Source of the DNA: an uncultured Candidatus Saccharibacteria bacterium
GTDB taxonomy: Bacteria; Patescibacteriota; Minisyncoccia; 2-02-FULL-40-12
Direction of reading: 5' to 3'
Length of the DNA: 38,925 nucleotides
NCBI GenBank assembly: GCA_964361105.1
Contig: CAYHZG010000002.1
Span: 1-38,925, forward strand
Shown: positions 1 through 38,925 of the stretch, piece after piece
How positions within the stretch are numbered: position 1 is the stretch's first letter
Layout of the letters: each line of letters begins with the position of its first letter
The notes under the pieces: generated by a model
Database searches by the model: none
What the model was told of the DNA's origin: nothing
What the model saw: the letters and a program-made list of their open reading frames with translations, nothing else
Made by a program: the position numbers and the translations under genes

Positions 1-7239: not shown

Positions 7240-8428
7240 TTTTTTGATTTTTTTTAATCTCCTCTTTTTCGGCCTCTTCCGCCTTCATTTCTTCTTTCGG
7301 CGAACGGACATCTATTTTCCAGCCAACCAATTTTGCGGCCAAACGAACATTCTGACCATGCTTACCAATAGCCAAAGAAAACTGGTCTTCGGCCACTTCT
7401 ACCAGAGCATATTTTTTATTTGGGTCTAAAGTTCTTACATCCAAAACCTTGGCCGGCGACATAGCGTTGGCAATAAATTTTGTCACGTCACCAGACCACT
7501 CGATAATGTCTATCTTCTCTCCGGAAAGCTCATTGATTACAGTCTGGACTCTTATGCCTTTTTGTCCCACCAAAGAACCAATCGGATCAACGCCGACTTG
7601 TTTTGAGAATACCGCAATCTTTGAGCGGGAGCCGGCCTCGCGGCTCACCCCTTTGACCAAAACAGAACCAGCTGAAATTTCAGGAACCTCCAACTCAAAA
7701 AGTTTTTCTAAGAGCTTGGGATGAGAACGAGACAAAACTATCATCGGCCCCTTAGATGTTTCTTCAATAGCCAAAATTAAAATCCTGAATCTCCGGCCAA
7801 CTGAGTAAGTATCTAGGGGGCTTTGTTCAATTGCCGGCAAAAGGCCAAGAGTCCGGCCAATATCCAGATAAACATTCCGGCCTTCTCTTCTTTGGACCAC
7901 TCCAGAAGCCAAAGAACCAATCAGCCGCCGATACTCGTCGGCAATTGACTCTCTTTCTGCCTCGCGAAGCCGTTGAACTACCACCTGTTTAGCTGTTTGA
8001 GCAGCAATCCTTCCAAAATCTTCCCTTGCTTCCAGAGGCAGAATCATTTCATCTCCCGTTTTCAGATTTGGGTCTATTTTTCTCGCTTCTTCCAGAAAAA
8101 TGTGTTTTTCTGAATTAAATTTTATTTTTATTTCTTCTTCATTTTCGGTTCGAGATTGCACCTCTTCTTCGTCCCTTCTTAAAACAAAACCGGTGATATG
8201 ACCCTCTTCGTCAACTCCTTCGACCACGTATTTAATCTGCCAAACCGAAATCCGGCCGCTGACTGGGTCTAATTTAGCTCTGATTATCTGGCCTTTTTTG
8301 CCGTAATCCTTTTTATAGGCCGAAGCAATCGCCGCATCAATAGTATCAATGATCCTTTGTTCACTGATTCCTTTTTCTTCAGCAATCTGCTTTATGGCCG
8401 AGATGAATTGTTTGGTATCGAGTAACAA
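7205..8428 (-). CDS. nusA: Transcription termination/antitermination factor NusA
   Basis: 407 aa with a TTG start. Contains an N-terminal NusA domain, an S1-like region and two KH regions ('GQKGIRVQTVINEL', 'IGKHGQNVRLAAKL'). Confidence 0.9.
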   Translation of the reverse strand: MLLDTKQFISAIKQIAEEKGISEQRIIDTIDAAIASAYKKDYGKKGQIIRAKLDPVSGRISVWQIKYVVEGVDEEGHITGFVLRRDEEEVQSRTENEEEIKIKFNSEKHIFLEEARKIDPNLKTGDEMILPLEAREDFGRIAAQTAKQVVVQRLREAERESIADEYRRLIGSLASGVVQRREGRNVYLDIGRTLGLLPAIEQSPLDTYSVGRRFRILILAIEETSKGPMIVLSRSHPKLLEKLFELEVPEISAGSVLVKGVSREAGSRSKIAVFSKQVGVDPIGSLVGQKGIRVQTVINELSGEKIDIIEWSGDVTKFIANAMSPAKVLDVRTLDPNKKYALVEVAEDQFSLAIGKHGQNVRLAAKLVGWKIDVRSPKEEMKAEEAEKEEIKKNQKNEVPAQENQTL

Positions 8429-8717
8429 CTGACTAAAGACTAAGGACCAAAGCTTTATGACCGATTTTTTAGTCTCTAGACTTTAGTCATTAGTCCATTT
8501 TTAACAAACAAAGCCCGCTTATTAACGGACTGCTTGGGACTTTAGTGTCATCATTTATTATAGTAAACGTAAAAAATTAGTCAAGGGGATAAGTAAAATA
8601 AAAAAGATTTATAAACATTTTATTCACTTTAATAAAGTAATATTTTAGATATGCTCTTTGTAAATTTACTTTTTATGATTCGGCTTTGTCAGTTTTTATG
8701 GTAAAATCAAAGAAACC

Positions 8718-10205
8718 ATGATTACGGCCCCAAAAGAAACGGACTTGGAAAAAAAACTGAAAGAAATGCGGCGACGAGAGCTTAAAGAAAGGGGTATTGA
8801 ACCAAGACCTCCTGGCCCGTCTTCTCAAGAAAAAACCTCAACCAAAGAAACAAAATTGGGAATAATAAAACTTGAGGCTAGCAAATTAAATCAATTTGAA
8901 AAAGAAATTAAGAATCTGACTGACCTTAAAAATAAATTTTCGAAAATAGCCACTACCGAAATACTCGAAGTCCTTTTCGCCGGGACTTTATCTAGCCGGG
9001 CTTCGGATATCCACTTTGAACCAGAAGAAGAAGGGGTTAGATTAAGACTCAGGATAGATGGCGTCCTTCAGGATATCTTTAATCTTGAGAAAAAGGACTA
9101 CCCCTCAGTTTTAAACCGGATTAAACTAATGGCCGGGCTCAAGATTAATGTCCATGATGCACCCCAAGACGGACGATTTACCTTAAAAACGGAAAAGGCA
9201 ATGGAGACCCGGCTACGCAACGGAGACCCGGCTACGCACGGGTCCCTCTCCAAGCCAGGTCCCTCTCCAAACGATATTGAAGTCAGGGTTTCGGCCTTGC
9301 CCGGAGCTTTTGGCGAGAGCCTTGTGATGCGGCTACTTGACCCGAGAACTATAAAAAGAGGTTTGGAAGAGCTTGGGTTAAGAAAAGACCTTTTGGAAGA
9401 AATTGAAAAACAGCTTAAAAAAACAACTGGAGCAATTTTAACTACCGGCCCAACTGGTTCGGGAAAAACTACTACCCTTTACGCTTTTGTAAATTTCGTC
9501 AATAAACCAGGAGTAAAAATCATAACCATCGAAGACCCGATTGAATACCATATTCAAGGCATATCTCAAACCCAGGTTAAACCGGAAAAGGGCTATAGTT
9601 TCGCTAATGGTTTAAGATCTATAGTCAGACAAGATCCGGACGCGATCCTGATCGGCGAAATCAGGGACTCGGAAACAGCCGAAATAGCCATGCATGCAGC
9701 TTTAACCGGCCACCTCGTCTTTTCTACAATGCATACCAATGATGCCGCCGGAGTAATCCCTCGCCTGATTGATATCGGCACCAAACCTCAGATTATCGCC
9801 CCGGCCATAAATTTAGCCATGGCCCAGAGACTAGTAAGAAAACTCTGTCAGAAATGCAAGAAAAAAGTCAGGGCCACACCTGAAGAATTAAAAAAAATAA
9901 AAGTGGTCTTTAAAAATCTGCCTCAAAAAGTCAAAGAACCAAGAGTGACTGACGAAGTTAAGATTTTTGAAGCAGGAGAATGCAACCAATGCAACTTCAC
10001 CGGCTATCAGGACAGAATCGGCATATTTGAAGCATTTGTAATTGACGAGGAGTTAGAGAAACTTATTCTCAAGTCTCCGGCCATAAGCGAAGTCAGGGAC
10101 TTAGCCATAAAAAAGGGTATGGTTACTTTGATTCAAGATGCTTACTTAAAAATTTTGGAGGGAATAACTGATTTTAAAGAAGTGGAAAGAGTTTTGGGCG
10201 AGTAA
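8718..10205 (+). CDS. pilB: Type II/IV secretion / type IV pilus assembly ATPase (GspE/PilB family)
   Basis: 495 aa with Walker A 'GPTGSGKTTT', an Asp box, Walker B 'ILIGEIRD', a His box 'TGHLVFSTMHTND' and a tetracysteine 'CQKC...CNQC'. It carries a 24-codon GC-rich insertion at 9199-9270. Confidence 0.88.
   Translation: MITAPKETDLEKKLKEMRRRELKERGIEPRPPGPSSQEKTSTKETKLGIIKLEASKLNQFEKEIKNLTDLKNKFSKIATTEILEVLFAGTLSSRASDIHFEPEEEGVRLRLRIDGVLQDIFNLEKKDYPSVLNRIKLMAGLKINVHDAPQDGRFTLKTEKAMETRLRNGDPATHGSLSKPGPSPNDIEVRVSALPGAFGESLVMRLLDPRTIKRGLEELGLRKDLLEEIEKQLKKTTGAILTTGPTGSGKTTTLYAFVNFVNKPGVKIITIEDPIEYHIQGISQTQVKPEKGYSFANGLRSIVRQDPDAILIGEIRDSETAEIAMHAALTGHLVFSTMHTNDAAGVIPRLIDIGTKPQIIAPAINLAMAQRLVRKLCQKCKKKVRATPEELKKIKVVFKNLPQKVKEPRVTDEVKIFEAGECNQCNFTGYQDRIGIFEAFVIDEELEKLILKSPAISEVRDLAIKKGMVTLIQDAYLKILEGITDFKEVERVLGE
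9199..9270 (+). repeat. Second copy of the 72-nt GC-rich palindromic element, in-frame in the PilB-like gene
   Basis: Near-identical to 4939-5010 but read one frame over. Here it encodes METRLRNGDPATHGSLSKPGPSPN; in gpmI it encodes NGDPAPQRRPGFARVPLQAGSLSK. Confidence 0.9.
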
Positions 10206-10612
10206 GTCCAGTCGCCCCTATGACTAGCCATGGCTCCCAATAGGGTGCGGACAAAGTCCTCGATCTTGGGAAATGCGAGGGAAGAATAACCCCTAGGAAT
10301 AGCCCAGAAGACGTTAAACGTCTCCAAACTATCCGTAGATTAATTATTCCGGTGTTGGTCTATGGTTTTAAATCAAAGACCAGCTGCCCGCACCCTAGTA
10401 GGAACCACAGTCTGGTCGCCCACAGGAGCAAATCAATTTAGCATTAAGATTTTGAGGCAAATTCTAGGAGCGAGAAATGAGTGTATATAGAATACGTGAT
10501 TTCCGAGCGACAAAGAATTTGGCCAAAATCTTAGATGCCCCCTGAGGGAAGCAAAATTTATTATCCTGTGGACAACCAGACAAAAAACCCGTATTTTGGG
10601 TTTAAATAAATT
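10206..10612 (-). ncRNA. Candidate structured non-coding RNA of unknown class (about 400 nt; ends uncertain)
   Basis: 510-bp gene-free gap with locally elevated GC. Nested long-range helices: 10228-10250/10388-10410, 10410-10426/10565-10581 and 10445-10465/10514-10533. Further hairpins at 10258-10280, 10296-10350, 10307-10325, 10354-10384 and 10536-10553. Most non-Watson-Crick positions are G-U only in the minus-strand reading. A consensus promoter reads into it on the minus strand. Confidence 0.55.
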
Positions 10613-10620
10613 ACATTATA

Positions 10621-10649
10621 ATTATATATTGATAGGATAAAACTGTCAA
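10621..10649 (-). promoter_or_regulatory. Perfect consensus sigma70 promoter on the minus strand
   Basis: Minus strand reads TTGACA (10649-10644), then gttttatcctatcaata (17 nt), then TATAAT (10626-10621). It points into the structured intergenic region, away from ruvB. Confidence 0.7.
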
Positions 10650-10715
10650 GCGAAAATGTAAAGCTTATTTTCTATGGATTAATCAATTATAAACTGTTGA
10701 TTAGCTGTTTATAGA

Positions 10716-11753
10716 TTGCTTTCTATGCCAAACCAGCTATCAGAAAAAAAGAACCCAAAAAGTTTGACTAGAACTCTGCCAGAAGACCAGGTTTTAGATC
10801 AAACCCTAAGGCCGGTCACTTTTAGAGAATTCATTGGTCAAGAAAAAGTAAAAGAAAATCTAAAAGTGATGATTGAAGCAGCCAGAGGAAGAAAAGAGCC
10901 CCTGGAACATATTTTAATCTATGGCCCGTCAGGGCTTGGCAAAACAACTTTGGCCCACATTATTGCTAAAGAATGCGCCGCCAATATAAAAATTACTTCT
11001 GGTGCCGCCTTGGAAAAAGCCGGAGACATTGCCGCCATTTTAACTGGTCTTCAAGATGGAGACGTATTCTTCATTGATGAAGTCCACCGACTCAATAAAC
11101 TAATTGAAGAGGTTCTTTATCCAGCGATGGAGGGCTTTAAATTGGATATTATTATCGGCAAAGGCGCCTCAGCCAAAACAATTCAGATAAATCTTCCCCG
11201 CTTTACCCTCGTGGCCGCGACTACCAGAATCGCCCTCCTTTCTTCTCCTTTCCGATCAAGATTCGGGGTAAATTACCGGCTTGATTTTTATAGCCGTGAA
11301 AATATTGAAAAAATAATTGAGCGGTCGGCCAAAATACTAAATATAAAAATGGAAAGGGGGACCGAAAAAATACTTGCTCAGGCCAGCCGTTACACTCCCA
11401 GAATCGCTAATAAGCTTCTTAAAAGAACCCGAGACCTTGCCCAGGTCAGAGAGGAAAAACTGATTAGCCCAAAAGTGATAAACGAAACCTTATCAATGCT
11501 GGATATTGACGAACTTGGTCTTGAGGCCACAGACCGGAAAATTCTCCGGCTAATCATAGAAAACTTTAATGGCGGGCCAGTCGGGATAAAAACCATTGCC
11601 GCTTCTTTAGCCGAAGAGGAAGAAACAATAGAAGACGTCTTTGAGCCATATCTTATGCAGATTGGCTTTTTAGCCAGGACATCCAAAGGCAGAATTGCGA
11701 CCAAACTTGCTTTTGACCATCTTGGCATTAAAAACCAGACCCAAATTATATGA
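10716..11753 (+). CDS. ruvB: Holliday junction branch migration helicase RuvB
   Basis: Contains Walker A 'GPSGLGKTTLA', Walker B 'VFFIDEVHRL' and the RuvB C-terminal winged helix. The start is TTG 10716 or, more likely, ATG 10725. Confidence 0.92.
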   Translation: MLSMPNQLSEKKNPKSLTRTLPEDQVLDQTLRPVTFREFIGQEKVKENLKVMIEAARGRKEPLEHILIYGPSGLGKTTLAHIIAKECAANIKITSGAALEKAGDIAAILTGLQDGDVFFIDEVHRLNKLIEEVLYPAMEGFKLDIIIGKGASAKTIQINLPRFTLVAATTRIALLSSPFRSRFGVNYRLDFYSRENIEKIIERSAKILNIKMERGTEKILAQASRYTPRIANKLLKRTRDLAQVREEKLISPKVINETLSMLDIDELGLEATDRKILRLIIENFNGGPVGIKTIAASLAEEEETIEDVFEPYLMQIGFLARTSKGRIATKLAFDHLGIKNQTQII

Positions 11754-11995
11754 GTGGCTTGATAACGAACCTGCCTTTGGTCATCTATATCCTTTTCCTA
11801 GCGGGTTATCTGATTAACGCCTTATTCGTTGTTTATCATCTCTTGAAATTCGGATTGGATTATAAAACTAAACTTTTAGCTTTTATCTTTTCTGTCGGTT
11901 TGATTTTATTAATAATTGTTAATTTCCGCCTGTTTTCTAAAATTGAATGGGCTGAACTTATCTATGAATATCTTTCCTTCCCAAAAATCATATGA
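11750..11995 (+). CDS. Small hypothetical membrane protein (2-3 TM)
   Basis: 81-aa hydrophobic ORF that starts in an ATGA overlap with the ruvB stop. Confidence 0.55.
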   Translation: MSGLITNLPLVIYILFLAGYLINALFVVYHLLKFGLDYKTKLLAFIFSVGLILLIIVNFRLFSKIEWAELIYEYLSFPKII

Positions 11996-12506
11996 AAGAG
12001 TAGAACTTTTTTTAAGAAGACACTGGCTCATTTTGTTTTTCATCTATTTCGGGTTCGCGATTTTATTTTTGTTGGGGGTTTCTGGATTTTATTTAGCCAA
12101 TGATTTTTTTAGCCTCAAAGAAAACAATCTTAATCTGGCTAAGTTTTTGTTAAGTTTCTACATCTTATCCATCTGGTATTTCTTTTTTAAAGCTCTAACT
12201 GATTTTTATCTGGATACTTGGATAGTCACCGATCATCGGATTTTGGAAATTCATCAATTGGGACTGTTCAAACGGGATATCTCTGAATTGCGCCTTTCAA
12301 AAATTCAAGATGTCACTGTTAAAGTCGAGGGTCTTTTGCCGACATTTTTTAATTATGGGACGGTGATAATCCAGACGGCTGGAGTGATCCCGGAATTCAA
12401 GTTTGAGCAAATTCCTTACCCTCAACAAGCAAAAGACAGAATCCTTCAATTGTATGACCAGTTCATTAAACAACACCCGGGCGATCAAGAAATACACGAA
12501 TTATGA
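11964..12506 (+). CDS. Membrane protein with a bacterial PH (YdbS/YdbT-like) domain
   Basis: Two TM segments followed by 'WIVTDHRILEIHQLGLFKRDISELRLSKIQDVTVKVEGLLPTFFNYGTVIIQTAG'. ATG 11964 is preferred over the longer track start at 11916. Confidence 0.7.
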   Translation: MNIFPSQKSYERVELFLRRHWLILFFIYFGFAILFLLGVSGFYLANDFFSLKENNLNLAKFLLSFYILSIWYFFFKALTDFYLDTWIVTDHRILEIHQLGLFKRDISELRLSKIQDVTVKVEGLLPTFFNYGTVIIQTAGVIPEFKFEQIPYPQQAKDRILQLYDQFIKQHPGDQEIHEL

Positions 12507-13036
12507 GCGGGCATTCAAAATGGAGCACAATAAAACACAAAAAGGAGCTGACCGATAAAAAACGCGGTCAAGTTTTTAGCAAACTGTCTAAGTTGATTAC
12601 TATTGCGGCCAAAGATGGGCCTGATCCGGAAACCAATTCAAAACTCAAGACAGCAATTGAAAAAGCCAAAGAACTTAATCTGCCCAGCGAAAACATTGAA
12701 AGAGCAATTAAAAGAGCCGGAGAAAAAGACAGGGCCCAATTAGAAACCCTTCTCATTGAAACGATCAGCCCGCTTGGCGTCATTTTGCTGATAGAAGCGA
12801 TCACCGACAATAAAAATAGGACTGTGGCTGAAATAAAAAACATCCTTTCAGAAAACAAATTCAAGATGGTAGGACCCGGAAATCTGCTTTGGCAGTTTGA
12901 TCGGATTGGTCGGGAATTTATCCCGAAAACGACGATTGAAATCAGCGACGAAACAAAGATAAAATTAAAAGCGCTTTTTGAAAAACTGGACGAACACGAT
13001 GACATTGAAGAAATCTATTCAAACGTAACAATATGA
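12503..13036 (+). CDS. yebC: YebC/PmpR-family protein, short form
   Basis: 'MSGHSKWSTIKHKK' and 'DNKNRTVAEIKNIL' match the family. It is 177 aa against a usual length of about 240, and seems to lack the middle subdomain. Confidence 0.85.
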   Translation: MSGHSKWSTIKHKKELTDKKRGQVFSKLSKLITIAAKDGPDPETNSKLKTAIEKAKELNLPSENIERAIKRAGEKDRAQLETLLIETISPLGVILLIEAITDNKNRTVAEIKNILSENKFKMVGPGNLLWQFDRIGREFIPKTTIEISDETKIKLKALFEKLDEHDDIEEIYSNVTI

Positions 13037-13494
13037 CTATTTTGGGCATTGACCCTGGCTCAGCCTTAATCGGCTATGGCGTTGTCAAAAATGAAAAAAG
13101 AAAACTAACTTGCCTCGATTATGGCGTCATCAGAGTTAAGACTAAAGACAGCTCTTTACGCCTTGTTGAAATTAAAAAATTACTAGAAGAACTGTTGTCT
13201 CGGATTAAGCCAGGGCTTGTTGTCATAGAAAGTTTATTTTTTTTCAAAAACAGAAAAACGGCCATTCAAGTATCTCAAACAAGAGGGGTCATAATTTTAA
13301 CTTTAGCTGAAAATAAAATTCCTTTCACGGAAATAGCGCCGCTTGAACTTAAAAAGGCCTTAACCGGCTATGGCCGCTCGTCAAAAGGAAATATCCAAAA
13401 AATGGTTAAACTGATCCTTAACTTAAGAGAAGAACCAAGGCCTGATGATGCGGCCGACGCCCTAGCTTTAGCGATTTTGGGCGCCGGGGCTTGA
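13033..13494 (+). CDS. ruvC: Crossover junction endodeoxyribonuclease RuvC
   Basis: 153 aa with 'ILGIDPGSALIGYGV', 'VVIESLFF' and 'DDAADALALAI'. ATGA overlap with yebC. Confidence 0.9.
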   Translation: MTILGIDPGSALIGYGVVKNEKRKLTCLDYGVIRVKTKDSSLRLVEIKKLLEELLSRIKPGLVVIESLFFFKNRKTAIQVSQTRGVIILTLAENKIPFTEIAPLELKKALTGYGRSSKGNIQKMVKLILNLREEPRPDDAADALALAILGAGA

Positions 13495-13591
13495 CAGACA
13501 TTTTTATATTATTAAAATGGGTGAAACTGTCTAAAACAAGCTAAATAGCTTTCGTGGTCGAAAAGTTCAGAATAATACCGGAATAATAAAA

Positions 13592-13708
13592 ATGGAGATG
13601 GACCTACTAAAATACCTTTTACAGGATGAGGACGAAGACGAAGACAAGAAAGAAGATAAAAAGGAGAAGGAGGACGAAGAAGAGGAAGAAGACGAAAAAG
13701 AAGCGTAA
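13592..13708 (+). CDS. Possible 38-aa highly acidic micro-ORF
   Basis: Encodes MEMDLLKYLLQDEDEDEDKKEDKKEKEDEEEEEDEKEA. It ends 12 nt before a strong terminator hairpin. There is no homology evidence. Confidence 0.3.
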   Translation: MEMDLLKYLLQDEDEDEDKKEDKKEKEDEEEEEDEKEA

Positions 13709-13720
13709 CTTAAGATAAAA

Positions 13721-13740
13721 GCCCCGCGAATTCGCGGGGC
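13721..13740. terminator. Bidirectional intrinsic terminator
   Basis: GCCCCGCG-AATT-CGCGGGGC forms a perfect 8-bp GC stem. It is preceded by an A-run and followed by TTTTAT. It lies between the convergent micro-ORF/ruvC unit and tyrS. Confidence 0.85.
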
Positions 13741-13742
13741 TT

Positions 13743-14939
13743 TTATCTTACTATTTTAACAAACTTCCGGGGACCAATCTGAATAATGTCCCCTTCTGAC
13801 GGCACAAAATTCCATTCTTTTTTTACTTCACCATTAACCTTAACGGCACCTTGATTAATTAACATCTTTGCGGAAGTGGAACTACTCTGCATTACTATTC
13901 CAACAAGTTCGATTAGTTTTCTTTTTTCCACTTCTTCCATTTCGTTTGGATATTCCCTCCTTGAAAAAATTCTATTCCATTCATCTGTTGCTTTTTCTGC
14001 TTCCATCTCCCCGTGGTAAATTTTTACTAACTCAAAAGCGAGTTCTTTCTTAAACTCATAAGGATCGGCTCTTTTCCTATCTTCTATCCATTGCATTGGT
14101 TTTTCTGTACAAAGTTTAAAGACTTTGGAAATCATCTCCCCATCCGGTATAGTTTTCATTACCTTACCGAACATATCCTTTGGTGAGTCGGATAACGATA
14201 TTAAACCACCTTCAGTTTTACTCATCTTTCTTCCTGACTCCTCTTCTACTAACAATTCGGTGGCAAAAACTAATTTATCTTTATTCAATAATTTTTTTTC
14301 TAAATCTCTCCCTATAAGCATATTGAATGTCTGATCATTCCCCCCAACTTCTCCATCAATATCCATAGCTACGGAGTCGTATCCTTGCAAAACCGGATAC
14401 AAGAATTCATGGACCCCAAGTGGATTGCCCTTTTCCTTTCTGTCTCGAAACATACTCCTGGCTTCTAACTGATAGACACTTAGGTTACCAGCAATATTCA
14501 TAAAATCCTTCAATGACATTTTGGCCAGCCAAGAGCTATTATGTTTAACCTCGAAAGATTTTTTAGGGAGAATCTTATGAACTTGATCGAAGTAATTATT
14601 CATATTGTCTTTTATTTCCTTGTCAGAAAGGGGCTTCCGAGTAGTATCCTTTCCTGTAGGATCTCCTATTGCTGCAGTAAAATCTCCAATAACCAGGACC
14701 GGGGTATGGCCTAACTTTAACTCCAATAATTGCTTAAGGAATAATAGCGGGATAGTGTGGCCAAGATGAAGACTTGGTCCGGTAGGATCTATACCCAAAT
14801 ATATTCTTAACCTTTCTTCTTTCAACCTTTTTTCGGCTTCCTCTCGAGATGGCCAAATATTCTCTCTGCCTTCAAAGTTTCCTATCCTTCGGGTTAGTAA
14901 TTCTTCCACTTTTAGATTATCGACTATGATTCTGGACAT
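13743..14939 (-). CDS. tyrS: Tyrosyl-tRNA synthetase
   Basis: 398 aa with class I motifs 'HLGH' and 'KMSKT', 'IGDFTAAIGDPTGK', and a C-terminal S4-like domain. Confidence 0.88.
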   Translation of the reverse strand: MSRIIVDNLKVEELLTRRIGNFEGRENIWPSREEAEKRLKEERLRIYLGIDPTGPSLHLGHTIPLLFLKQLLELKLGHTPVLVIGDFTAAIGDPTGKDTTRKPLSDKEIKDNMNNYFDQVHKILPKKSFEVKHNSSWLAKMSLKDFMNIAGNLSVYQLEARSMFRDRKEKGNPLGVHEFLYPVLQGYDSVAMDIDGEVGGNDQTFNMLIGRDLEKKLLNKDKLVFATELLVEEESGRKMSKTEGGLISLSDSPKDMFGKVMKTIPDGEMISKVFKLCTEKPMQWIEDRKRADPYEFKKELAFELVKIYHGEMEAEKATDEWNRIFSRREYPNEMEEVEKRKLIELVGIVMQSSSTSAKMLINQGAVKVNGEVKKEWNFVPSEGDIIQIGPRKFVKIVR

Positions 14940-15020
14940 TGCTTTTATAATAACTTTTTATTTGAATTTTGAGAATTTGGACAAAAATATCAATTTATGG
15001 CAGAATATCAAAACATGAAT

Positions 15021-15138
15021 CCCGTTAGAGACAAAATAAACGTCAATATAAAATAGTGGTGACAAAATCTCTTAACGGGATAAATCAATAACATAATTTG
15101 GCACGGTTGCGGCTTGGCCGCAACCTGTCTCTAACGGG
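15021..15138 (+). repeat. TIR element abutting the PBP1A start codon (divergent, composite copy)
   Basis: CCCGTTAGAGAC (15021-15032) and GTCTCTAACGGG (15127-15138) are 12/12 complementary. An internal half-site TCTCTTAACGGG lies at 15068-15079. A GC hairpin GGTTGCGGC-TTG-GCCGCAACC lies at 15105-15125. The element is flanked by ATGAAT on the left and ATGAAA on the right. Confidence 0.75.
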
Positions 15139-17232
15139 ATGAAAACAAAGAAAGGGGGCGACACTAATTCACTGACCAAGTTGCTGATTGTGTTTTTGAT
15201 TTGGCTAGTAGTTTTGGGGATAATAGGTTTCTTGGTTGCCTTTGCCTATCTGGCTCCCCAGATTCCTGACCCTCAAAGCATTATTACTAGACGCGTTAGT
15301 GAGTCAACTAAAATCTTTGACCGCGATGGCAAGATAACTTTGTTTAACGTTCATGGTGATGAAAAAAGAACCATTGTTCAGATGGAAGAAATTTCTGACT
15401 ACGTAAAGAGGGCGGTAATCACTGCTGAAGATGATAATTTTTACAGCCACCGGGGTTTAGATCTAAAAGGAGTAATCAGGGCGGTTTTTGTCAATATTAA
15501 AGCCAGGGATCCATTTTCCCAGGGCGGTTCAACCATAACCCAACAACTGGTCCGAAATTCACTACTCGGCGTTCAGAAAGCTTATTCTAGAAAATTAAAA
15601 GAAGTAATCCTGGCTCTCCAGGTTGAACAAAAATTTGATAAGGACCGGATTCTCTGGATGTATCTAAACCAAATTCCCTTTGGCTCGAATATTTTTGGAA
15701 TTGAAGAGGCGGCTAAAGATTACTTCGGAAAACCAGCCAGAGAACTTATCCTAAACGAATCGGCAGTTTTAGCTGCTTTAATTAAGGCGCCGAGTTACTA
15801 CTCGCCTTATGGTTCTCATAAGGATGAACTGCTGAAAAGAAAAGATTTGATTTTGGAAAGAATGTTTAAACTTGAGTTGATAAGCGAAGGAGAATTTAAT
15901 CAAGCAAAAAATGAAGAGCTAAAACTTGCTTCTCCGACTAATGGCGGAATCCTGGCCCCTCATTTTGTAATGATGGTTCGGGAATACTTGGTTGAAAAAT
16001 ACGGCGAGGACTTGGTTCAAAATGGTGGACTAAAAGTTTATACGACTTTGGACTGGGAAATGCAACAAAAGGCCGAAGAGATTGTCCAAAAGTATGCCGA
16101 TAGAAACGAGGAACTGTTTAAAGCCGGGAATGCGGCCTTAGTGGCTCTTGGCCCCAAAAGCGGAGATATATTGGCCCTGGTCGGCTCAAGAAACTATTTT
16201 GATATTGAAAAAGAAGGAAACTTTAACGTCATCACTGCTTTTAGGCAACCGGGTTCGGCTTTCAAGCCAATAGTTTATTCGGTTGCTTTAGATAACGGTT
16301 TAACTGACAAAACAATCTTATTTGACGCGAAAACAGAATTCAATCCCTACTGTTCTCCTGATGGGACCCAAGAAAAAGATCAATTTGATCTTGAATGTTA
16401 TCACCCCCAAAACTCTGATGAAAAATTCAGGGGAGCAGTGACCCTAAGGCAGGCCCTGGGCAGCTCTTTAAACATACCTTCAGTCAAAATCCTTTACCTG
16501 GCTGGAATCAAAGAATCGCTTAAAAGGGCAGGCGATCTGGGAATAAAATTCTTAGGAGACACTAAAGATTTTGGATTGTCCCTGGTTTTGGGCGGCGGCG
16601 ACGTTCGGCCTCTTGATTTAGTGGCGGCCTATGGTGTTCTCGCCAACGATGGCATCTATAATGAGTCGGTTTTTATTCTTAAAGTCGAGGACTCGGAAGG
16701 AAAAATAATTGAGGAGTTTAGTCCTGACCCCCAAAGAAGGGTGGCCGAACAAACAGCCAGAATGATCAATGATATTTTATCGGATAATTCAGCCAGAGCC
16801 CTGCTTTTTGGATTAAATAGTACTCTATATATTTCGTCTCATCAGGTGGCGGTAAAGACCGGAACAACTCAAAAGTTCCGCGATGCTTGGACCATTGGCT
16901 ACACCCCGTCCTTAGCCGTCGGGGTCTGGGTAGGCAATAATGACAATGCTGAAATGACCCGCGAAGGAGGCGGCATTTCGGCTGGAGCGCCGATCTGGAG
17001 AGAATTTATAACGGAGGTGCTAAAAAACCAACCAGATGAAGAGTTTCCAAAACCAGAACCAGTCTTTATCGATAAAATAATGCTGAATGGAAATTACACT
17101 GGCGAAGACGGGCAGCTCCACACTATTTTACACTATATAGACAAAAACGACCCTCGGGGCTCGGTCCCATCTAATCCTGAATCTGACCCGCAATACAATC
17201 ACTGGGAGTGGTCAGTAAAAAATGGTTTTTAA
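15139..17232 (+). CDS. Bifunctional class A penicillin-binding protein (glycosyltransferase/transpeptidase, PBP1A type)
   Basis: 697 aa with GT51 motifs 'EDDNFYSHRGLD', 'GGSTITQQL' and 'RKLKE', and transpeptidase motifs 'SAFKP', 'SLN' and 'KTGTT'. Confidence 0.92.
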   Translation: MKTKKGGDTNSLTKLLIVFLIWLVVLGIIGFLVAFAYLAPQIPDPQSIITRRVSESTKIFDRDGKITLFNVHGDEKRTIVQMEEISDYVKRAVITAEDDNFYSHRGLDLKGVIRAVFVNIKARDPFSQGGSTITQQLVRNSLLGVQKAYSRKLKEVILALQVEQKFDKDRILWMYLNQIPFGSNIFGIEEAAKDYFGKPARELILNESAVLAALIKAPSYYSPYGSHKDELLKRKDLILERMFKLELISEGEFNQAKNEELKLASPTNGGILAPHFVMMVREYLVEKYGEDLVQNGGLKVYTTLDWEMQQKAEEIVQKYADRNEELFKAGNAALVALGPKSGDILALVGSRNYFDIEKEGNFNVITAFRQPGSAFKPIVYSVALDNGLTDKTILFDAKTEFNPYCSPDGTQEKDQFDLECYHPQNSDEKFRGAVTLRQALGSSLNIPSVKILYLAGIKESLKRAGDLGIKFLGDTKDFGLSLVLGGGDVRPLDLVAAYGVLANDGIYNESVFILKVEDSEGKIIEEFSPDPQRRVAEQTARMINDILSDNSARALLFGLNSTLYISSHQVAVKTGTTQKFRDAWTIGYTPSLAVGVWVGNNDNAEMTREGGGISAGAPIWREFITEVLKNQPDEEFPKPEPVFIDKIMLNGNYTGEDGQLHTILHYIDKNDPRGSVPSNPESDPQYNHWEWSVKNGF

Positions 17233-17234
17233 AA

Positions 17235-18293
17235 CTAAGAACTGGTAGCTCTGTATTTTGGCGTAACTATTTTATCCATCAATTTAAAAAGTGGGTAAAA
17301 TTTTGAAACCGGAAAATCAAAAGCCCCGAGATAGTTGAATCTTTTGCCATCAAAAGCTCTTTTAAAAAGAGTAAAGCCATGCCAAGGATGGTTTTTATCG
17401 TCTTCGGGTCCAAGCCCCCAAAAGTCAAATGTTTTGACGCCGACTCTCTTTAAGTCCTTTAATATCCCCCAAATATAACCGTAATTGAAAAATTTACTAT
17501 ATTGTTTATGCCTTCCGGTTCCACCCCAGATATAAAAAGCCCTGTCTCCCAAAACAAGGACTATGCCGTAAGCTAAAATAAGGCCTTTGACTTTAGCAAT
17601 ATAAAACCTGACTGCTCCCAATCTGGTCATCTCGTTAAGCAAAAAAATAAACTGTTTGAATGGTCTTAAAGGAAAAGAAAATCTTTTACCGGTTATTCGG
17701 TAAAGGTTATAAAAGCCTTTTAAATCATCTTGGGTGACCTCATCGCTTTTTAAAGTTTCAACTGTTATTAATTCTCTTTCTGAACGATAAATTAAGTTCC
17801 TGGCTGTTCTTCTGAATTTTTTAAGTAGTTCTTCTTCAGAAGGCGTCAAATCAATTAAGAGAGTGGAAGACGGTTGAACGGTCTTAAAATATTCTTTAAA
17901 GTCGCTTTCTTTTAAAACCCTAACCAACTCCTCATTTTCTTCAACTGGCGGCTCCAAACGCAAAAAAAGAGTTTTAGGGTCTTTTAATTTTTCTATAAAA
18001 AAAACTTTAAGGGCGCTGATTACTTCTTTGACTAATTCCGGGTTTCCCCAGTCGGTTACTGGGCCTCTTGGAATATAGAACAGAGAAAATCCAAGAGGCA
18101 GCCTTCTTTTTAGCAATTGGGCTACCCCCTTTAATTCTCCTTCTTTTAAAAAACCAATTCTCTGGCTTTCCCAGTTGAATTTAGATTTAATCTCTCCCCA
18201 TTCCCAAGATTGAAGAATGTCTTTATATTTTGAACTGAGCAGGAAATCATTGTATTTTTTTCTGTCGTTTTCATTAAAAATAATTAAATCCAT
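17235..18293 (-). CDS. FemAB-family peptidoglycan interpeptide-bridge aminoacyltransferase
   Basis: 'ILQSWEWGEIKSKFNWESQRIGF' and 'LFYIPRGPV' are typical of the FemX/FemAB family. Start set at the second ATGGAT (18293), because the 24 upstream codons are the repeat element. Confidence 0.85.
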   Translation of the reverse strand: MDLIIFNENDRKKYNDFLLSSKYKDILQSWEWGEIKSKFNWESQRIGFLKEGELKGVAQLLKRRLPLGFSLFYIPRGPVTDWGNPELVKEVISALKVFFIEKLKDPKTLFLRLEPPVEENEELVRVLKESDFKEYFKTVQPSSTLLIDLTPSEEELLKKFRRTARNLIYRSERELITVETLKSDEVTQDDLKGFYNLYRITGKRFSFPLRPFKQFIFLLNEMTRLGAVRFYIAKVKGLILAYGIVLVLGDRAFYIWGGTGRHKQYSKFFNYGYIWGILKDLKRVGVKTFDFWGLGPEDDKNHPWHGFTLFKRAFDGKRFNYLGAFDFPVSKFYPLFKLMDKIVTPKYRATSS

Positions 18294-18359
18294 CCCATTA
18301 GAAATCCGACTCGCCTTTGGCGAGTCGGCAAAAATCTCTGATTTTTTATTTCTAACGGG
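18294..18359 (-). repeat. 66-nt TIR element between the dnaN stop and the FemAB start
   Basis: 65/66 identical to 23349-23414 in the opposite orientation. Arms are CCCGTTAGAAAT and ATTTCTAATGGG. Internal hairpin CCGACTCGCC-AAAG-GCGAGTCGG at 18306-18328. ATGGAT flanks both sides. Confidence 0.9.
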
Positions 18360-18364
18360 ATCCA

Positions 18365-19465
18365 TTATGTTTTTAGGGGCATAATCAAATAAGTAAAATT
18401 TAGGTCTTGATCTTTTGGTCTTAAAGTTATTGGCGCCCCTTCGCCAGCGTATTCAAAAACAATATCTTCAGAAGAGATATTCTTTAGGCCGTCTACCAGA
18501 TAATTATAGTTTAGCAAAACTTCAAATGGTTCATTAATTTGAATATTGGGATTATTTTTGACTCTCGAGTTAAACTCGCCTCGGTCAGAATTTTTAGAAA
18601 ACACGACCGCCTCTTTTTTGTCAATCCTCAAACCGATGTCGTTTATATTGCTTGAAAACAGTCCGGCTAATCTTATGTTATTTTGAAGGTCTTCTTTTTT
18701 GAATAAAACCTGGGAAACTGATTTTGTGGGGATAACTTTTTGATAATCTGGATACCGGCCCTCAACCAAACGGGAAATAATTTCAAAATCATCTGAAGAA
18801 AACTGAATCTGATTTTCCTCTATGCTGATTAAAGTATCTTTTTCATAGTCAGAAAAGATTCTTATTAGCTCGGCCACAGTATTTCTTGGAATTATTACCG
18901 AGATTTGTTTGTTGCAATTTATGTCGATTATTTTTTCAGTCAGACGGAAACTATCAGTAGAAGCAAGATAAATTTTCGTTTTATTAAAACTAATAAAAAC
19001 ACCACCGAGTTCTGGTCTGGTTTGGGAAACAGAAATTGAATCAAATACAGAAGCCAAGGCGTTTTTTAAAACCCGACTCGGTAAGGTGACCACCGGATCC
19101 TTTTTTAATTTAGGAATTAGTGGGAAATCTTTAGGGTCGAGGCAAATAAATTTTGTCTTAAAATTAATACTTTGAATATTTAAAATATTATCCTTTAAAA
19201 GGAGCTCTATTTTGTCATCTTTGATATTAGAAACAAAATCGGAAAATATTTTTGCCGGTATGGCTACCTTACCTTCATTCTCGGTGGTAGCTTTAAGATA
19301 GTAATTTATTCCCAATTCTAAATTAGTAGTTGAAAGATTGACTTGATTATTTTTAAAAGTCATTAAAATAGCATTTAAAACCGGCAGGTTTAGATTTTTA
19401 CCGACAATATTTTTAACCGTGTTTAAACCTTGCTGAAGATTTCTAGTTATTATTGTAATTTTCAT
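18365..19465 (-). CDS. dnaN: DNA polymerase III beta sliding clamp
   Basis: 366 aa with a three-domain beta-clamp pattern, directly downstream of dnaA. Confidence 0.9.
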   Translation of the reverse strand: MKITIITRNLQQGLNTVKNIVGKNLNLPVLNAILMTFKNNQVNLSTTNLELGINYYLKATTENEGKVAIPAKIFSDFVSNIKDDKIELLLKDNILNIQSINFKTKFICLDPKDFPLIPKLKKDPVVTLPSRVLKNALASVFDSISVSQTRPELGGVFISFNKTKIYLASTDSFRLTEKIIDINCNKQISVIIPRNTVAELIRIFSDYEKDTLISIEENQIQFSSDDFEIISRLVEGRYPDYQKVIPTKSVSQVLFKKEDLQNNIRLAGLFSSNINDIGLRIDKKEAVVFSKNSDRGEFNSRVKNNPNIQINEPFEVLLNYNYLVDGLKNISSEDIVFEYAGEGAPITLRPKDQDLNFTYLIMPLKT

Positions 19466-19680
19466 AATATAAATTTAATAAAGATAATAATAAGCTTTGT
19501 GGAAAAGTAATTAAATCAAATGTTTATCCATATAATACCTAAATAAATCTATTTTAATTACTAATTGATAAACTATTGATAATTTTGTTATAAGGTCTTA
19601 AGTTTTAAACTTATTTTAAAACTTTCAAGTTTAAATCTTCAAAATAACAAACTCAAATCAACATATCTATCTACAACTTG
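19466..19680. promoter_or_regulatory. AT-rich dnaA-dnaN intergenic region with DnaA-box-like 9-mers
   Basis: TGTGGAAAA (19498-19506) and TTATCCATA (19524-19532) are each one mismatch from TGTGGATAA/TTATCCACA. The spacer is extremely AT-rich. Confidence 0.5.
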
Positions 19681-21051
19681 TCAGGCCTTATTATAAATCC
19701 TTTCCCTGATTAAATTTATTTCTTGTTTCATATTTTCATTATTTTCCACTTCTTCAACAATTTTCCGATAGGCATGAATCACTGTTGAGTGATCTTTTCC
19801 TCCCAAACGACTACCAATATCCGGAAAAGATGCCTTAGTATCTTCCCTTAAAAGATACATTGCAATCTGGCGTGGCTTGACTAAAAATGTTTTCCTGCTC
19901 TTTTTAAGAAGTTCATTTAAAGTAAGGCCATAAAAATCGCAAACAACTTTTACTATTGCCTGGGCGTTTGTTTTTCGGTAACTGGCCTGGACATAGGCCT
20001 TTAAGAGTTTTTCTACTTCTTTTGGAGTTGGCTCTCGGCCGGTCAAGTCGCTTACCGCAATAATTCTATTTAAAGCACCTTCAAGCTCTCTTATATTTTT
20101 CTGAATATTAGTAGCGATGCATTCTAAGACTTCGTCTGGCAAAGAGATCGGCTTATTCTTTACCTTTGTTTTCAGAATAGCCAGACGAGTTTCATAATCA
20201 GGAATATTAATGTCAGCGATCATTCCTCCTTCAAATCTCGATTTTAACCTTTCTTCAATGGCCGACAAGGCCTTTGGCGGCCGGTCGGAAGATAGAATAA
20301 TCTGTTTATTCCGGTTATATAAATTATTAAAAGTGGCGAAAAATATGTTTTGAGTAGTTTCCTTGGCCGCCAAAAACTGAATATCATCAACGATTAAGAC
20401 GTCTCTTTGGGCATATTTTGTTTTAACTTCTTCTATGGTTTTGTTCTTTATTCCTTCAATGAGTTCAGAAACCATTTTTTCAGCCGGCAAGTAGATGATT
20501 TTCTTATCGGGATTATCCTTTAATATTTTATTGGCAATGCCTTGAAGTAAATGAGTTTTACCTAAACCCACTCCTCCATAAATAAAAAGAGGGTTATAAA
20601 TCTTGCCCAAGCTTTTAACTACAGCCATACTGGCCGCATAGGCCAGTTCATTACTTGGGCCAACAACAAAACCATCAAGAGTGTACTTTCTGTTCAGGTT
20701 TGTTTTGGGGTCAATGTCGGTGTCTGAGTTTATTTCTTGGATTTGTTCAAGCTGTATCTCCCTGGTTAGAATCTTTGAGTCCGATGTTTTTACAAAAGGG
20801 TTACCAACAACGTAATTAATTTCTCTAATATCGTTATCGGCCTGCTTTAAGCATTGAAAAATCACTTTATTAAATTTATTTTGGATCCATTCTTTAACAA
20901 AGCCATTAGGAACACTGATTACAACCTGTCCATTTTCTTTGGAAATAATTTTAGTGTCTTTAAACCAGGTAACAAAGCTGGCTTTGCTCAAAGACATCTC
21001 CATTTCACCCAAAACACCTTTCCAAATATCTTCATTAGTTAGAGTGGTCAT
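19681..21051 (-). CDS. dnaA: Chromosomal replication initiator DnaA
   Basis: 456 aa with Walker A 'GGVGLGKTHLL', 'LIVDDIQFL' and a C-terminal DNA-binding domain ('GGKDHSTVIHAYRKI'). Confidence 0.95.
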   Translation of the reverse strand: MTTLTNEDIWKGVLGEMEMSLSKASFVTWFKDTKIISKENGQVVISVPNGFVKEWIQNKFNKVIFQCLKQADNDIREINYVVGNPFVKTSDSKILTREIQLEQIQEINSDTDIDPKTNLNRKYTLDGFVVGPSNELAYAASMAVVKSLGKIYNPLFIYGGVGLGKTHLLQGIANKILKDNPDKKIIYLPAEKMVSELIEGIKNKTIEEVKTKYAQRDVLIVDDIQFLAAKETTQNIFFATFNNLYNRNKQIILSSDRPPKALSAIEERLKSRFEGGMIADINIPDYETRLAILKTKVKNKPISLPDEVLECIATNIQKNIRELEGALNRIIAVSDLTGREPTPKEVEKLLKAYVQASYRKTNAQAIVKVVCDFYGLTLNELLKKSRKTFLVKPRQIAMYLLREDTKASFPDIGSRLGGKDHSTVIHAYRKIVEEVENNENMKQEINLIRERIYNKA

Positions 21052-21204
21052 GTTTTTTCTTAATTCTATTTTATAGATACGTCGATTAACAATTTATTTA
21101 AGTTGAGAATTTGTTGATAATAAGTTGATTAGCATAATTATTATATTCTCGATTGTCAAACCTAACAATTGACCAGTTTTAAGAAAAAGGTTAATTTAAA
21201 AAGC
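21052..21204. promoter_or_regulatory. Candidate oriC / divergent promoter region between dnaA and rpmH
   Basis: AT-rich spacer between divergently oriented dnaA and rpmH. TGTTGATAA (21112-21120) is one mismatch from a DnaA box. Gene orientation switches here. Confidence 0.5.
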
Positions 21205-21351
21205 ATGACCAGAGCAAAAGCATTAACCTTTCATCCATCAAAAAAGAAAAAAGCAAGAAAGCACGGGTTTAGAAAAAGAATCGAGACCCAGGCTGGAAAA
21301 AAAGTTTTACTGAGAAGAAGAAGAAAGGGCAGAAAAAGAATAATCCCCTAG
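21205..21351 (+). CDS. rpmH: 50S ribosomal protein L34
   Basis: '[39 protein letters not shown]'. ATG 21205 gives the usual length of about 48 aa; the track start TTG 21169 is probably too long. Confidence 0.9.
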
Positions 21352-21358
21352 GTTAAAG

Positions 21359-21694
21359 ATGTCTTTACCAAGAAAATATTGTTTGTCCAGCAAATCTGAG
21401 ATTGAAGGAGTTTTTAAAAAGGGAAAGTATCTGAACTCTGAGTTGTTTTCCATAAAATTTTCCCCAAATAGTACTAATTTCAGCAGATTGGCAGTAATCG
21501 TCGGCAAAAAGAGCTCAAAGAAATCGGTTTTAAGGAATAGAATCAAAAGATTGGTGAGTGAAATTATACGGTTGAATTACTCAAGGATTAAACCCGGTTA
21601 TAATATCGTTTTAATAGTTAAATCTCGGGCCATAAATGAGGAATACAGAGATTTAAAAGAAGCTTTAGTTAAAAGATTGAGTGAAATTGGCTAA
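21359..21694 (+). CDS. rnpA: Ribonuclease P protein component
   Basis: 111-aa basic protein in the conserved position after rpmH, containing 'NRIKRLVSEIIR'. Confidence 0.88.
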   Translation: MSLPRKYCLSSKSEIEGVFKKGKYLNSELFSIKFSPNSTNFSRLAVIVGKKSSKKSVLRNRIKRLVSEIIRLNYSRIKPGYNIVLIVKSRAINEEYRDLKEALVKRLSEIG

Positions 21695-21921
21695 TGAAAA
21701 CGTTAACTATTGGTCTGATAAAACTATATCAAAGTACTTTTTCGCCTAATCACGGCCTTGAATTTTTTGGTTTTTTGACCGGTTGCCGGTTTTACCCTTC
21801 CTGTTCCGAGTATTCAATTCAGGCGATAAATAAGCACGGCCTGATAAGGGGCCTTTTTAAATCAATCGTAAGGATTTTAAAGTGCAATCCATGGTCAAGA
21901 GGCGGAGTTGATTTACCATGA
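21694..21921 (+). CDS. yidD: Membrane protein insertion efficiency factor YidD
   Basis: 75 aa with 'CRFYPSCSEYSIQAINKHG' and 'LKCNPWSRGGVD'. TGA stop at 21919-21921. Confidence 0.92.
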   Translation: MKTLTIGLIKLYQSTFSPNHGLEFFGFLTGCRFYPSCSEYSIQAINKHGLIRGLFKSIVRILKCNPWSRGGVDLP

Positions 21922-22063
21922 CCCAGTAGTAGAAATTCGGCAGGTTTTTAGCCATGTCGTTGTAATCTACTGGGAGCAGATTAATAATAATTTTTGTTAA
22001 TTTTTGGCAATATCTAGTTTTATAAAACCAAACTAAGACATATGCCGAATTTTCACTACTGGG
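21922..22063 (-). mobile_element. 142-bp ORF-less (MITE-like) derivative of the GIY-YIG cassette, inserted in the yidD/yidC ATGA junction
   Basis: TIRs CCCAGTAGTAGAAATTCGGCA (21922-21942) and TGCCGAATTTTCACTACTGGG (22043-22063) are 19/21 complementary. They have the same two end variants (GTAGTAGAAATTCG and GTAGTGAAAATTCG) as 1440-1753, but inverted. Direct ATGA at 21918-21921 and 22064-22067. Confidence 0.75.
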
Positions 22064-22858
22064 ATGACTGGATTATTTAACTCAATTTTATACATTCCGT
22101 TTTTCAATCTTCTTGTTTTTTTGTATAACACCGTTGCTTTTCACGATTTTGGCTTGGCCATAATCTTACTGACTCTGGTTATTAGGTTAGTTCTTAGCCC
22201 CTTGTCTATTAAGACATTTAAATCACAAAAGATTTTAAGCGAGCTTCAACCAAAGATTAAAGAAATTCAAGAGAAATTCAAAAATGATCCTCAAAAACAA
22301 ACCCAGCAGATTATGGAAACATATAAACAGTACAAGGCCAACCCGTTTTCGGGATGCCTGCCCTTATTAATTCAACTCCCGATTTTAATAGCTCTTTACC
22401 AGGTCTCACTCGCTGGTTTTGAAAAAAATTCACTCTCGGCTTTATACAGCTTTGTTAAGAATCCCGAGTTTTTAAATCAGACATCTTTAGGGTTTATTGA
22501 TTTGACTAAAAGAAGTGTTTTTCTTTCGGTATTTGCCGGCGTTAGTCAATTTTTACAAACTAAGCTAAGCCTCAATTTCCAGAAGAATCCCGCCCTTCAA
22601 AAATCTCCCAAAACGACAGCGATTCCGCAACGAGCCGTAAGCGGCTCGGCGGAACCTTCGACGAGCAATCCCATCGCTTCAATGAACCAACAAATGTTGT
22701 ATTTTTTGCCCATTATCACTATAATTATTTCGATGAGTTTTCCAGCTGGTCTGCCGCTTTATTGGATAGCCACAACTTTGTTTTCGGTTCTAGAACAGGT
22801 ATACATTAATAAGACATATGCAAAACCAAATCGAAAACCTGATTTCTCAAACCGTTAA
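22064..22858 (+). CDS. yidC: Membrane protein insertase YidC (short, Gram-positive-like form)
   Basis: 264 aa with 'GCLPLLIQLPILIALY' and 'PAGLPLYWIATTLFSVLEQ'. Confidence 0.92.
   Translation: MTGLFNSILYIPFFNLLVFLYNTVAFHDFGLAIILLTLVIRLVLSPLSIKTFKSQKILSELQPKIKEIQEKFKNDPQKQTQQIMETYKQYKANPFSGCLPLLIQLPILIALYQVSLAGFEKNSLSALYSFVKNPEFLNQTSLGFIDLTKRSVFLSVFAGVSQFLQTKLSLNFQKNPALQKSPKTTAIPQRAVSGSAEPSTSNPIASMNQQMLYFLPIITIIISMSFPAGLPLYWIATTLFSVLEQVYINKTYAKPNRKPDFSNR
22623..22654. repeat. GC-rich hairpin inside the yidC coding sequence
   Basis: TTCCGC-aa-CGAGCCG-TAAG-CGGCTCG-GCGGAA forms a 13-bp interrupted stem. It encodes part of the hydrophilic stretch 'IPQRAVSGSAEPS'. Confidence 0.7.
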
Positions 22859-23291
22859 AGACCTTTTTCAAAGAGCCGGTTTTAATTTCAATGATTTGAA
22901 TATAGAAAAAAATGGGGATGGGCAAGAAGAGGCATTTATAGTCAAAATCCAGTCGGACGATGATTGTTCTCTGTTACTGAGTGACAAAGGCAGGAGTTTG
23001 AGAGCTTTTGAGTATATTGCTAGAATTCTGGCTGTAAAAGAGTCAAACCAGAAAATCAGTTTGATTATTGATCTAAATAATTTTTTAGAGAAGAGAAACA
23101 GCCGAATCTCCGAATTAGCCAGACTAGTAGCTAAAAAGGTCCAAACTACCCAAAAGTCATTTGCTTTAAGGCCAATGTCAGCCTATGAAAGGCGTTTAGT
23201 TCATCTCGAACTGGCTACTTGGCCAGACATTAGAACTGAAAGCATTGGCGAAGAACCAAAACGACGAGTAGTAATAAAACCAGGTCAATAA
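22818..23291 (+). CDS. Jag/KhpB-type RNA-binding protein (KH + R3H)
   Basis: 157 aa in the conserved position after yidC, with R3H motif 'SAYERRLVHLELA'. Confidence 0.85.
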   Translation: MQNQIENLISQTVKDLFQRAGFNFNDLNIEKNGDGQEEAFIVKIQSDDDCSLLLSDKGRSLRAFEYIARILAVKESNQKISLIIDLNNFLEKRNSRISELARLVAKKVQTTQKSFALRPMSAYERRLVHLELATWPDIRTESIGEEPKRRVVIKPGQ

Positions 23292-23348
23292 TCAGATATT
23301 AGGTTATCAGTACTTAGGGTAAAAGGAAAACCCTATTTTTTTATGGAT

Positions 23349-23414
23349 CCCGTTAGAAATAAAAAATCAGAGATTTTTGCCGACTCGCCAGAGGCGAGTC
23401 GGATTTCTAATGGG
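23349..23414 (+). repeat. 66-nt TIR element abutting the flippase start codon
   Basis: Arms CCCGTTAGAAAT (23349-23360) and ATTTCTAATGGG (23403-23414). Hairpin CCGACTCGCC-AGAG-GCGAGTCGG at 23380-23402. Flanked by ATGGAT at 23343-23348 and 23415-23420. Confidence 0.9.
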
Positions 23415-24833
23415 ATGGATTTGCATAGAATCTACAAAAACTTTTTCATTGCCTCTGTTTCTCGATTGTTTACGGCCGTGGTGGGCTTGATTATCATTGG
23501 ATTTTTAACCAGGCATCTCGGGCAAATAGGGTATGGCATTTATGAGACCATCCTTTCCTACCTTTTCATTTTCACAATTTTGGCTGATTTTGGTCTCCAC
23601 ATAGTTCATGTCCGAGAAATTTCTCGCCATCCCGAAAAAGAAGAGTTTATTTCCGGAAATATTTTTACCCTTAGATTTATTTCCCTAATTTTAGTAATAA
23701 TTTTAGCGGTTATTGTCGGTTCATTTTTGCCCTATTCAGCAGAAACTAAGACCGGGATCTTGATTGCCACGATTTTTGTCCTTTTTTCATCCTTAAGTCA
23801 AATTTTATCCGGTATTTTTCAAAAGTATCACACTTTTTACTTGGTTTCTTTCTCGGATATATTGACTCGACTGATTCAGTTGGGTCTGGTTTTTTATGCA
23901 ATAAAGGCAGGTTTTGGTCTTTTGGCTTTTGTTTGGATACTTTCCATAACTAGCGGTCTTCAATTTGCAATAGTTTTCTTTTTATCGCGTCGTTTCATTA
24001 AGTTTCCTTTTACTTTTGATTTTTCTTACGCCAGAGAGGTCCTAAAAGTCTCTTTGCCGGTGGCCGCCTCAATCCTATTTACGGCAATTTATATCAGAAC
24101 CGATGCCTTAATGCTTTCTTTAATGAAACCAGCTTCTGATGTTGGAATTTACCGTTTGGCGGCCAAGCTACTGGAAACGATTGTGTTTTTCCCGGCCCTC
24201 CTCGTAGAACTGACCATGCCCTCATTTTCCAGTTTTGCCTTTGAGGCGAGACACGTTTTTAAAATTATTTTCATAAAGATATTTAATATTTTATTTATTT
24301 TGGCAGTACCAGTAGTTGTTTTTCTGACTGTTTTGTCCCATTCGATTGTCTTAATCCTTGGTGGGCAGGAGTTTTTAAGTTCGGCCCTGCCCTTAAAGAT
24401 CCTGGCATTCGTGGTTGGCCTGGTCTTTTTAAATAACCTCGGAGGCAGGGCCTTGATTGCTTTGGAACTTCAAAGGACTGGGATGTGGATTTATATTTCT
24501 GGCGCAGTTTTAAATATTGTGGCTAACTTATTGGTTATTCCCAAATACTCTTATATTGGCGCTTCTTTTACCACTTTAATAACCGAAATTGTGGTCACGA
24601 TTATGATGTTTTTGATTATTTATCAAAAGACCGGTTTTACTGCTGAAATGAAAAGGATCTATAAGCCCATTTTGGCCGGCTTAATCATGGCCTTAGTTAT
24701 TTATAAATTTAAAGAATTTAATATTTTAGTTCCCTTTTTCTTGGGACTAGCGGTCTACTCCTTAGTCCTTTATTTTATTGGCGGTTTCACCAAAAAGAAT
24801 ATAGAAGAAATTCTAAATTTTAAGGGAGTATAA
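23415..24833 (+). CDS. Oligosaccharide/lipid-linked precursor flippase (MOP superfamily, Wzx/MurJ-like)
   Basis: About 472-aa polytopic protein with roughly 12-14 hydrophobic segments and the typical N-terminal 'SRLFTAVVGLIIIGFLTRHLG'. Start set at the second ATGGAT. Confidence 0.8.
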   Translation: MDLHRIYKNFFIASVSRLFTAVVGLIIIGFLTRHLGQIGYGIYETILSYLFIFTILADFGLHIVHVREISRHPEKEEFISGNIFTLRFISLILVIILAVIVGSFLPYSAETKTGILIATIFVLFSSLSQILSGIFQKYHTFYLVSFSDILTRLIQLGLVFYAIKAGFGLLAFVWILSITSGLQFAIVFFLSRRFIKFPFTFDFSYAREVLKVSLPVAASILFTAIYIRTDALMLSLMKPASDVGIYRLAAKLLETIVFFPALLVELTMPSFSSFAFEARHVFKIIFIKIFNILFILAVPVVVFLTVLSHSIVLILGGQEFLSSALPLKILAFVVGLVFLNNLGGRALIALELQRTGMWIYISGAVLNIVANLLVIPKYSYIGASFTTLITEIVVTIMMFLIIYQKTGFTAEMKRIYKPILAGLIMALVIYKFKEFNILVPFFLGLAVYSLVLYFIGGFTKKNIEEILNFKGV

Positions 24834-25610
24834 CTTTTTGTCTTTGGTATTCACGAATATTAAATAATCCTTCAGGGGACTTAGTTTTAGGTTAGTCGTT
24901 TCAAGTCCTAGATTTTTCAGAATGCTCGTTTCCCCAGAATCTTTTTCAGGTATTTTTTGAAATTCTTTTCCGTCGGGAGTTATTGAAAATGCCGCCGAGG
25001 GGTCTCTTATCGGGTATAAAATGATTAGATTTGTTTCTGACCAGGCGAGTTTTAGGTCTTTAATCCGTGTCTTAAAAATGGTTATTGGATCAATCCCGAT
25101 GGGATTGGCTGTTAAAATATTTACCCAGTCACTTTCTTTATCGTAGGTATAGTAAACAACTCTCTGGCCATCAGCCGAGAAAACAATATTCTCCGCATTT
25201 TTCGGCAGTTCCACCCGCCTATTTTCTCTCAGATTAAAATAAAAATTTTTTAAAATACCCTTTTCTGATACGGCCGCTATAAGTTCTTCTCCGTTGGGGC
25301 TAAAGCTCATTTTTAAAACATTGCTAATTCGGGCCAGTTCTCTTTTGTTTTTTGCGTCAAAACCAACCTCATAAATTATTGAATCAGTTTCTTCGTAATA
25401 GAGGACTCTATCAGAACCATCTTTTAAGTTAAGAAAGTCAACCGGTCCCCTACTTATTTTTACTGGTAAATTTTTTAAAGCATCTGATTTGATATTAAGT
25501 TTAGACCGTTGGTCTTTTTCCAGTTTTTGGAAATTTAAGACCAAAAGCGAAACCATGACCCCGCTTAAAACAAAAATCAGAATAATCAGGTTTTTTCTAA
25601 TGTCAGTCAT
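24813..25610 (-). CDS. Membrane-anchored protein with TolB-like (PD40) beta-propeller repeats
   Basis: N-terminal TM segment 'LIILIFVLSGVMVSLLVL', then repeated 'FSPNGEELIA', 'FSADGQRVVYY' and 'ITPDGKEF' motifs. Last gene of the T4SS-like array. Confidence 0.6.
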   Translation of the reverse strand: MTDIRKNLIILIFVLSGVMVSLLVLNFQKLEKDQRSKLNIKSDALKNLPVKISRGPVDFLNLKDGSDRVLYYEETDSIIYEVGFDAKNKRELARISNVLKMSFSPNGEELIAAVSEKGILKNFYFNLRENRRVELPKNAENIVFSADGQRVVYYTYDKESDWVNILTANPIGIDPITIFKTRIKDLKLAWSETNLIILYPIRDPSAAFSITPDGKEFQKIPEKDSGETSILKNLGLETTNLKLSPLKDYLIFVNTKDKKLYSLKI

Positions 25611-25618
25611 TCTTGTAG

Positions 25619-26221
25619 TTATGCTGCTAGGAGTTCACGTCTTGCTTCTATTTCGTATTGAACCATTTGATTCTCGGCTGCTAAAGCCAGTCGGGCGTTT
25701 TCCATTGCTTCTTCGTAAGTTCTTTTTTCATCTTTGTAAGTTGAATAAATTGCCCAGGTTCTCCAAGGGACAAAATCGATATAAGCTACAATATCAACCG
25801 CCATAGCGGCAATATTTTTAAAAACAGGATTACGGATTATTCCAAGTCGTGCCCTTCTTATGGTCAGAGCAACTCTTCTGACCGATCTTCTCAAGCCAGG
25901 TATACGCCTCGCCACCCTCAAAGCTCCAGCATAAATTCTTCTGATTTGAATTAACCGTCTTTCCATTCTTTCAATGTGGAGATGGATTCCATCAACTACC
26001 TCTCTCATTTTTTTAATTCTTGAATTAGCGCTCCAGCCACCAATAAAGAGAATCGGCGCCACGATAATATCAACGATTACACTAACCACTATACCTATTC
26101 CAGTAAGGCCAGCAATTATATCCACCCCATCAGCCACAAAAGCAATAAAGCCAAAGAAAAAATATTTCAGTTTTGAAGGCGGATTAAGCTCTTGAATTAT
26201 TTGTTGAGCAGGGGATGGCAT
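25619..26221 (-). CDS. Hypothetical membrane protein with an Arg-rich amphipathic C-terminal half
   Basis: 200 aa with two or three N-terminal TM segments ('YFFFGFIAFVADGVDIIAGLTGIGIVVSVIVDIIVAPILFIGGW'). It starts 1 nt after the VirB4 stop. Confidence 0.6.
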   Translation of the reverse strand: MPSPAQQIIQELNPPSKLKYFFFGFIAFVADGVDIIAGLTGIGIVVSVIVDIIVAPILFIGGWSANSRIKKMREVVDGIHLHIERMERRLIQIRRIYAGALRVARRIPGLRRSVRRVALTIRRARLGIIRNPVFKNIAAMAVDIVAYIDFVPWRTWAIYSTYKDEKRTYEEAMENARLALAAENQMVQYEIEARRELLAA

Positions 26222-26222
26222 A

Positions 26223-28025
26223 TCACTTATTATTACTCCCTTTTTCTCTTAGCCATTCTTTTTTTGCTTCCCGAATTTCTAAAATCTGTCTTGGGTCAGA
26301 AGTAATAATTTGGTCCTCGGCGTAAGAAGCCACTACTCTAACCGCAACATGATTAGCTCCGGCAAAAAACAAACCGTGACCCACCCTTGTGCCAAGTAAG
26401 GCGATTTTTTCCGCCTCGGTCAGGTTAAATGTTTCTTTGACTGTTTCGATTGCCGCCGGACTCTGCTTCATTAAAAGCTGCAAAGCGGCGTTAGTAACAA
26501 TCGGTTTGCCATAAGGTGAGTTAATGAAATCGGGTACATCTTGGGAGATAGTGGTTAGACCGAGAAAATATTTCCTTGCTCTTTTTGCCGTATTTAATAA
26601 AAAGTTTGCCCCGGCTTCGTTTTTCAAAAGCCACCAGGCCTCATCAACCACCAGAATTCTTTTCCTTAGTTCTTTTCTCACTTTTGCCCAGAGGAAATTT
26701 AAAACCAAGTACATGGCGATTGGCTTTAATTCATCTTCCATGTCGCGAATAGAAAAAACAACTAATTGGTTATCCAAAACAACATTGGTCGGCTGGTTTA
26801 AAAAGCCGGCAAAAGTTCCTTCAGTGTATTTTTTAATCCTGATAAGTAATGATTCGGCTCCGGTCATGCCCTCCAGAACATTTCTGAAATCGCTCATTAG
26901 CGGCGGTTCCTTATTGGAAAAATCACGGTCTGGATAAATGTCTTTAATGGCATAAGTTTGAATCAGGGCTTCGTCCAGGACCGATTCTTCTTCTGGAGAA
27001 AGCTGGCCGAGCATTACTTTCATCAAGCCGGTCAAATCTAAGATATGGCTCCGGAAGACATCGCTTGTACGCTCGTCTTCACGAGGAGCGGGTAAGTCAA
27101 ACGGATTAAGATGGCTATCAGAAGCGATTGATATTTTTATGAAAGAACCGCCCAAGGTTTCGGCGACGTGCTTGTATTCATGCTCTGGGTCAATCACGAA
27201 AATTTGATTTCCGAAAAGAATGGAGCGTAAAATTTCCAGTTTTACGGCATAGCTTTTTCCGCCGCCACTAGTTCCAAAAACAACTTGATTAGCATTTTCC
27301 AAACTGAATCGGTCAAATAAAATGAGGGAATTATTATGCAGGTTTATGCCGTAAAGAATCCCCTGGTCTTGAGTCAGGTCATAAGAAACAAATGGAAAGC
27401 TTGAGGAAATCGGTTCAGTGTTCAAAGGAGAGTTAATTCCCAATTCGTCCTTGCCAAGCGGTAAAGCAGTCGTAAACCCTTCCTTCATTCTGAAAGTCGC
27501 CGGTTTGACCACGACTAATTGCGACTCCAAATTGTTTCTTATTCTTTTTTCAATTTCATCCAGTTCTTTCAGATCTTTGCCTAAAATGGTCAGATAAAGG
27601 CCGAATCTGAAAAACCGGTCGGTCCCAAGCTGGAGCTTGTCTCTTAAGGTTTCAATGTCTGAAATAGCGGTTTCCAAAACCGGGTCTCGGACCTTGCCTT
27701 TTTCTTGTTCCTCAATTGCCTGGGCCTGGAGCCGAGCCAGCCGGTCCCTTAATTTTCTTAAGATATTAGCTGTGTCTTCGGGATGAATGTAAAAAGAGAT
27801 ATTCAGTTCTTGGTCAAGGTTGATTATTGGAGAAAACCAACTTGAATTCAGATAGCGGGGATAAGAAGAAATAAATAAAGTCCGAGTGAACTTTTCACTG
27901 ATTTGAAGATAGTTTGAAGAAACATTTACCGCCGAAGGAGCCAGAATTTCGTCTATTTTTTGTCCCCTGCCCTCCGTAGCTTCAGCGAAGGAGGGTTCTT
28001 TTAATTTTCTTTTAAACAAAGCCAT
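26223..28025 (-). CDS. virB4: VirB4/TrsE/ConE-type T4SS ATPase, middle and ATPase portions
   Basis: 600 aa with Walker A 'GTSGGGKSY' and Walker B 'ILVVDEAWWLL'. The pre-ATPase block 'LAPSAVNVSSNYLQISEKFTRTLFISSYPRYLNSSWFSPIINL' is typical of Gram-positive VirB4 homologues. Confidence 0.8.
   Translation of the reverse strand: MALFKRKLKEPSFAEATEGRGQKIDEILAPSAVNVSSNYLQISEKFTRTLFISSYPRYLNSSWFSPIINLDQELNISFYIHPEDTANILRKLRDRLARLQAQAIEEQEKGKVRDPVLETAISDIETLRDKLQLGTDRFFRFGLYLTILGKDLKELDEIEKRIRNNLESQLVVVKPATFRMKEGFTTALPLGKDELGINSPLNTEPISSSFPFVSYDLTQDQGILYGINLHNNSLILFDRFSLENANQVVFGTSGGGKSYAVKLEILRSILFGNQIFVIDPEHEYKHVAETLGGSFIKISIASDSHLNPFDLPAPREDERTSDVFRSHILDLTGLMKVMLGQLSPEEESVLDEALIQTYAIKDIYPDRDFSNKEPPLMSDFRNVLEGMTGAESLLIRIKKYTEGTFAGFLNQPTNVVLDNQLVVFSIRDMEDELKPIAMYLVLNFLWAKVRKELRKRILVVDEAWWLLKNEAGANFLLNTAKRARKYFLGLTTISQDVPDFINSPYGKPIVTNAALQLLMKQSPAAIETVKETFNLTEAEKIALLGTRVGHGLFFAGANHVAVRVVASYAEDQIITSDPRQILEIREAKKEWLREKGSNNK
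27964..27996. repeat. GC-rich palindrome in codons 11-22 of the VirB4 ATPase ORF
   Basis: Stem CCCTCC (27970-27975) pairs with GGAGGG (27990-27995). It encodes 'PSFAEATEGRGQ'. It shares CCTCCTTCGCTRAARCT and GGGCAGG with the tRNA spacer element at 2386-2448. Confidence 0.6.
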
Positions 28026-28657
28026 TATTGTAGTTTCATTATCCCTTCAACCGCCTCTGGATTATAAAATCGGTAGTAAAGATTGATTAATTCATCTTCT
28101 TCTAAAACTTTGGCTCCGAGGCCTAATCCGGCCAAATTTTCATAGACCAAATTAACCCTTTGGTTTAATTGGGCCTTATATGAACTAAATTCTTCAGGAG
28201 TTAGTTTTTTAATCGTTTCAGATGGTTTGAAAATGCTTTTGAATATTTCTTTGACCCCTCCTTTAGTTCGGGGACCGATATAGAAGGGGATAATCACAAA
28301 AAAATCCTTAGCCATAATATTGGCTAATTGGGTCAGTTCTTTTACAAACTTTGAATATTCAACGGCCTGAATTCTCATCAATTCGTTCTGTTGGTTTTCG
28401 ATCAACTCATCAATCATAGCTAGATAGCTATTAATGTTTAGTTTTCGTGACATCACCATAATTTCCAAAGAAAAATCCAAAGCATTCAGGAAATCCCGAA
28501 AGCCCTGCAAAATCGCCGTTTGTTCATCCTGGGACTTTAGTTCAAAGTTAATTGAACCGATTCGAATCACCTGGCGCAAAGAGCCGTCTTTTAAAATCAA
28601 AACCTCGTCTCTGACTTCTTGAATTTCAACAAATTGTTTAGTTGATACCTCGGCCAT
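28025..28657 (-). CDS. Protein resembling the detached N-terminal domain of Gram-positive VirB4
   Basis: 210 aa. 'LILKDGSLRQVIRIGSINFELKSQDEQTAILQGFRDFLNALDFSLEIMV' follows the pattern I recall for the N-terminus of Tn916 Orf16/ConE-type VirB4. TAATG overlaps at both ends. Confidence 0.6.
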   Translation of the reverse strand: MAEVSTKQFVEIQEVRDEVLILKDGSLRQVIRIGSINFELKSQDEQTAILQGFRDFLNALDFSLEIMVMSRKLNINSYLAMIDELIENQQNELMRIQAVEYSKFVKELTQLANIMAKDFFVIIPFYIGPRTKGGVKEIFKSIFKPSETIKKLTPEEFSSYKAQLNQRVNLVYENLAGLGLGAKVLEEDELINLYYRFYNPEAVEGIMKLQ

Positions 28658-28950
28658 TAAAAGTTTTGATTGTCTTCTTTTTTGAAAAAGTATTTTTTTG
28701 GGCCAAGGGCATATCCCAACGCCTTCATTAGATATTCTATTAAACTCATCTCTTCTATTCTAAGAAAGGCCAGGGAGCCAAAAATGGCGATTACAATAAT
28801 TGAAACAAAAATTAGAAAGGGTCCGGTCAAGAATCTGAAAAGTATTAAAAGCAGACCCACGCCCATAGCCACCCAGATGAATTGTTTCCAGGTCAAGGGC
28901 CCGACTATTTTGGTTTCTGTTTCAATGAATTGAGGCACCTGGAATTTCAT
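28657..28950 (-). CDS. PrgI/VirB3-like small two-TM T4SS protein
   Basis: 97 aa. 'FQVPQFIETETKIVGPLTWKQFIWV' is followed by two TM helices and sits immediately upstream of the VirB4 ORFs. Confidence 0.65.
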   Translation of the reverse strand: MKFQVPQFIETETKIVGPLTWKQFIWVAMGVGLLLILFRFLTGPFLIFVSIIVIAIFGSLAFLRIEEMSLIEYLMKALGYALGPKKYFFKKEDNQNF

Positions 28951-29453
28951 AGTATATTTCTTAAATCAATAATGCTTTCGTCTTCAGTTGGGGGCTGGAT
29001 AGATGGTTGCGGACTCGGTTTACTTTTTACTTCTTGTTCTTTTGTTGCACCAGCAAATTTTTCAGTATGCATTTTTTTCAAGTCATCCAGAATCGGTGCA
29101 AAAAGTTCAATAACAATTAGTCCGGCAATGGTTTTAGCTTTTTGTTCATCAATACCCAATCTGTCTTTTATTGCATTAACCACGTTGCCAAGATAGAGAT
29201 CGGCAAATAATAGATCTTTGACAACTCTAGCCAATTCTTCACCCCTTTTTTCATCTAAACTATTATCGGTAATAACCCTTTTAATAAATTTAGCTGTCTC
29301 AAAATCACCAAGAAAGAGATCTTTTATATTTGGCGGCAAGTTGTTTAACTTTTCAAAAAACCCTTTATATTTAAAAGTTCCAGTTGTTCTATCACTGGAA
29401 TCAACGTAATAAGGACTATAAAGATGGTATTCTTCAAAGCTTAATTCAGACAT
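28947..29453 (-). CDS. Hypothetical soluble protein with a Pro/Ser/Gln-rich tail
   Basis: 168-aa ORF coupled to the next gene by an ATGA overlap. I recognise no motif. Confidence 0.55.
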   Translation of the reverse strand: MSELSFEEYHLYSPYYVDSSDRTTGTFKYKGFFEKLNNLPPNIKDLFLGDFETAKFIKRVITDNSLDEKRGEELARVVKDLLFADLYLGNVVNAIKDRLGIDEQKAKTIAGLIVIELFAPILDDLKKMHTEKFAGATKEQEVKSKPSPQPSIQPPTEDESIIDLRNIL

Positions 29454-29458
29454 GATGG

Positions 29459-31573
29459 TTAAAATCCAATGCGCCGCCCGCCCGTTCCCGTTCCTCTGCC
29501 TCCTCCTGGCGGCGTTCCTCCACCGGCAGGCGGAGCAAAACCAATTGGCCTCGGGCCGACTCCGCCGCCCGGCATAATACTGTCAATCACTGCTTGTTTA
29601 TCTGGATTTCTTGGTCCTACCGCATTTCTTAAATTTTGTTGTCTTTGCGGATCGGCGGCAAATACTTGTCTCAACCCTTCTCTAAATGCCGGATCTCTGT
29701 AAGTTTGTAAATCCTGATTAGCAAAGAAATCATAATTACCTCTATTAAATTCTTCTTCACTTCTGGCTCTGATTTTCGCTACCACGGCATTGAAATCGGT
29801 TGATCCAGGAGTATTGTTGATAGGAATAGTTGTCAGATTTCTTCCTCTTTGTTTTTCCTCGTTAATGTATTCAGCCCACATTGCCGTATCCACACGTTTC
29901 TTTTTTCCTTCGCCCAAAAGACCCCTTGCTTCATTTAAGCTCCGCTGACTCATAACTTCATAAGCTGCAACCAAATCATCAGTATTTTCAAACATTAATC
30001 CCGGCTCTTCTTTTTTAAGATAGTTAACGGCTTCTTGTCGAGCATTTAAAAATTCTGATCCAAGACTTGAAAAGGCCCCTCGGCCGACCGCCAAATCTCT
30101 AACTGCCTGGGCTCTGCCGACAAATCCATTAAACCTTCCTTCAACTAAAGCTTTCATGTATTCTTGGCCGATCAAAGTTCTTGAATCAAGGTTTTTAATA
30201 TGGGTCTTGGCCAGGTCTTCATTAACTAAGCCGTTTTTGGCCATTAAAATCGCTGCTGCCGCTCCTTGAGACGTTTTTAAGTTTCTGGCAAGACCAGCAA
30301 GGTCGTCTTGAATCCGGCGGCCTTCATTTAGATCTCGCCTTAGTTTTTCTTGTTCTTCTTCAATGCTTTTCTTGAACTCTCTTTGGGCTTCTAATCCCGG
30401 CGCTACTCCAAAAGGCCTCCCTAAAATTCCGGCGATTGCTTCCTCTCTTTTTCTCCTGGTTTCGGCCCCGCCAATTCGTCTTTCAGTCCCAGGAACTTTT
30501 ACCCCGGTTTCTTGGATTCCTTTCCAAATTCTTCCGATTCCGCCTGGAACCTGCCCGACATAAGGAATTGCACCAATCCAACTGTAGCCATAAACTCCCG
30601 CGCCGGAGGCAAATTTATGAGCCCAGTAAAGACCGCCAAACAAAAAGACAAGATTTATCAAAAGTAAAATGGTACTGGCAATAGTCAGAGGCCAGAAGCC
30701 GGCTAATTGTTTGTCAAATTGGGCTTGGTTGATGATTACTTGAATTCGTGAATTCCAAAATAAAACAAAATAAATAACCGCAAAGTAAAATAATGGGATA
30801 AGGGCCCATTGAATCGTGTTATGCCACCATTTTTTCCAGACCCTCTCCTTTAATGGCGGGAAGGCATAAGATATCCAGGCCAGCGGAGAAATCATGGCCA
30901 AGCCCATTAAAATCGGCAGTCTTATAAGCAATATAAGCCCTATCCAACCCAAAGCCAGAAGGATCAAAAGATATAGAATTGCCTTAAATATGGTGAATAC
31001 AAGTTGAGCCCCGGCCGTAGAAGCTTCGGATTCTGTCTCTTTGGCAAATTCTCTGGTCTGGATTTCATTTAGATACAAAGGCGCTCCAATCTTTGTTCCA
31101 ACTGTATGCGGTTCGCCCATTGCTTTTAAAAATACATTGGCCGGGATCCACAATAAATCTATGGTCCATTGGAAGATGACAAAACTGAAATTTATTAATA
31201 AGGCGGCAATAATAATTTTGGTGAGCAGTTGTTTATAGGTGTATTGAGTGGGGTAATTAAAGATGGTCGCAAAGGCGGTGATTATTAAAAGGAGGATGAA
31301 GAATAAATTTGAAAAATCCCGAAATATTCCCCAGCCTTCTTGGATGGCATCAATTTTTAAAAGCCAGTTTTGGATAGGAACTACAAAATTTATTAGATTT
31401 CCAAAGCCAACGATTAACCCTCCAAAAACAAAGTTGACCACCGTGTCAAGTAAAGCGATTACACCTTCAGAGATTTCATTACCGACAAGAGCCGGGGCAA
31501 ATTTATAAACCAGGTAGGGTATGCCTACCCATTTACCGAGAAAAATTAGAGTCGGAATTAATAATGCTGGCAT
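29459..31573 (-). CDS. VirB6/TrbL-like polytopic membrane protein with a long hydrophilic C-terminal domain and Gly/Pro tail
   Basis: 704 aa with at least 7 hydrophobic segments in the first 330 aa or so, then a charged domain of about 330 aa. It ends 'GGGVGPRPIGFAPPAGGGTPPGGGRGTGTGGRRIGF'. Confidence 0.6.
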   Translation of the reverse strand: MPALLIPTLIFLGKWVGIPYLVYKFAPALVGNEISEGVIALLDTVVNFVFGGLIVGFGNLINFVVPIQNWLLKIDAIQEGWGIFRDFSNLFFILLLIITAFATIFNYPTQYTYKQLLTKIIIAALLINFSFVIFQWTIDLLWIPANVFLKAMGEPHTVGTKIGAPLYLNEIQTREFAKETESEASTAGAQLVFTIFKAILYLLILLALGWIGLILLIRLPILMGLAMISPLAWISYAFPPLKERVWKKWWHNTIQWALIPLFYFAVIYFVLFWNSRIQVIINQAQFDKQLAGFWPLTIASTILLLINLVFLFGGLYWAHKFASGAGVYGYSWIGAIPYVGQVPGGIGRIWKGIQETGVKVPGTERRIGGAETRRKREEAIAGILGRPFGVAPGLEAQREFKKSIEEEQEKLRRDLNEGRRIQDDLAGLARNLKTSQGAAAAILMAKNGLVNEDLAKTHIKNLDSRTLIGQEYMKALVEGRFNGFVGRAQAVRDLAVGRGAFSSLGSEFLNARQEAVNYLKKEEPGLMFENTDDLVAAYEVMSQRSLNEARGLLGEGKKKRVDTAMWAEYINEEKQRGRNLTTIPINNTPGSTDFNAVVAKIRARSEEEFNRGNYDFFANQDLQTYRDPAFREGLRQVFAADPQRQQNLRNAVGPRNPDKQAVIDSIMPGGGVGPRPIGFAPPAGGGTPPGGGRGTGTGGRRIGF

Positions 31574-31606
31574 AGTTTGTAATACTGGCTAAACATTTTT
31601 AAGTGA

Positions 31607-38925: not shown

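Follow-up and report, generated by a model that had tools for sequence, protein, structure and literature searches.

A candidate miniature mobile hairpin of 36 nt inserted in frame in protein-coding genes of groundwater Patescibacteria

Results

Two genes of the window carry the same 72-nt insert

Two genes on the forward strand of the window, by which we mean the whole 38,925-bp stretch of DNA that was analyzed (39% GC), carry copies of one 72-nt sequence. The first encodes a PilB/GspE-family ATPase (T2SSE; 8718-10205; Pfam PF00437, E = 1.5e-109; PDB PilB match, E = 7.5e-86) and the second is gpmI (4625-6241), which encodes a cofactor-independent phosphoglycerate mutase (iPGM; Pfam Metalloenzyme and iPGM_N; PDB 1ejj, E = 6.7e-108). 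The copies, initially placed at 4939-5010 (gpmI) and 9199-9270 (ATPase gene), lie on the same strand 4.3 kb apart and are identical at 69 of 72 positions, a 72-nt match for which 0 occurrences are expected by chance. The element has a GC content of 65-68% in a genome of 39% GC; local GC is 0.53-0.61 at the two copies and ~0.3-0.4 in their surroundings, and GC skew over the window shows no switch at dnaA. An initial annotation of this DNA had claimed that the same element is read in frames one apart in the two genes and that its length is a multiple of 3. Both statements are correct: the 72 nt are translated as NGDPAPQRRPGFARVPLQAGSLSK in gpmI and as METRLRNGDPATHGSLSKPGPSPN in the ATPase, with an offset of one frame. 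When the window was searched with Rfam, only four tRNAs were found at the gathering score, and lowering the threshold to E <= 10 added only sub-threshold noise. The best Rfam match to the element was CRISPR-DR20 at 16.8 bits, against a gathering score of 42 bits, and there is no array; a CRISPR repeat was rejected, as was a terminator.

The ends of the ATPase insert are fixed by an empty site. Contig L034, a syntenic contig (tig-nusA-pilB) from the Hainich H51 groundwater sample, which is also the sample of the window, reads AAG ACA/GAT ATT where the window reads AAG GCA/(72 nt)/GAT ATT, and BLAST of the window against this contig puts the breakpoints at 9200/9273. The insert therefore spans 9201-9272, in phase 0 (between codons), and contributes residues 162-185; the repeat does lie at 9199-9270, where the initial annotation had put it, but those positions are not the limits of the insert. 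No target-site duplication was found in the comparison of the window with L034. The protein encoded on L034 (P0002) is the closest homolog of the ATPase, with 85% amino acid identity and a length of 471 aa, that is, 495 minus 24. The element was said to separate ...DGRFTLKTEKA from DIEVRVSALPG..., and the alignment bears this out: 102 of 103 close ATPase homologs have no residues in the insert columns. Likewise, the HMMER alignment to PilB/GspE structures breaks at the element (query 157/185 to 6olj 281/286), and the PDB PilB/GspE chains lack any residues at this position. In an AlphaFold model of the ATPase (104 sequences, mean pLDDT 87.9) the insert is predicted to form the tip of a beta-hairpin between strands 150-156 and 187-196, with pLDDT below 50 for residues 169-178. 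This model supports the earlier statement that the site is a short turn in proteins of this family.

The ends of the gpmI insert (4941-5012, first base at codon position 2) were inferred from the register with the ATPase copy. The iPGM structures, including 1ejj, lack the insert (query 105/130 to 1ejj chain 107/109 by HMMER), it is present in none of 139 representative iPGM homologs in an alignment of the N-terminal region, and gpmI is uninterrupted at this position in L040, a syntenic but more distant relative.

The 72-mer consists of one 36-nt hairpin unit nested in another

Inspection of the 72-mer revealed an A-A-A'-A' layout, in which a 19-nt left arm and a 17-nt right arm flank a complete 36-nt hairpin. 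When the outer arms are joined they form a second 36-nt hairpin, and the inner unit sits between GCA and CGG of its loop. In the ATPase copy, the left arm at 9201-9219 (ATGGAGACCCGGCTACGCA) and the right arm at 9256-9272 (CAGGTCCCTCTCCAAAC) together rebuild one unit, and the inner unit at 9220-9255 (ACGGAGACCCGGCTACGCACGGGTCCCTCTCCAAGC) lies in the loop of this outer unit between GCA and C(A/G)GG. The 30-nt core of the inner unit (9222-9251) has 0 mismatches. By register, the corresponding parts of the gpmI copy are the outer left arm at 4941-4959, the inner unit at 4960-4995 and the outer right arm at 4996-5012. The initial annotation had not recognized this nested arrangement.

The unit can be written as 5'-AY GGAGACCCGGCT NN GCACGGGTCCCTCTCC NNNN-3', that is, 5'-AY followed by the core GGAGACCCGGCTNNGCACGGGTCCCTCTCC and 4 variable nucleotides (2+30+4 nt). 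GGA/GACCCG pairs with CGGGTC/TCC to form a stem with a 4-nt bulge, closed by a variable loop. A single unit is predicted to fold into this bulged stem-loop with a free energy of about -15 to -16 kcal/mol, and the nested 72-mer folds as RNA at -31.5 to -43 kcal/mol (z -1.9 to -4.9). Translation through the insert would give the junction peptides TEKAMETRLR, NGDPATHGSLSK and LGTLTETRLGTGPSPRPVK.

Single units are scattered through unrelated genes of other Patescibacteria

Copies were sought with one pattern scan each of the genome and the metagenome collections, in which 20 exact bases were required. The single 30-nt core was found in low-GC (33-47%) Patescibacteria contigs from Hainich ENA assemblies, five JGI metagenomes and NCBI MAGs, two of them Candidatus Yanofskybacteria. 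The other 16 matches in the genome collection are high-GC and were set aside as due to chance. After removal of duplicates, 15 independent sites remained, the window's two included; beyond the window there are single units at 12 sites (11 in ORFs, in both orientations, and 1 intergenic) and a nested copy in fmt. With respect to coding against intergenic DNA, a check that the initial annotation had proposed, 14 of the 15 sites are within long ORFs, 10 in the sense and 4 in the antisense orientation. The sole intergenic copy, on L022, has a 1-nt deletion, and the length of every genic copy is divisible by 3. The hosts are unrelated and mostly housekeeping genes: besides gpmI and pilB, they are genes for a T4SS coupling protein, relA/spoT, a PMT_2 glycosyltransferase, a DUF11 protein, infA (IF-1), fmt, cysS, PBP2, DUF5671 and a Na/Ca exchanger, as well as an hpf-like ORF (named by eye only) and one ORF without an assigned family. 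Within these hosts the element lies mostly in inter-domain linkers, tails or loops, with no common position relative to the starts or ends of the genes. These observations agree with the initial view of a repeat that enters genes in either orientation and leaves the host protein untruncated, as a block that we now find to be fixed at 36 or 72 nt. That view would have been undermined had the element occurred at two loci only or had its copies disrupted genes; it occurs in many genes, and the frame is kept.

PBP2 provides a second empty site. The insert is missing from all 120 of the best homologs (58-82% identity); the empty sequence GTAKILGTL/PVKAGAKTGT corresponds to ...GTL-TETRLGTGPSPR-PVK... 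in the filled gene, and the DNA of the empty site (P0121) shows that the insert is exactly 36 nt and that there is no target-site duplication. Presence or absence of the ATPase insert differs between strains that are 81-88% identical and come from one sample, and the element is absent from the syntenic relatives L038-L040. The third nested copy, in fmt on L026, has truncated outer arms; since the three nested copies differ in their loop variants, nesting has probably recurred.

We also weighed two explanations in which the element does not move. One is a local origin, by template switching or hairpin-primed duplication of a palindrome and subsequent gene conversion, with no dedicated mobility. 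Slippage of replication on a hairpin might in principle generate an A-A-A'-A' arrangement, and the two window copies do share a strand at close range. However, the finding of identical units in genes that are unrelated and belong to different species and projects, precise ends and a constant block length at the two empty sites, and flanks that offer no homology for gene conversion all argue against such an origin, which we regard as improbable. The other is an artefact of assembly, adapters or amplification, given that short GC-rich palindromes can come from chimeric events. This is barely credible, because the element is found in assemblies from independent projects (Hainich ENA, several JGI metagenomes and NCBI MAGs), the window's contig is matched with 100% identity by a second, independent record, and within long ORFs the element is always in frame.

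Copies are sparse, with a density of 0-2 per contig of 10-180 kb. A Hamming scan allowing up to 7 or 8 mismatches revealed no extra or decayed copies in ~250 kb (~150 kb of loci and 103 kb of relatives), and viral contigs and plasmid and phage collections gave no match to the element. No transposase or HUH gene was present among the 30 window ORFs scanned with Pfam, or in the annotated relatives (L034-L044). The low copy density and the lack of such a gene among the scanned ORFs count against mobility.

The element is read in one dominant frame per orientation

The reading (T/M)ETRL(R/G)TGPS is common to the seven independent single units in sense orientation, and GEGPV(R/H)SRVS(V/I) to the four antisense units; the remaining sense frames are used only by the three nested copies. 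By our own calculation, the chance that one frame would be used throughout is ~3 x (1/3)^7 for the sense and ~3 x (1/3)^4 for the antisense units. The preferred sense and antisense frames differ in their DNA phase, so insertion that always falls between codons does not explain the bias. This frame use (7/7 and 4/4), which is unlike that of random insertion, also counts against mobility. Since up to three frames and both strands of this one DNA sequence are read, we rejected a conserved peptide motif or protein domain.

The element had also been described as free of stops in all six frames. This holds for the gpmI copy but not for the ATPase copy, which has a TAG in two of its three reverse frames because GCTACGC occurs twice, once per loop. 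Nor is six-frame openness special, since 22-24% of shuffled 36-nt units are equally open; the figure is 2-3% for shuffles of the 72-mer, which is the unit twice. The further proposal, that openness in every frame allows insertion in any phase, does not fit the data either: the A-loop variants carry a reverse TAG, and frame use by single units is fixed per orientation. The antisense A-loop copies are read in the frame that avoids their TAG.

That the insert is translated appears likely from its constant length of 36 or 72 nt, its lack of in-frame stops and the TAG-avoiding frame of the antisense A-loop copies. As an alternative, the element might be left untranslated, through ribosome bypassing of the byp or T4 gene-60 kind or through excision from the mRNA. 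A very stable GC-rich hairpin in AT-rich coding sequence does resemble mitochondrial byp elements. But every genic copy has a length of 36 or 72 nt and no stop in the used frame, the frame break of the bypass type is absent, and the TAG-bearing reverse-strand variants are read so as to avoid the TAG. Furthermore, the frame bias would not be expected if neither the peptide nor its codons mattered, and no ribozyme or intron was matched in Rfam (the best score being the 16.8 bits given above). We therefore consider an untranslated element very improbable.

The core is conserved at the nucleotide level

Across the ~150 kb of loci, the core has 0 mismatches outside two loop positions in every copy except L022 and L030/L032. 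In L030/L032 the stem pair is kept by a compensatory change, G3>C coupled with C32>G. Over 1.4 kb, the PBP2 orthologs of L027 and L033 have an identity of 75-79% (about 77%), and the element with a few flanking bases is identical between them at 47 of 47 positions, the sole spot in the 1.4 kb at which a 36-nt window reaches at least 35/36. Their common loop variant, CTAGGCA, is found in no other copy. A PBP2 copy that is 100% identical over 47 nt in genes that are ~77% identical counts against mobility, as a neutral dead insertion should drift. The flanks give a hint of a target preference: in 13 of the 15 sites, C occupies position -2 before the insert. Targets in pilB, gpmI and the element's own loop end in (G/A)CA, and there is no single target tetranucleotide across sites.

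Such conservation brings in the main rival of a mobile element, namely that the hairpin is a selected cis-acting DNA or RNA signal, such as a protein-binding, nicking, recombination or mRNA-processing site, which purifying selection on the nucleotide sequence would maintain and the reading frame need only tolerate. Consistent with this, the 30-nt core does not vary outside its loop between species of 33-47% GC, an island of 47/47 identity persists in the PBP2 orthologs, one stem change is compensatory, no decayed copies were seen, and there are few copies per contig. Several of these points can be read otherwise. Decayed copies would be largely invisible to a search pattern with 20 exact bases, and recent recombination within one aquifer could have produced the PBP2 identity tract, as both contigs come from one sample. 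The element is present or absent in one gene between close strains and missing in syntenic relatives, where it is evidently dispensable, and its hosts are unrelated and share no common position for it; its occurrence in both orientations makes an mRNA signal less plausible and leaves a DNA signal unaffected. On balance we judge a selected signal to be unlikely, though still the strongest competitor. It may also be combined with a mobile origin, the signal possibly being the domesticated descendant of a mobile hairpin.

In a further reading, the 30-nt hairpin would not be junk but a signal conserved at the nucleotide level within coding sequences of different Patescibacteria species, either as the recognition hairpin of a single-strand enzyme or as a DNA signal used by the host, a proposal that we hold to be doubtful. 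If the enzyme-recognition version were true, the element would, at 36 nt, be the smallest peel-and-paste element that is active, and hairpin loops would be its targets; if the conserved-signal reading were true, the rule of one frame per orientation would reflect a real coupling of the element to translation.

Discussion

A model for the spread of the hairpin

Based on these results we suggest, with some reserve, that the element is probably a miniature, non-autonomous mobile or selfish hairpin DNA of groundwater Patescibacteria, similar in kind to REPs and RPEs and translated as a surface loop. The evidence for mobility is the fixed-length and precise inserts, the polymorphism between strains, the identical units in unrelated genes and species, the use of both orientations and the insertion into its own loop. 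On this model the element goes in as a block of constant length, 36 nt, with no duplication of the target, which would best suit a single-strand enzyme that recognizes hairpins (HUH/Y1, RAYT-like) and is supplied in trans. The lack of duplication and the hairpin shape fit HUH/Y1 chemistry (IS200/IS605 or RAYT-like) better than that of DDE-type MITEs; as no such gene was seen among the scanned ORFs of the window or in the annotated relatives, this step is proposed from the form of the inserts. Insertion into the single-stranded loop of an existing copy would then yield the nested 72-mer. Both 36 and 72 are divisible by 3, so the host frame is preserved, and the element would be translated as a hydrophilic loop of 12 or 24 residues. 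Selection would retain insertions in tolerant linkers, turns and tails and in the least harmful frame, and may in this way underlie the frame bias.

The tiny genomes of Patescibacteria (CPR) have almost no intergenic space, which would explain why a selfish hairpin is confined to genes. The essential proteins PilB, GpmI, CysS, Fmt, IF-1, PBP2 and RelA/SpoT have 12-24-residue inserts of non-protein origin, with consequences for the annotation of CPR proteins and for structure modelling. Because co-occurring strains differ in whether they have the element, it also provides a strain-level marker. Three features merit follow-up, namely the nesting in its own loop, the use of one frame per orientation and the conservation at the nucleotide level; the frame bias and the conservation together hint that the element may be more than neutral. 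In the literature searched we found nothing relevant to the core sequence or to palindromes in Patescibacteria genes and no earlier report for this phylum, and we regard the element as a new family of a known kind.

Comparison with known systems

In yeast mitochondria, GC-clusters and byp elements are GC-rich hairpins that have invaded AT-rich coding sequence; byp elements are bypassed in translation, and the frame need not hold. The mitochondrial byp elements are said to have been described by Lang et al. in 2014 and by Nosek et al. in 2015. The likeness of these mitochondrial elements to the present one lies in the GC-rich hairpin, whereas the present element keeps the frame and has no in-frame stops. 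In cyanobacteria there are the small dispersed repeats (SDRs), which Elhai et al. reportedly described in 2008, in Genome Res 18:1484, as hairpin repeats of ~21-27 nt that are nested, sometimes lie in genes and were proposed to be mobile. Going by that description, they differ from the present element in sequence, size and phylum; moreover, SDRs are many per genome, whereas the present element is sparse and found across species.

The target-site duplication of DDE-derived MITEs is absent at both verified empty sites. Elements of the IS200/IS605 type (PATE-like) go in 3' of a short conserved target and leave no target-site duplication; here no duplication is seen, and the left flank has C at -2 in 13 of 15 sites, with no single tetranucleotide.

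In-frame palindromes of 20-40 bp and of ~150 bp have been documented elsewhere (PMC3733652; PMC10969869). The GTAG/CGTC-tagged REPs are 20-40 bp long, include RPE-4 and RPE-6 of R. conorii and occur in Opitutus terrae; some of them lie inside ORFs, as singles or dimers that encode ~10-30 residues (PMC3733652). For REPs, an HUH tyrosine transposase that acts on single-strand hairpins and leaves no target-site duplication has been proposed (PMC3733652, PMC3116915), and for REPINs both movement by RAYTs and insertion in REPINs already in place have been proposed (PMC3116915). The present element shares with REPs an imperfect palindrome of 20-40 bp that forms a stem-loop. In contrast to the terminal GTAG/CGTC tag of REPs, it has no consistent tag: its 5' end is AC/AT+GGAG, GACG (the complement of CGTC) arises only where the flanking base is G (4 of 15 sites), and GTAG is found only in the loops of A-loop variants. 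REPs are predominantly extragenic and of high copy number, whereas 14 of 15 sites here are intragenic, at 0-2 copies per contig. REP doublets are head-to-head or tail-to-tail, while the doublet described here is nested (A A A' A'). The REPIN/RAYT system has a cognate RAYT gene that is flanked by the repeats in the same genome, and none was found here among the 30 window ORFs or the annotated loci L034-L044.

A parallel in genic behaviour is offered by the RPEs of Rickettsia. According to the summaries of Ogata et al. (2000, 2002) in PMC10969869 and PMC3733652, they are in-frame palindromic repeats in unrelated housekeeping genes of a small genome, translated as extra peptide segments that are thought to be compatible with the fold, and no transposase is known for them. 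RPEs and the present element are both palindromic, both in frame in protein genes and both missing from orthologs (here, 102/103, 120/120 and 139/139 homologs are empty). RPE-1 is given there as ~100-150 bp, against 36 nt for the present unit, and by the descriptions of RPEs the phylum and the sequence differ as well. The present element is further distinguished from RPEs by a core that is near-invariant across species, a low density, nesting in its own loop and one dominant frame per orientation. With its 36 nt, exact ends, lack of a target-site duplication and self-loop targeting, it offers a minimal system in which to seek the enzyme that moves REP- and RPE-type elements.

A structured 80-nt repeat at the start of two unrelated genes

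The window carries a structured repeat of 80 nt that is unrelated to the 36/72-nt hairpin insert. Its two copies, at 18286-18365 on the minus strand and 23343-23422 on the plus strand, match at 79 of 80 positions. Each copy makes up the opening 26 codons of an ORF, MDPVRNKKSEIFADSP[K/E]ASRISNGMD; the two ORFs are unrelated, one being a FemAB-like gene and the other encoding a Polysacc_synt/MurJ-like flippase. The RNA of the repeat is predicted to fold into a long stem enclosing two hairpins (-39 to -41 kcal/mol; z-scores of -6.7 and -7.5). Because ATGGAT stands at either end of the element, the second ATG may, judging by the sequence, be the true start codon of these ORFs. No copy of the repeat was found in the 36 other loci compared.

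Genomic setting of the hairpin inserts

Positions 18368-23288 hold dnaN and dnaA on the minus strand, followed by rnpA, yidC and a jag-like R3H gene on the plus strand, and this segment is presumed to be the replication origin region. The hairpin inserts in gpmI and the PilB-like ATPase gene lie on one side of it, 12-16 kb away and in the same orientation. No clear switch in GC skew was seen across the window. Elsewhere on the contig, four tRNA genes are clustered at 2154-2519 (minus strand), and a run of large minus-strand ORFs without Pfam matches (24816-34262) surrounds a VirB4/TraG-like ATPase gene (26226-28025); this run probably encodes a conjugation-like or type IV secretion module. A small stand-alone ORF of 95 aa with a GIY-YIG nuclease domain lies at about 1447-1734 (plus strand); in the annotation of L035, a record identical to this contig, it is found at 2450-2737, directly after a cysteine desulfurase-like gene.

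Variation among units and a second hairpin family

Three units in unrelated genes on other contigs, L024 (5398-5427, minus strand), L031 (6335-6364, plus strand) and L013 (1717-1746, plus strand), share additional flanking bases: GCCG is present at the 5′ side of all three, and AGGAACA at the 3′ side of those in L024 and L031. These bases may mark a subfamily whose mobile unit is longer, or may reflect a more stringent target. A 21.9-kb Hainich H51 groundwater contig (L026) carries two copies 3.1 kb apart, at 6391-6420 and 9486-9515, a single unit in cysS and a nested unit in fmt; the outer arms of the nested unit are truncated to CCCGGCTTCGCA...CGGG.

A distinct small hairpin repeat, ATTGGACCGATAAAACCGATGAGTCCAATTGGCCCGA, occurs twice within pilB of a Hainich H51_R2 contig (L037). 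The copies are identical over 37 nt, have the arms ATTGGAC/GTCCAAT, and are read as WTDKTDESNWPD at residues 168-177 and 395-404 of the encoded PilB homolog (P0015), one of them occupying the exact beta-hairpin turn that bears the insert in the window's ATPase. These groundwater Patescibacteria thus seem to harbour several circulating families of in-frame hairpin inserts.

Follow-up and report, generated by a model that had tools for sequence, protein, structure and literature searches.

An undescribed structured RNA gene between pilB and ruvB in Parcubacteria

The window analysed here is the whole 38,925-nt stretch of DNA, and it contains a 510-bp gap (10206-10715) between a pilB-like gene and ruvB. 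What this gap encodes is the question that the locus raises. The first-pass annotation saw no credible ORF in it and proposed a GC-rich region of about 400 nt, folded into two adjacent helix-closed domains, as a candidate ncRNA of an unknown kind. The gap holds an undescribed structured RNA gene of about 175 nt on the minus strand. The proposal therefore stands as to a structured minus-strand ncRNA, but not as to its extent, since only the second domain (domain 2, 10232-10406) is conserved. The lack of a protein gene is borne out: the longest ORFs inside the gap are short (61 aa and 42 aa) and no reading frame is open across the homologues of the gap, so the core RNA is non-coding. The GC content is mildly above the window mean of 0.390 (0.419 for the region and 0.481 for the core), and it is 0.231 in the promoter spacer; "GC-rich" holds only mildly. 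The features of the locus are listed in Table 1.

Table 1. Features of the pilB-ruvB locus in the window, in order of position
Feature	Position	Strand	Details
T2SSE/PilB-like ATPase gene	8718-10205	+	5' neighbour of the gap
3' tail repeat GGGGCGACUGGAC, third copy of the motif, repeat family D1	about 10205-10218	-	adjoins the pilB stop codon
Conserved core RNA, four-way junction P1-P4	10232-10406	-	175 nt; models R1 and R2 and covariation
P1, 3' strand	10232-10254	-	partner of 10384-10406
P4, hairpin CCUCG/CGAGG with pyrimidine-rich conserved loop AUUUCCCAAGAU	10258-10280	-	compensatory changes
P3, long irregular hairpin, most conserved part	10283-10350	-	wobble pairs; kept in L126
P2, hairpin UGGUCU/AGACCA with AU-rich loop	10356-10382	-	formed in 17/17 species, stem sequences differing
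P1, 5' strand	10384-10406	-	pairs with 10232-10254, 23-bp closing helix
Domain 1, 172-nt near-palindromic insertion in the variable linker from leader hairpin to P1	10410-10581	-	missing from relatives
5' leader hairpin AAACCC-AAAAUAC-GGGUUU, then U-run	10582-10603	-	terminator-like; terminator scan
Sigma-70-type promoter, TTGACA 10649-10644, 17-nt spacer, TATAAT 10626-10621	10621-10649	-	12/12 consensus match
ruvB	10716-11753	+	3' neighbour of the gap

Both helix-closed domains were recovered by computation. They appear as inverted repeats at 10231-10253/10385-10407 (23 nt, 83%) and 10410-10427/10564-10581 (18 nt, 89%), and both repeats are present in the minimum free energy (MFE) folds. The region has an MFE of -166.4 kcal/mol on the minus strand (z-score -9.7) and -138.6 kcal/mol on the plus strand (z-score -7.2), so that the predicted folding is far beyond chance. 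An excess of G·U positions had been read by hand as favouring the minus strand as the RNA. This reading holds, although the bias comes almost entirely from domain 2, whose folding energy is -87.7 kcal/mol on the minus strand vs -63.4 on the plus strand. Domain 1 folds symmetrically on the two strands with no strand bias (-67.0 vs -63.8 kcal/mol). With the minus strand taken as RNA there are 116 G·U cells vs 6 A·C cells; therefore, the RNA strand is the minus strand.

The same RNA is present at 17 other Parcubacteria loci (18 with the window), where it lies between pilB and ruvB and is antisense to both. Its position and orientation are invariant in 18/18 loci, a sample that represents one syntenic context. 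Model R1 finds the RNA on the minus strand in every Parcubacteria pilB-ruvB locus fetched, tblastn places all matches between pilB and ruvB, and in L001 and L002 nhmmer also locates domain 2 ahead of ruvB. The window core scores 208.4 bits on the minus strand vs 26.7 bits on the plus strand with R1, and 166.7 vs 17.8 bits with R2. Across the loci PilB identity ranges from 46% to 85% and RuvB identity goes down to 52%. The RNA is probably vertically inherited.

Conserved homologues and covariation had been proposed as the check on the candidate, and both were found. Alignment A6, a trimmed and structure-blind MAFFT alignment of 17 species that was used for model building, has 97.1% of pair cells paired and double (compensatory) changes at 33/47 pairs. 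Its covariation score is 0.571, compared with 0.252 for shuffles, and was reached by 0/500 shuffles; slid controls on A6 are 36-50% paired. Covariation is seen in all five helices of the model-fitted alignment, and three sequences alone already give compensatory changes at 20/68 pairs.

The conserved RNA is 163-177 nt long in most relatives; the extremes are L082 (192 nt) and L126 (145 nt). P1 is a sequence-variable helix that joins both RNA ends, with compensatory changes at 19/23 pairs and 96.7% of cells paired. In 8/18 loci, but not in the window, a U-run directly follows the P1 3' strand, and in those loci P1 can double as a terminator stem. At some loci the P1 3' strand extends as far as, or into, the pilB stop codon. 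P2 has double changes at 7/7 pairs in the model-fitted alignment. The P4 stem varies by compensatory changes, C-G to U-A among others. Its loop reads UUCCC or UUCCU in most species, and a YCCY motif is present in every aligned species. L126 differs from the other loci in that P2 is missing, P4 is replaced by two different hairpins, and the RNA runs from its predicted start straight into P1 and ends in U6.

P3 begins with an invariant base pair, G10350·U10283, which is G·U in 17/17. Further up, a tandem U·G/G·U (10325-10327 with 10304-10306) is near-invariant, with U·G at 15/17 and 16/17 and G·U at 17/17. A 1-nt bulge is also conserved, and the apex is variable in length and covarying. The tandem is similar to helix IV of 5S rRNA. 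A likeness of P3 or P4 to a K-turn, a T-loop or 5S helix IV was considered and rejected, since the tandem is the only resemblance and there is no Rfam 5S match. Tertiary contacts searched for by eye (P4 loop with P3 UUGG, P2 loop with P4 loop, leader U-tract with P2 loop) gave none that is consistent in both subgroups. The family can be defined by three features, all of which the window has: the P1-P3 architecture, a sigma-70 promoter on the minus strand of the pilB-ruvB gap, and the P3 motif GGARUAU...GG.U..UUGG-loop-CUGG..A.CC...UAYUCU.

A perfect consensus promoter on the minus strand, pointing into the region, was among the claims of the first-pass annotation. It is confirmed, matching at all positions of both hexamers and lying in the same place in relatives. 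The promoter is the only match with at most one mismatch in the window; at least one match of that quality occurs in 28% of shuffles, therefore the window promoter alone is not significant and its weight comes from its conservation. A minus-strand TTGACA-N17-TAnAAT promoter is present in 16/17 full-length loci, window included, and the second hexamer of L126 is TATATT. The 18th locus is incomplete at the 5' end and is outside this count. From the position of the promoter, transcription would start near 10614. A CCC...GGG hairpin and a UUUUAAUUU-like sequence follow the promoter in 16/17 full-length loci and are missing from L126. If this leader hairpin and its U-tract act as an efficient terminator, little core RNA would be made. 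The hairpin and U-tract are similar to the terminators of the genome itself, e.g. that downstream of the gene near 2650. An extended -10-like TGGTATAAA is conserved upstream of ruvB, back-to-back with the promoter of the RNA.

Domain 1 is an organism-specific palindromic insertion outside the conserved RNA. None of 15 full-length relatives has it, and the linker in which it lies is about 8 to 190 nt long, depending on the species. Its ends are terminal inverted repeats, 18-nt arms that are 89% complementary, as in a MITE. No second copy was found in the 39-kb window, the fetched loci or the viral contigs, and no clear target-site duplication is present at its ends. The domain 1 arm gave zero matches to the viral contigs and blastn of the region gave zero matches to the phage collection. 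A 9-mer, CCGAGCGAC, common to domain 1 of the window and the extra DNA of L082, was dropped as its chance expectation is about 0.3 by rough estimate.

A third copy of the domain 1 repeat, at the 3' tail, had been suggested as an alternative pairing partner. The copy does exist and pairs 12/12 with the domain 1 5' arm (10570-10581) at -19.2 kcal/mol, but the domain 1 stem has -35.2 kcal/mol and the alternative pairing costs about 21 kcal/mol over the MFE fold. The tail of L081 is related to the 3' tail repeat of the window.

The RNA was compared with known families using Rfam 15. At gathering thresholds the whole window has four tRNAs and nothing else; ARAGORN also finds four tRNAs, at 2153-2519. 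A permissive scan with E up to 10 of three divergent members (window, 661 nt; L004, 256 nt; L086, 261 nt), with both strands covered for RNase P, returned only unrelated noise that was different in each. The first-pass annotation had found no convincing fit to RNase P, tmRNA, SRP or 6S RNA, and the scan agrees, as no Rfam 15 family was matched. RNase P RNA has P4 strands with GGAAAGUCC ... ACAGAA/GGCUUA, a catalytic and a specificity domain, and a length of more than about 270 nt. These P4 strands and CR-I/CR-V are absent from the RNA strand, and RF00010 and RF00011 gave no match on either strand at E up to 10 in the three members. The size of RNase P RNA fits the earlier 400-nt two-domain picture, but the conserved unit is only about 175 nt (145-192). 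The plus-strand AAAGUCC was rejected as an RNase P motif since it is not conserved, being AAAAUCC in L001 and AAAACCU in L002. No tmRNA (tRNA-like ends, tag frame) was found in the window by ARAGORN or by Rfam, and the SRP RNA models (4.5S/long form, helix 8 motif) gave no match at E up to 10. RNase P RNAs of the CPR can be very divergent and fall below Rfam thresholds, although low thresholds still gave hits (PMC8172020). The RNA described here would be like them in being a stable housekeeping-type RNA of a CPR genome that Rfam thresholds miss.

Searches of the literature on non-coding RNAs of the CPR, of Parcubacteria or near ruvB found no description of the pilB-ruvB RNA. It is a new RNA family. 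It seems comparable in kind to the raiA motif, OLE and ROOL, which we take to be orphan, lineage-restricted structured RNAs, all of them in Rfam. These share with it a well-supported covarying fold, a restriction to one bacterial lineage each, and a stand-alone unit without an obvious regulated downstream gene, so that the function is not deducible from context. However, the pilB-ruvB RNA has no sequence or structure match to them, is smaller than OLE and ROOL, and is found only in Parcubacteria and in a single syntenic slot. A riboswitch or cis-regulatory leader, which would have a regulated gene next to it on the same strand, was rejected because in 18/18 loci the RNA strand continues into the antisense of pilB.

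The distribution of the family was followed with R2 and with a motif pattern. A RuvB-anchored scan gave about six CPR among 80 loci, and five of these have the RNA; RuvB is too conserved, hence the few CPR loci among its matches. The remaining ~75 loci served as negative controls for R2. R2 was run on about 0.85 Mb of ruvB loci that belong to other phyla or to other lineages of the CPR, and on unrelated metagenome and viral loci totalling about 0.7 Mb, and gave no credible match in either. Among the matches listed for the metagenome pattern TTGG-N(5-30)-CTRGNYYWNNCCTNGRNNNTRYTYT, most are chance and the real ones are L095, L115, L126, L131 and L142. In viral contigs the pattern gave 30 chance matches, 0 of them confirmed by R2. 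Two further matches were rejected. An R1 match in L166 (22.5 bits) has no R2 counterpart and is outside the synteny, and an R2 match at window positions 28018-28177 (17.3 bits, E 0.019) is at a junction between coding ORFs and was taken as noise.

The explanation that we consider probable, if by no means secure, is that the locus encodes a new, vertically inherited Parcubacteria small RNA that is stable and abundant, acts in trans and binds a protein through its P3 arm. Its gene would be an independent, highly transcribed unit. P1 would protect both RNA ends and, where a U-run follows, terminate transcription. The leader hairpin may stabilise the 5' end or may be removed by processing. The RNA would then act in trans as a stable partner of a protein or as a decoy for it, with the conserved P3 arm as the recognition surface; this role is our best guess.

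It is unlikely that the RNA is instead a base-pairing regulatory small RNA, in which the P4 loop, perhaps together with the AU-rich loop of P2, would bind to target mRNAs at their purine-rich ribosome-binding sites and the remainder would be a stabilising scaffold. The C-rich-loop small RNAs of the RsaE/RoxS type in Gram-positives (Firmicutes), whose loops presumably pair with ribosome-binding sites, may be compared with it, as they have a pyrimidine-rich hairpin loop and a promoter of their own. In the pilB-ruvB RNA the YCCY of the P4 loop is kept in every aligned species while the stem covaries, and an own promoter with a U-run after P1 in about half of the loci is typical of trans-acting small RNAs. 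However, the RNA is far larger and more rigid than RsaE/RoxS, has only one such loop and shows no detected homology to them. The strongest conservation is in a paired arm, P3, and not in the loops, and L126 does not keep P4 at all. In addition, no obvious Shine-Dalgarno sequence is present at the ruvB start regions here. To our knowledge, base-pairing small RNAs rarely conserve their structure over such divergence.

A highly divergent 6S RNA is a doubtful reading to which we give little credence. By analogy, P1 would imitate the downstream and P3 the upstream promoter DNA, with the junction in place of the bubble, and the sigma-70 RNA polymerase holoenzyme would be sequestered. The RNA is alike in length to 6S RNA (ssrS; RF00013 and relatives; about 165-185 nt), and the size and ends sought in a 6S RNA (160-200 nt, paired ends) were found. 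In both, the centre lies between two long helices, one that closes the molecule and one that is irregular (about 23 bp for P1 and about 26-32 bp for P3 here), and both are stand-alone genes with a strong, consensus-like sigma-70 promoter. The centre of 6S RNA, however, is an open bubble, whereas that of the pilB-ruvB RNA is a compact, closed four-way junction with the covarying hairpins P2 and P4 on its two sides and strands of only 1-5 nt. In L126 the distance between P1 and P3 is 1 nt on the 5' side, which leaves no template strand for a product RNA. The stems of 6S RNA vary freely and are not sequence-invariant, whereas the sequence of P3 is nearly so. The 6S covariance models had no match to the window, L004 or L086 at E up to 10, although housekeeping RNAs of the CPR can escape Rfam thresholds (PMC8172020). 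A truncated 6S-1 of B. subtilis that retains only the central bubble and a short arm on each side is reported to go through the complete 6S cycle, which suggests that the bubble is what matters most in 6S RNA (PMC8876501).

A local function in cis, and not one in trans, is another possible meaning of the strict pilB/ruvB synteny. The RNA would then be a cis element of the locus, either an antisense transcription unit that would shield ruvB from pilB read-through, as an insulator that works through colliding promoters or through RNase III cutting the sense-antisense duplex, or a structured spacer of a pilB-ruvB mRNA. We regard this as quite improbable. The position and orientation that never change, the back-to-back arrangement with the -10-like element of ruvB and the reach of P1 to the pilB stop codon in some loci are in its favour. 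However, the neighbourhood nusA-pilB-ruvB-yebC-ruvC is syntenic as a whole, and conserved position alone therefore says little. Selection clearly acts on the minus-strand pairing, among it invariant G·U pairs that would be A·C mismatches on the plus strand, and an insulator needs neither a four-way junction nor invariant internal motifs.

A degenerate universal RNA (RNase P RNA, tmRNA or SRP RNA) or a mobile inverted-repeat element spanning the whole region is largely refuted and has hardly any chance of being right: the divergence of CPR RNase P RNAs (PMC8172020), an encoded RnpA, which implies an RNase P RNA somewhere in the genome while none was detected in the window, and the 18-bp terminal inverted repeats of domain 1 speak for it, but the core is only 145-192 nt long, has neither CR-I/CR-V nor a conserved AAAGUCC, is no tmRNA by ARAGORN and matches nothing in Rfam at E up to 10, and against a degenerate mobile element, which the first-pass annotation had named as a possible undoing of its reading, the core is single-copy and syntenic in the sequences searched, and these have no second copy of domain 1 either.

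Beyond the trans-acting, protein-binding RNA preferred here, a bolder proposal can be made, with only a slim chance of being correct. The RNA may be an essential, lineage-specific ribonucleoprotein component or protein decoy of Parcubacteria only, and in its boldest form its role would be tied to its fixed neighbours. The slot in front of ruvB usually holds ruvA; here it encodes the RNA, and ruvA is absent within the window. A stable four-way-junction RNA might pass for a Holliday junction and in this way titrate or guide RuvB/RuvC and their recombination machinery; alternatively, its target might be the ATPase of the pilus and of DNA uptake.

Parcubacteria (CPR/Patescibacteria) form a very large group that is uncultured, and their tiny genomes have lost most genes that are not essential. 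The RNA has stayed in one slot as the flanking proteins diverged, down to 46% identity for PilB and 52% for RuvB. A strongly promoted and structurally constrained RNA that is retained in such gene-poor genomes suggests, as far as the sequences tell, an important function on which the cells may rely. A literature search on lineage-specific non-coding RNAs of Parcubacteria found none. The analysis provides a definition of the family (A4 and A6 as alignments, R1 and R2 as models), a sequence marker for these genomes, and an RNA at which metatranscriptomics, searches for a partner protein and structure determination can be aimed. Assembly and annotation are also affected at this locus. The gap has been left unannotated, and two contigs of one groundwater assembly end inside the RNA.

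The 510-bp gap between the pilB-like gene and ruvB holds no credible ORF, as the first-pass annotation had stated, and there is very little doubt that its minus strand carries a genuine RNA gene, structured and conserved. The region as a whole folds far better than shuffled sequence (z of -9.7 on the minus strand and -7.2 on the plus strand), and the two helix-closed domains described earlier are both present as inverted repeats. The description of the gap as GC-rich holds relative to the window (0.481 GC in the core against a mean of 0.390) but not as an absolute claim. The proposed two-domain RNA stands in part: domain 2 is conserved with covariation, but none of the 15 full-length relatives has domain 1.

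Features of the RNA gene, its flanking genes and the replication-origin neighbourhood (window coordinates)
Feature	Position	Strand	Remark
Promoter	10649-10621	-	predicted start near 10614
Leader hairpin and U-run	10603-10582	-	terminator-like
Domain 1 insertion	10581-10410	-	organism-specific
P1	10406-10384 with 10254-10232	-	23-bp closing helix
P2	10382-10356	-	AU-rich loop
P3	10350-10283	-	most conserved arm
P4	10280-10258	-	loop AUUUCCCAAGAU
3' tail	to pilB stop codon	-	contains third repeat, 10218-10206
T2SSE/PilB-like ATPase	8718-10205	+	Pfam
RuvB	10716-11753	+	Pfam
dnaN	18365-19465	-	
dnaA	19681-21051	-	
rpmH	21169-21351	+	
rnpA	21359-21694	+	
yidD	21694-21921	+	
yidC	22064-22858	+	
jag/R3H gene	22818-23291	+	

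Homologues of domain 2 are found in relatives at the same pilB-ruvB slot. Of the two domains, nhmmer detects just domain 2 in this gap of two homologous loci (L001 and L002), and the three-way alignment keeps the promoter, a small 5' hairpin and domain 2, with domain 1 missing. A covariance model built on three sequences (R1) matches an element opposite to the pilB/ruvB strand in every Parcubacteria locus with that synteny (L001-L005, L082-L087, L089, L095, L115, L126, L131, L142 and L209), and L081 has an additional 5'-truncated match at a contig end. By tblastn, all R1 matches lie between pilB and ruvB, with identities falling from 85% to 46% for PilB and from 86% to 52% for RuvB. The cores of group A, which includes the window, are 173-177 nt long (192 nt in L082, owing to an insertion in the P2 loop), and those of group B (Yanofskybacteria/Sungbacteria-like) are 163-166 nt, with a shorter P3 apex and UUCCGA-type closing loops. 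With a further core model, R2, the stretch upstream of ruvB gives no match in Falkowbacteria, in Peregrinibacteria or in one other Patescibacteria MAG, and neither do about 70 ruvB loci of other phyla. Judged from these loci, the RNA is specific to Parcubacteria sharing the nusA-pilB-ruvB neighbourhood, and its homologues all come from one syntenic context. The gene is vertically inherited, has one copy per locus and carries its own conserved promoter.

Two contigs of ENA assembly ERZ1292623 (L210 3488-3568 and L081 4416-4505) end at identical RNA sequence, ...CCTCGATCTTGGGAAATGCGAGGGAAGA; one belongs to the window's species (PilB 100%) and the other to a relative (PilB 85%). This assembly seems to break inside the conserved RNA. 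Assemblies often break in rRNA and tRNA genes common to co-occurring strains.

In A6, a structure-blind MAFFT alignment of 17 species, RNAalifold predicts P1, P3 and P4, and 33 of 47 pairs are kept after changes on both sides. Standard pairs occupy 97.1% of 799 pair cells versus 81.6% in column shuffles, the covariation score is 0.571 versus 0.252, and none of 500 shuffles reaches the alignment on any measure. Pairing falls to 36-50% when the 3' partners are shifted by 1-3 columns. P2 is misaligned by MAFFT, yet it folds in 17/17 sequences with differing stems and has double changes at 7/7 pairs in a model-fitted alignment. The choice of the minus strand from G·U bias is borne out by 116 G·U versus 6 A·C cells. 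The base of P3 has one invariant G·U pair and its middle a near-invariant tandem U·G/G·U, which would be mismatches if the plus strand were the RNA. No reading frame stays open throughout the species compared, and the differences in core length are not multiples of three.

The ends of the RNA are clamped by a long helix, and one arm is under strong selection on both sequence and structure. Structure is conserved without sequence in P1, P2 and the apex of P3; the P3 body, the loop of P4 and the junction of P1 with P2 (GGCAAUUG) are conserved in sequence as well. At 35.6 bits with R2, L126 is the most distant member; it has neither leader hairpin nor P2. Its P1 begins at the predicted transcription start and leads straight into UUUUUUGUUGUUU, the gap between P1 and P3 on the 5' side is one nucleotide, and two different hairpins follow P3. 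This reduces the minimal conserved unit to P1 plus P3, with two short accessory hairpins at the junction.

TTGACA-17 nt-TAnAAT precedes the RNA in 16/17 full-length loci, and the second hexamer of the remaining one, L126, is TATATT. At the second hexamer, group A carries TATAAT and group B either TAGAAT or TACAAT, and a doubled -35 (TTGACTTGACA) is frequent in group A. The promoter reported earlier in the window does match the TTGACA-N17-TATAAT consensus at 12/12 positions, a match that alone is not significant because 28% of shuffles hold such a site. After the promoter, sixteen loci have a short CCC...GGG hairpin, with a stem of only 3-6 bp, and then a U-tract such as UUUUAAUUU. The hairpin is similar to the genome's own terminators, e.g. 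AAAAUUGCCC...GGGCAAUUUUAGUUU downstream of a gene whose end is near 2650. In 8/18 loci the 3' strand of P1 is immediately followed by four or more U; the window has no such run. The promoter, leader and U-run signals point to an independent, strongly transcribed gene. The leader may stabilise the 5' end, be removed by processing or act as a leaky attenuator.

The yardstick for judging the leader hairpin was the clear terminator AAAAUUGCCC-AAAUUUUGA-GGGCAAUUUUAGUUU of a small gene at about 2560-2940 (-), whose C-terminal sequence looks HU/IHF-like. This gene lies ahead of four clustered tRNA genes (Pro, Gly, Arg, Lys) at 2153-2519 (-).

Folded alone, domain 2 (10226-10412) differs strongly between strands: the minus strand reaches -87.7 kcal/mol (z -8.5) and the plus strand -63.4 kcal/mol (z -4.6). 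Domain 1 (10408-10583) is near strand-symmetric (-67.0 vs -63.8 kcal/mol), as expected from a DNA-level palindrome, and no second copy of it was found in the window, any fetched locus or viral contigs. It occupies the linker between leader hairpin and P1, whose length varies from about 8 nt (L086, L082, L209) through 20-36 nt (several others) and about 100 nt (L005) to about 190 nt (window). Domain 1 is an insertion specific to the window's organism. Its 3' end is similar to the 3' tail of the closest relative, L081, and an origin by local duplication is plausible. A third repeat copy is indeed present at 10205-10217. The alternative pairing suggested for it is possible, since a helix of the domain 1 5' arm with the 3' tail reaches -19.2 kcal/mol (vs -35.2 for domain 1's own stem), but a fold using it is about 21 kcal/mol worse. 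In L082 (4678-4900 and 4930-5210), the P2 loop has a 23-nt insertion (UUGAUAUAUUGAUAUUUCGAUAU) complementary to an extra segment of the RNA's own 3' tail, and about 260 nt of extra hairpin-rich DNA separates the RNA promoter from ruvB. The window and L082 are alike in having a lineage-specific insertion complementary to the 3' tail.

Rfam 15 at gathering thresholds gives no family, in line with the earlier failure to fit RNase P, tmRNA, SRP or 6S RNA; with the E limit relaxed to 10, three divergent members, scanned as short stretches, each return a different set of unrelated noise matches. Full-text literature searching found no description of the RNA. It constitutes a new family within a known kind of RNA: structured, small, orphan and confined to one lineage. 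A trans-acting, protein-binding mode has roughly even prospects, and the whole statement of a conserved minus-strand structured RNA gene with this mode is rated somewhat probable. The RNA would be stable, abundant and active in trans, as an RNP subunit or a sequestering decoy. The invariant wobble pairs, conserved bulge and asymmetric internal loop of P3 would form the protein recognition surface. P1 would protect against exonucleases and would also terminate transcription in loci with a U-run behind it; P2, P4 and domain 1 would be peripheral.

A base-pairing small RNA, whose pyrimidine-rich P4 loop would target ribosome-binding sites, is unlikely though the strongest of the alternatives. A very divergent 6S RNA is improbable. 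6S RNA is the nearest analogue by size and overall shape, but its defining feature is an open central bubble, whereas here the junction is closed with covarying hairpins and L126 has no 5' single strand left. A B. subtilis 6S-1 truncated to nothing but its bubble and two short arms is reported to go through the full 6S cycle all the same (PMC8876501), which suggests that the bubble is the key element. Equally improbable is an element acting in cis at the pilB-ruvB locus, as antisense or insulator. A riboswitch or leader is rejected, as nothing is encoded downstream on the RNA strand. A degenerate universal RNA or a mobile element is highly improbable. RNase P RNA was taken seriously because CPR forms are divergent and need sub-threshold scores (PMC8172020) and the genome encodes RnpA; however, the conserved unit is only about 175 nt, the RNA strand lacks the P4 strands of RNase P, AAAGUCC, a look-alike on the plus strand, is not conserved and there is not even a weak RF00010 match. 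Since rnpA is in the window, the gene for RNase P RNA must lie in another part of the genome. ARAGORN and Rfam rule out tmRNA, Rfam rules out SRP RNA, and searches for further copies in the window, the fetched loci and viral contigs rule out a repeat element.

The window is a Patescibacteria (CPR) chromosome segment with housekeeping genes, and the nearest genome records are MAGs labelled Patescibacteria, Parcubacteria, Yanofskybacteria and Sungbacteria. Pfam names RNase Y, iPGM, trigger factor and NusA upstream of the RNA region, and a bPH protein, YebC, RuvC and TyrRS elsewhere; no ruvA is present anywhere within the window. An 81-aa ORF without Pfam match directly follows ruvB (11750-11995, +) and has counterparts in relatives (81 aa in L083, 77 aa in L209). 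In group A (window 10655-10726; L001, L002, L082-L087) the short stretch from the RNA promoter to the start of ruvB is conserved too, with an extended -10-like TGGTATAAA about 30 nt ahead of the ATG and a direct repeat AACAG...AACAG at about 10692-10712. ruvB seems to have no Shine-Dalgarno sequence, and its true start is probably the ATG at 10726, not the TTG at 10716. The replication-origin neighbourhood lies at 18365-23291, with dnaA about 10 kb from the RNA gene. A TraG/VirB4-like ATPase gene (26223-28025, -) adjoins several large ORFs without Pfam match (29459-31573 and 31607-33247, -), and an ORF with bacterial TSP3 repeats lies at 33237-34262 (-); the stretch 26223-34262 (-) may be a type IV secretion or surface-apparatus cluster.

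Follow-up and report, generated by a model that had tools for sequence, protein, structure and literature searches.

A non-autonomous inverted-repeat mobile element has very probably inserted, recently, into the one-base TAATG overlap between dnaN and the gene of a FemAB-family transferase in an ultra-small groundwater bacterium, duplicating its target in the process, and this element belongs to a family whose members share the terminal sequence CCCGTTAGA. Patescibacteria are ultra-small organisms with genomes that are ~87% coding and contain many stop/start overlaps, and the persistence of selfish DNA in such genomes is poorly understood. The dnaN/FemAB locus is a base-exact case of a mobile element in a gene overlap with neither gene broken, apparently because the target duplication and a terminal base of the element rebuild the signals, and the corresponding empty sites are present in relatives; it is one well-documented instance of a wider phenomenon. 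The locus also provides an experimental handle on the choice of the start codon without Shine-Dalgarno sequences, on whether translational coupling survives a 72-nt hairpin, and on whether small GIY-YIG (Ssn-like) nucleases are transposases. There are consequences for annotation as well, since gene callers will pick the upstream ATG, thereby adding 24-residue extensions that may be spurious or real, and since ATG starts can silently become GTG. The features discussed below are collected in Table 1, where positions refer to the window, i.e., the whole stretch of 38,925 nucleotides that was analysed.

Table 1. Positions of the genes at the dnaN/FemAB junction and of the inverted-repeat elements in the window, with the basis or context of each assignment.
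Feature	Position	Strand	Basis or context
Mobile inverted-repeat element, 66-nt core	18294..18359	-	Sequence; no copy at the orthologous site of three relatives
Central GC hairpin GCCGACTCGCC-AAA-GGCGAGTCGG, 10 bp	18306..18329	-	Pattern search, terminator scan, folds
dnaN (DNA polymerase III beta clamp), 366 aa	18365..19465	-	ORF list, translation, three DNA_pol3_beta Pfam domains
FemAB-family peptidoglycan bridge transferase, native 352-aa frame	17235..18293	-	Open frame reaches 18365 (376 aa)
Upstream ATGGAT	18360..18365	-	Retained ATG 18363-18365 shares one base with the dnaN TAA (TAATG)
Downstream ATGGAT, native FemAB N-terminus (MDL...)	18288..18293	-	Homologue lengths, alignment, flank statistics
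Second 66-nt copy	23349..23414	+	65/66 identical; on the start codon of a Wzx/MurJ-like flippase; same orientation, in frame
118-nt copy from the same family, at the PBP1A start codon	15021..15138	+	ATGAAT / element / ATGAAA; empty sites in L034 and L031
142-nt element of a related but distinct inverted-repeat family (CCCAGTAGTAGAAATTCGGCA)	21922..22063	+	Inside the yidD/yidC ATGA overlap

The TAA stop codon of dnaN occupies positions 18365–18367, and a 376-residue open reading frame (17235..18365, minus strand) starts with an ATG whose first base is the last A of this stop. Read on the minus strand, the end of dnaN (ACA TAATGGAT) is followed by the 66-nt element and then by ATGGAT TTA of FemAB, i.e., ...CCCCTAAAAACA TAATGGAT CCCGTTAGAAATAAAAAATCAGAGATTTTTGCCGACTCGCCAAAGGCGAGTCGGATTTCTAATGGG ATGGAT TTAATT..., or, over a wider stretch, ...TTGATTATGCCCCTAAAAACA TAATGGAT / CCCGTTAGAAATAAAAAATCAGAGATTTTTGCCGACTCGCCAAAGGCGAGTCGGATTTCTAATGGG / ATGGAT TTAATTATT.... 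The two in-frame ATGs (at 18365 and 18293) are thus separated by 72 nt, equivalent to 24 codons with zero stops, which consist of the upstream ATGGAT plus the element, encode MDPVRNKKSEIFADSPKASRISNG and lead into ATGGAT TTA (MDL). A preliminary description of this DNA had placed the element at 18294–18359, in frame and with a spacing of 72 nt, and the sequence, the ORF list and the translation showed all of this to be exact. The FemAB product matches the Pfam FemAB domain at 4.7e-35, with the onset of the domain only at residue 35 of the 376-residue ORF, and the gene is intact and constrained (dN/dS 0.07, with a dS of 0.78 relative to the 91%-identical relative). The 43 homologues retrieved by protein search are 319–383 aa long, most of them 348–356 aa; the closest align from residue 1 of the downstream ATG, and the N-terminal extension is absent from all 43.

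That the element was inserted at this position follows from the comparison with relatives, which were reached via the protein search, an exact scan of metagenome contigs with a 23-mer across the dnaN end and ATGGAT having given 0 matches. The three closest orthologous loci (L031, L032 and L033, with FemAB proteins of 352 residues that are 91%, 78% and 72% identical) are without the element, and in each of them the end coordinate of dnaN is the start coordinate of FemAB, i.e., the genes overlap by 1 nt. Their junction has the form ...CC(C/T)CT(G/A)AAAACATAATGGATT(C/T)A..., with the empty site ACATAATGGATT, and the individual sequences are ...ATGCCCCTGAAAACATAATGGATTCAACT..., ...ATGCCCCTGAAAACATAATGGATTCAATT... 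and ...ATGCCTCTAAAAACATAATGGATTTAATC.... When the element and one ATGGAT are taken out of the window, the sequence of the relatives results; this establishes TAATG as the ancestral overlap in the near clade and the 72 nt as an insertion. This is the outcome that the preliminary description had anticipated: it had claimed that removal of the element and one ATGGAT restores a one-base TAATG overlap, and had offered the junctions of element-free relatives as the place where that claim could fail, and the overlap was seen in L031, L032 and L033. Its wording that the element splits the overlap can be kept only in part, for the element was indeed inserted there but the overlap was not destroyed, as its upstream copy persists. 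With one ATGGAT left on either side of the element, dnaN retains its TAA and an ATG is present at both element ends.

Further away, six genomes of the same taxonomic family (FemAB 65–70% identical) keep the order dnaN then FemAB with spacers of 15, 3, 35, 33, 31 and 24 nt, and an in-frame overlap of the two genes was found in 0 of these 6, so the TAATG overlap is confined to the near clade. An alternative ancestral junction with a 3-nt spacer (TAATGGATGGAT), as it occurs in genome G005, combined with a duplication of GGAT, was considered and ruled out because the nearest three relatives have TAATGGATT; it is further countered by the T-run upstream of the flippase copy.

The element measures 66 nt, or 68 nt (18293–18360) if a covarying terminal T...A pair is counted. 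Its 12-nt arms, CCCGTTAGAAAT and ATTTCTAATGGG, lie at 18348–18359 and 18294–18305 and contain one G-T pair, and the central hairpin is terminator-like on the sense strand because ATTTCTAATG comes next. The pattern of this hairpin is expected 0.00 times in shuffled sequences, and the RNA is predicted to fold at -39.3 kcal/mol, versus -16.4 +/- 3.1 in shuffles (z = -7.4). The predicted fold of the transcript has a 14-bp outer stem and two inner hairpins, and in it the first two bases of the downstream AUG pair with the AU of the upstream GGAU. Only the sense orientation leaves an open frame across the element, the reverse containing a TGA, and the element carries no gene of its own, the sole frame through it being that of the host gene. 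Rfam 15 gave zero matches at the element (region 14000–25000, E <= 1). Scans with the hairpin alone were not diagnostic, since among 14 metagenome matches only L035 was a member of the family, and nine genome matches to the central hairpin alone were put down to chance, occurring in high-GC genomes such as Streptomyces.

The second 66-nt copy is flanked by ATGGAT at 23343–23348 and 23415–23420, and the whole 80-nt stretch (both ATGGAT copies, the element and TT) is repeated at 23343–23422 with 99% identity. The flippase start site is empty in L034 and L085, where it reads TTTTTTTATGGATTTGCA. Both 66-nt copies struck ATGGATTT, and the 24-residue peptides that they encode differ by one residue. 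As the copies themselves differ by a single base, while the dS relative to the nearest relative is 0.78, the insertions are far younger than that split. An inversion between the two copies, which are inverted and 5 kb apart, was also considered, and none has occurred since the gene order is that of L034. The 118-nt copy at PBP1A, read from its upstream ATG, is out of frame and contains stops; the empty sites in L034 and L031 read AAAACATGAAAA.

At the yidD/yidC junction, the yidD stop TGA (21919–21921) overlaps an ATG at 21918, and the ATGAC at 22064 is the yidC start, so that the window reads ACC ATGAC / 142-nt element / ATGAC TGG, with 146 nt from start to start. The closest relative (L085) has an intact ATGA overlap, CTACCATGACTAG. 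The preliminary description had seen the same geometry here as at dnaN/FemAB; the likeness extends to an element in a stop/start overlap that is empty in a relative, whereas the element is of the other family, the overlap is the 4-nt ATGA, and the two starts are out of frame. In the more distant L086, a different element was found at the same yidC ATG and another one at the rnpA/yidD junction, so these junctions have been struck repeatedly and independently.

The extent of the target duplication was estimated by comparing the left and right flanks, six bases each, of 54 copies (27 from the host genome and 27 from the loci of relatives). The two bases that adjoin the element were complementary to each other in 54 of 54 (T...A in 32, C...G in 21 and A...T in 1), and of the 31 copies with identical flank positions 2–5, only 21 had matching bases at position 1 and only 12 at position 6. 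The complementary base together with these mismatches argues that the inverted repeat is one base longer (Y...R) and that the true duplication is 4 bp. The 4-bp duplications comprise TGAA (13), TCAA (4), TGGA (3), TTGA (3), TGAG (3), TGTA (2) and others, which gives a family consensus of TGAA or, more loosely, TNNA. At dnaN/FemAB, a 4-bp duplication of TGGA (left copy at 18361–18364, right copy at 18289–18292) combined with an element-borne terminal base appears quite likely, rather than a 6-bp duplication of ATGGAT; both models predict identical letters at this junction, so that the point rests on the family data. The T at 18360 would then probably be the terminal base of the element, and the A of the downstream ATG at 18293 would probably be supplied by it. 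According to this model, the terminal purine of the element and the duplicated TG would rebuild the downstream start as ATG or GTG, while the host A and the left copy of the duplication would keep the upstream stop/start overlap. Two independent checks are in agreement with this: at PBP1A, the empty site ATGAAA corresponds to a filled left copy ATGAAT, and at PBP2 (contig C9), a GTG start follows an element with C...G ends, where 6 of 6 relatives of the same taxonomic family have ATG. The start of MreB had been intended for the same comparison and was dropped in favour of PBP2, as the N-termini of the relatives are not alignable.

The host genome is a draft of 524 kb in 59 contigs (40.6% GC, 88% complete, ~87% coding), and 27 elements of 28 to 168 nt bounded by CCCGTTAGA...TCTAACGGG were found in it, two of them nested. 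Immediately after 13 of the 25 non-nested copies, an ORF of 68 aa or more begins with ATG or GTG. A stop codon (TGA or TAA) is present in the left flank of six of these thirteen, and five of the six stops terminate a gene of 120 aa or more, namely in four ATGA overlaps and in the one TAATG of dnaN/FemAB. The gene junctions of the host genome include 50 ATGA and 14 one-base overlaps. The 45-, 48- and 69-nt subfamilies are mostly located inside long open frames, in frame. Copies with an RTGR flank were on a start codon in 13 of 15 cases, compared with 2.7% of all such sites in the genome and 19% when only starts and intergenic sites were counted (P = 4e-19 and 3e-8, respectively), and for copies with a TGRR duplication the figure was 11 of 12, compared with 1.4% and 10.9% (P = 7e-20 and 3e-10); the gene starts of these null models were crude longest-ORF calls, and the effect is nonetheless large. 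A preference for ATG-containing gene junctions, which the preliminary description had suspected from two sites, is thus borne out by the TGRR copies. Selection against insertions within genes does not seem to explain the bias on its own. The position on start codons would probably reflect target preference and survival combined, the start codon being the sole place in a ~87% coding genome where such an insert would spare both genes.

Across the order, short elements with CCCGTTAGA...TCTAACGGG ends were found in 48 of 105 genomes, which represent 24 of 49 genera, and a reversed control pattern gave 0 matches. The 66-nt subfamily is represented in another genus by a copy with three substitutions (G007:C10:14470-14535), which lies on a start codon as ATGAAT / element / ATGAAA, in the same orientation and open in frame, and further copies of the family precede unrelated genes or sit inside genes. 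This large family with its preference for start codons is apparently undescribed: a full-text literature search, incomplete in its coverage, returned no MITEs or palindromic elements of Patescibacteria/CPR and no MITEs that target start codons.

By its structure the element is a MITE, being short, with inverted-repeat ends, a proven duplication and many copies; the duplication is evident from filled and empty sites, with ATGGAT on both sides here versus a single ATGGAT in the relatives. Bacterial examples are the Correia elements (CREE) of Neisseria and MITEAba12 (PMC6382973), and small repeats have been reviewed (PMC3184786). Terminal inverted repeats, a target-site duplication and a high copy number in the genome are features that the element has in common with these, as are its small size, its non-coding nature and the stable hairpin formed upon transcription; in this class, insertion beside genes can alter expression. 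It differs from described MITEs in that its ends and sequence are unrelated to theirs, that the duplication is 4 bp with the consensus TGAA instead of TA or 9 bp, that more than half of the copies are located precisely at start codons, where a terminal purine would rebuild the codon, and that the partners found to carry a gene all encode a GIY-YIG nuclease in place of a DDE transposase. The Correia elements in particular have a TA duplication and the 26-bp Correia inverted repeat, unlike the TGGA/TGAA duplications and CCCGTTAGA ends seen here. IS200/IS605-derived PATEs and the REP/RAYT system resemble the element as small hairpin repeats with oriented, sequence-specific insertion by a short target; they have no target duplication or terminal inverted repeats and rely on a Y1 HUH transposase, and the element is set apart from them by the duplication evident from its empty and filled sites and by ends that are perfect inverted repeats.

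The palindromic elements of Rickettsia (RPEs) are selfish palindromic repeats that survive in compact genomes, with host proteins gaining residues. The element is like them an in-frame, stop-free palindromic insert, here with a predicted N-terminal addition of 24 residues, and the 48-nt subfamily of CCCGTTAGA elements likewise lies in frame inside ORFs. The RPEs differ in their location within coding regions, in that they show neither a defined duplication nor a preference for start codons and have no partner gene that is known, and in sharing no sequence relationship with the elements described here.

A candidate for the mobilising partner was found in larger elements of 273–293 bp (~278 bp) that have the same CCCGTTAGA...TCTAACGGG ends and were present in 15 of the 105 genomes of the order, the control giving 0 matches. 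Most of ten sampled cassette loci contain one small ORF of ~86 residues (MTCYYVYILQS...YTGFT...), which matches the Pfam GIY-YIG domain PF01541 at 2.9e-16, the nearest solved structures being the UPF0213 proteins 1zg2 and 1ywl. Eight of nine such cassettes are located directly 5' of a host ATG, with flanks of the ATGAAT/ATGAAA type, and the stop codon of the upstream gene lies in the left flank of four of them. No GIY-YIG cassette with CCCGTTAGA ends was found in the 88%-complete host assembly, whose four GIY-YIG matches are three small cassettes with other ends (C2:1440-1753, C1:~24413-24697 and one on C21) and one 488-aa ORF that is probably UvrC. GIY-YIG enzymes are, to our knowledge, not established transposases.

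Ssn GIY-YIG single-strand nucleases have been described as flanked by NTS/SRM hairpin repeats (Chenal et al. 2025, PMC11893778), in a study that remarked on the IS-like repeat-gene-repeat architecture, proposed a role in the modulation of transformation, and raised the hypothesis that small nucleases of this kind act as transposases; Patescibacteria, start codons and MITEs have 0 occurrences each in that paper. The cassettes share with the Ssn/SRM system a single-domain GIY-YIG gene between inverted hairpin repeats that also occur solo. A member of the Ssn clade (CDD family GIY-YIG_unchar_3) would be expected to cut single-stranded DNA near its repeat; the matches obtained for the cassette proteins are to PF01541 and to the UPF0213 structures. 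On the strength of this association, the chances seem evenly balanced that the CCCGTTAGA-ended elements are mobilised in trans by the ~278-bp cassettes. A broader and more tentative proposal would be a new class of minimal transposon, with an ~86-residue GIY-YIG nuclease as its sole protein, that homes to start codons, whose ends regenerate stop and start by way of a TGAA-type 4-bp duplication and whose hairpin preserves coupling. If true, the dnaN/FemAB copy would be a clean natural "scarless" insertion into a one-base gene overlap, and transposition by GIY-YIG enzymes, if it holds, would make the system categorically new.

Two explanations do without a mobile element. The 66-nt sequence could be a conserved cis-regulatory leader or coding tag of envelope genes, as the three copies in the window (at FemAB, the flippase and PBP1A) all precede cell-wall or envelope genes and as the 24-residue peptides of the two 66-nt copies are alike except at one residue; this is nevertheless highly improbable, because the orthologous sites of all three genes are empty in relatives, the copies are 99% identical in spite of a dS of 0.78 between the flanking genes and those of the nearest relative, and other copies of the family are found before unrelated genes or within genes. 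Just as improbable is an assembly artefact, in which a repeat would have been misjoined into a contig of this metagenome-assembled genome. Assemblers can be misled by short repeats and the genome is a draft of 59 contigs, but the flanks of each copy are collinear with the loci of relatives to the base, the 5-kb gene order between the two inverted copies matches that of L034, and the insert is shorter than a read. As to the effect of the insertion on FemAB, a Shine-Dalgarno signal is nearly absent from this genome (GGAGG upstream of 2.5% of long ORFs versus a background of 0.5%), and without it the choice of a start would depend on coupling and on the RNA being unstructured. The upstream ATG keeps its entire native 5' context and the TAATG coupling, and a ribosome at the dnaN TAA would already have opened the first part of the stem. 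The simplest path would therefore be a restart at the retained ATG with reading through the element, yielding a 376-residue FemAB with the extension MDPVRNKKSEIFADSPKASRISNG, and the sequence slightly favours such read-through over initiation at the downstream ATG. This case is weakened by the start-codon copies of the host genome as a group: for 11 of the 13, the upstream ATG opens a frame that closes within the element after 6–37 codons, so that the downstream start must be functional there, which shows that initiation is possible at the right end of the element.

The same 11 copies, which cannot be read through and must use the rebuilt start, are the main argument for the opposite possibility, namely that the downstream ATG (18291–18293) is the working FemAB start and the element a 72-nt spacer, untranslated or incidentally translated; coupling would then be lost, or it would be kept indirectly if the 5' arm is melted by ribosomes that end at the dnaN TAA, leaving the downstream AUG accessible. 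The stem sets the two ATGGAT copies side by side, and 43 of 43 FemAB homologues do without the extension, both in keeping with a downstream start. Part of this AUG is, however, base-paired at the foot of a -39 kcal/mol hairpin, and it has no Shine-Dalgarno sequence; since the upstream ATG remains in its native context with an open frame, ribosomes starting there would read through regardless. The downstream ATG as the working start is the less probable of the two, though a serious contender. The hairpin could also act on transcription, the GC stem and AUUUCUAAUG forming a partial intrinsic terminator that would lower the FemAB mRNA relative to dnaN and that of the flippase relative to jag. A consensus scan gave one match at 18328-18306 (minus strand; 10 pairs, 8 of them GC), and both 66-nt copies as well as the G007 copy are oriented alike with respect to the gene. 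The U tract is short and interrupted, with a weak tail, ATTTCTAATG, 0.8 such matches are expected by chance in a 900-nt region, the fixed orientation is accounted for by asymmetric use of the target, and strong polarity would be costly for FemAB and the flippase, which are constrained cell-wall genes (dN/dS 0.07); such a terminator is therefore unlikely as the main effect, although some termination or polarity between dnaN and FemAB may occur.

Hopping of ribosomes between the two identical ATGGAT sites, as in gene 60 of T4, is a remote possibility at most; with an open frame it is not needed, and a take-off site would lack a stop. The products of the two starts would differ at the N-terminus, the read-through product carrying MDPVRNKKSEIFADSPK and the MDPVRNKK... 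peptide and the product of the downstream start beginning with MDLIIFNENDR.

The junctions of the origin-region operon have been hit by more than one kind of inverted-repeat element. L086, a contig encoding a relative of YidC, carries an element with ends CCAGTAATACAACTTCCAA at the ATGAC of yidC, the position also occupied in the window, and another, with ends CCCCCACACCAAACAAGGAT, at its rnpA/yidD junction. These differ from the window's elements, and the same operon junctions have thus been struck independently.

Coordinates of the elements discussed (C contigs belong to the genome assembly holding the window, GCA_964361105.1)
Feature	Contig	Position	Remark
Two differing inverted-repeat elements	L086	960-1500	ENA ERZ27284378; YidC relative, 79%
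168-nt composite	C3	17660-17827	48-nt element nested in ~120-nt one
168-nt composite	C5	9966-10133	as above
45/48-nt copy	C14	4260-4307	inside long open frame
45/48-nt copy	C21	5669-5716	as above
45/48-nt copy	C3	35781-35828	as above
45/48-nt copy	C6	17471-17515	as above
45/48-nt copy	C19	245-292	as above
C...G-terminus element	C9	5426-5534	outside window
C...G-terminus element	C45	291-402	outside window
C...G-terminus element	C3	33664-33777	outside window
66-nt copy with flanks	window	18286-18365	inverted relative to next
66-nt copy with flanks	window	23343-23422	
GIY-YIG cassette	window	1440-1753	
GIY-YIG cassette	C1	~24413-24697	
GIY-YIG cassette	C21	~2320-2575	
Family member	L035	1690-1755	JGI Ga0209515, 54% GC

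Overlapping genes are common in this assembly (50 four-base ATGA and 14 one-base overlaps), and a Shine-Dalgarno signal is nearly absent upstream of its 407 long ORFs; initiation apparently depends on coupling and on A/U-rich leaders. Both 168-nt composites lie at an ATGA stop/start overlap and are near-identical, i.e., the composite moved as such. Downstream of the C...G-ended elements, the genes for PBP2, an MltG-like protein and MreB start with GTG, while an ATG or TTG is retained in the left flank. In six relatives belonging to the same taxonomic family PBP2 starts with ATG, as against GTG here, and these elements seem to have converted ATG starts to GTG. Copies of the 45/48-nt subfamily are placed within open frames of up to 704 aa, in frame and stop-free in both orientations, which resembles the Rickettsia palindromic elements.

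The two inverted 66-nt copies flank the 5-kb origin region (dnaN-dnaA-rpmH-rnpA-yidD-yidC-jag) and could serve as substrates for its inversion; no inversion has occurred between them, because the gene order is that of a relative lacking them.

The member in L035, a contig much richer in GC than the window's assembly, shares the central hairpin of the 66-nt copies (GCCGACTCGCC...GGCGAGTCGG) and has ends CCCGTTAGAAGT; its flanks are GCGCAC and GCAAGA, leaving no ATG at the site. The family extends beyond low-GC Paceibacteria. The inverted-repeat ends of the small GIY-YIG cassettes differ from one to the next (CCAGGTAGTGAAAATTCGAC in the window, CCCGCACATAAATTGGAC in C1 and CCGAGCACATAATT in C21), those of the window's cassette being similar to the ends found on the 142-nt element at yidD/yidC.

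Follow-up and report, generated by a model that had tools for sequence, protein, structure and literature searches.

The stretch of DNA analysed here (38,925 nt, hereafter the window) contains two neighboring forward-strand genes, yidD (21694-21921) and yidC (22064-22858), whose products match YidD (Pfam E=7e-26) and YidC/60KD_IMP (Pfam E=2e-51), respectively. Between them lies a 142-nt segment (21922-22063, forward strand) flanked by direct copies of ATGA, so that the junction reads …GATTTACCATGA / CCCAGTAGTAGAAATTCGGCA…(142 nt)…TGCCGAATTTTCACTACTGGG / ATGACTGGATT…. The left ATGA (21918-21921, forward strand) contains the yidD stop codon (TGA, 21919-21921), and the right ATGA (22064-22067, forward strand) provides the working yidC start codon (ATG, 22064-22066). 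Since the duplication leaves one copy as the yidD stop and the other as the yidC start, the insertion is tolerated. The ATG within the left copy (21918-21920), formerly the start of yidC, now opens a three-codon open reading frame (ORF; ATG ACC CAG TAG TAG).

The segment is bounded by terminal inverted repeats (TIRs) of 21 nt. The left TIR (21922-21942, forward strand) is CCCAGTAGTAGAAATTCGGCA, the AG variant, and the reverse complement of the right TIR (22043-22063, reverse strand) is CCCAGTAGTGAAAATTCGGCA, the GA variant; the two match at 19 of 21 positions, which none of 100 shuffles reproduced. TIRs of this length and complementarity flanked by direct ATGA, a real AG/GA difference between the arms, and the lack of an internal ORF (none of 40 aa or more between 21922 and 22063) had all been described in a first-pass annotation made from the sequence alone, and all stand. 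The internal terminus-like motif proposed there exists as well, at a different position: CTACTGGG is found at 21967-21974 (forward strand) and not at 21976-21983. This octamer repeats the one at the right end of the element and is able to pair with the left terminus. As RNA, the element region folds into a single long hairpin (-56.5 kcal/mol, z = -5.1). No Rfam family matched the element at the gathering score, and hits with E up to 10 were limited to chance-level microRNAs and IRESs. A terminator scan of the element returned none, and a promoter scan returned one weak promoter-like match, fewer than expected from shuffles.

Comparison of the yidD-yidC junction across relatives, gathered via YidC homologues and one metagenome scan, established that the segment is an insertion accompanied by a 4-bp duplication. 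A close relative from the same groundwater site (L147) has 85% DNA identity to the window over 1.26 kb, and its YidC shows 97% identity across residues 1-116. Its junction is uninterrupted (CCATGACTGG; reading GATCTACCATGACTGGATTATTT), and its alignment to the window shows a single clean gap of 146 nt, i.e., the 142-nt element plus one ATGA. Another pair of relatives (L121/L124, YidC 83% identical) also carries an uninterrupted CCATGACT overlap with a single ATGA, and this overlap is what the nearest relatives most often have (L125, L127, L130, L132, L134, L148, L167, L174). Removing the element had been said to restore a stop/start overlap, and genomes lacking the element indeed display this overlap. 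The same start codon is occupied in other relatives. L120 (YidC 79% identical) has a diverged relative of the element between ATGA copies at the yidC start, with ends CCCAGTAATACAACTTCCAA and, on the other arm, CCCAGTATATCAACTTCCAA, for which L122 is the empty counterpart, while L123/L129 (YidC 71% identical) carry a 121-123-nt CCCGTTAGAGACA-type element with ATGAG flanks at the yidD/yidC junction. The yidC start codon has therefore been hit repeatedly across relatives. More distant Patescibacteria have many other inserts in the yidD-yidC spacer (L126, L128, L159, L160, L170, L158, L176-L179, L192-L197), including unrelated hairpins of 60-250 nt and arrays of 8-15 copies of the 8-nt tandem repeat ACCACTTA, and the junction is a general insertion hot spot. 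Next to it, the rnpA/yidD junction of L120 (972-1130) holds another TIR family (CCCCCACACCAAACAAGGAT…ATCCTTGTTATGGTGTGGGGG) where relatives have an ATGA overlap, and the yidD start of L120 is a GTG at the edge of this insert.

The ends of the element recur elsewhere in the window. Exactly four instances of a 14-nt core, GTAGTRRAAATTCG, are present in the 38.9 kb (chance expectation 0.00), at both ends of 21922-22063 and at both ends of an ORF-bearing cassette (1440-1753, forward strand; TIRs at 1440-1459 and 1734-1753) flanked by TATG (1436-1439 and 1754-1757). The cassette encodes a GIY-YIG protein (Pfam GIY-YIG E=1e-15) on the forward strand from 1447 (GTG) or 1468 (ATG) to 1734, and the next gene starts with an ATG at 1755, 20 nt beyond the nuclease stop. 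Common ends with this cassette had been proposed initially, and are upheld both by the core count and by dozens of intermediate members (see below). The 142-nt segment thus combines TIRs, a target duplication, small size and lack of coding capacity, dispersed copies, and an ORF-bearing partner with the same ends, all of which are features of MITEs. Empty sites, TIR significance, and intermediates together support the initial proposal of a MITE-like, non-autonomous relative inserted with an ATGA duplication in a stop/start overlap. We consider it highly probable that the segment is a non-autonomous TIR element (MITE) inserted in the yidD/yidC ATGA overlap, from a Patescibacteria start-codon family that also includes GIY-YIG cassettes.

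To describe this family, species-representative genomes were scanned for the exact pattern CCMRGTAGTRRAAATTCGRC, which yielded at least 118 stretches; because the census relied on an exact TIR pattern, part of the conservation seen at the ends reflects this selection. Among the matches listed, paired hits were nearly all from Patescibacteria (Parcubacteria, Portnoybacteria, Nealsonbacteria, and others), and we take isolated single hits in unrelated bacteria to be at about chance level, by our own estimate. End pairing gave 62 elements among these matches, namely 60 ORF-less copies, the window MITE, and the window cassette. Short TIR-bounded elements, which the first-pass annotation had only from the window, are thus present as at least 60 ORF-less paired copies in at least 27 Patescibacteria assemblies, before unrelated genes. 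Their lengths among the matches listed range from 67 to 155 nt and fall into two classes (67-78 nt and 105-155 nt), and one genome (LBYG01) holds at least ten ORF-less copies and an intact cassette. Nested or tandem members were also seen (L090, 1356-1504; L078, right flank; L113, 3270 onwards) and are consistent with repeated activity.

Family members are associated with start codons. Flanks follow the organization tATG / element / tATG with nearly invariant T-A-T-G (once 14 cases, mostly non-ATG or ambiguous, are left out), from which the ATGA of the window element is one base off. After in silico excision, 43 of the 62 listed copies (~70%) adjoined the first codon of ORFs that are 60 or more codons long and have a short upstream in-frame extension, compared to ~11% for TATG sites drawn at random from that DNA, and several further copies fell just below these thresholds. 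No Shine-Dalgarno (SD)-like signal was detected in the element flanks, and an SD-like motif precedes only 2 of the 33 window genes.

Cassettes of ~310-330 bp, each with one ~88-aa GIY-YIG nuclease, were identified in five organisms (the window, L056, L104, L113, and L204), and the same ends and TATG-type flanks surround those in L056, L104, L113, and L204-L223, the latter being one locus across many samples. Identical nucleases (P0159/P0163) were considered as signs of recent jumps and rejected, as all 20 places correspond to one locus in many samples. Changes in cassette ends are paired (GAAAATGCGAC with GTCGCATTTC; CCAGGAAGT with ACTTCCTGG), and through such compensatory changes the two ends stay matched. 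Homologues of the nuclease formed 951 clusters at E <= 1e-10, the best 120 of which show 73-83% identity and lengths of 87-146 aa (87-105 aa in all but four). At least 55 of these best 120 start with MPGSENS(T/I)AIMF, where MPGSENS is encoded by the flanking ATG together with the left TIR (CCA GGT AGT GAA AAT TCG), in frame with the nuclease. The nuclease gene has thus captured the start codon of its host gene, and its stop lies 20 nt ahead of the host ATG in all loci examined. The window cassette is a GTG-start variant (VKIRPAIMF), and the cysteine desulfurase gene upstream ends in a TAG that overlaps this GTG (1447).

Across 30 homologues, Y4, Y6, R27, H31, and E63 are invariant, and the nuclease ORF is under strong purifying selection. 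For an AlphaFold model of the protein (pLDDT 88), the best structural match is UPF0213 BH0048, followed by the structure-specific nuclease domain of Slx1 (TMq 0.6-0.68); I-TevI matches only weakly. The 88-aa protein is single-domain and lacks a separate sequence-specific DNA-binding domain; as the sole ORF of the element, with a UPF0213/Slx1-like fold, it leaves no DDE, HUH, serine, tyrosine, or Cas1 transposase there. Within the window cassette, 1450-1475, which covers the ATG of the ORF, can pair with ORF-internal 1553-1578 (88% complementary). The latter encodes the invariant EHNRGLNF motif. Pairing would mask the ATG, and a compensatory synonymous change in L104 within these paired stretches suggests translational self-control. 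No TIRs were found around distant GIY-YIG genes (30-45% identity), some of which lie in or beside tRNA genes: 35-45% identical genes were observed in such positions in L063 (5700-6150), L018 (4400-4800), and L049 (near 3705-3938). In L063 the GIY-YIG ORF is between duplicated 5′ parts of a CAT-anticodon tRNA, with a breakpoint directly after CTCATA, the reverse complement of the TATG target of the TIR family.

The terminal stem of the family has an unusual and conserved defect. All 20 bp are paired in every copy examined, barring positions 10-11, which always comprise one G·T and one A·C in either order and are never Watson-Crick, even though the search pattern permitted perfect pairs there. 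The AG/GA asymmetry between arms is therefore a conserved two-base bubble. Either strand has one mismatch of each kind at these positions, which yields no G·U versus A·C asymmetry that would separate RNA-level from DNA-level selection. The AG and GA variants are swapped in 6 of 45 copies. In the window element, this swap was the sole basis on which the element had initially been read as inverted. That orientation is not established: four swapped ORF-less copies (L019, L054, L058, L088) retain the usual interior polarity relative to the gene, and the nuclease ORF of a swapped cassette (L113) is still co-directional with its target gene. The swap is a subfamily trait rather than an orientation marker. 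An HMM built on interiors only separates forward from reverse for family members, but for the window element it gives -2.7 versus no hit and so assigns no polarity. Of 37 long elements, 15 (the window element and L019 among them) have terminus-like motifs on the sense strand, and two elements have them on the antisense strand. In most long MITEs (L002, L016, L024, L028, L029, L037, L046, L104, and others), the left TIR is immediately followed by a GC-rich hairpin, whose sequence varies and covaries, and then by an A-run; on the opposite strand this arrangement reads as an intrinsic terminator. Through selection, such an opposite-strand terminator could account for the constant co-orientation of elements with the gene. 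The window element does not have this hairpin.

How ORF-less copies originate is indicated by L009, a cassette in which ATGTTCCAT… and …TNQGSRLLKRMLKEYFY are kept and the ~190 nt between them are missing, leaving a MITE-sized element. ORF-less copies can hence arise by internal deletion, and the initial description of the 142-nt element as a cassette derivative is valid for the family. For this particular copy the interior gives no sign of such an origin: it has no detectable similarity to four cassette interiors (p > 0.2), so that an alignment offers no deletion breakpoints, nor to the interiors of other MITEs. The ends of the window element also differ from those of the window cassette (CCCAG versus CCAGG, CGGC versus CGAC, and the AG/GA swap), which makes mobilization by that particular cassette uncertain.

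Taken together, a cassette inserts at a start codon; in many members the first copy of the host ATG then starts the nuclease ORF, which is read through the left TIR, and the second copy restores the host gene. The association of nuclease and ends points to the GIY-YIG nuclease as the mobility enzyme, which would probably act on a hairpin or cruciform formed by the ends and could move ORF-less copies such as 21922-22063 in trans. As a single joint reading, which we hold tentatively and at somewhat less than even probability, the family would represent a previously unrecognized class of mobile elements, with a ~310-bp autonomous form encoding only an Slx1-like GIY-YIG nuclease, integration at start codons, and MITE offspring. 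This joint reading includes a nuclease acting on the imperfect hairpin or cruciform, a first ATG given over to the nuclease via the TIR, and a hairpin that returns the second ATG to the vicinity of its native leader and keeps the host gene alive. To our knowledge, such an autonomous form would be smaller than any described insertion sequence. Against the nuclease as the mobility enzyme, a nuclease alone does not account for integration and the 4-bp duplication, a 4-base target alone does not account for the strict start-codon specificity, and the duplication of the window copy is ATGA instead of TATG.

The main alternative is that the hairpin elements are primary and are moved by a host enzyme, an absent transposase, or recombination, with the GIY-YIG gene a passenger, comparable to the homing-endonuclease genes that invade introns, and not the mover of the MITE. 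ORF-less copies outnumber cassettes by about 60 to 5 among the matches listed, long MITEs have the GC hairpin with its A-run and internal end-like motifs that cassettes lack, and the interior of the window MITE is unrelated to cassettes, all of which fit a passenger gene. Unrelated hairpin families (CCCGTTAGA, CCCCCACACC) also occupy equivalent junctions without any ORF, and we know of no strand-transfer activity in GIY-YIG nucleases. However, the 39-kb window contains no transposase gene, the cassette has no content between its ends other than the nuclease ORF, which in many lineages is joined in frame with the TIR and the host ATG and is under strong purifying selection, and L009 is a cassette decaying into a MITE. 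On balance we regard a passenger role as unlikely, and favor the nuclease as the mobility enzyme.

At the level of the mRNA, the 142-nt hairpin is predicted to set the yidD UGA beside the yidC AUG, and yidC initiation or coupling may thereby survive in a host that hardly uses SD sites. Element lengths among those listed show no mod-3 preference of the kind expected from in-frame read-through, and peptides initiated at the upstream ATG (MPGSENST…) end at variable interior positions with no frame preference, such that a simple termination-reinitiation geometry is not conserved. In-frame read-through and termination-reinitiation at a fixed geometry are both ruled out on these grounds. A further option is that the element is removed or skipped, either by intron-like excision between the ATG copies or by a ribosome hop from the first AUG to the second, as known from T4 gene 60 and the mitochondrial byp elements, making the DNA insertion phenotypically silent. 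Identical take-off and landing triplets around a strong hairpin, the TAG TAG three codons beyond the first ATG, and the family-wide start-codon position would all suit such a process, but the element matches no ribozyme or intron family, its flanks form no bulge-helix-bulge motif, and ordinary initiation at the second AUG suffices, leaving this option very improbable. Least probable of all is a host regulatory RNA native to the yidD-yidC spacer (attenuator, thermometer, or MifM-like control) with a secondary likeness to cassette ends, a reading that the empty sites largely refute: the very stable hairpin directly ahead of the yidC AUG and the regulation of Bacillus yidC paralogues by upstream leader structures speak for it, yet the closest relatives have a bare ATGA overlap instead of the segment, the segment is flanked by direct repeats, its repeat family precedes unrelated genes in at least 27 genomes, and Rfam offers no match.

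The 39-kb window contains seven small inserted elements in total, five of them at start codons. Two 66-nt CCCGTTAGAAAT…ATTTCTAATGGG elements (18294-18359, reverse strand, and 23349-23414, forward strand) show 99% identity over 80 nt. Each is bordered by a duplicated ATGGAT and keeps the reading frame (22 codons), one at the start of a FemAB-family gene and the other at that of a polysaccharide-synthesis/flippase gene. Their family is widespread among the fetched Patescibacteria loci; its 9-nt tips are conserved, and its inner arms vary but are self-complementary. A third CCCGTTAGA-type hairpin element, composite and 118 nt long (15021-15138), directly precedes the ATG of a 697-aa ORF (15139-17232), with flanks ATGAAT/…/ATGAAA and a right half nearly identical to the yidD/yidC element of L123/L129. 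Finally, two GC-rich palindromic elements of 72 nt (4939-5010 and 9199-9270), 96% identical and read in different frames, are inserted in frame inside an iPGM gene (4625-6241) and a T2SS/T4P ATPase gene (8718-10205), in the manner of Rickettsia palindromic elements. The CCCGTTAGA elements and the TIR family both occur at ATG(A/G) starts, and at the family level have only CCC..GT.TAGA in common, the CCCGTTAGA inner arms being variable; no ORF-bearing CCCGTTAGA element was seen. A superfamily link between the two is tentative, with indirect support from the use of the same junction in L123/L129, and unrelated-looking hairpin families, CCCGTTAGA included, may occupy the same start-codon niche.

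Full-text literature searches turned up no published description of the family. Bacterial MITEs such as Correia/NEMIS of Neisseria, MITEAba12, Nezha, and Chunjie are likewise small, lack ORFs, and combine TIRs and a short target duplication with many hairpin-forming copies, ends common with an ORF-bearing partner, and filled and empty sites between relatives. Here, however, the partner encodes a GIY-YIG nuclease in place of a DDE, HUH, serine, or tyrosine transposase, insertion occurs at a start codon, (T)ATG or ATGA, in a fixed polarity with respect to the gene, and stem positions 10-11 are never complementary. REPIN-RAYT systems also pair many short hairpin copies with an enzyme gene flanked by the same repeats in inverted orientation, but that gene is a RAYT (Y1 HUH) rather than a GIY-YIG nuclease, whereas the present family is distinguished by target duplications, start-codon sites rather than extragenic space, and a Patescibacteria host. 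The MIRUs of Mycobacterium tuberculosis and Neisseria REP2 are repeats located exactly between operon genes (PMC3184786). As here, the repeat ends provide, or overlap with, stop and start codons of the adjoining genes, and downstream translation is preserved (PMC3184786). Unlike the present element, MIRUs are direct tandem units with small coupled ORFs, REP2 has its own promoter, RBS, and ATG, and both are without these TIRs, the ATG duplication, and a nuclease-bearing partner (PMC3184786).

GIY-YIG homing endonucleases (I-TevI, Seg proteins) have the same catalytic domain with conserved residues and are likewise selfish genes between host genes, with which they are co-transcribed. In contrast, the nuclease described here is ~88 aa long, has a fold nearer to Slx1/UPF0213 than to I-TevI, and is accompanied by TIRs and target duplications. 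Since insertions are found before unrelated genes with TIRs and TATG duplications, the spread is transposition-like and not allele-specific homing. Hairpin or TIR transposons that are harmless because their target duplication regenerates the interrupted signal are known as eukaryotic introners and as the mitochondrial byp elements of Magnusiomyces. The regenerated signal is a splice site or matched codons in these elements, and a stop and a start codon here; they also belong to a different domain of life, and we see no evidence for splicing or ribosome hopping in the present family. The element therefore differs from MITEs, REPIN-RAYT, MIRUs, REP2, and homing genes in its partner enzyme, its target, and a duplication that regenerates stop and start codons, and the family behind the MITE may represent a new class. 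Within the same bacterial radiation, short non-intron insertions encoding GIY-YIG proteins have been reported in CPR rRNA genes (PMC11270868). These are located in rRNA genes, and neither inverted repeats nor start codons are mentioned in that study (PMC11270868).

The family is apparently large and undescribed in the ultra-small Patescibacteria. If the nuclease is the mobility enzyme, a transposase-free GIY-YIG mechanism would be added to the short list of routes used by DNA transposons, and the family may define the smallest autonomous element known in bacteria. Targeting of start codons combined with capture of the host initiation signal is a parasitic strategy of which we know no previous description. 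These loci also offer a natural system to study how ribosomes initiate beside or across a large hairpin in SD-poor bacteria. For annotation, such elements are a source of spurious N-terminal extensions (MPGSENS…), wrongly called starts, and seeming spacers within operons in thousands of Patescibacteria metagenome-assembled genomes.

Follow-up and report, generated by a model that had tools for sequence, protein, structure and literature searches.

Probably MITE-like hairpin elements inserted at start codons in a Saccharibacteria genome and in other Patescibacteria

Background

Bacterial MITEs, such as the Correia elements (CREE) of Neisseria, MITEAba12 and Nezha, are short, non-coding, multi-copy sequences with terminal inverted repeats (TIRs) and a short target duplication. 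Correia elements lie at gene boundaries and form hairpins in transcripts. REPs and REPINs, which are mobilised by RAYT, are units of about 60-120 nt in which two short inverted sequences surround a variable spacer and form a long hairpin; they occur in tandem clusters and carry no internal transposase. Rickettsia palindromic elements (RPEs) are palindromic sequences tolerated in coding genes if the frame is kept, and integron attC sites are hairpin sites of 57-141 nt with GTTAGA/TCTAAC-like cores and a variable centre, located between a stop codon and the next gene. Members of the IS1380 family, in the ISfinder descriptions, have ends beginning with CC and target duplications of 4-5 bp. We know of no report of such elements in the small genomes of CPR bacteria (Patescibacteria).

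Here we describe three elements, E1, E2 and E3, from the dnaA-dnaN / rnpA-yidD-yidC-jag region of a CPR bacterium belonging to Candidatus Saccharibacteria. We are fairly confident of the model as a whole, in which E1-E3 are non-coding, hairpin-forming, MITE-like mobile DNA located at start codons. They belong to what is apparently a large, undescribed family of mobile hairpin-forming elements in CPR/Patescibacteria; full-text searches of the literature found no description of it.

Three related elements in the window

The window, i.e. the whole stretch of 38,925 nt analysed here, contains two copies of a 66-nt element that the initial annotation had described as identical at 65 of 66 positions, flanked by ATGGAT and different in a hairpin loop, all of which was confirmed by alignment. 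On the plus strand, positions 23343-23420 read ATGGAT-CCCGTTAGAAAT-(42 nt)-ATTTCTAATGGG-ATGGAT, and with its terminal T (23348) and terminal A (23415) E1 measures 68 nt (Table 1). In a three-way alignment the one difference between E1 and E2 appears as CCAGAGG versus CCAAAGG in the inner hairpin loop. E2 has the same orientation relative to the FemAB gene as E1 has relative to the flippase gene, and its upstream ATGGAT is overlapped by the dnaN stop codon TAA (18365-18367). A family copy had also been suspected at the PBP1A gene and was found there as E3, whose interior has an extra copy of the right end, TCTCTTAACGGG, at 15067-15078 and a GC hairpin beside the right arm.

The RNA fold of E1 (-43.8 kcal/mol, z = -6.9) is closed by a stem of 14 bp and has two hairpins inside it, that of E3 reaches -50 kcal/mol (z = -6.8), and in both folds the A and U of the downstream start codon are paired within the stem. 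A scan of the window with the pattern CCCGTTAGAR-N(40-100)-YTCTAAYGGG found three elements, compared with none in 100 shuffles; the pattern gives four matches for the three elements, E3 being matched on both strands. Directly before the upstream ATGGAT of E1, at 23314-23342, a short stem (TAGGG...CCCTA) is followed by seven T, and looks like the terminator of the preceding jag/R3H gene abutting the flippase start.

Table 1 Positions of the elements and their flanking sequences in the window
Feature	Positions	Strand	Description
E1, 66-nt core	23349-23414	+	12-nt arms CCCGTTAGAAAT / ATTTCTAATGGG, A-rich spacer, GC hairpin
E1, inner GC hairpin	23380-23402	+	CCGACTCGCC-AGA-GGCGAGTCGG; loop holds the sole E1/E2 difference
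E1, left flank ATGGAT	23343-23348	+	Native A, left TGGA copy (23344-23347) and element terminal T; start of the long ORF in gene-caller output
E1, right flank ATGGAT	23415-23420	+	Element terminal A, right TGGA copy and native T; position of the native start codon of the flippase gene (Polysacc_synt/MurJ)
E2	18294-18359	-	Same element as E1, inverted; 18288-18365 with flanks
E2, upstream flank TAATGGAT	18360-18367	-	ATGGAT copy at 18360-18365
E2, downstream ATGGAT	18288-18293	-	Native FemAB start
E3	15021-15138	+	118-nt family member, arms CCCGTTAGAGAC / GTCTCTAACGGG; ends directly at ATG 15139
E3, left flank ATGAAT	15015-15020	+	Retained upstream ATG; opens a 13-codon uORF with stop TAG within E3
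E3, right flank ATGAAA	15139-15144	+	PBP1A start codon (Transgly + Transpeptidase)
E4	21922-22063	+	142-nt element with a different 21-nt inverted repeat, CCCAGTAGTAGAAATTCGGCA; not of the same family as E1-E3

Empty sites in related strains

Syntenic contigs were compared from three relatives whose DnaN is 92%, 87% and 82% identical to that of the window. At the dnaN/FemAB junction the 92% and 87% relatives (L137 and L135) have AAAACATAATGGATTC, with overlapping genes and a single ATGGAT. The flippase start in the 87% relative (L135) reads ...TTATGGATTTGCAC, likewise with a single ATGGAT, this relative being the one source of the flippase empty site, since the contig of the 92% relative ends short of the gene. 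At the PBP1A start the 92% and 87% relatives have ...ATATCAAAACATGAAAA with a single ATGAAA, and the empty site of E3 is AACATGAAAA. No family copy was seen in the syntenic 7-21 kb of the three relatives.

Because the relatives have one ATGGAT or ATGAAA at these three sites, E1, E2 and E3 are insertions, and the empty sites show that they entered this lineage after its split from strains of the same aquifer. All three were thus inserted recently, each into A/TGRA/N at the start codon of its gene (flippase, FemAB or PBP1A). That E1 and E2 still match at 65 of 66 positions is a sign of recent activity of the element, and a third copy of their subfamily (L138) comes from the same sample. Together with the excess of start codons described below, the filled and empty sites support the original view of a TIR element with a target-site duplication at start codons. 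The right-side identity of the two copies into ATGGATTT, which had been considered as part of the element, is native sequence, because relatives without the element start with ATGGATTTGCAC (flippase) or ATGGATTC (FemAB). For strain typing, filled and empty sites tell close strains of the same aquifer sample apart.

Covariation of the stem

Copies of the family share the ends CCCGTTAGAR and YTCTAACGGG, which form a 12-bp stem in most of them. Among the matches listed, the length of the perfect stem peaks at 12 bp (74/143 copies); the base outside the stem, next to CCC and GGG, forms a complementary Y-R pair in 94% of the copies listed, and pairing drops to background at position 13. The hairpin pointed out in the initial annotation shows covariation across the ~140 copies listed, at positions 10-12 and at the terminal Y-R pair. 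At arm positions 10, 11 and 12, both sides differ from the common bases in 31, 49 and 52 of 138 copies and just 2-8 copies are unpaired; at the terminal pair both sides differ in 65/138 (matches listed). The observed covariation score at these four stem positions was reached by none of 500 shuffles. Within the E1 subfamily, L138 carries the compensatory change AAT/ATT to AGT/ACT. G-T wobble pairs in the stem are no commoner than mismatches.

Very short versions also occur. A mini inverted repeat with family-type arms, CCCGTTAGAGGTCTTAGCTCTAATCGGG, lies almost loopless at 36850-36877 within a UvrD-like ORF, and the viral contig L003 has similar hairpins of 27-28 nt with little beyond the stem.

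Despite the likeness of the cores to integron attC sites, the elements have the order 5'-GTTAGAR ... YTCTAAC-3' on both strands, whereas attC sites have RYYYAAC...GTTRRRY, and an attC origin was rejected because of this order. The elements also differ from attC sites in having no L boxes and no cassette array, in their housekeeping flanking genes and in the empty sites of relatives.

A duplicated target of four base pairs

Flanking hexamers are identical at five or more of six positions in 73 of the 142 copies listed, as against 3 of 142 control hexamers. Direct-repeat identity is 0.70-0.77 at hexamer positions 2-5 and 0.46-0.49 at positions 1 and 6, with a background of about 0.2. A 6-bp duplication was dropped because the repeat is much weaker at positions 1 and 6 than at 2-5, and also because of copies with ATGAAT...ATGAAA flanks over ATGAAA empty sites and of cases with ATGAAC...GTGAAT. 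The former flanks are those of E3 and L138 (the ATGAAA empty site is that of E3, none having been fetched for L138), and the latter recur in other copies. The best fit is a 4-bp duplication, TNNA, with the neighbouring Y and R assigned to the element. The direct ATGGAT repeat had been taken for the target duplication itself; the duplication stands, but its length is better given as 4 bp, TGGA, plus the T...A pair.

The duplicated 4-mers vary (TGAA, TGGA, TAAA, TCAA, TAGA and others). PATEs derived from IS200/IS605 have a fixed target without duplication and differing subterminal hairpins; here the target varies and is duplicated, and the ends are mutually inverted.

Eight start-site copies have ACTTGT as the upstream flank in place of the duplicated one and are left unexplained by the model. 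In this group (L105:687, L124:165, L069:6901, L088:7728, L052:7174, L112:3557 and L110:22), ACTTGT or a near variant stands in place of the duplicated ATGNNN, in many cases 6-13 nt downstream of a -10-like box, and a related group is flanked on both sides by CTTGY...RCAAG.

Distribution of the family

The census was performed with the pattern CCCGTTAGAR-N(40-100)-YTCTAAYGGG on one-genome-per-species contigs and on viral contigs, and is a pattern-defined sample of the matches listed, with gene calls that are ORF-based rather than curated. Family matches were obtained in at least 120 genome stretches and in 12 stretches of viral contigs. Among the matches listed, most hosts are Patescibacteria (Saccharibacteria, Paceibacterota, Nomura-, Kerfeld-, Kaiser- and Wolfebacteria), and others are MAGs of Omnitrophota, Planctomycetota and Desulfobacterota type. 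A core of 9-10 nt is common to copies across phyla.

The copies are 60-120 nt long, with AT-rich interiors and no coding capacity of their own. Interiors are unrelated from copy to copy, with similarity in only 9 copy pairs among 62 of the matches listed. Both orientations relative to the gene occur, so that a fixed orientation to the downstream gene was rejected, although pairs with similar interiors mostly agree (8/9). Tandem copies exactly 6 nt apart and nested copies indicate repeated use of the same site. Tandem arrays are found at L064 5899-6278, L070 7674-7895, L055 2943-3104 and L129 3212-3380, along with a case of one element inside another; a single gene in L064 is preceded by three elements that belong to two families. 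Viral contigs of about 50% GC (among them L003, L012 and L014, which are one 30-kb IMG/VR contig) carry family copies mostly between co-directional genes, just upstream of the SD sequence and start codon, and no start-codon duplication was seen at the copies in viral contigs.

Size, lack of coding capacity, inverted ends, target duplication and dispersed near-identical copies are all traits of MITEs. The family differs from them in having no known parent IS, an inverted repeat of only 12+1 bp whose inner 3 bp covary, a TNNA rather than TA duplication and a 9-10-nt core that spans phyla, and in that more than half of the CPR copies listed lie exactly on a start codon and rebuild the start. No match was found by blastn of E3 against plasmids or of E1 against phages, and JGI metagenomes scanned for exact matches to the E1 interior gave none either. 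Rfam at gathering thresholds yielded only tRNAs, and with E up to 10 across 14.8-23.7 kb weak matches only, none on an element.

Start codons and downstream genes

Among the matches listed there is a strong preference for a distance of zero between element and start codon: 55 copies have at distance 0 a start that opens 80 codons or more, and at any distance of 1-30 nt the number is at most 4. When at least 60 codons are required, a start abuts 58 of the 133 copies listed, compared with a baseline of 11% for matching hexamers (p ~1e-21). Adjacency to a start was seen for 50/90 copies in named CPR genomes versus 2/26 in other phyla (matches listed), where the usual duplication is TAAA. In a further, smaller spike, made up of 16 copies, the duplication contains a stop codon. 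The terminal pair is T-A, which gives ATG, in 42/50 CPR start-site copies versus 8/35 elsewhere (p = 2e-8), and we therefore argue that selection acts on the downstream codon. According to an earlier alternative the element carries its own start codon. This is one-third right, because the element supplies the first base (A, or G) of the start codon, while the TG is duplicated target. The preference may reflect targeting of start codons, survival of none but the harmless insertions in very compact genomes, or both.

Copies inside ORFs number 15, and 13 of them have a frame-preserving length. This behaviour, as well as the 24 residues added by E1 and E2, is reminiscent of RPEs, but the resemblance is functional only: sequence and host are unrelated, most copies here lie at gene boundaries, and the target duplication is clear. 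REPs have a palindromic unit after GTAG, are extragenic, in 3' regions, and show no duplication. In the E1 family (family 1) the arm, YCCCGTTAGARNN, is not self-complementary, a 5' GTAG is absent (GTAG occurs only in the E4-type repeat), the target is duplicated, and copies lie on start codons or in genes.

The three family copies of the window precede genes for PBP1A, FemAB and a flippase, and the initial annotation had accordingly considered a shared cis-regulatory leader, i.e. a regulon signal, for cell-envelope genes. That reading now appears very improbable. It fails because the downstream genes are functionally diverse: for 58 downstream genes of other genomes, 74 Pfam families were matched, none of them in more than two genes, and the functions are mostly housekeeping, including ATP synthase, topoisomerase, UvrD, PGK, TyrRS, DnaA, release factor, ribosomal protein L1 and RuvC. 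The element is missing from the orthologous envelope genes of relatives, the interiors are unrelated, and no Rfam family matched an element even at E up to 10. A cis-regulatory RNA would keep to one gene class and be present in orthologues; here only the closing stem is conserved.

Reading frames through the elements

Both long ORFs start with MDPVRNKKSEIFADSP(E/K)ASRISNG-MD, and the flippase-like and FemAB proteins share their first 24 residues because E1 and E2 are open and in frame from the upstream ATG. The in-frame 24-residue extension noted at the outset is thus real for these two copies but is not a property of the family: compatible lengths are found in 15 of the 61 start-site copies listed, and only E1 and E2 form open fusions.

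That the 24 residues might be a conserved N-terminal module of the two proteins has almost no probability left, even though both long ORFs are open and are called in their long form in public assemblies. Orthologues in the 87-92% relatives lack the extension and start at the downstream ATG (FemAB has 352 aa there and 376 aa with read-through of E2). The Pfam homology of FemAB begins only after the extension, and the peptide, doubled to a 50-aa query and compared with 5.8 billion proteins, gave one other protein, which is again a read-through of the element (L138). Public gene calls (L001, L002; ENA Hainich H51 contigs) have the long forms of 496 aa for the flippase and 376 aa for FemAB, and the long-form flippase is encoded on two contigs of the Hainich H51 groundwater assemblies. 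For annotation this means that gene callers read through in-frame copies, giving unrelated proteins one spurious N-terminus, that the artefact propagates into protein databases, and that other family copies may lead to misplaced start codons.

How the insertions may be tolerated

In the model that we prefer, the element proper would be Y-CCCGTTAGARNN...NNYTCTAACGGG-R, a 12-bp inverted repeat with a terminal Y-R pair that encloses 40-100 nt of unconstrained sequence, and its insertion would duplicate the 4 bp TNNA. Where the target is TGNA after the A of an ATG, the left copy would keep the old ATG, and on the right the terminal purine and the duplicated TG would form a chimeric start codon, ATG or GTG. 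Through this rebuilding an intact start codon and the full coding sequence would be kept, and the native downstream codon would probably be the functional start. Rare use of Shine-Dalgarno sequences in these genomes may be what makes the insertion tolerable. From the upstream ATG that is kept, a short frame would run through the element to a TAA that lies in the right arm and precedes the start by 4 nt, to a TGA that overlaps ATGA or, for E1/E2 only, in frame into the gene; ribosomes could thereby unwind the hairpin and then reinitiate.

SD-like 4-mers precede 13% of the control starts in these CPR loci. A TANNNT box, which at control starts across the CPR loci L015-L134 peaks 6 nt upstream of the ATG, is located 5-9 nt upstream at 22/42 element sites (52%) compared with 85/285 control starts (30%). 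The scarcity of SD sequences and the TANNNT peak suggest that leaderless or SD-independent initiation may be widespread in these CPR loci. The frame of the retained ATG is open through the element in 17/44 copies versus 14/88 for the other frames and 6.3/44 for shuffled interiors (p = 0.005). Stops of these uORFs cluster at -4 (TAA in the right arm, 11 copies) and at +4 (TGA overlapping ATGA, 4 copies), which suggests that termination-reinitiation may operate in a subset of copies. The uORF of 27 of the 42 non-fusion copies, among them E3, terminates well before the start; coupling therefore cannot be the general route of expression, and in those copies the start must be found directly. An outward promoter in the element was considered and rejected, -10-like boxes being about equally frequent in sense (75) and antisense (70).

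It is also conceivable, although unlikely, that the hairpins are mobile in origin and have been retained as control elements of translation or stability that benefit the host, with the A and U of the start codon hidden in the stem and expression tuned by a uORF or by condition-dependent unfolding. Such a role would agree with the location of the first two bases of the AUG within the stem, the surplus of open uORFs with a stop at most 4 nt from the start, the strong preference for A-terminated copies at starts and the common orientation of 8/9 sequence-similar pairs. It is difficult to reconcile with the absence of copies at the same genes in close relatives, interiors that are unconserved and present in both orientations, downstream genes with no common function, the lack of strand bias in the -10-like boxes, and tandem and nested copies that look like selfish accumulation. 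Whatever their role, genes that look essential (PBP1A, DnaA, ATP synthase, release factor, ribosomal protein L1) start right after a 13-bp stem. Since the first two bases of the start codon are part of this stem and SD sequences are scarce in these genomes, start selection in these uncultured bacteria is here directly testable.

Mobilisation and the preference for starts

Neither the window nor about 1 Mb of fetched loci yielded an autonomous element with these ends or a transposase, and the window ORFs that were scanned include no Y1 transposase. The search for a parent covered end pairs 0.3-4 kb apart with matching flanks, unpaired ends and degenerate partners; the end pairs all resolve as separate, nested or at most ~400-nt elements, in pattern scans that cannot span a gap of IS length. 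The IS1380 family is a candidate parent, as a lead only, and neither a transposase of the IS1380 type nor a full-length element with CCCGTTAGA ends was found. For the study of mobile DNA the family is thus one that is abundant and recently active in small CPR genomes and has no known mobilising enzyme.

Covariation at arm positions 10-12 would not be required by a protein that binds two double-stranded ends, and is therefore a hint of a single-stranded hairpin intermediate. We regard it as rather doubtful, but worth considering, that the elements move as a folded single strand by way of a structure-recognising enzyme, instead of a DDE transposase acting on double-stranded ends. Candidates, with the same reserve, would be an HUH/Y1 transposase (as for REPIN/RAYT and IS200/IS605) or a recombinase similar to integron integrases, and the preference for starts might then come from single-stranded DNA near the promoters of leaderless genes. 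The sharp 12+1-bp stem, its four covarying positions and the compensatory change within one subfamily are consistent with this route, as are the minimal versions of 27-28 nt (L003; window 36850) that are little more than stem, the lack of a transposase partner in the window and the ~1 Mb of loci, and the enrichment of the TANNNT box before the retained ATG. Arguments against it are that the duplicated 4-mers vary, unlike the fixed, guide-specified target of IS200/IS605, that the arms are not themselves palindromic, unlike REPs, that E2 lies at an operon-internal stop/start overlap and not at a promoter, and that G-T wobbles are no commoner than mismatches.

Tentatively, the family may consist of specialists, phylum-spanning hairpin elements that live on start codons by means of homing and of translation-neutral ends. 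Homing to first codons would possibly proceed via single-stranded DNA at leaderless promoters or via another cue linked to starts. Equally tentative is the part assigned to the 13-bp ends, which would hold the purine that rebuilds AUG or GUG, arms that are free of stops in the incoming frame, and a built-in UAA that precedes the new start by 4 nt and would serve termination-reinitiation. If true, this niche strategy would be new among selfish elements, and it would give insight into initiation beside a stable stem in CPR bacteria that are poor in SD sequences and rich in leaderless genes.

Other repeats in the window

E4 is a related phenomenon from a different family. It lies between the yidD stop codon TGA (21919-21921) and the yidC ATG (22064), with ATGA on both sides, and has no clean empty site because the relatives have a spacer of 24-80 nt at that position. 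Elements of the E4 type (CCC(A)GTAGTA...) are found at 21922-22063 of the window, at L136 19084-19274 and at L064 6024-6153. In all three, GGG is directly followed by ATG; residence at start codons is therefore not limited to one repeat family.

A second repeat family is represented by a GC-rich 72-nt element with two copies, 4939-5010 and 9199-9270, which are 96% identical and lie within the coding sequences of iPGM and of a T2SS/T4P ATPase, where they are read in different frames. The L136 orthologue has a gap of exactly 24 aa there, and the 72-nt element is therefore an in-frame intragenic insertion similar to RPEs. The spacer between the T2SS ATPase gene and ruvB is filled by two adjacent long inverted-repeat structures with no Rfam match, at 10231-10407 and 10410-10581, each about 175 nt long and with arms of 23 and 18 nt; these may be further MITE-like elements.
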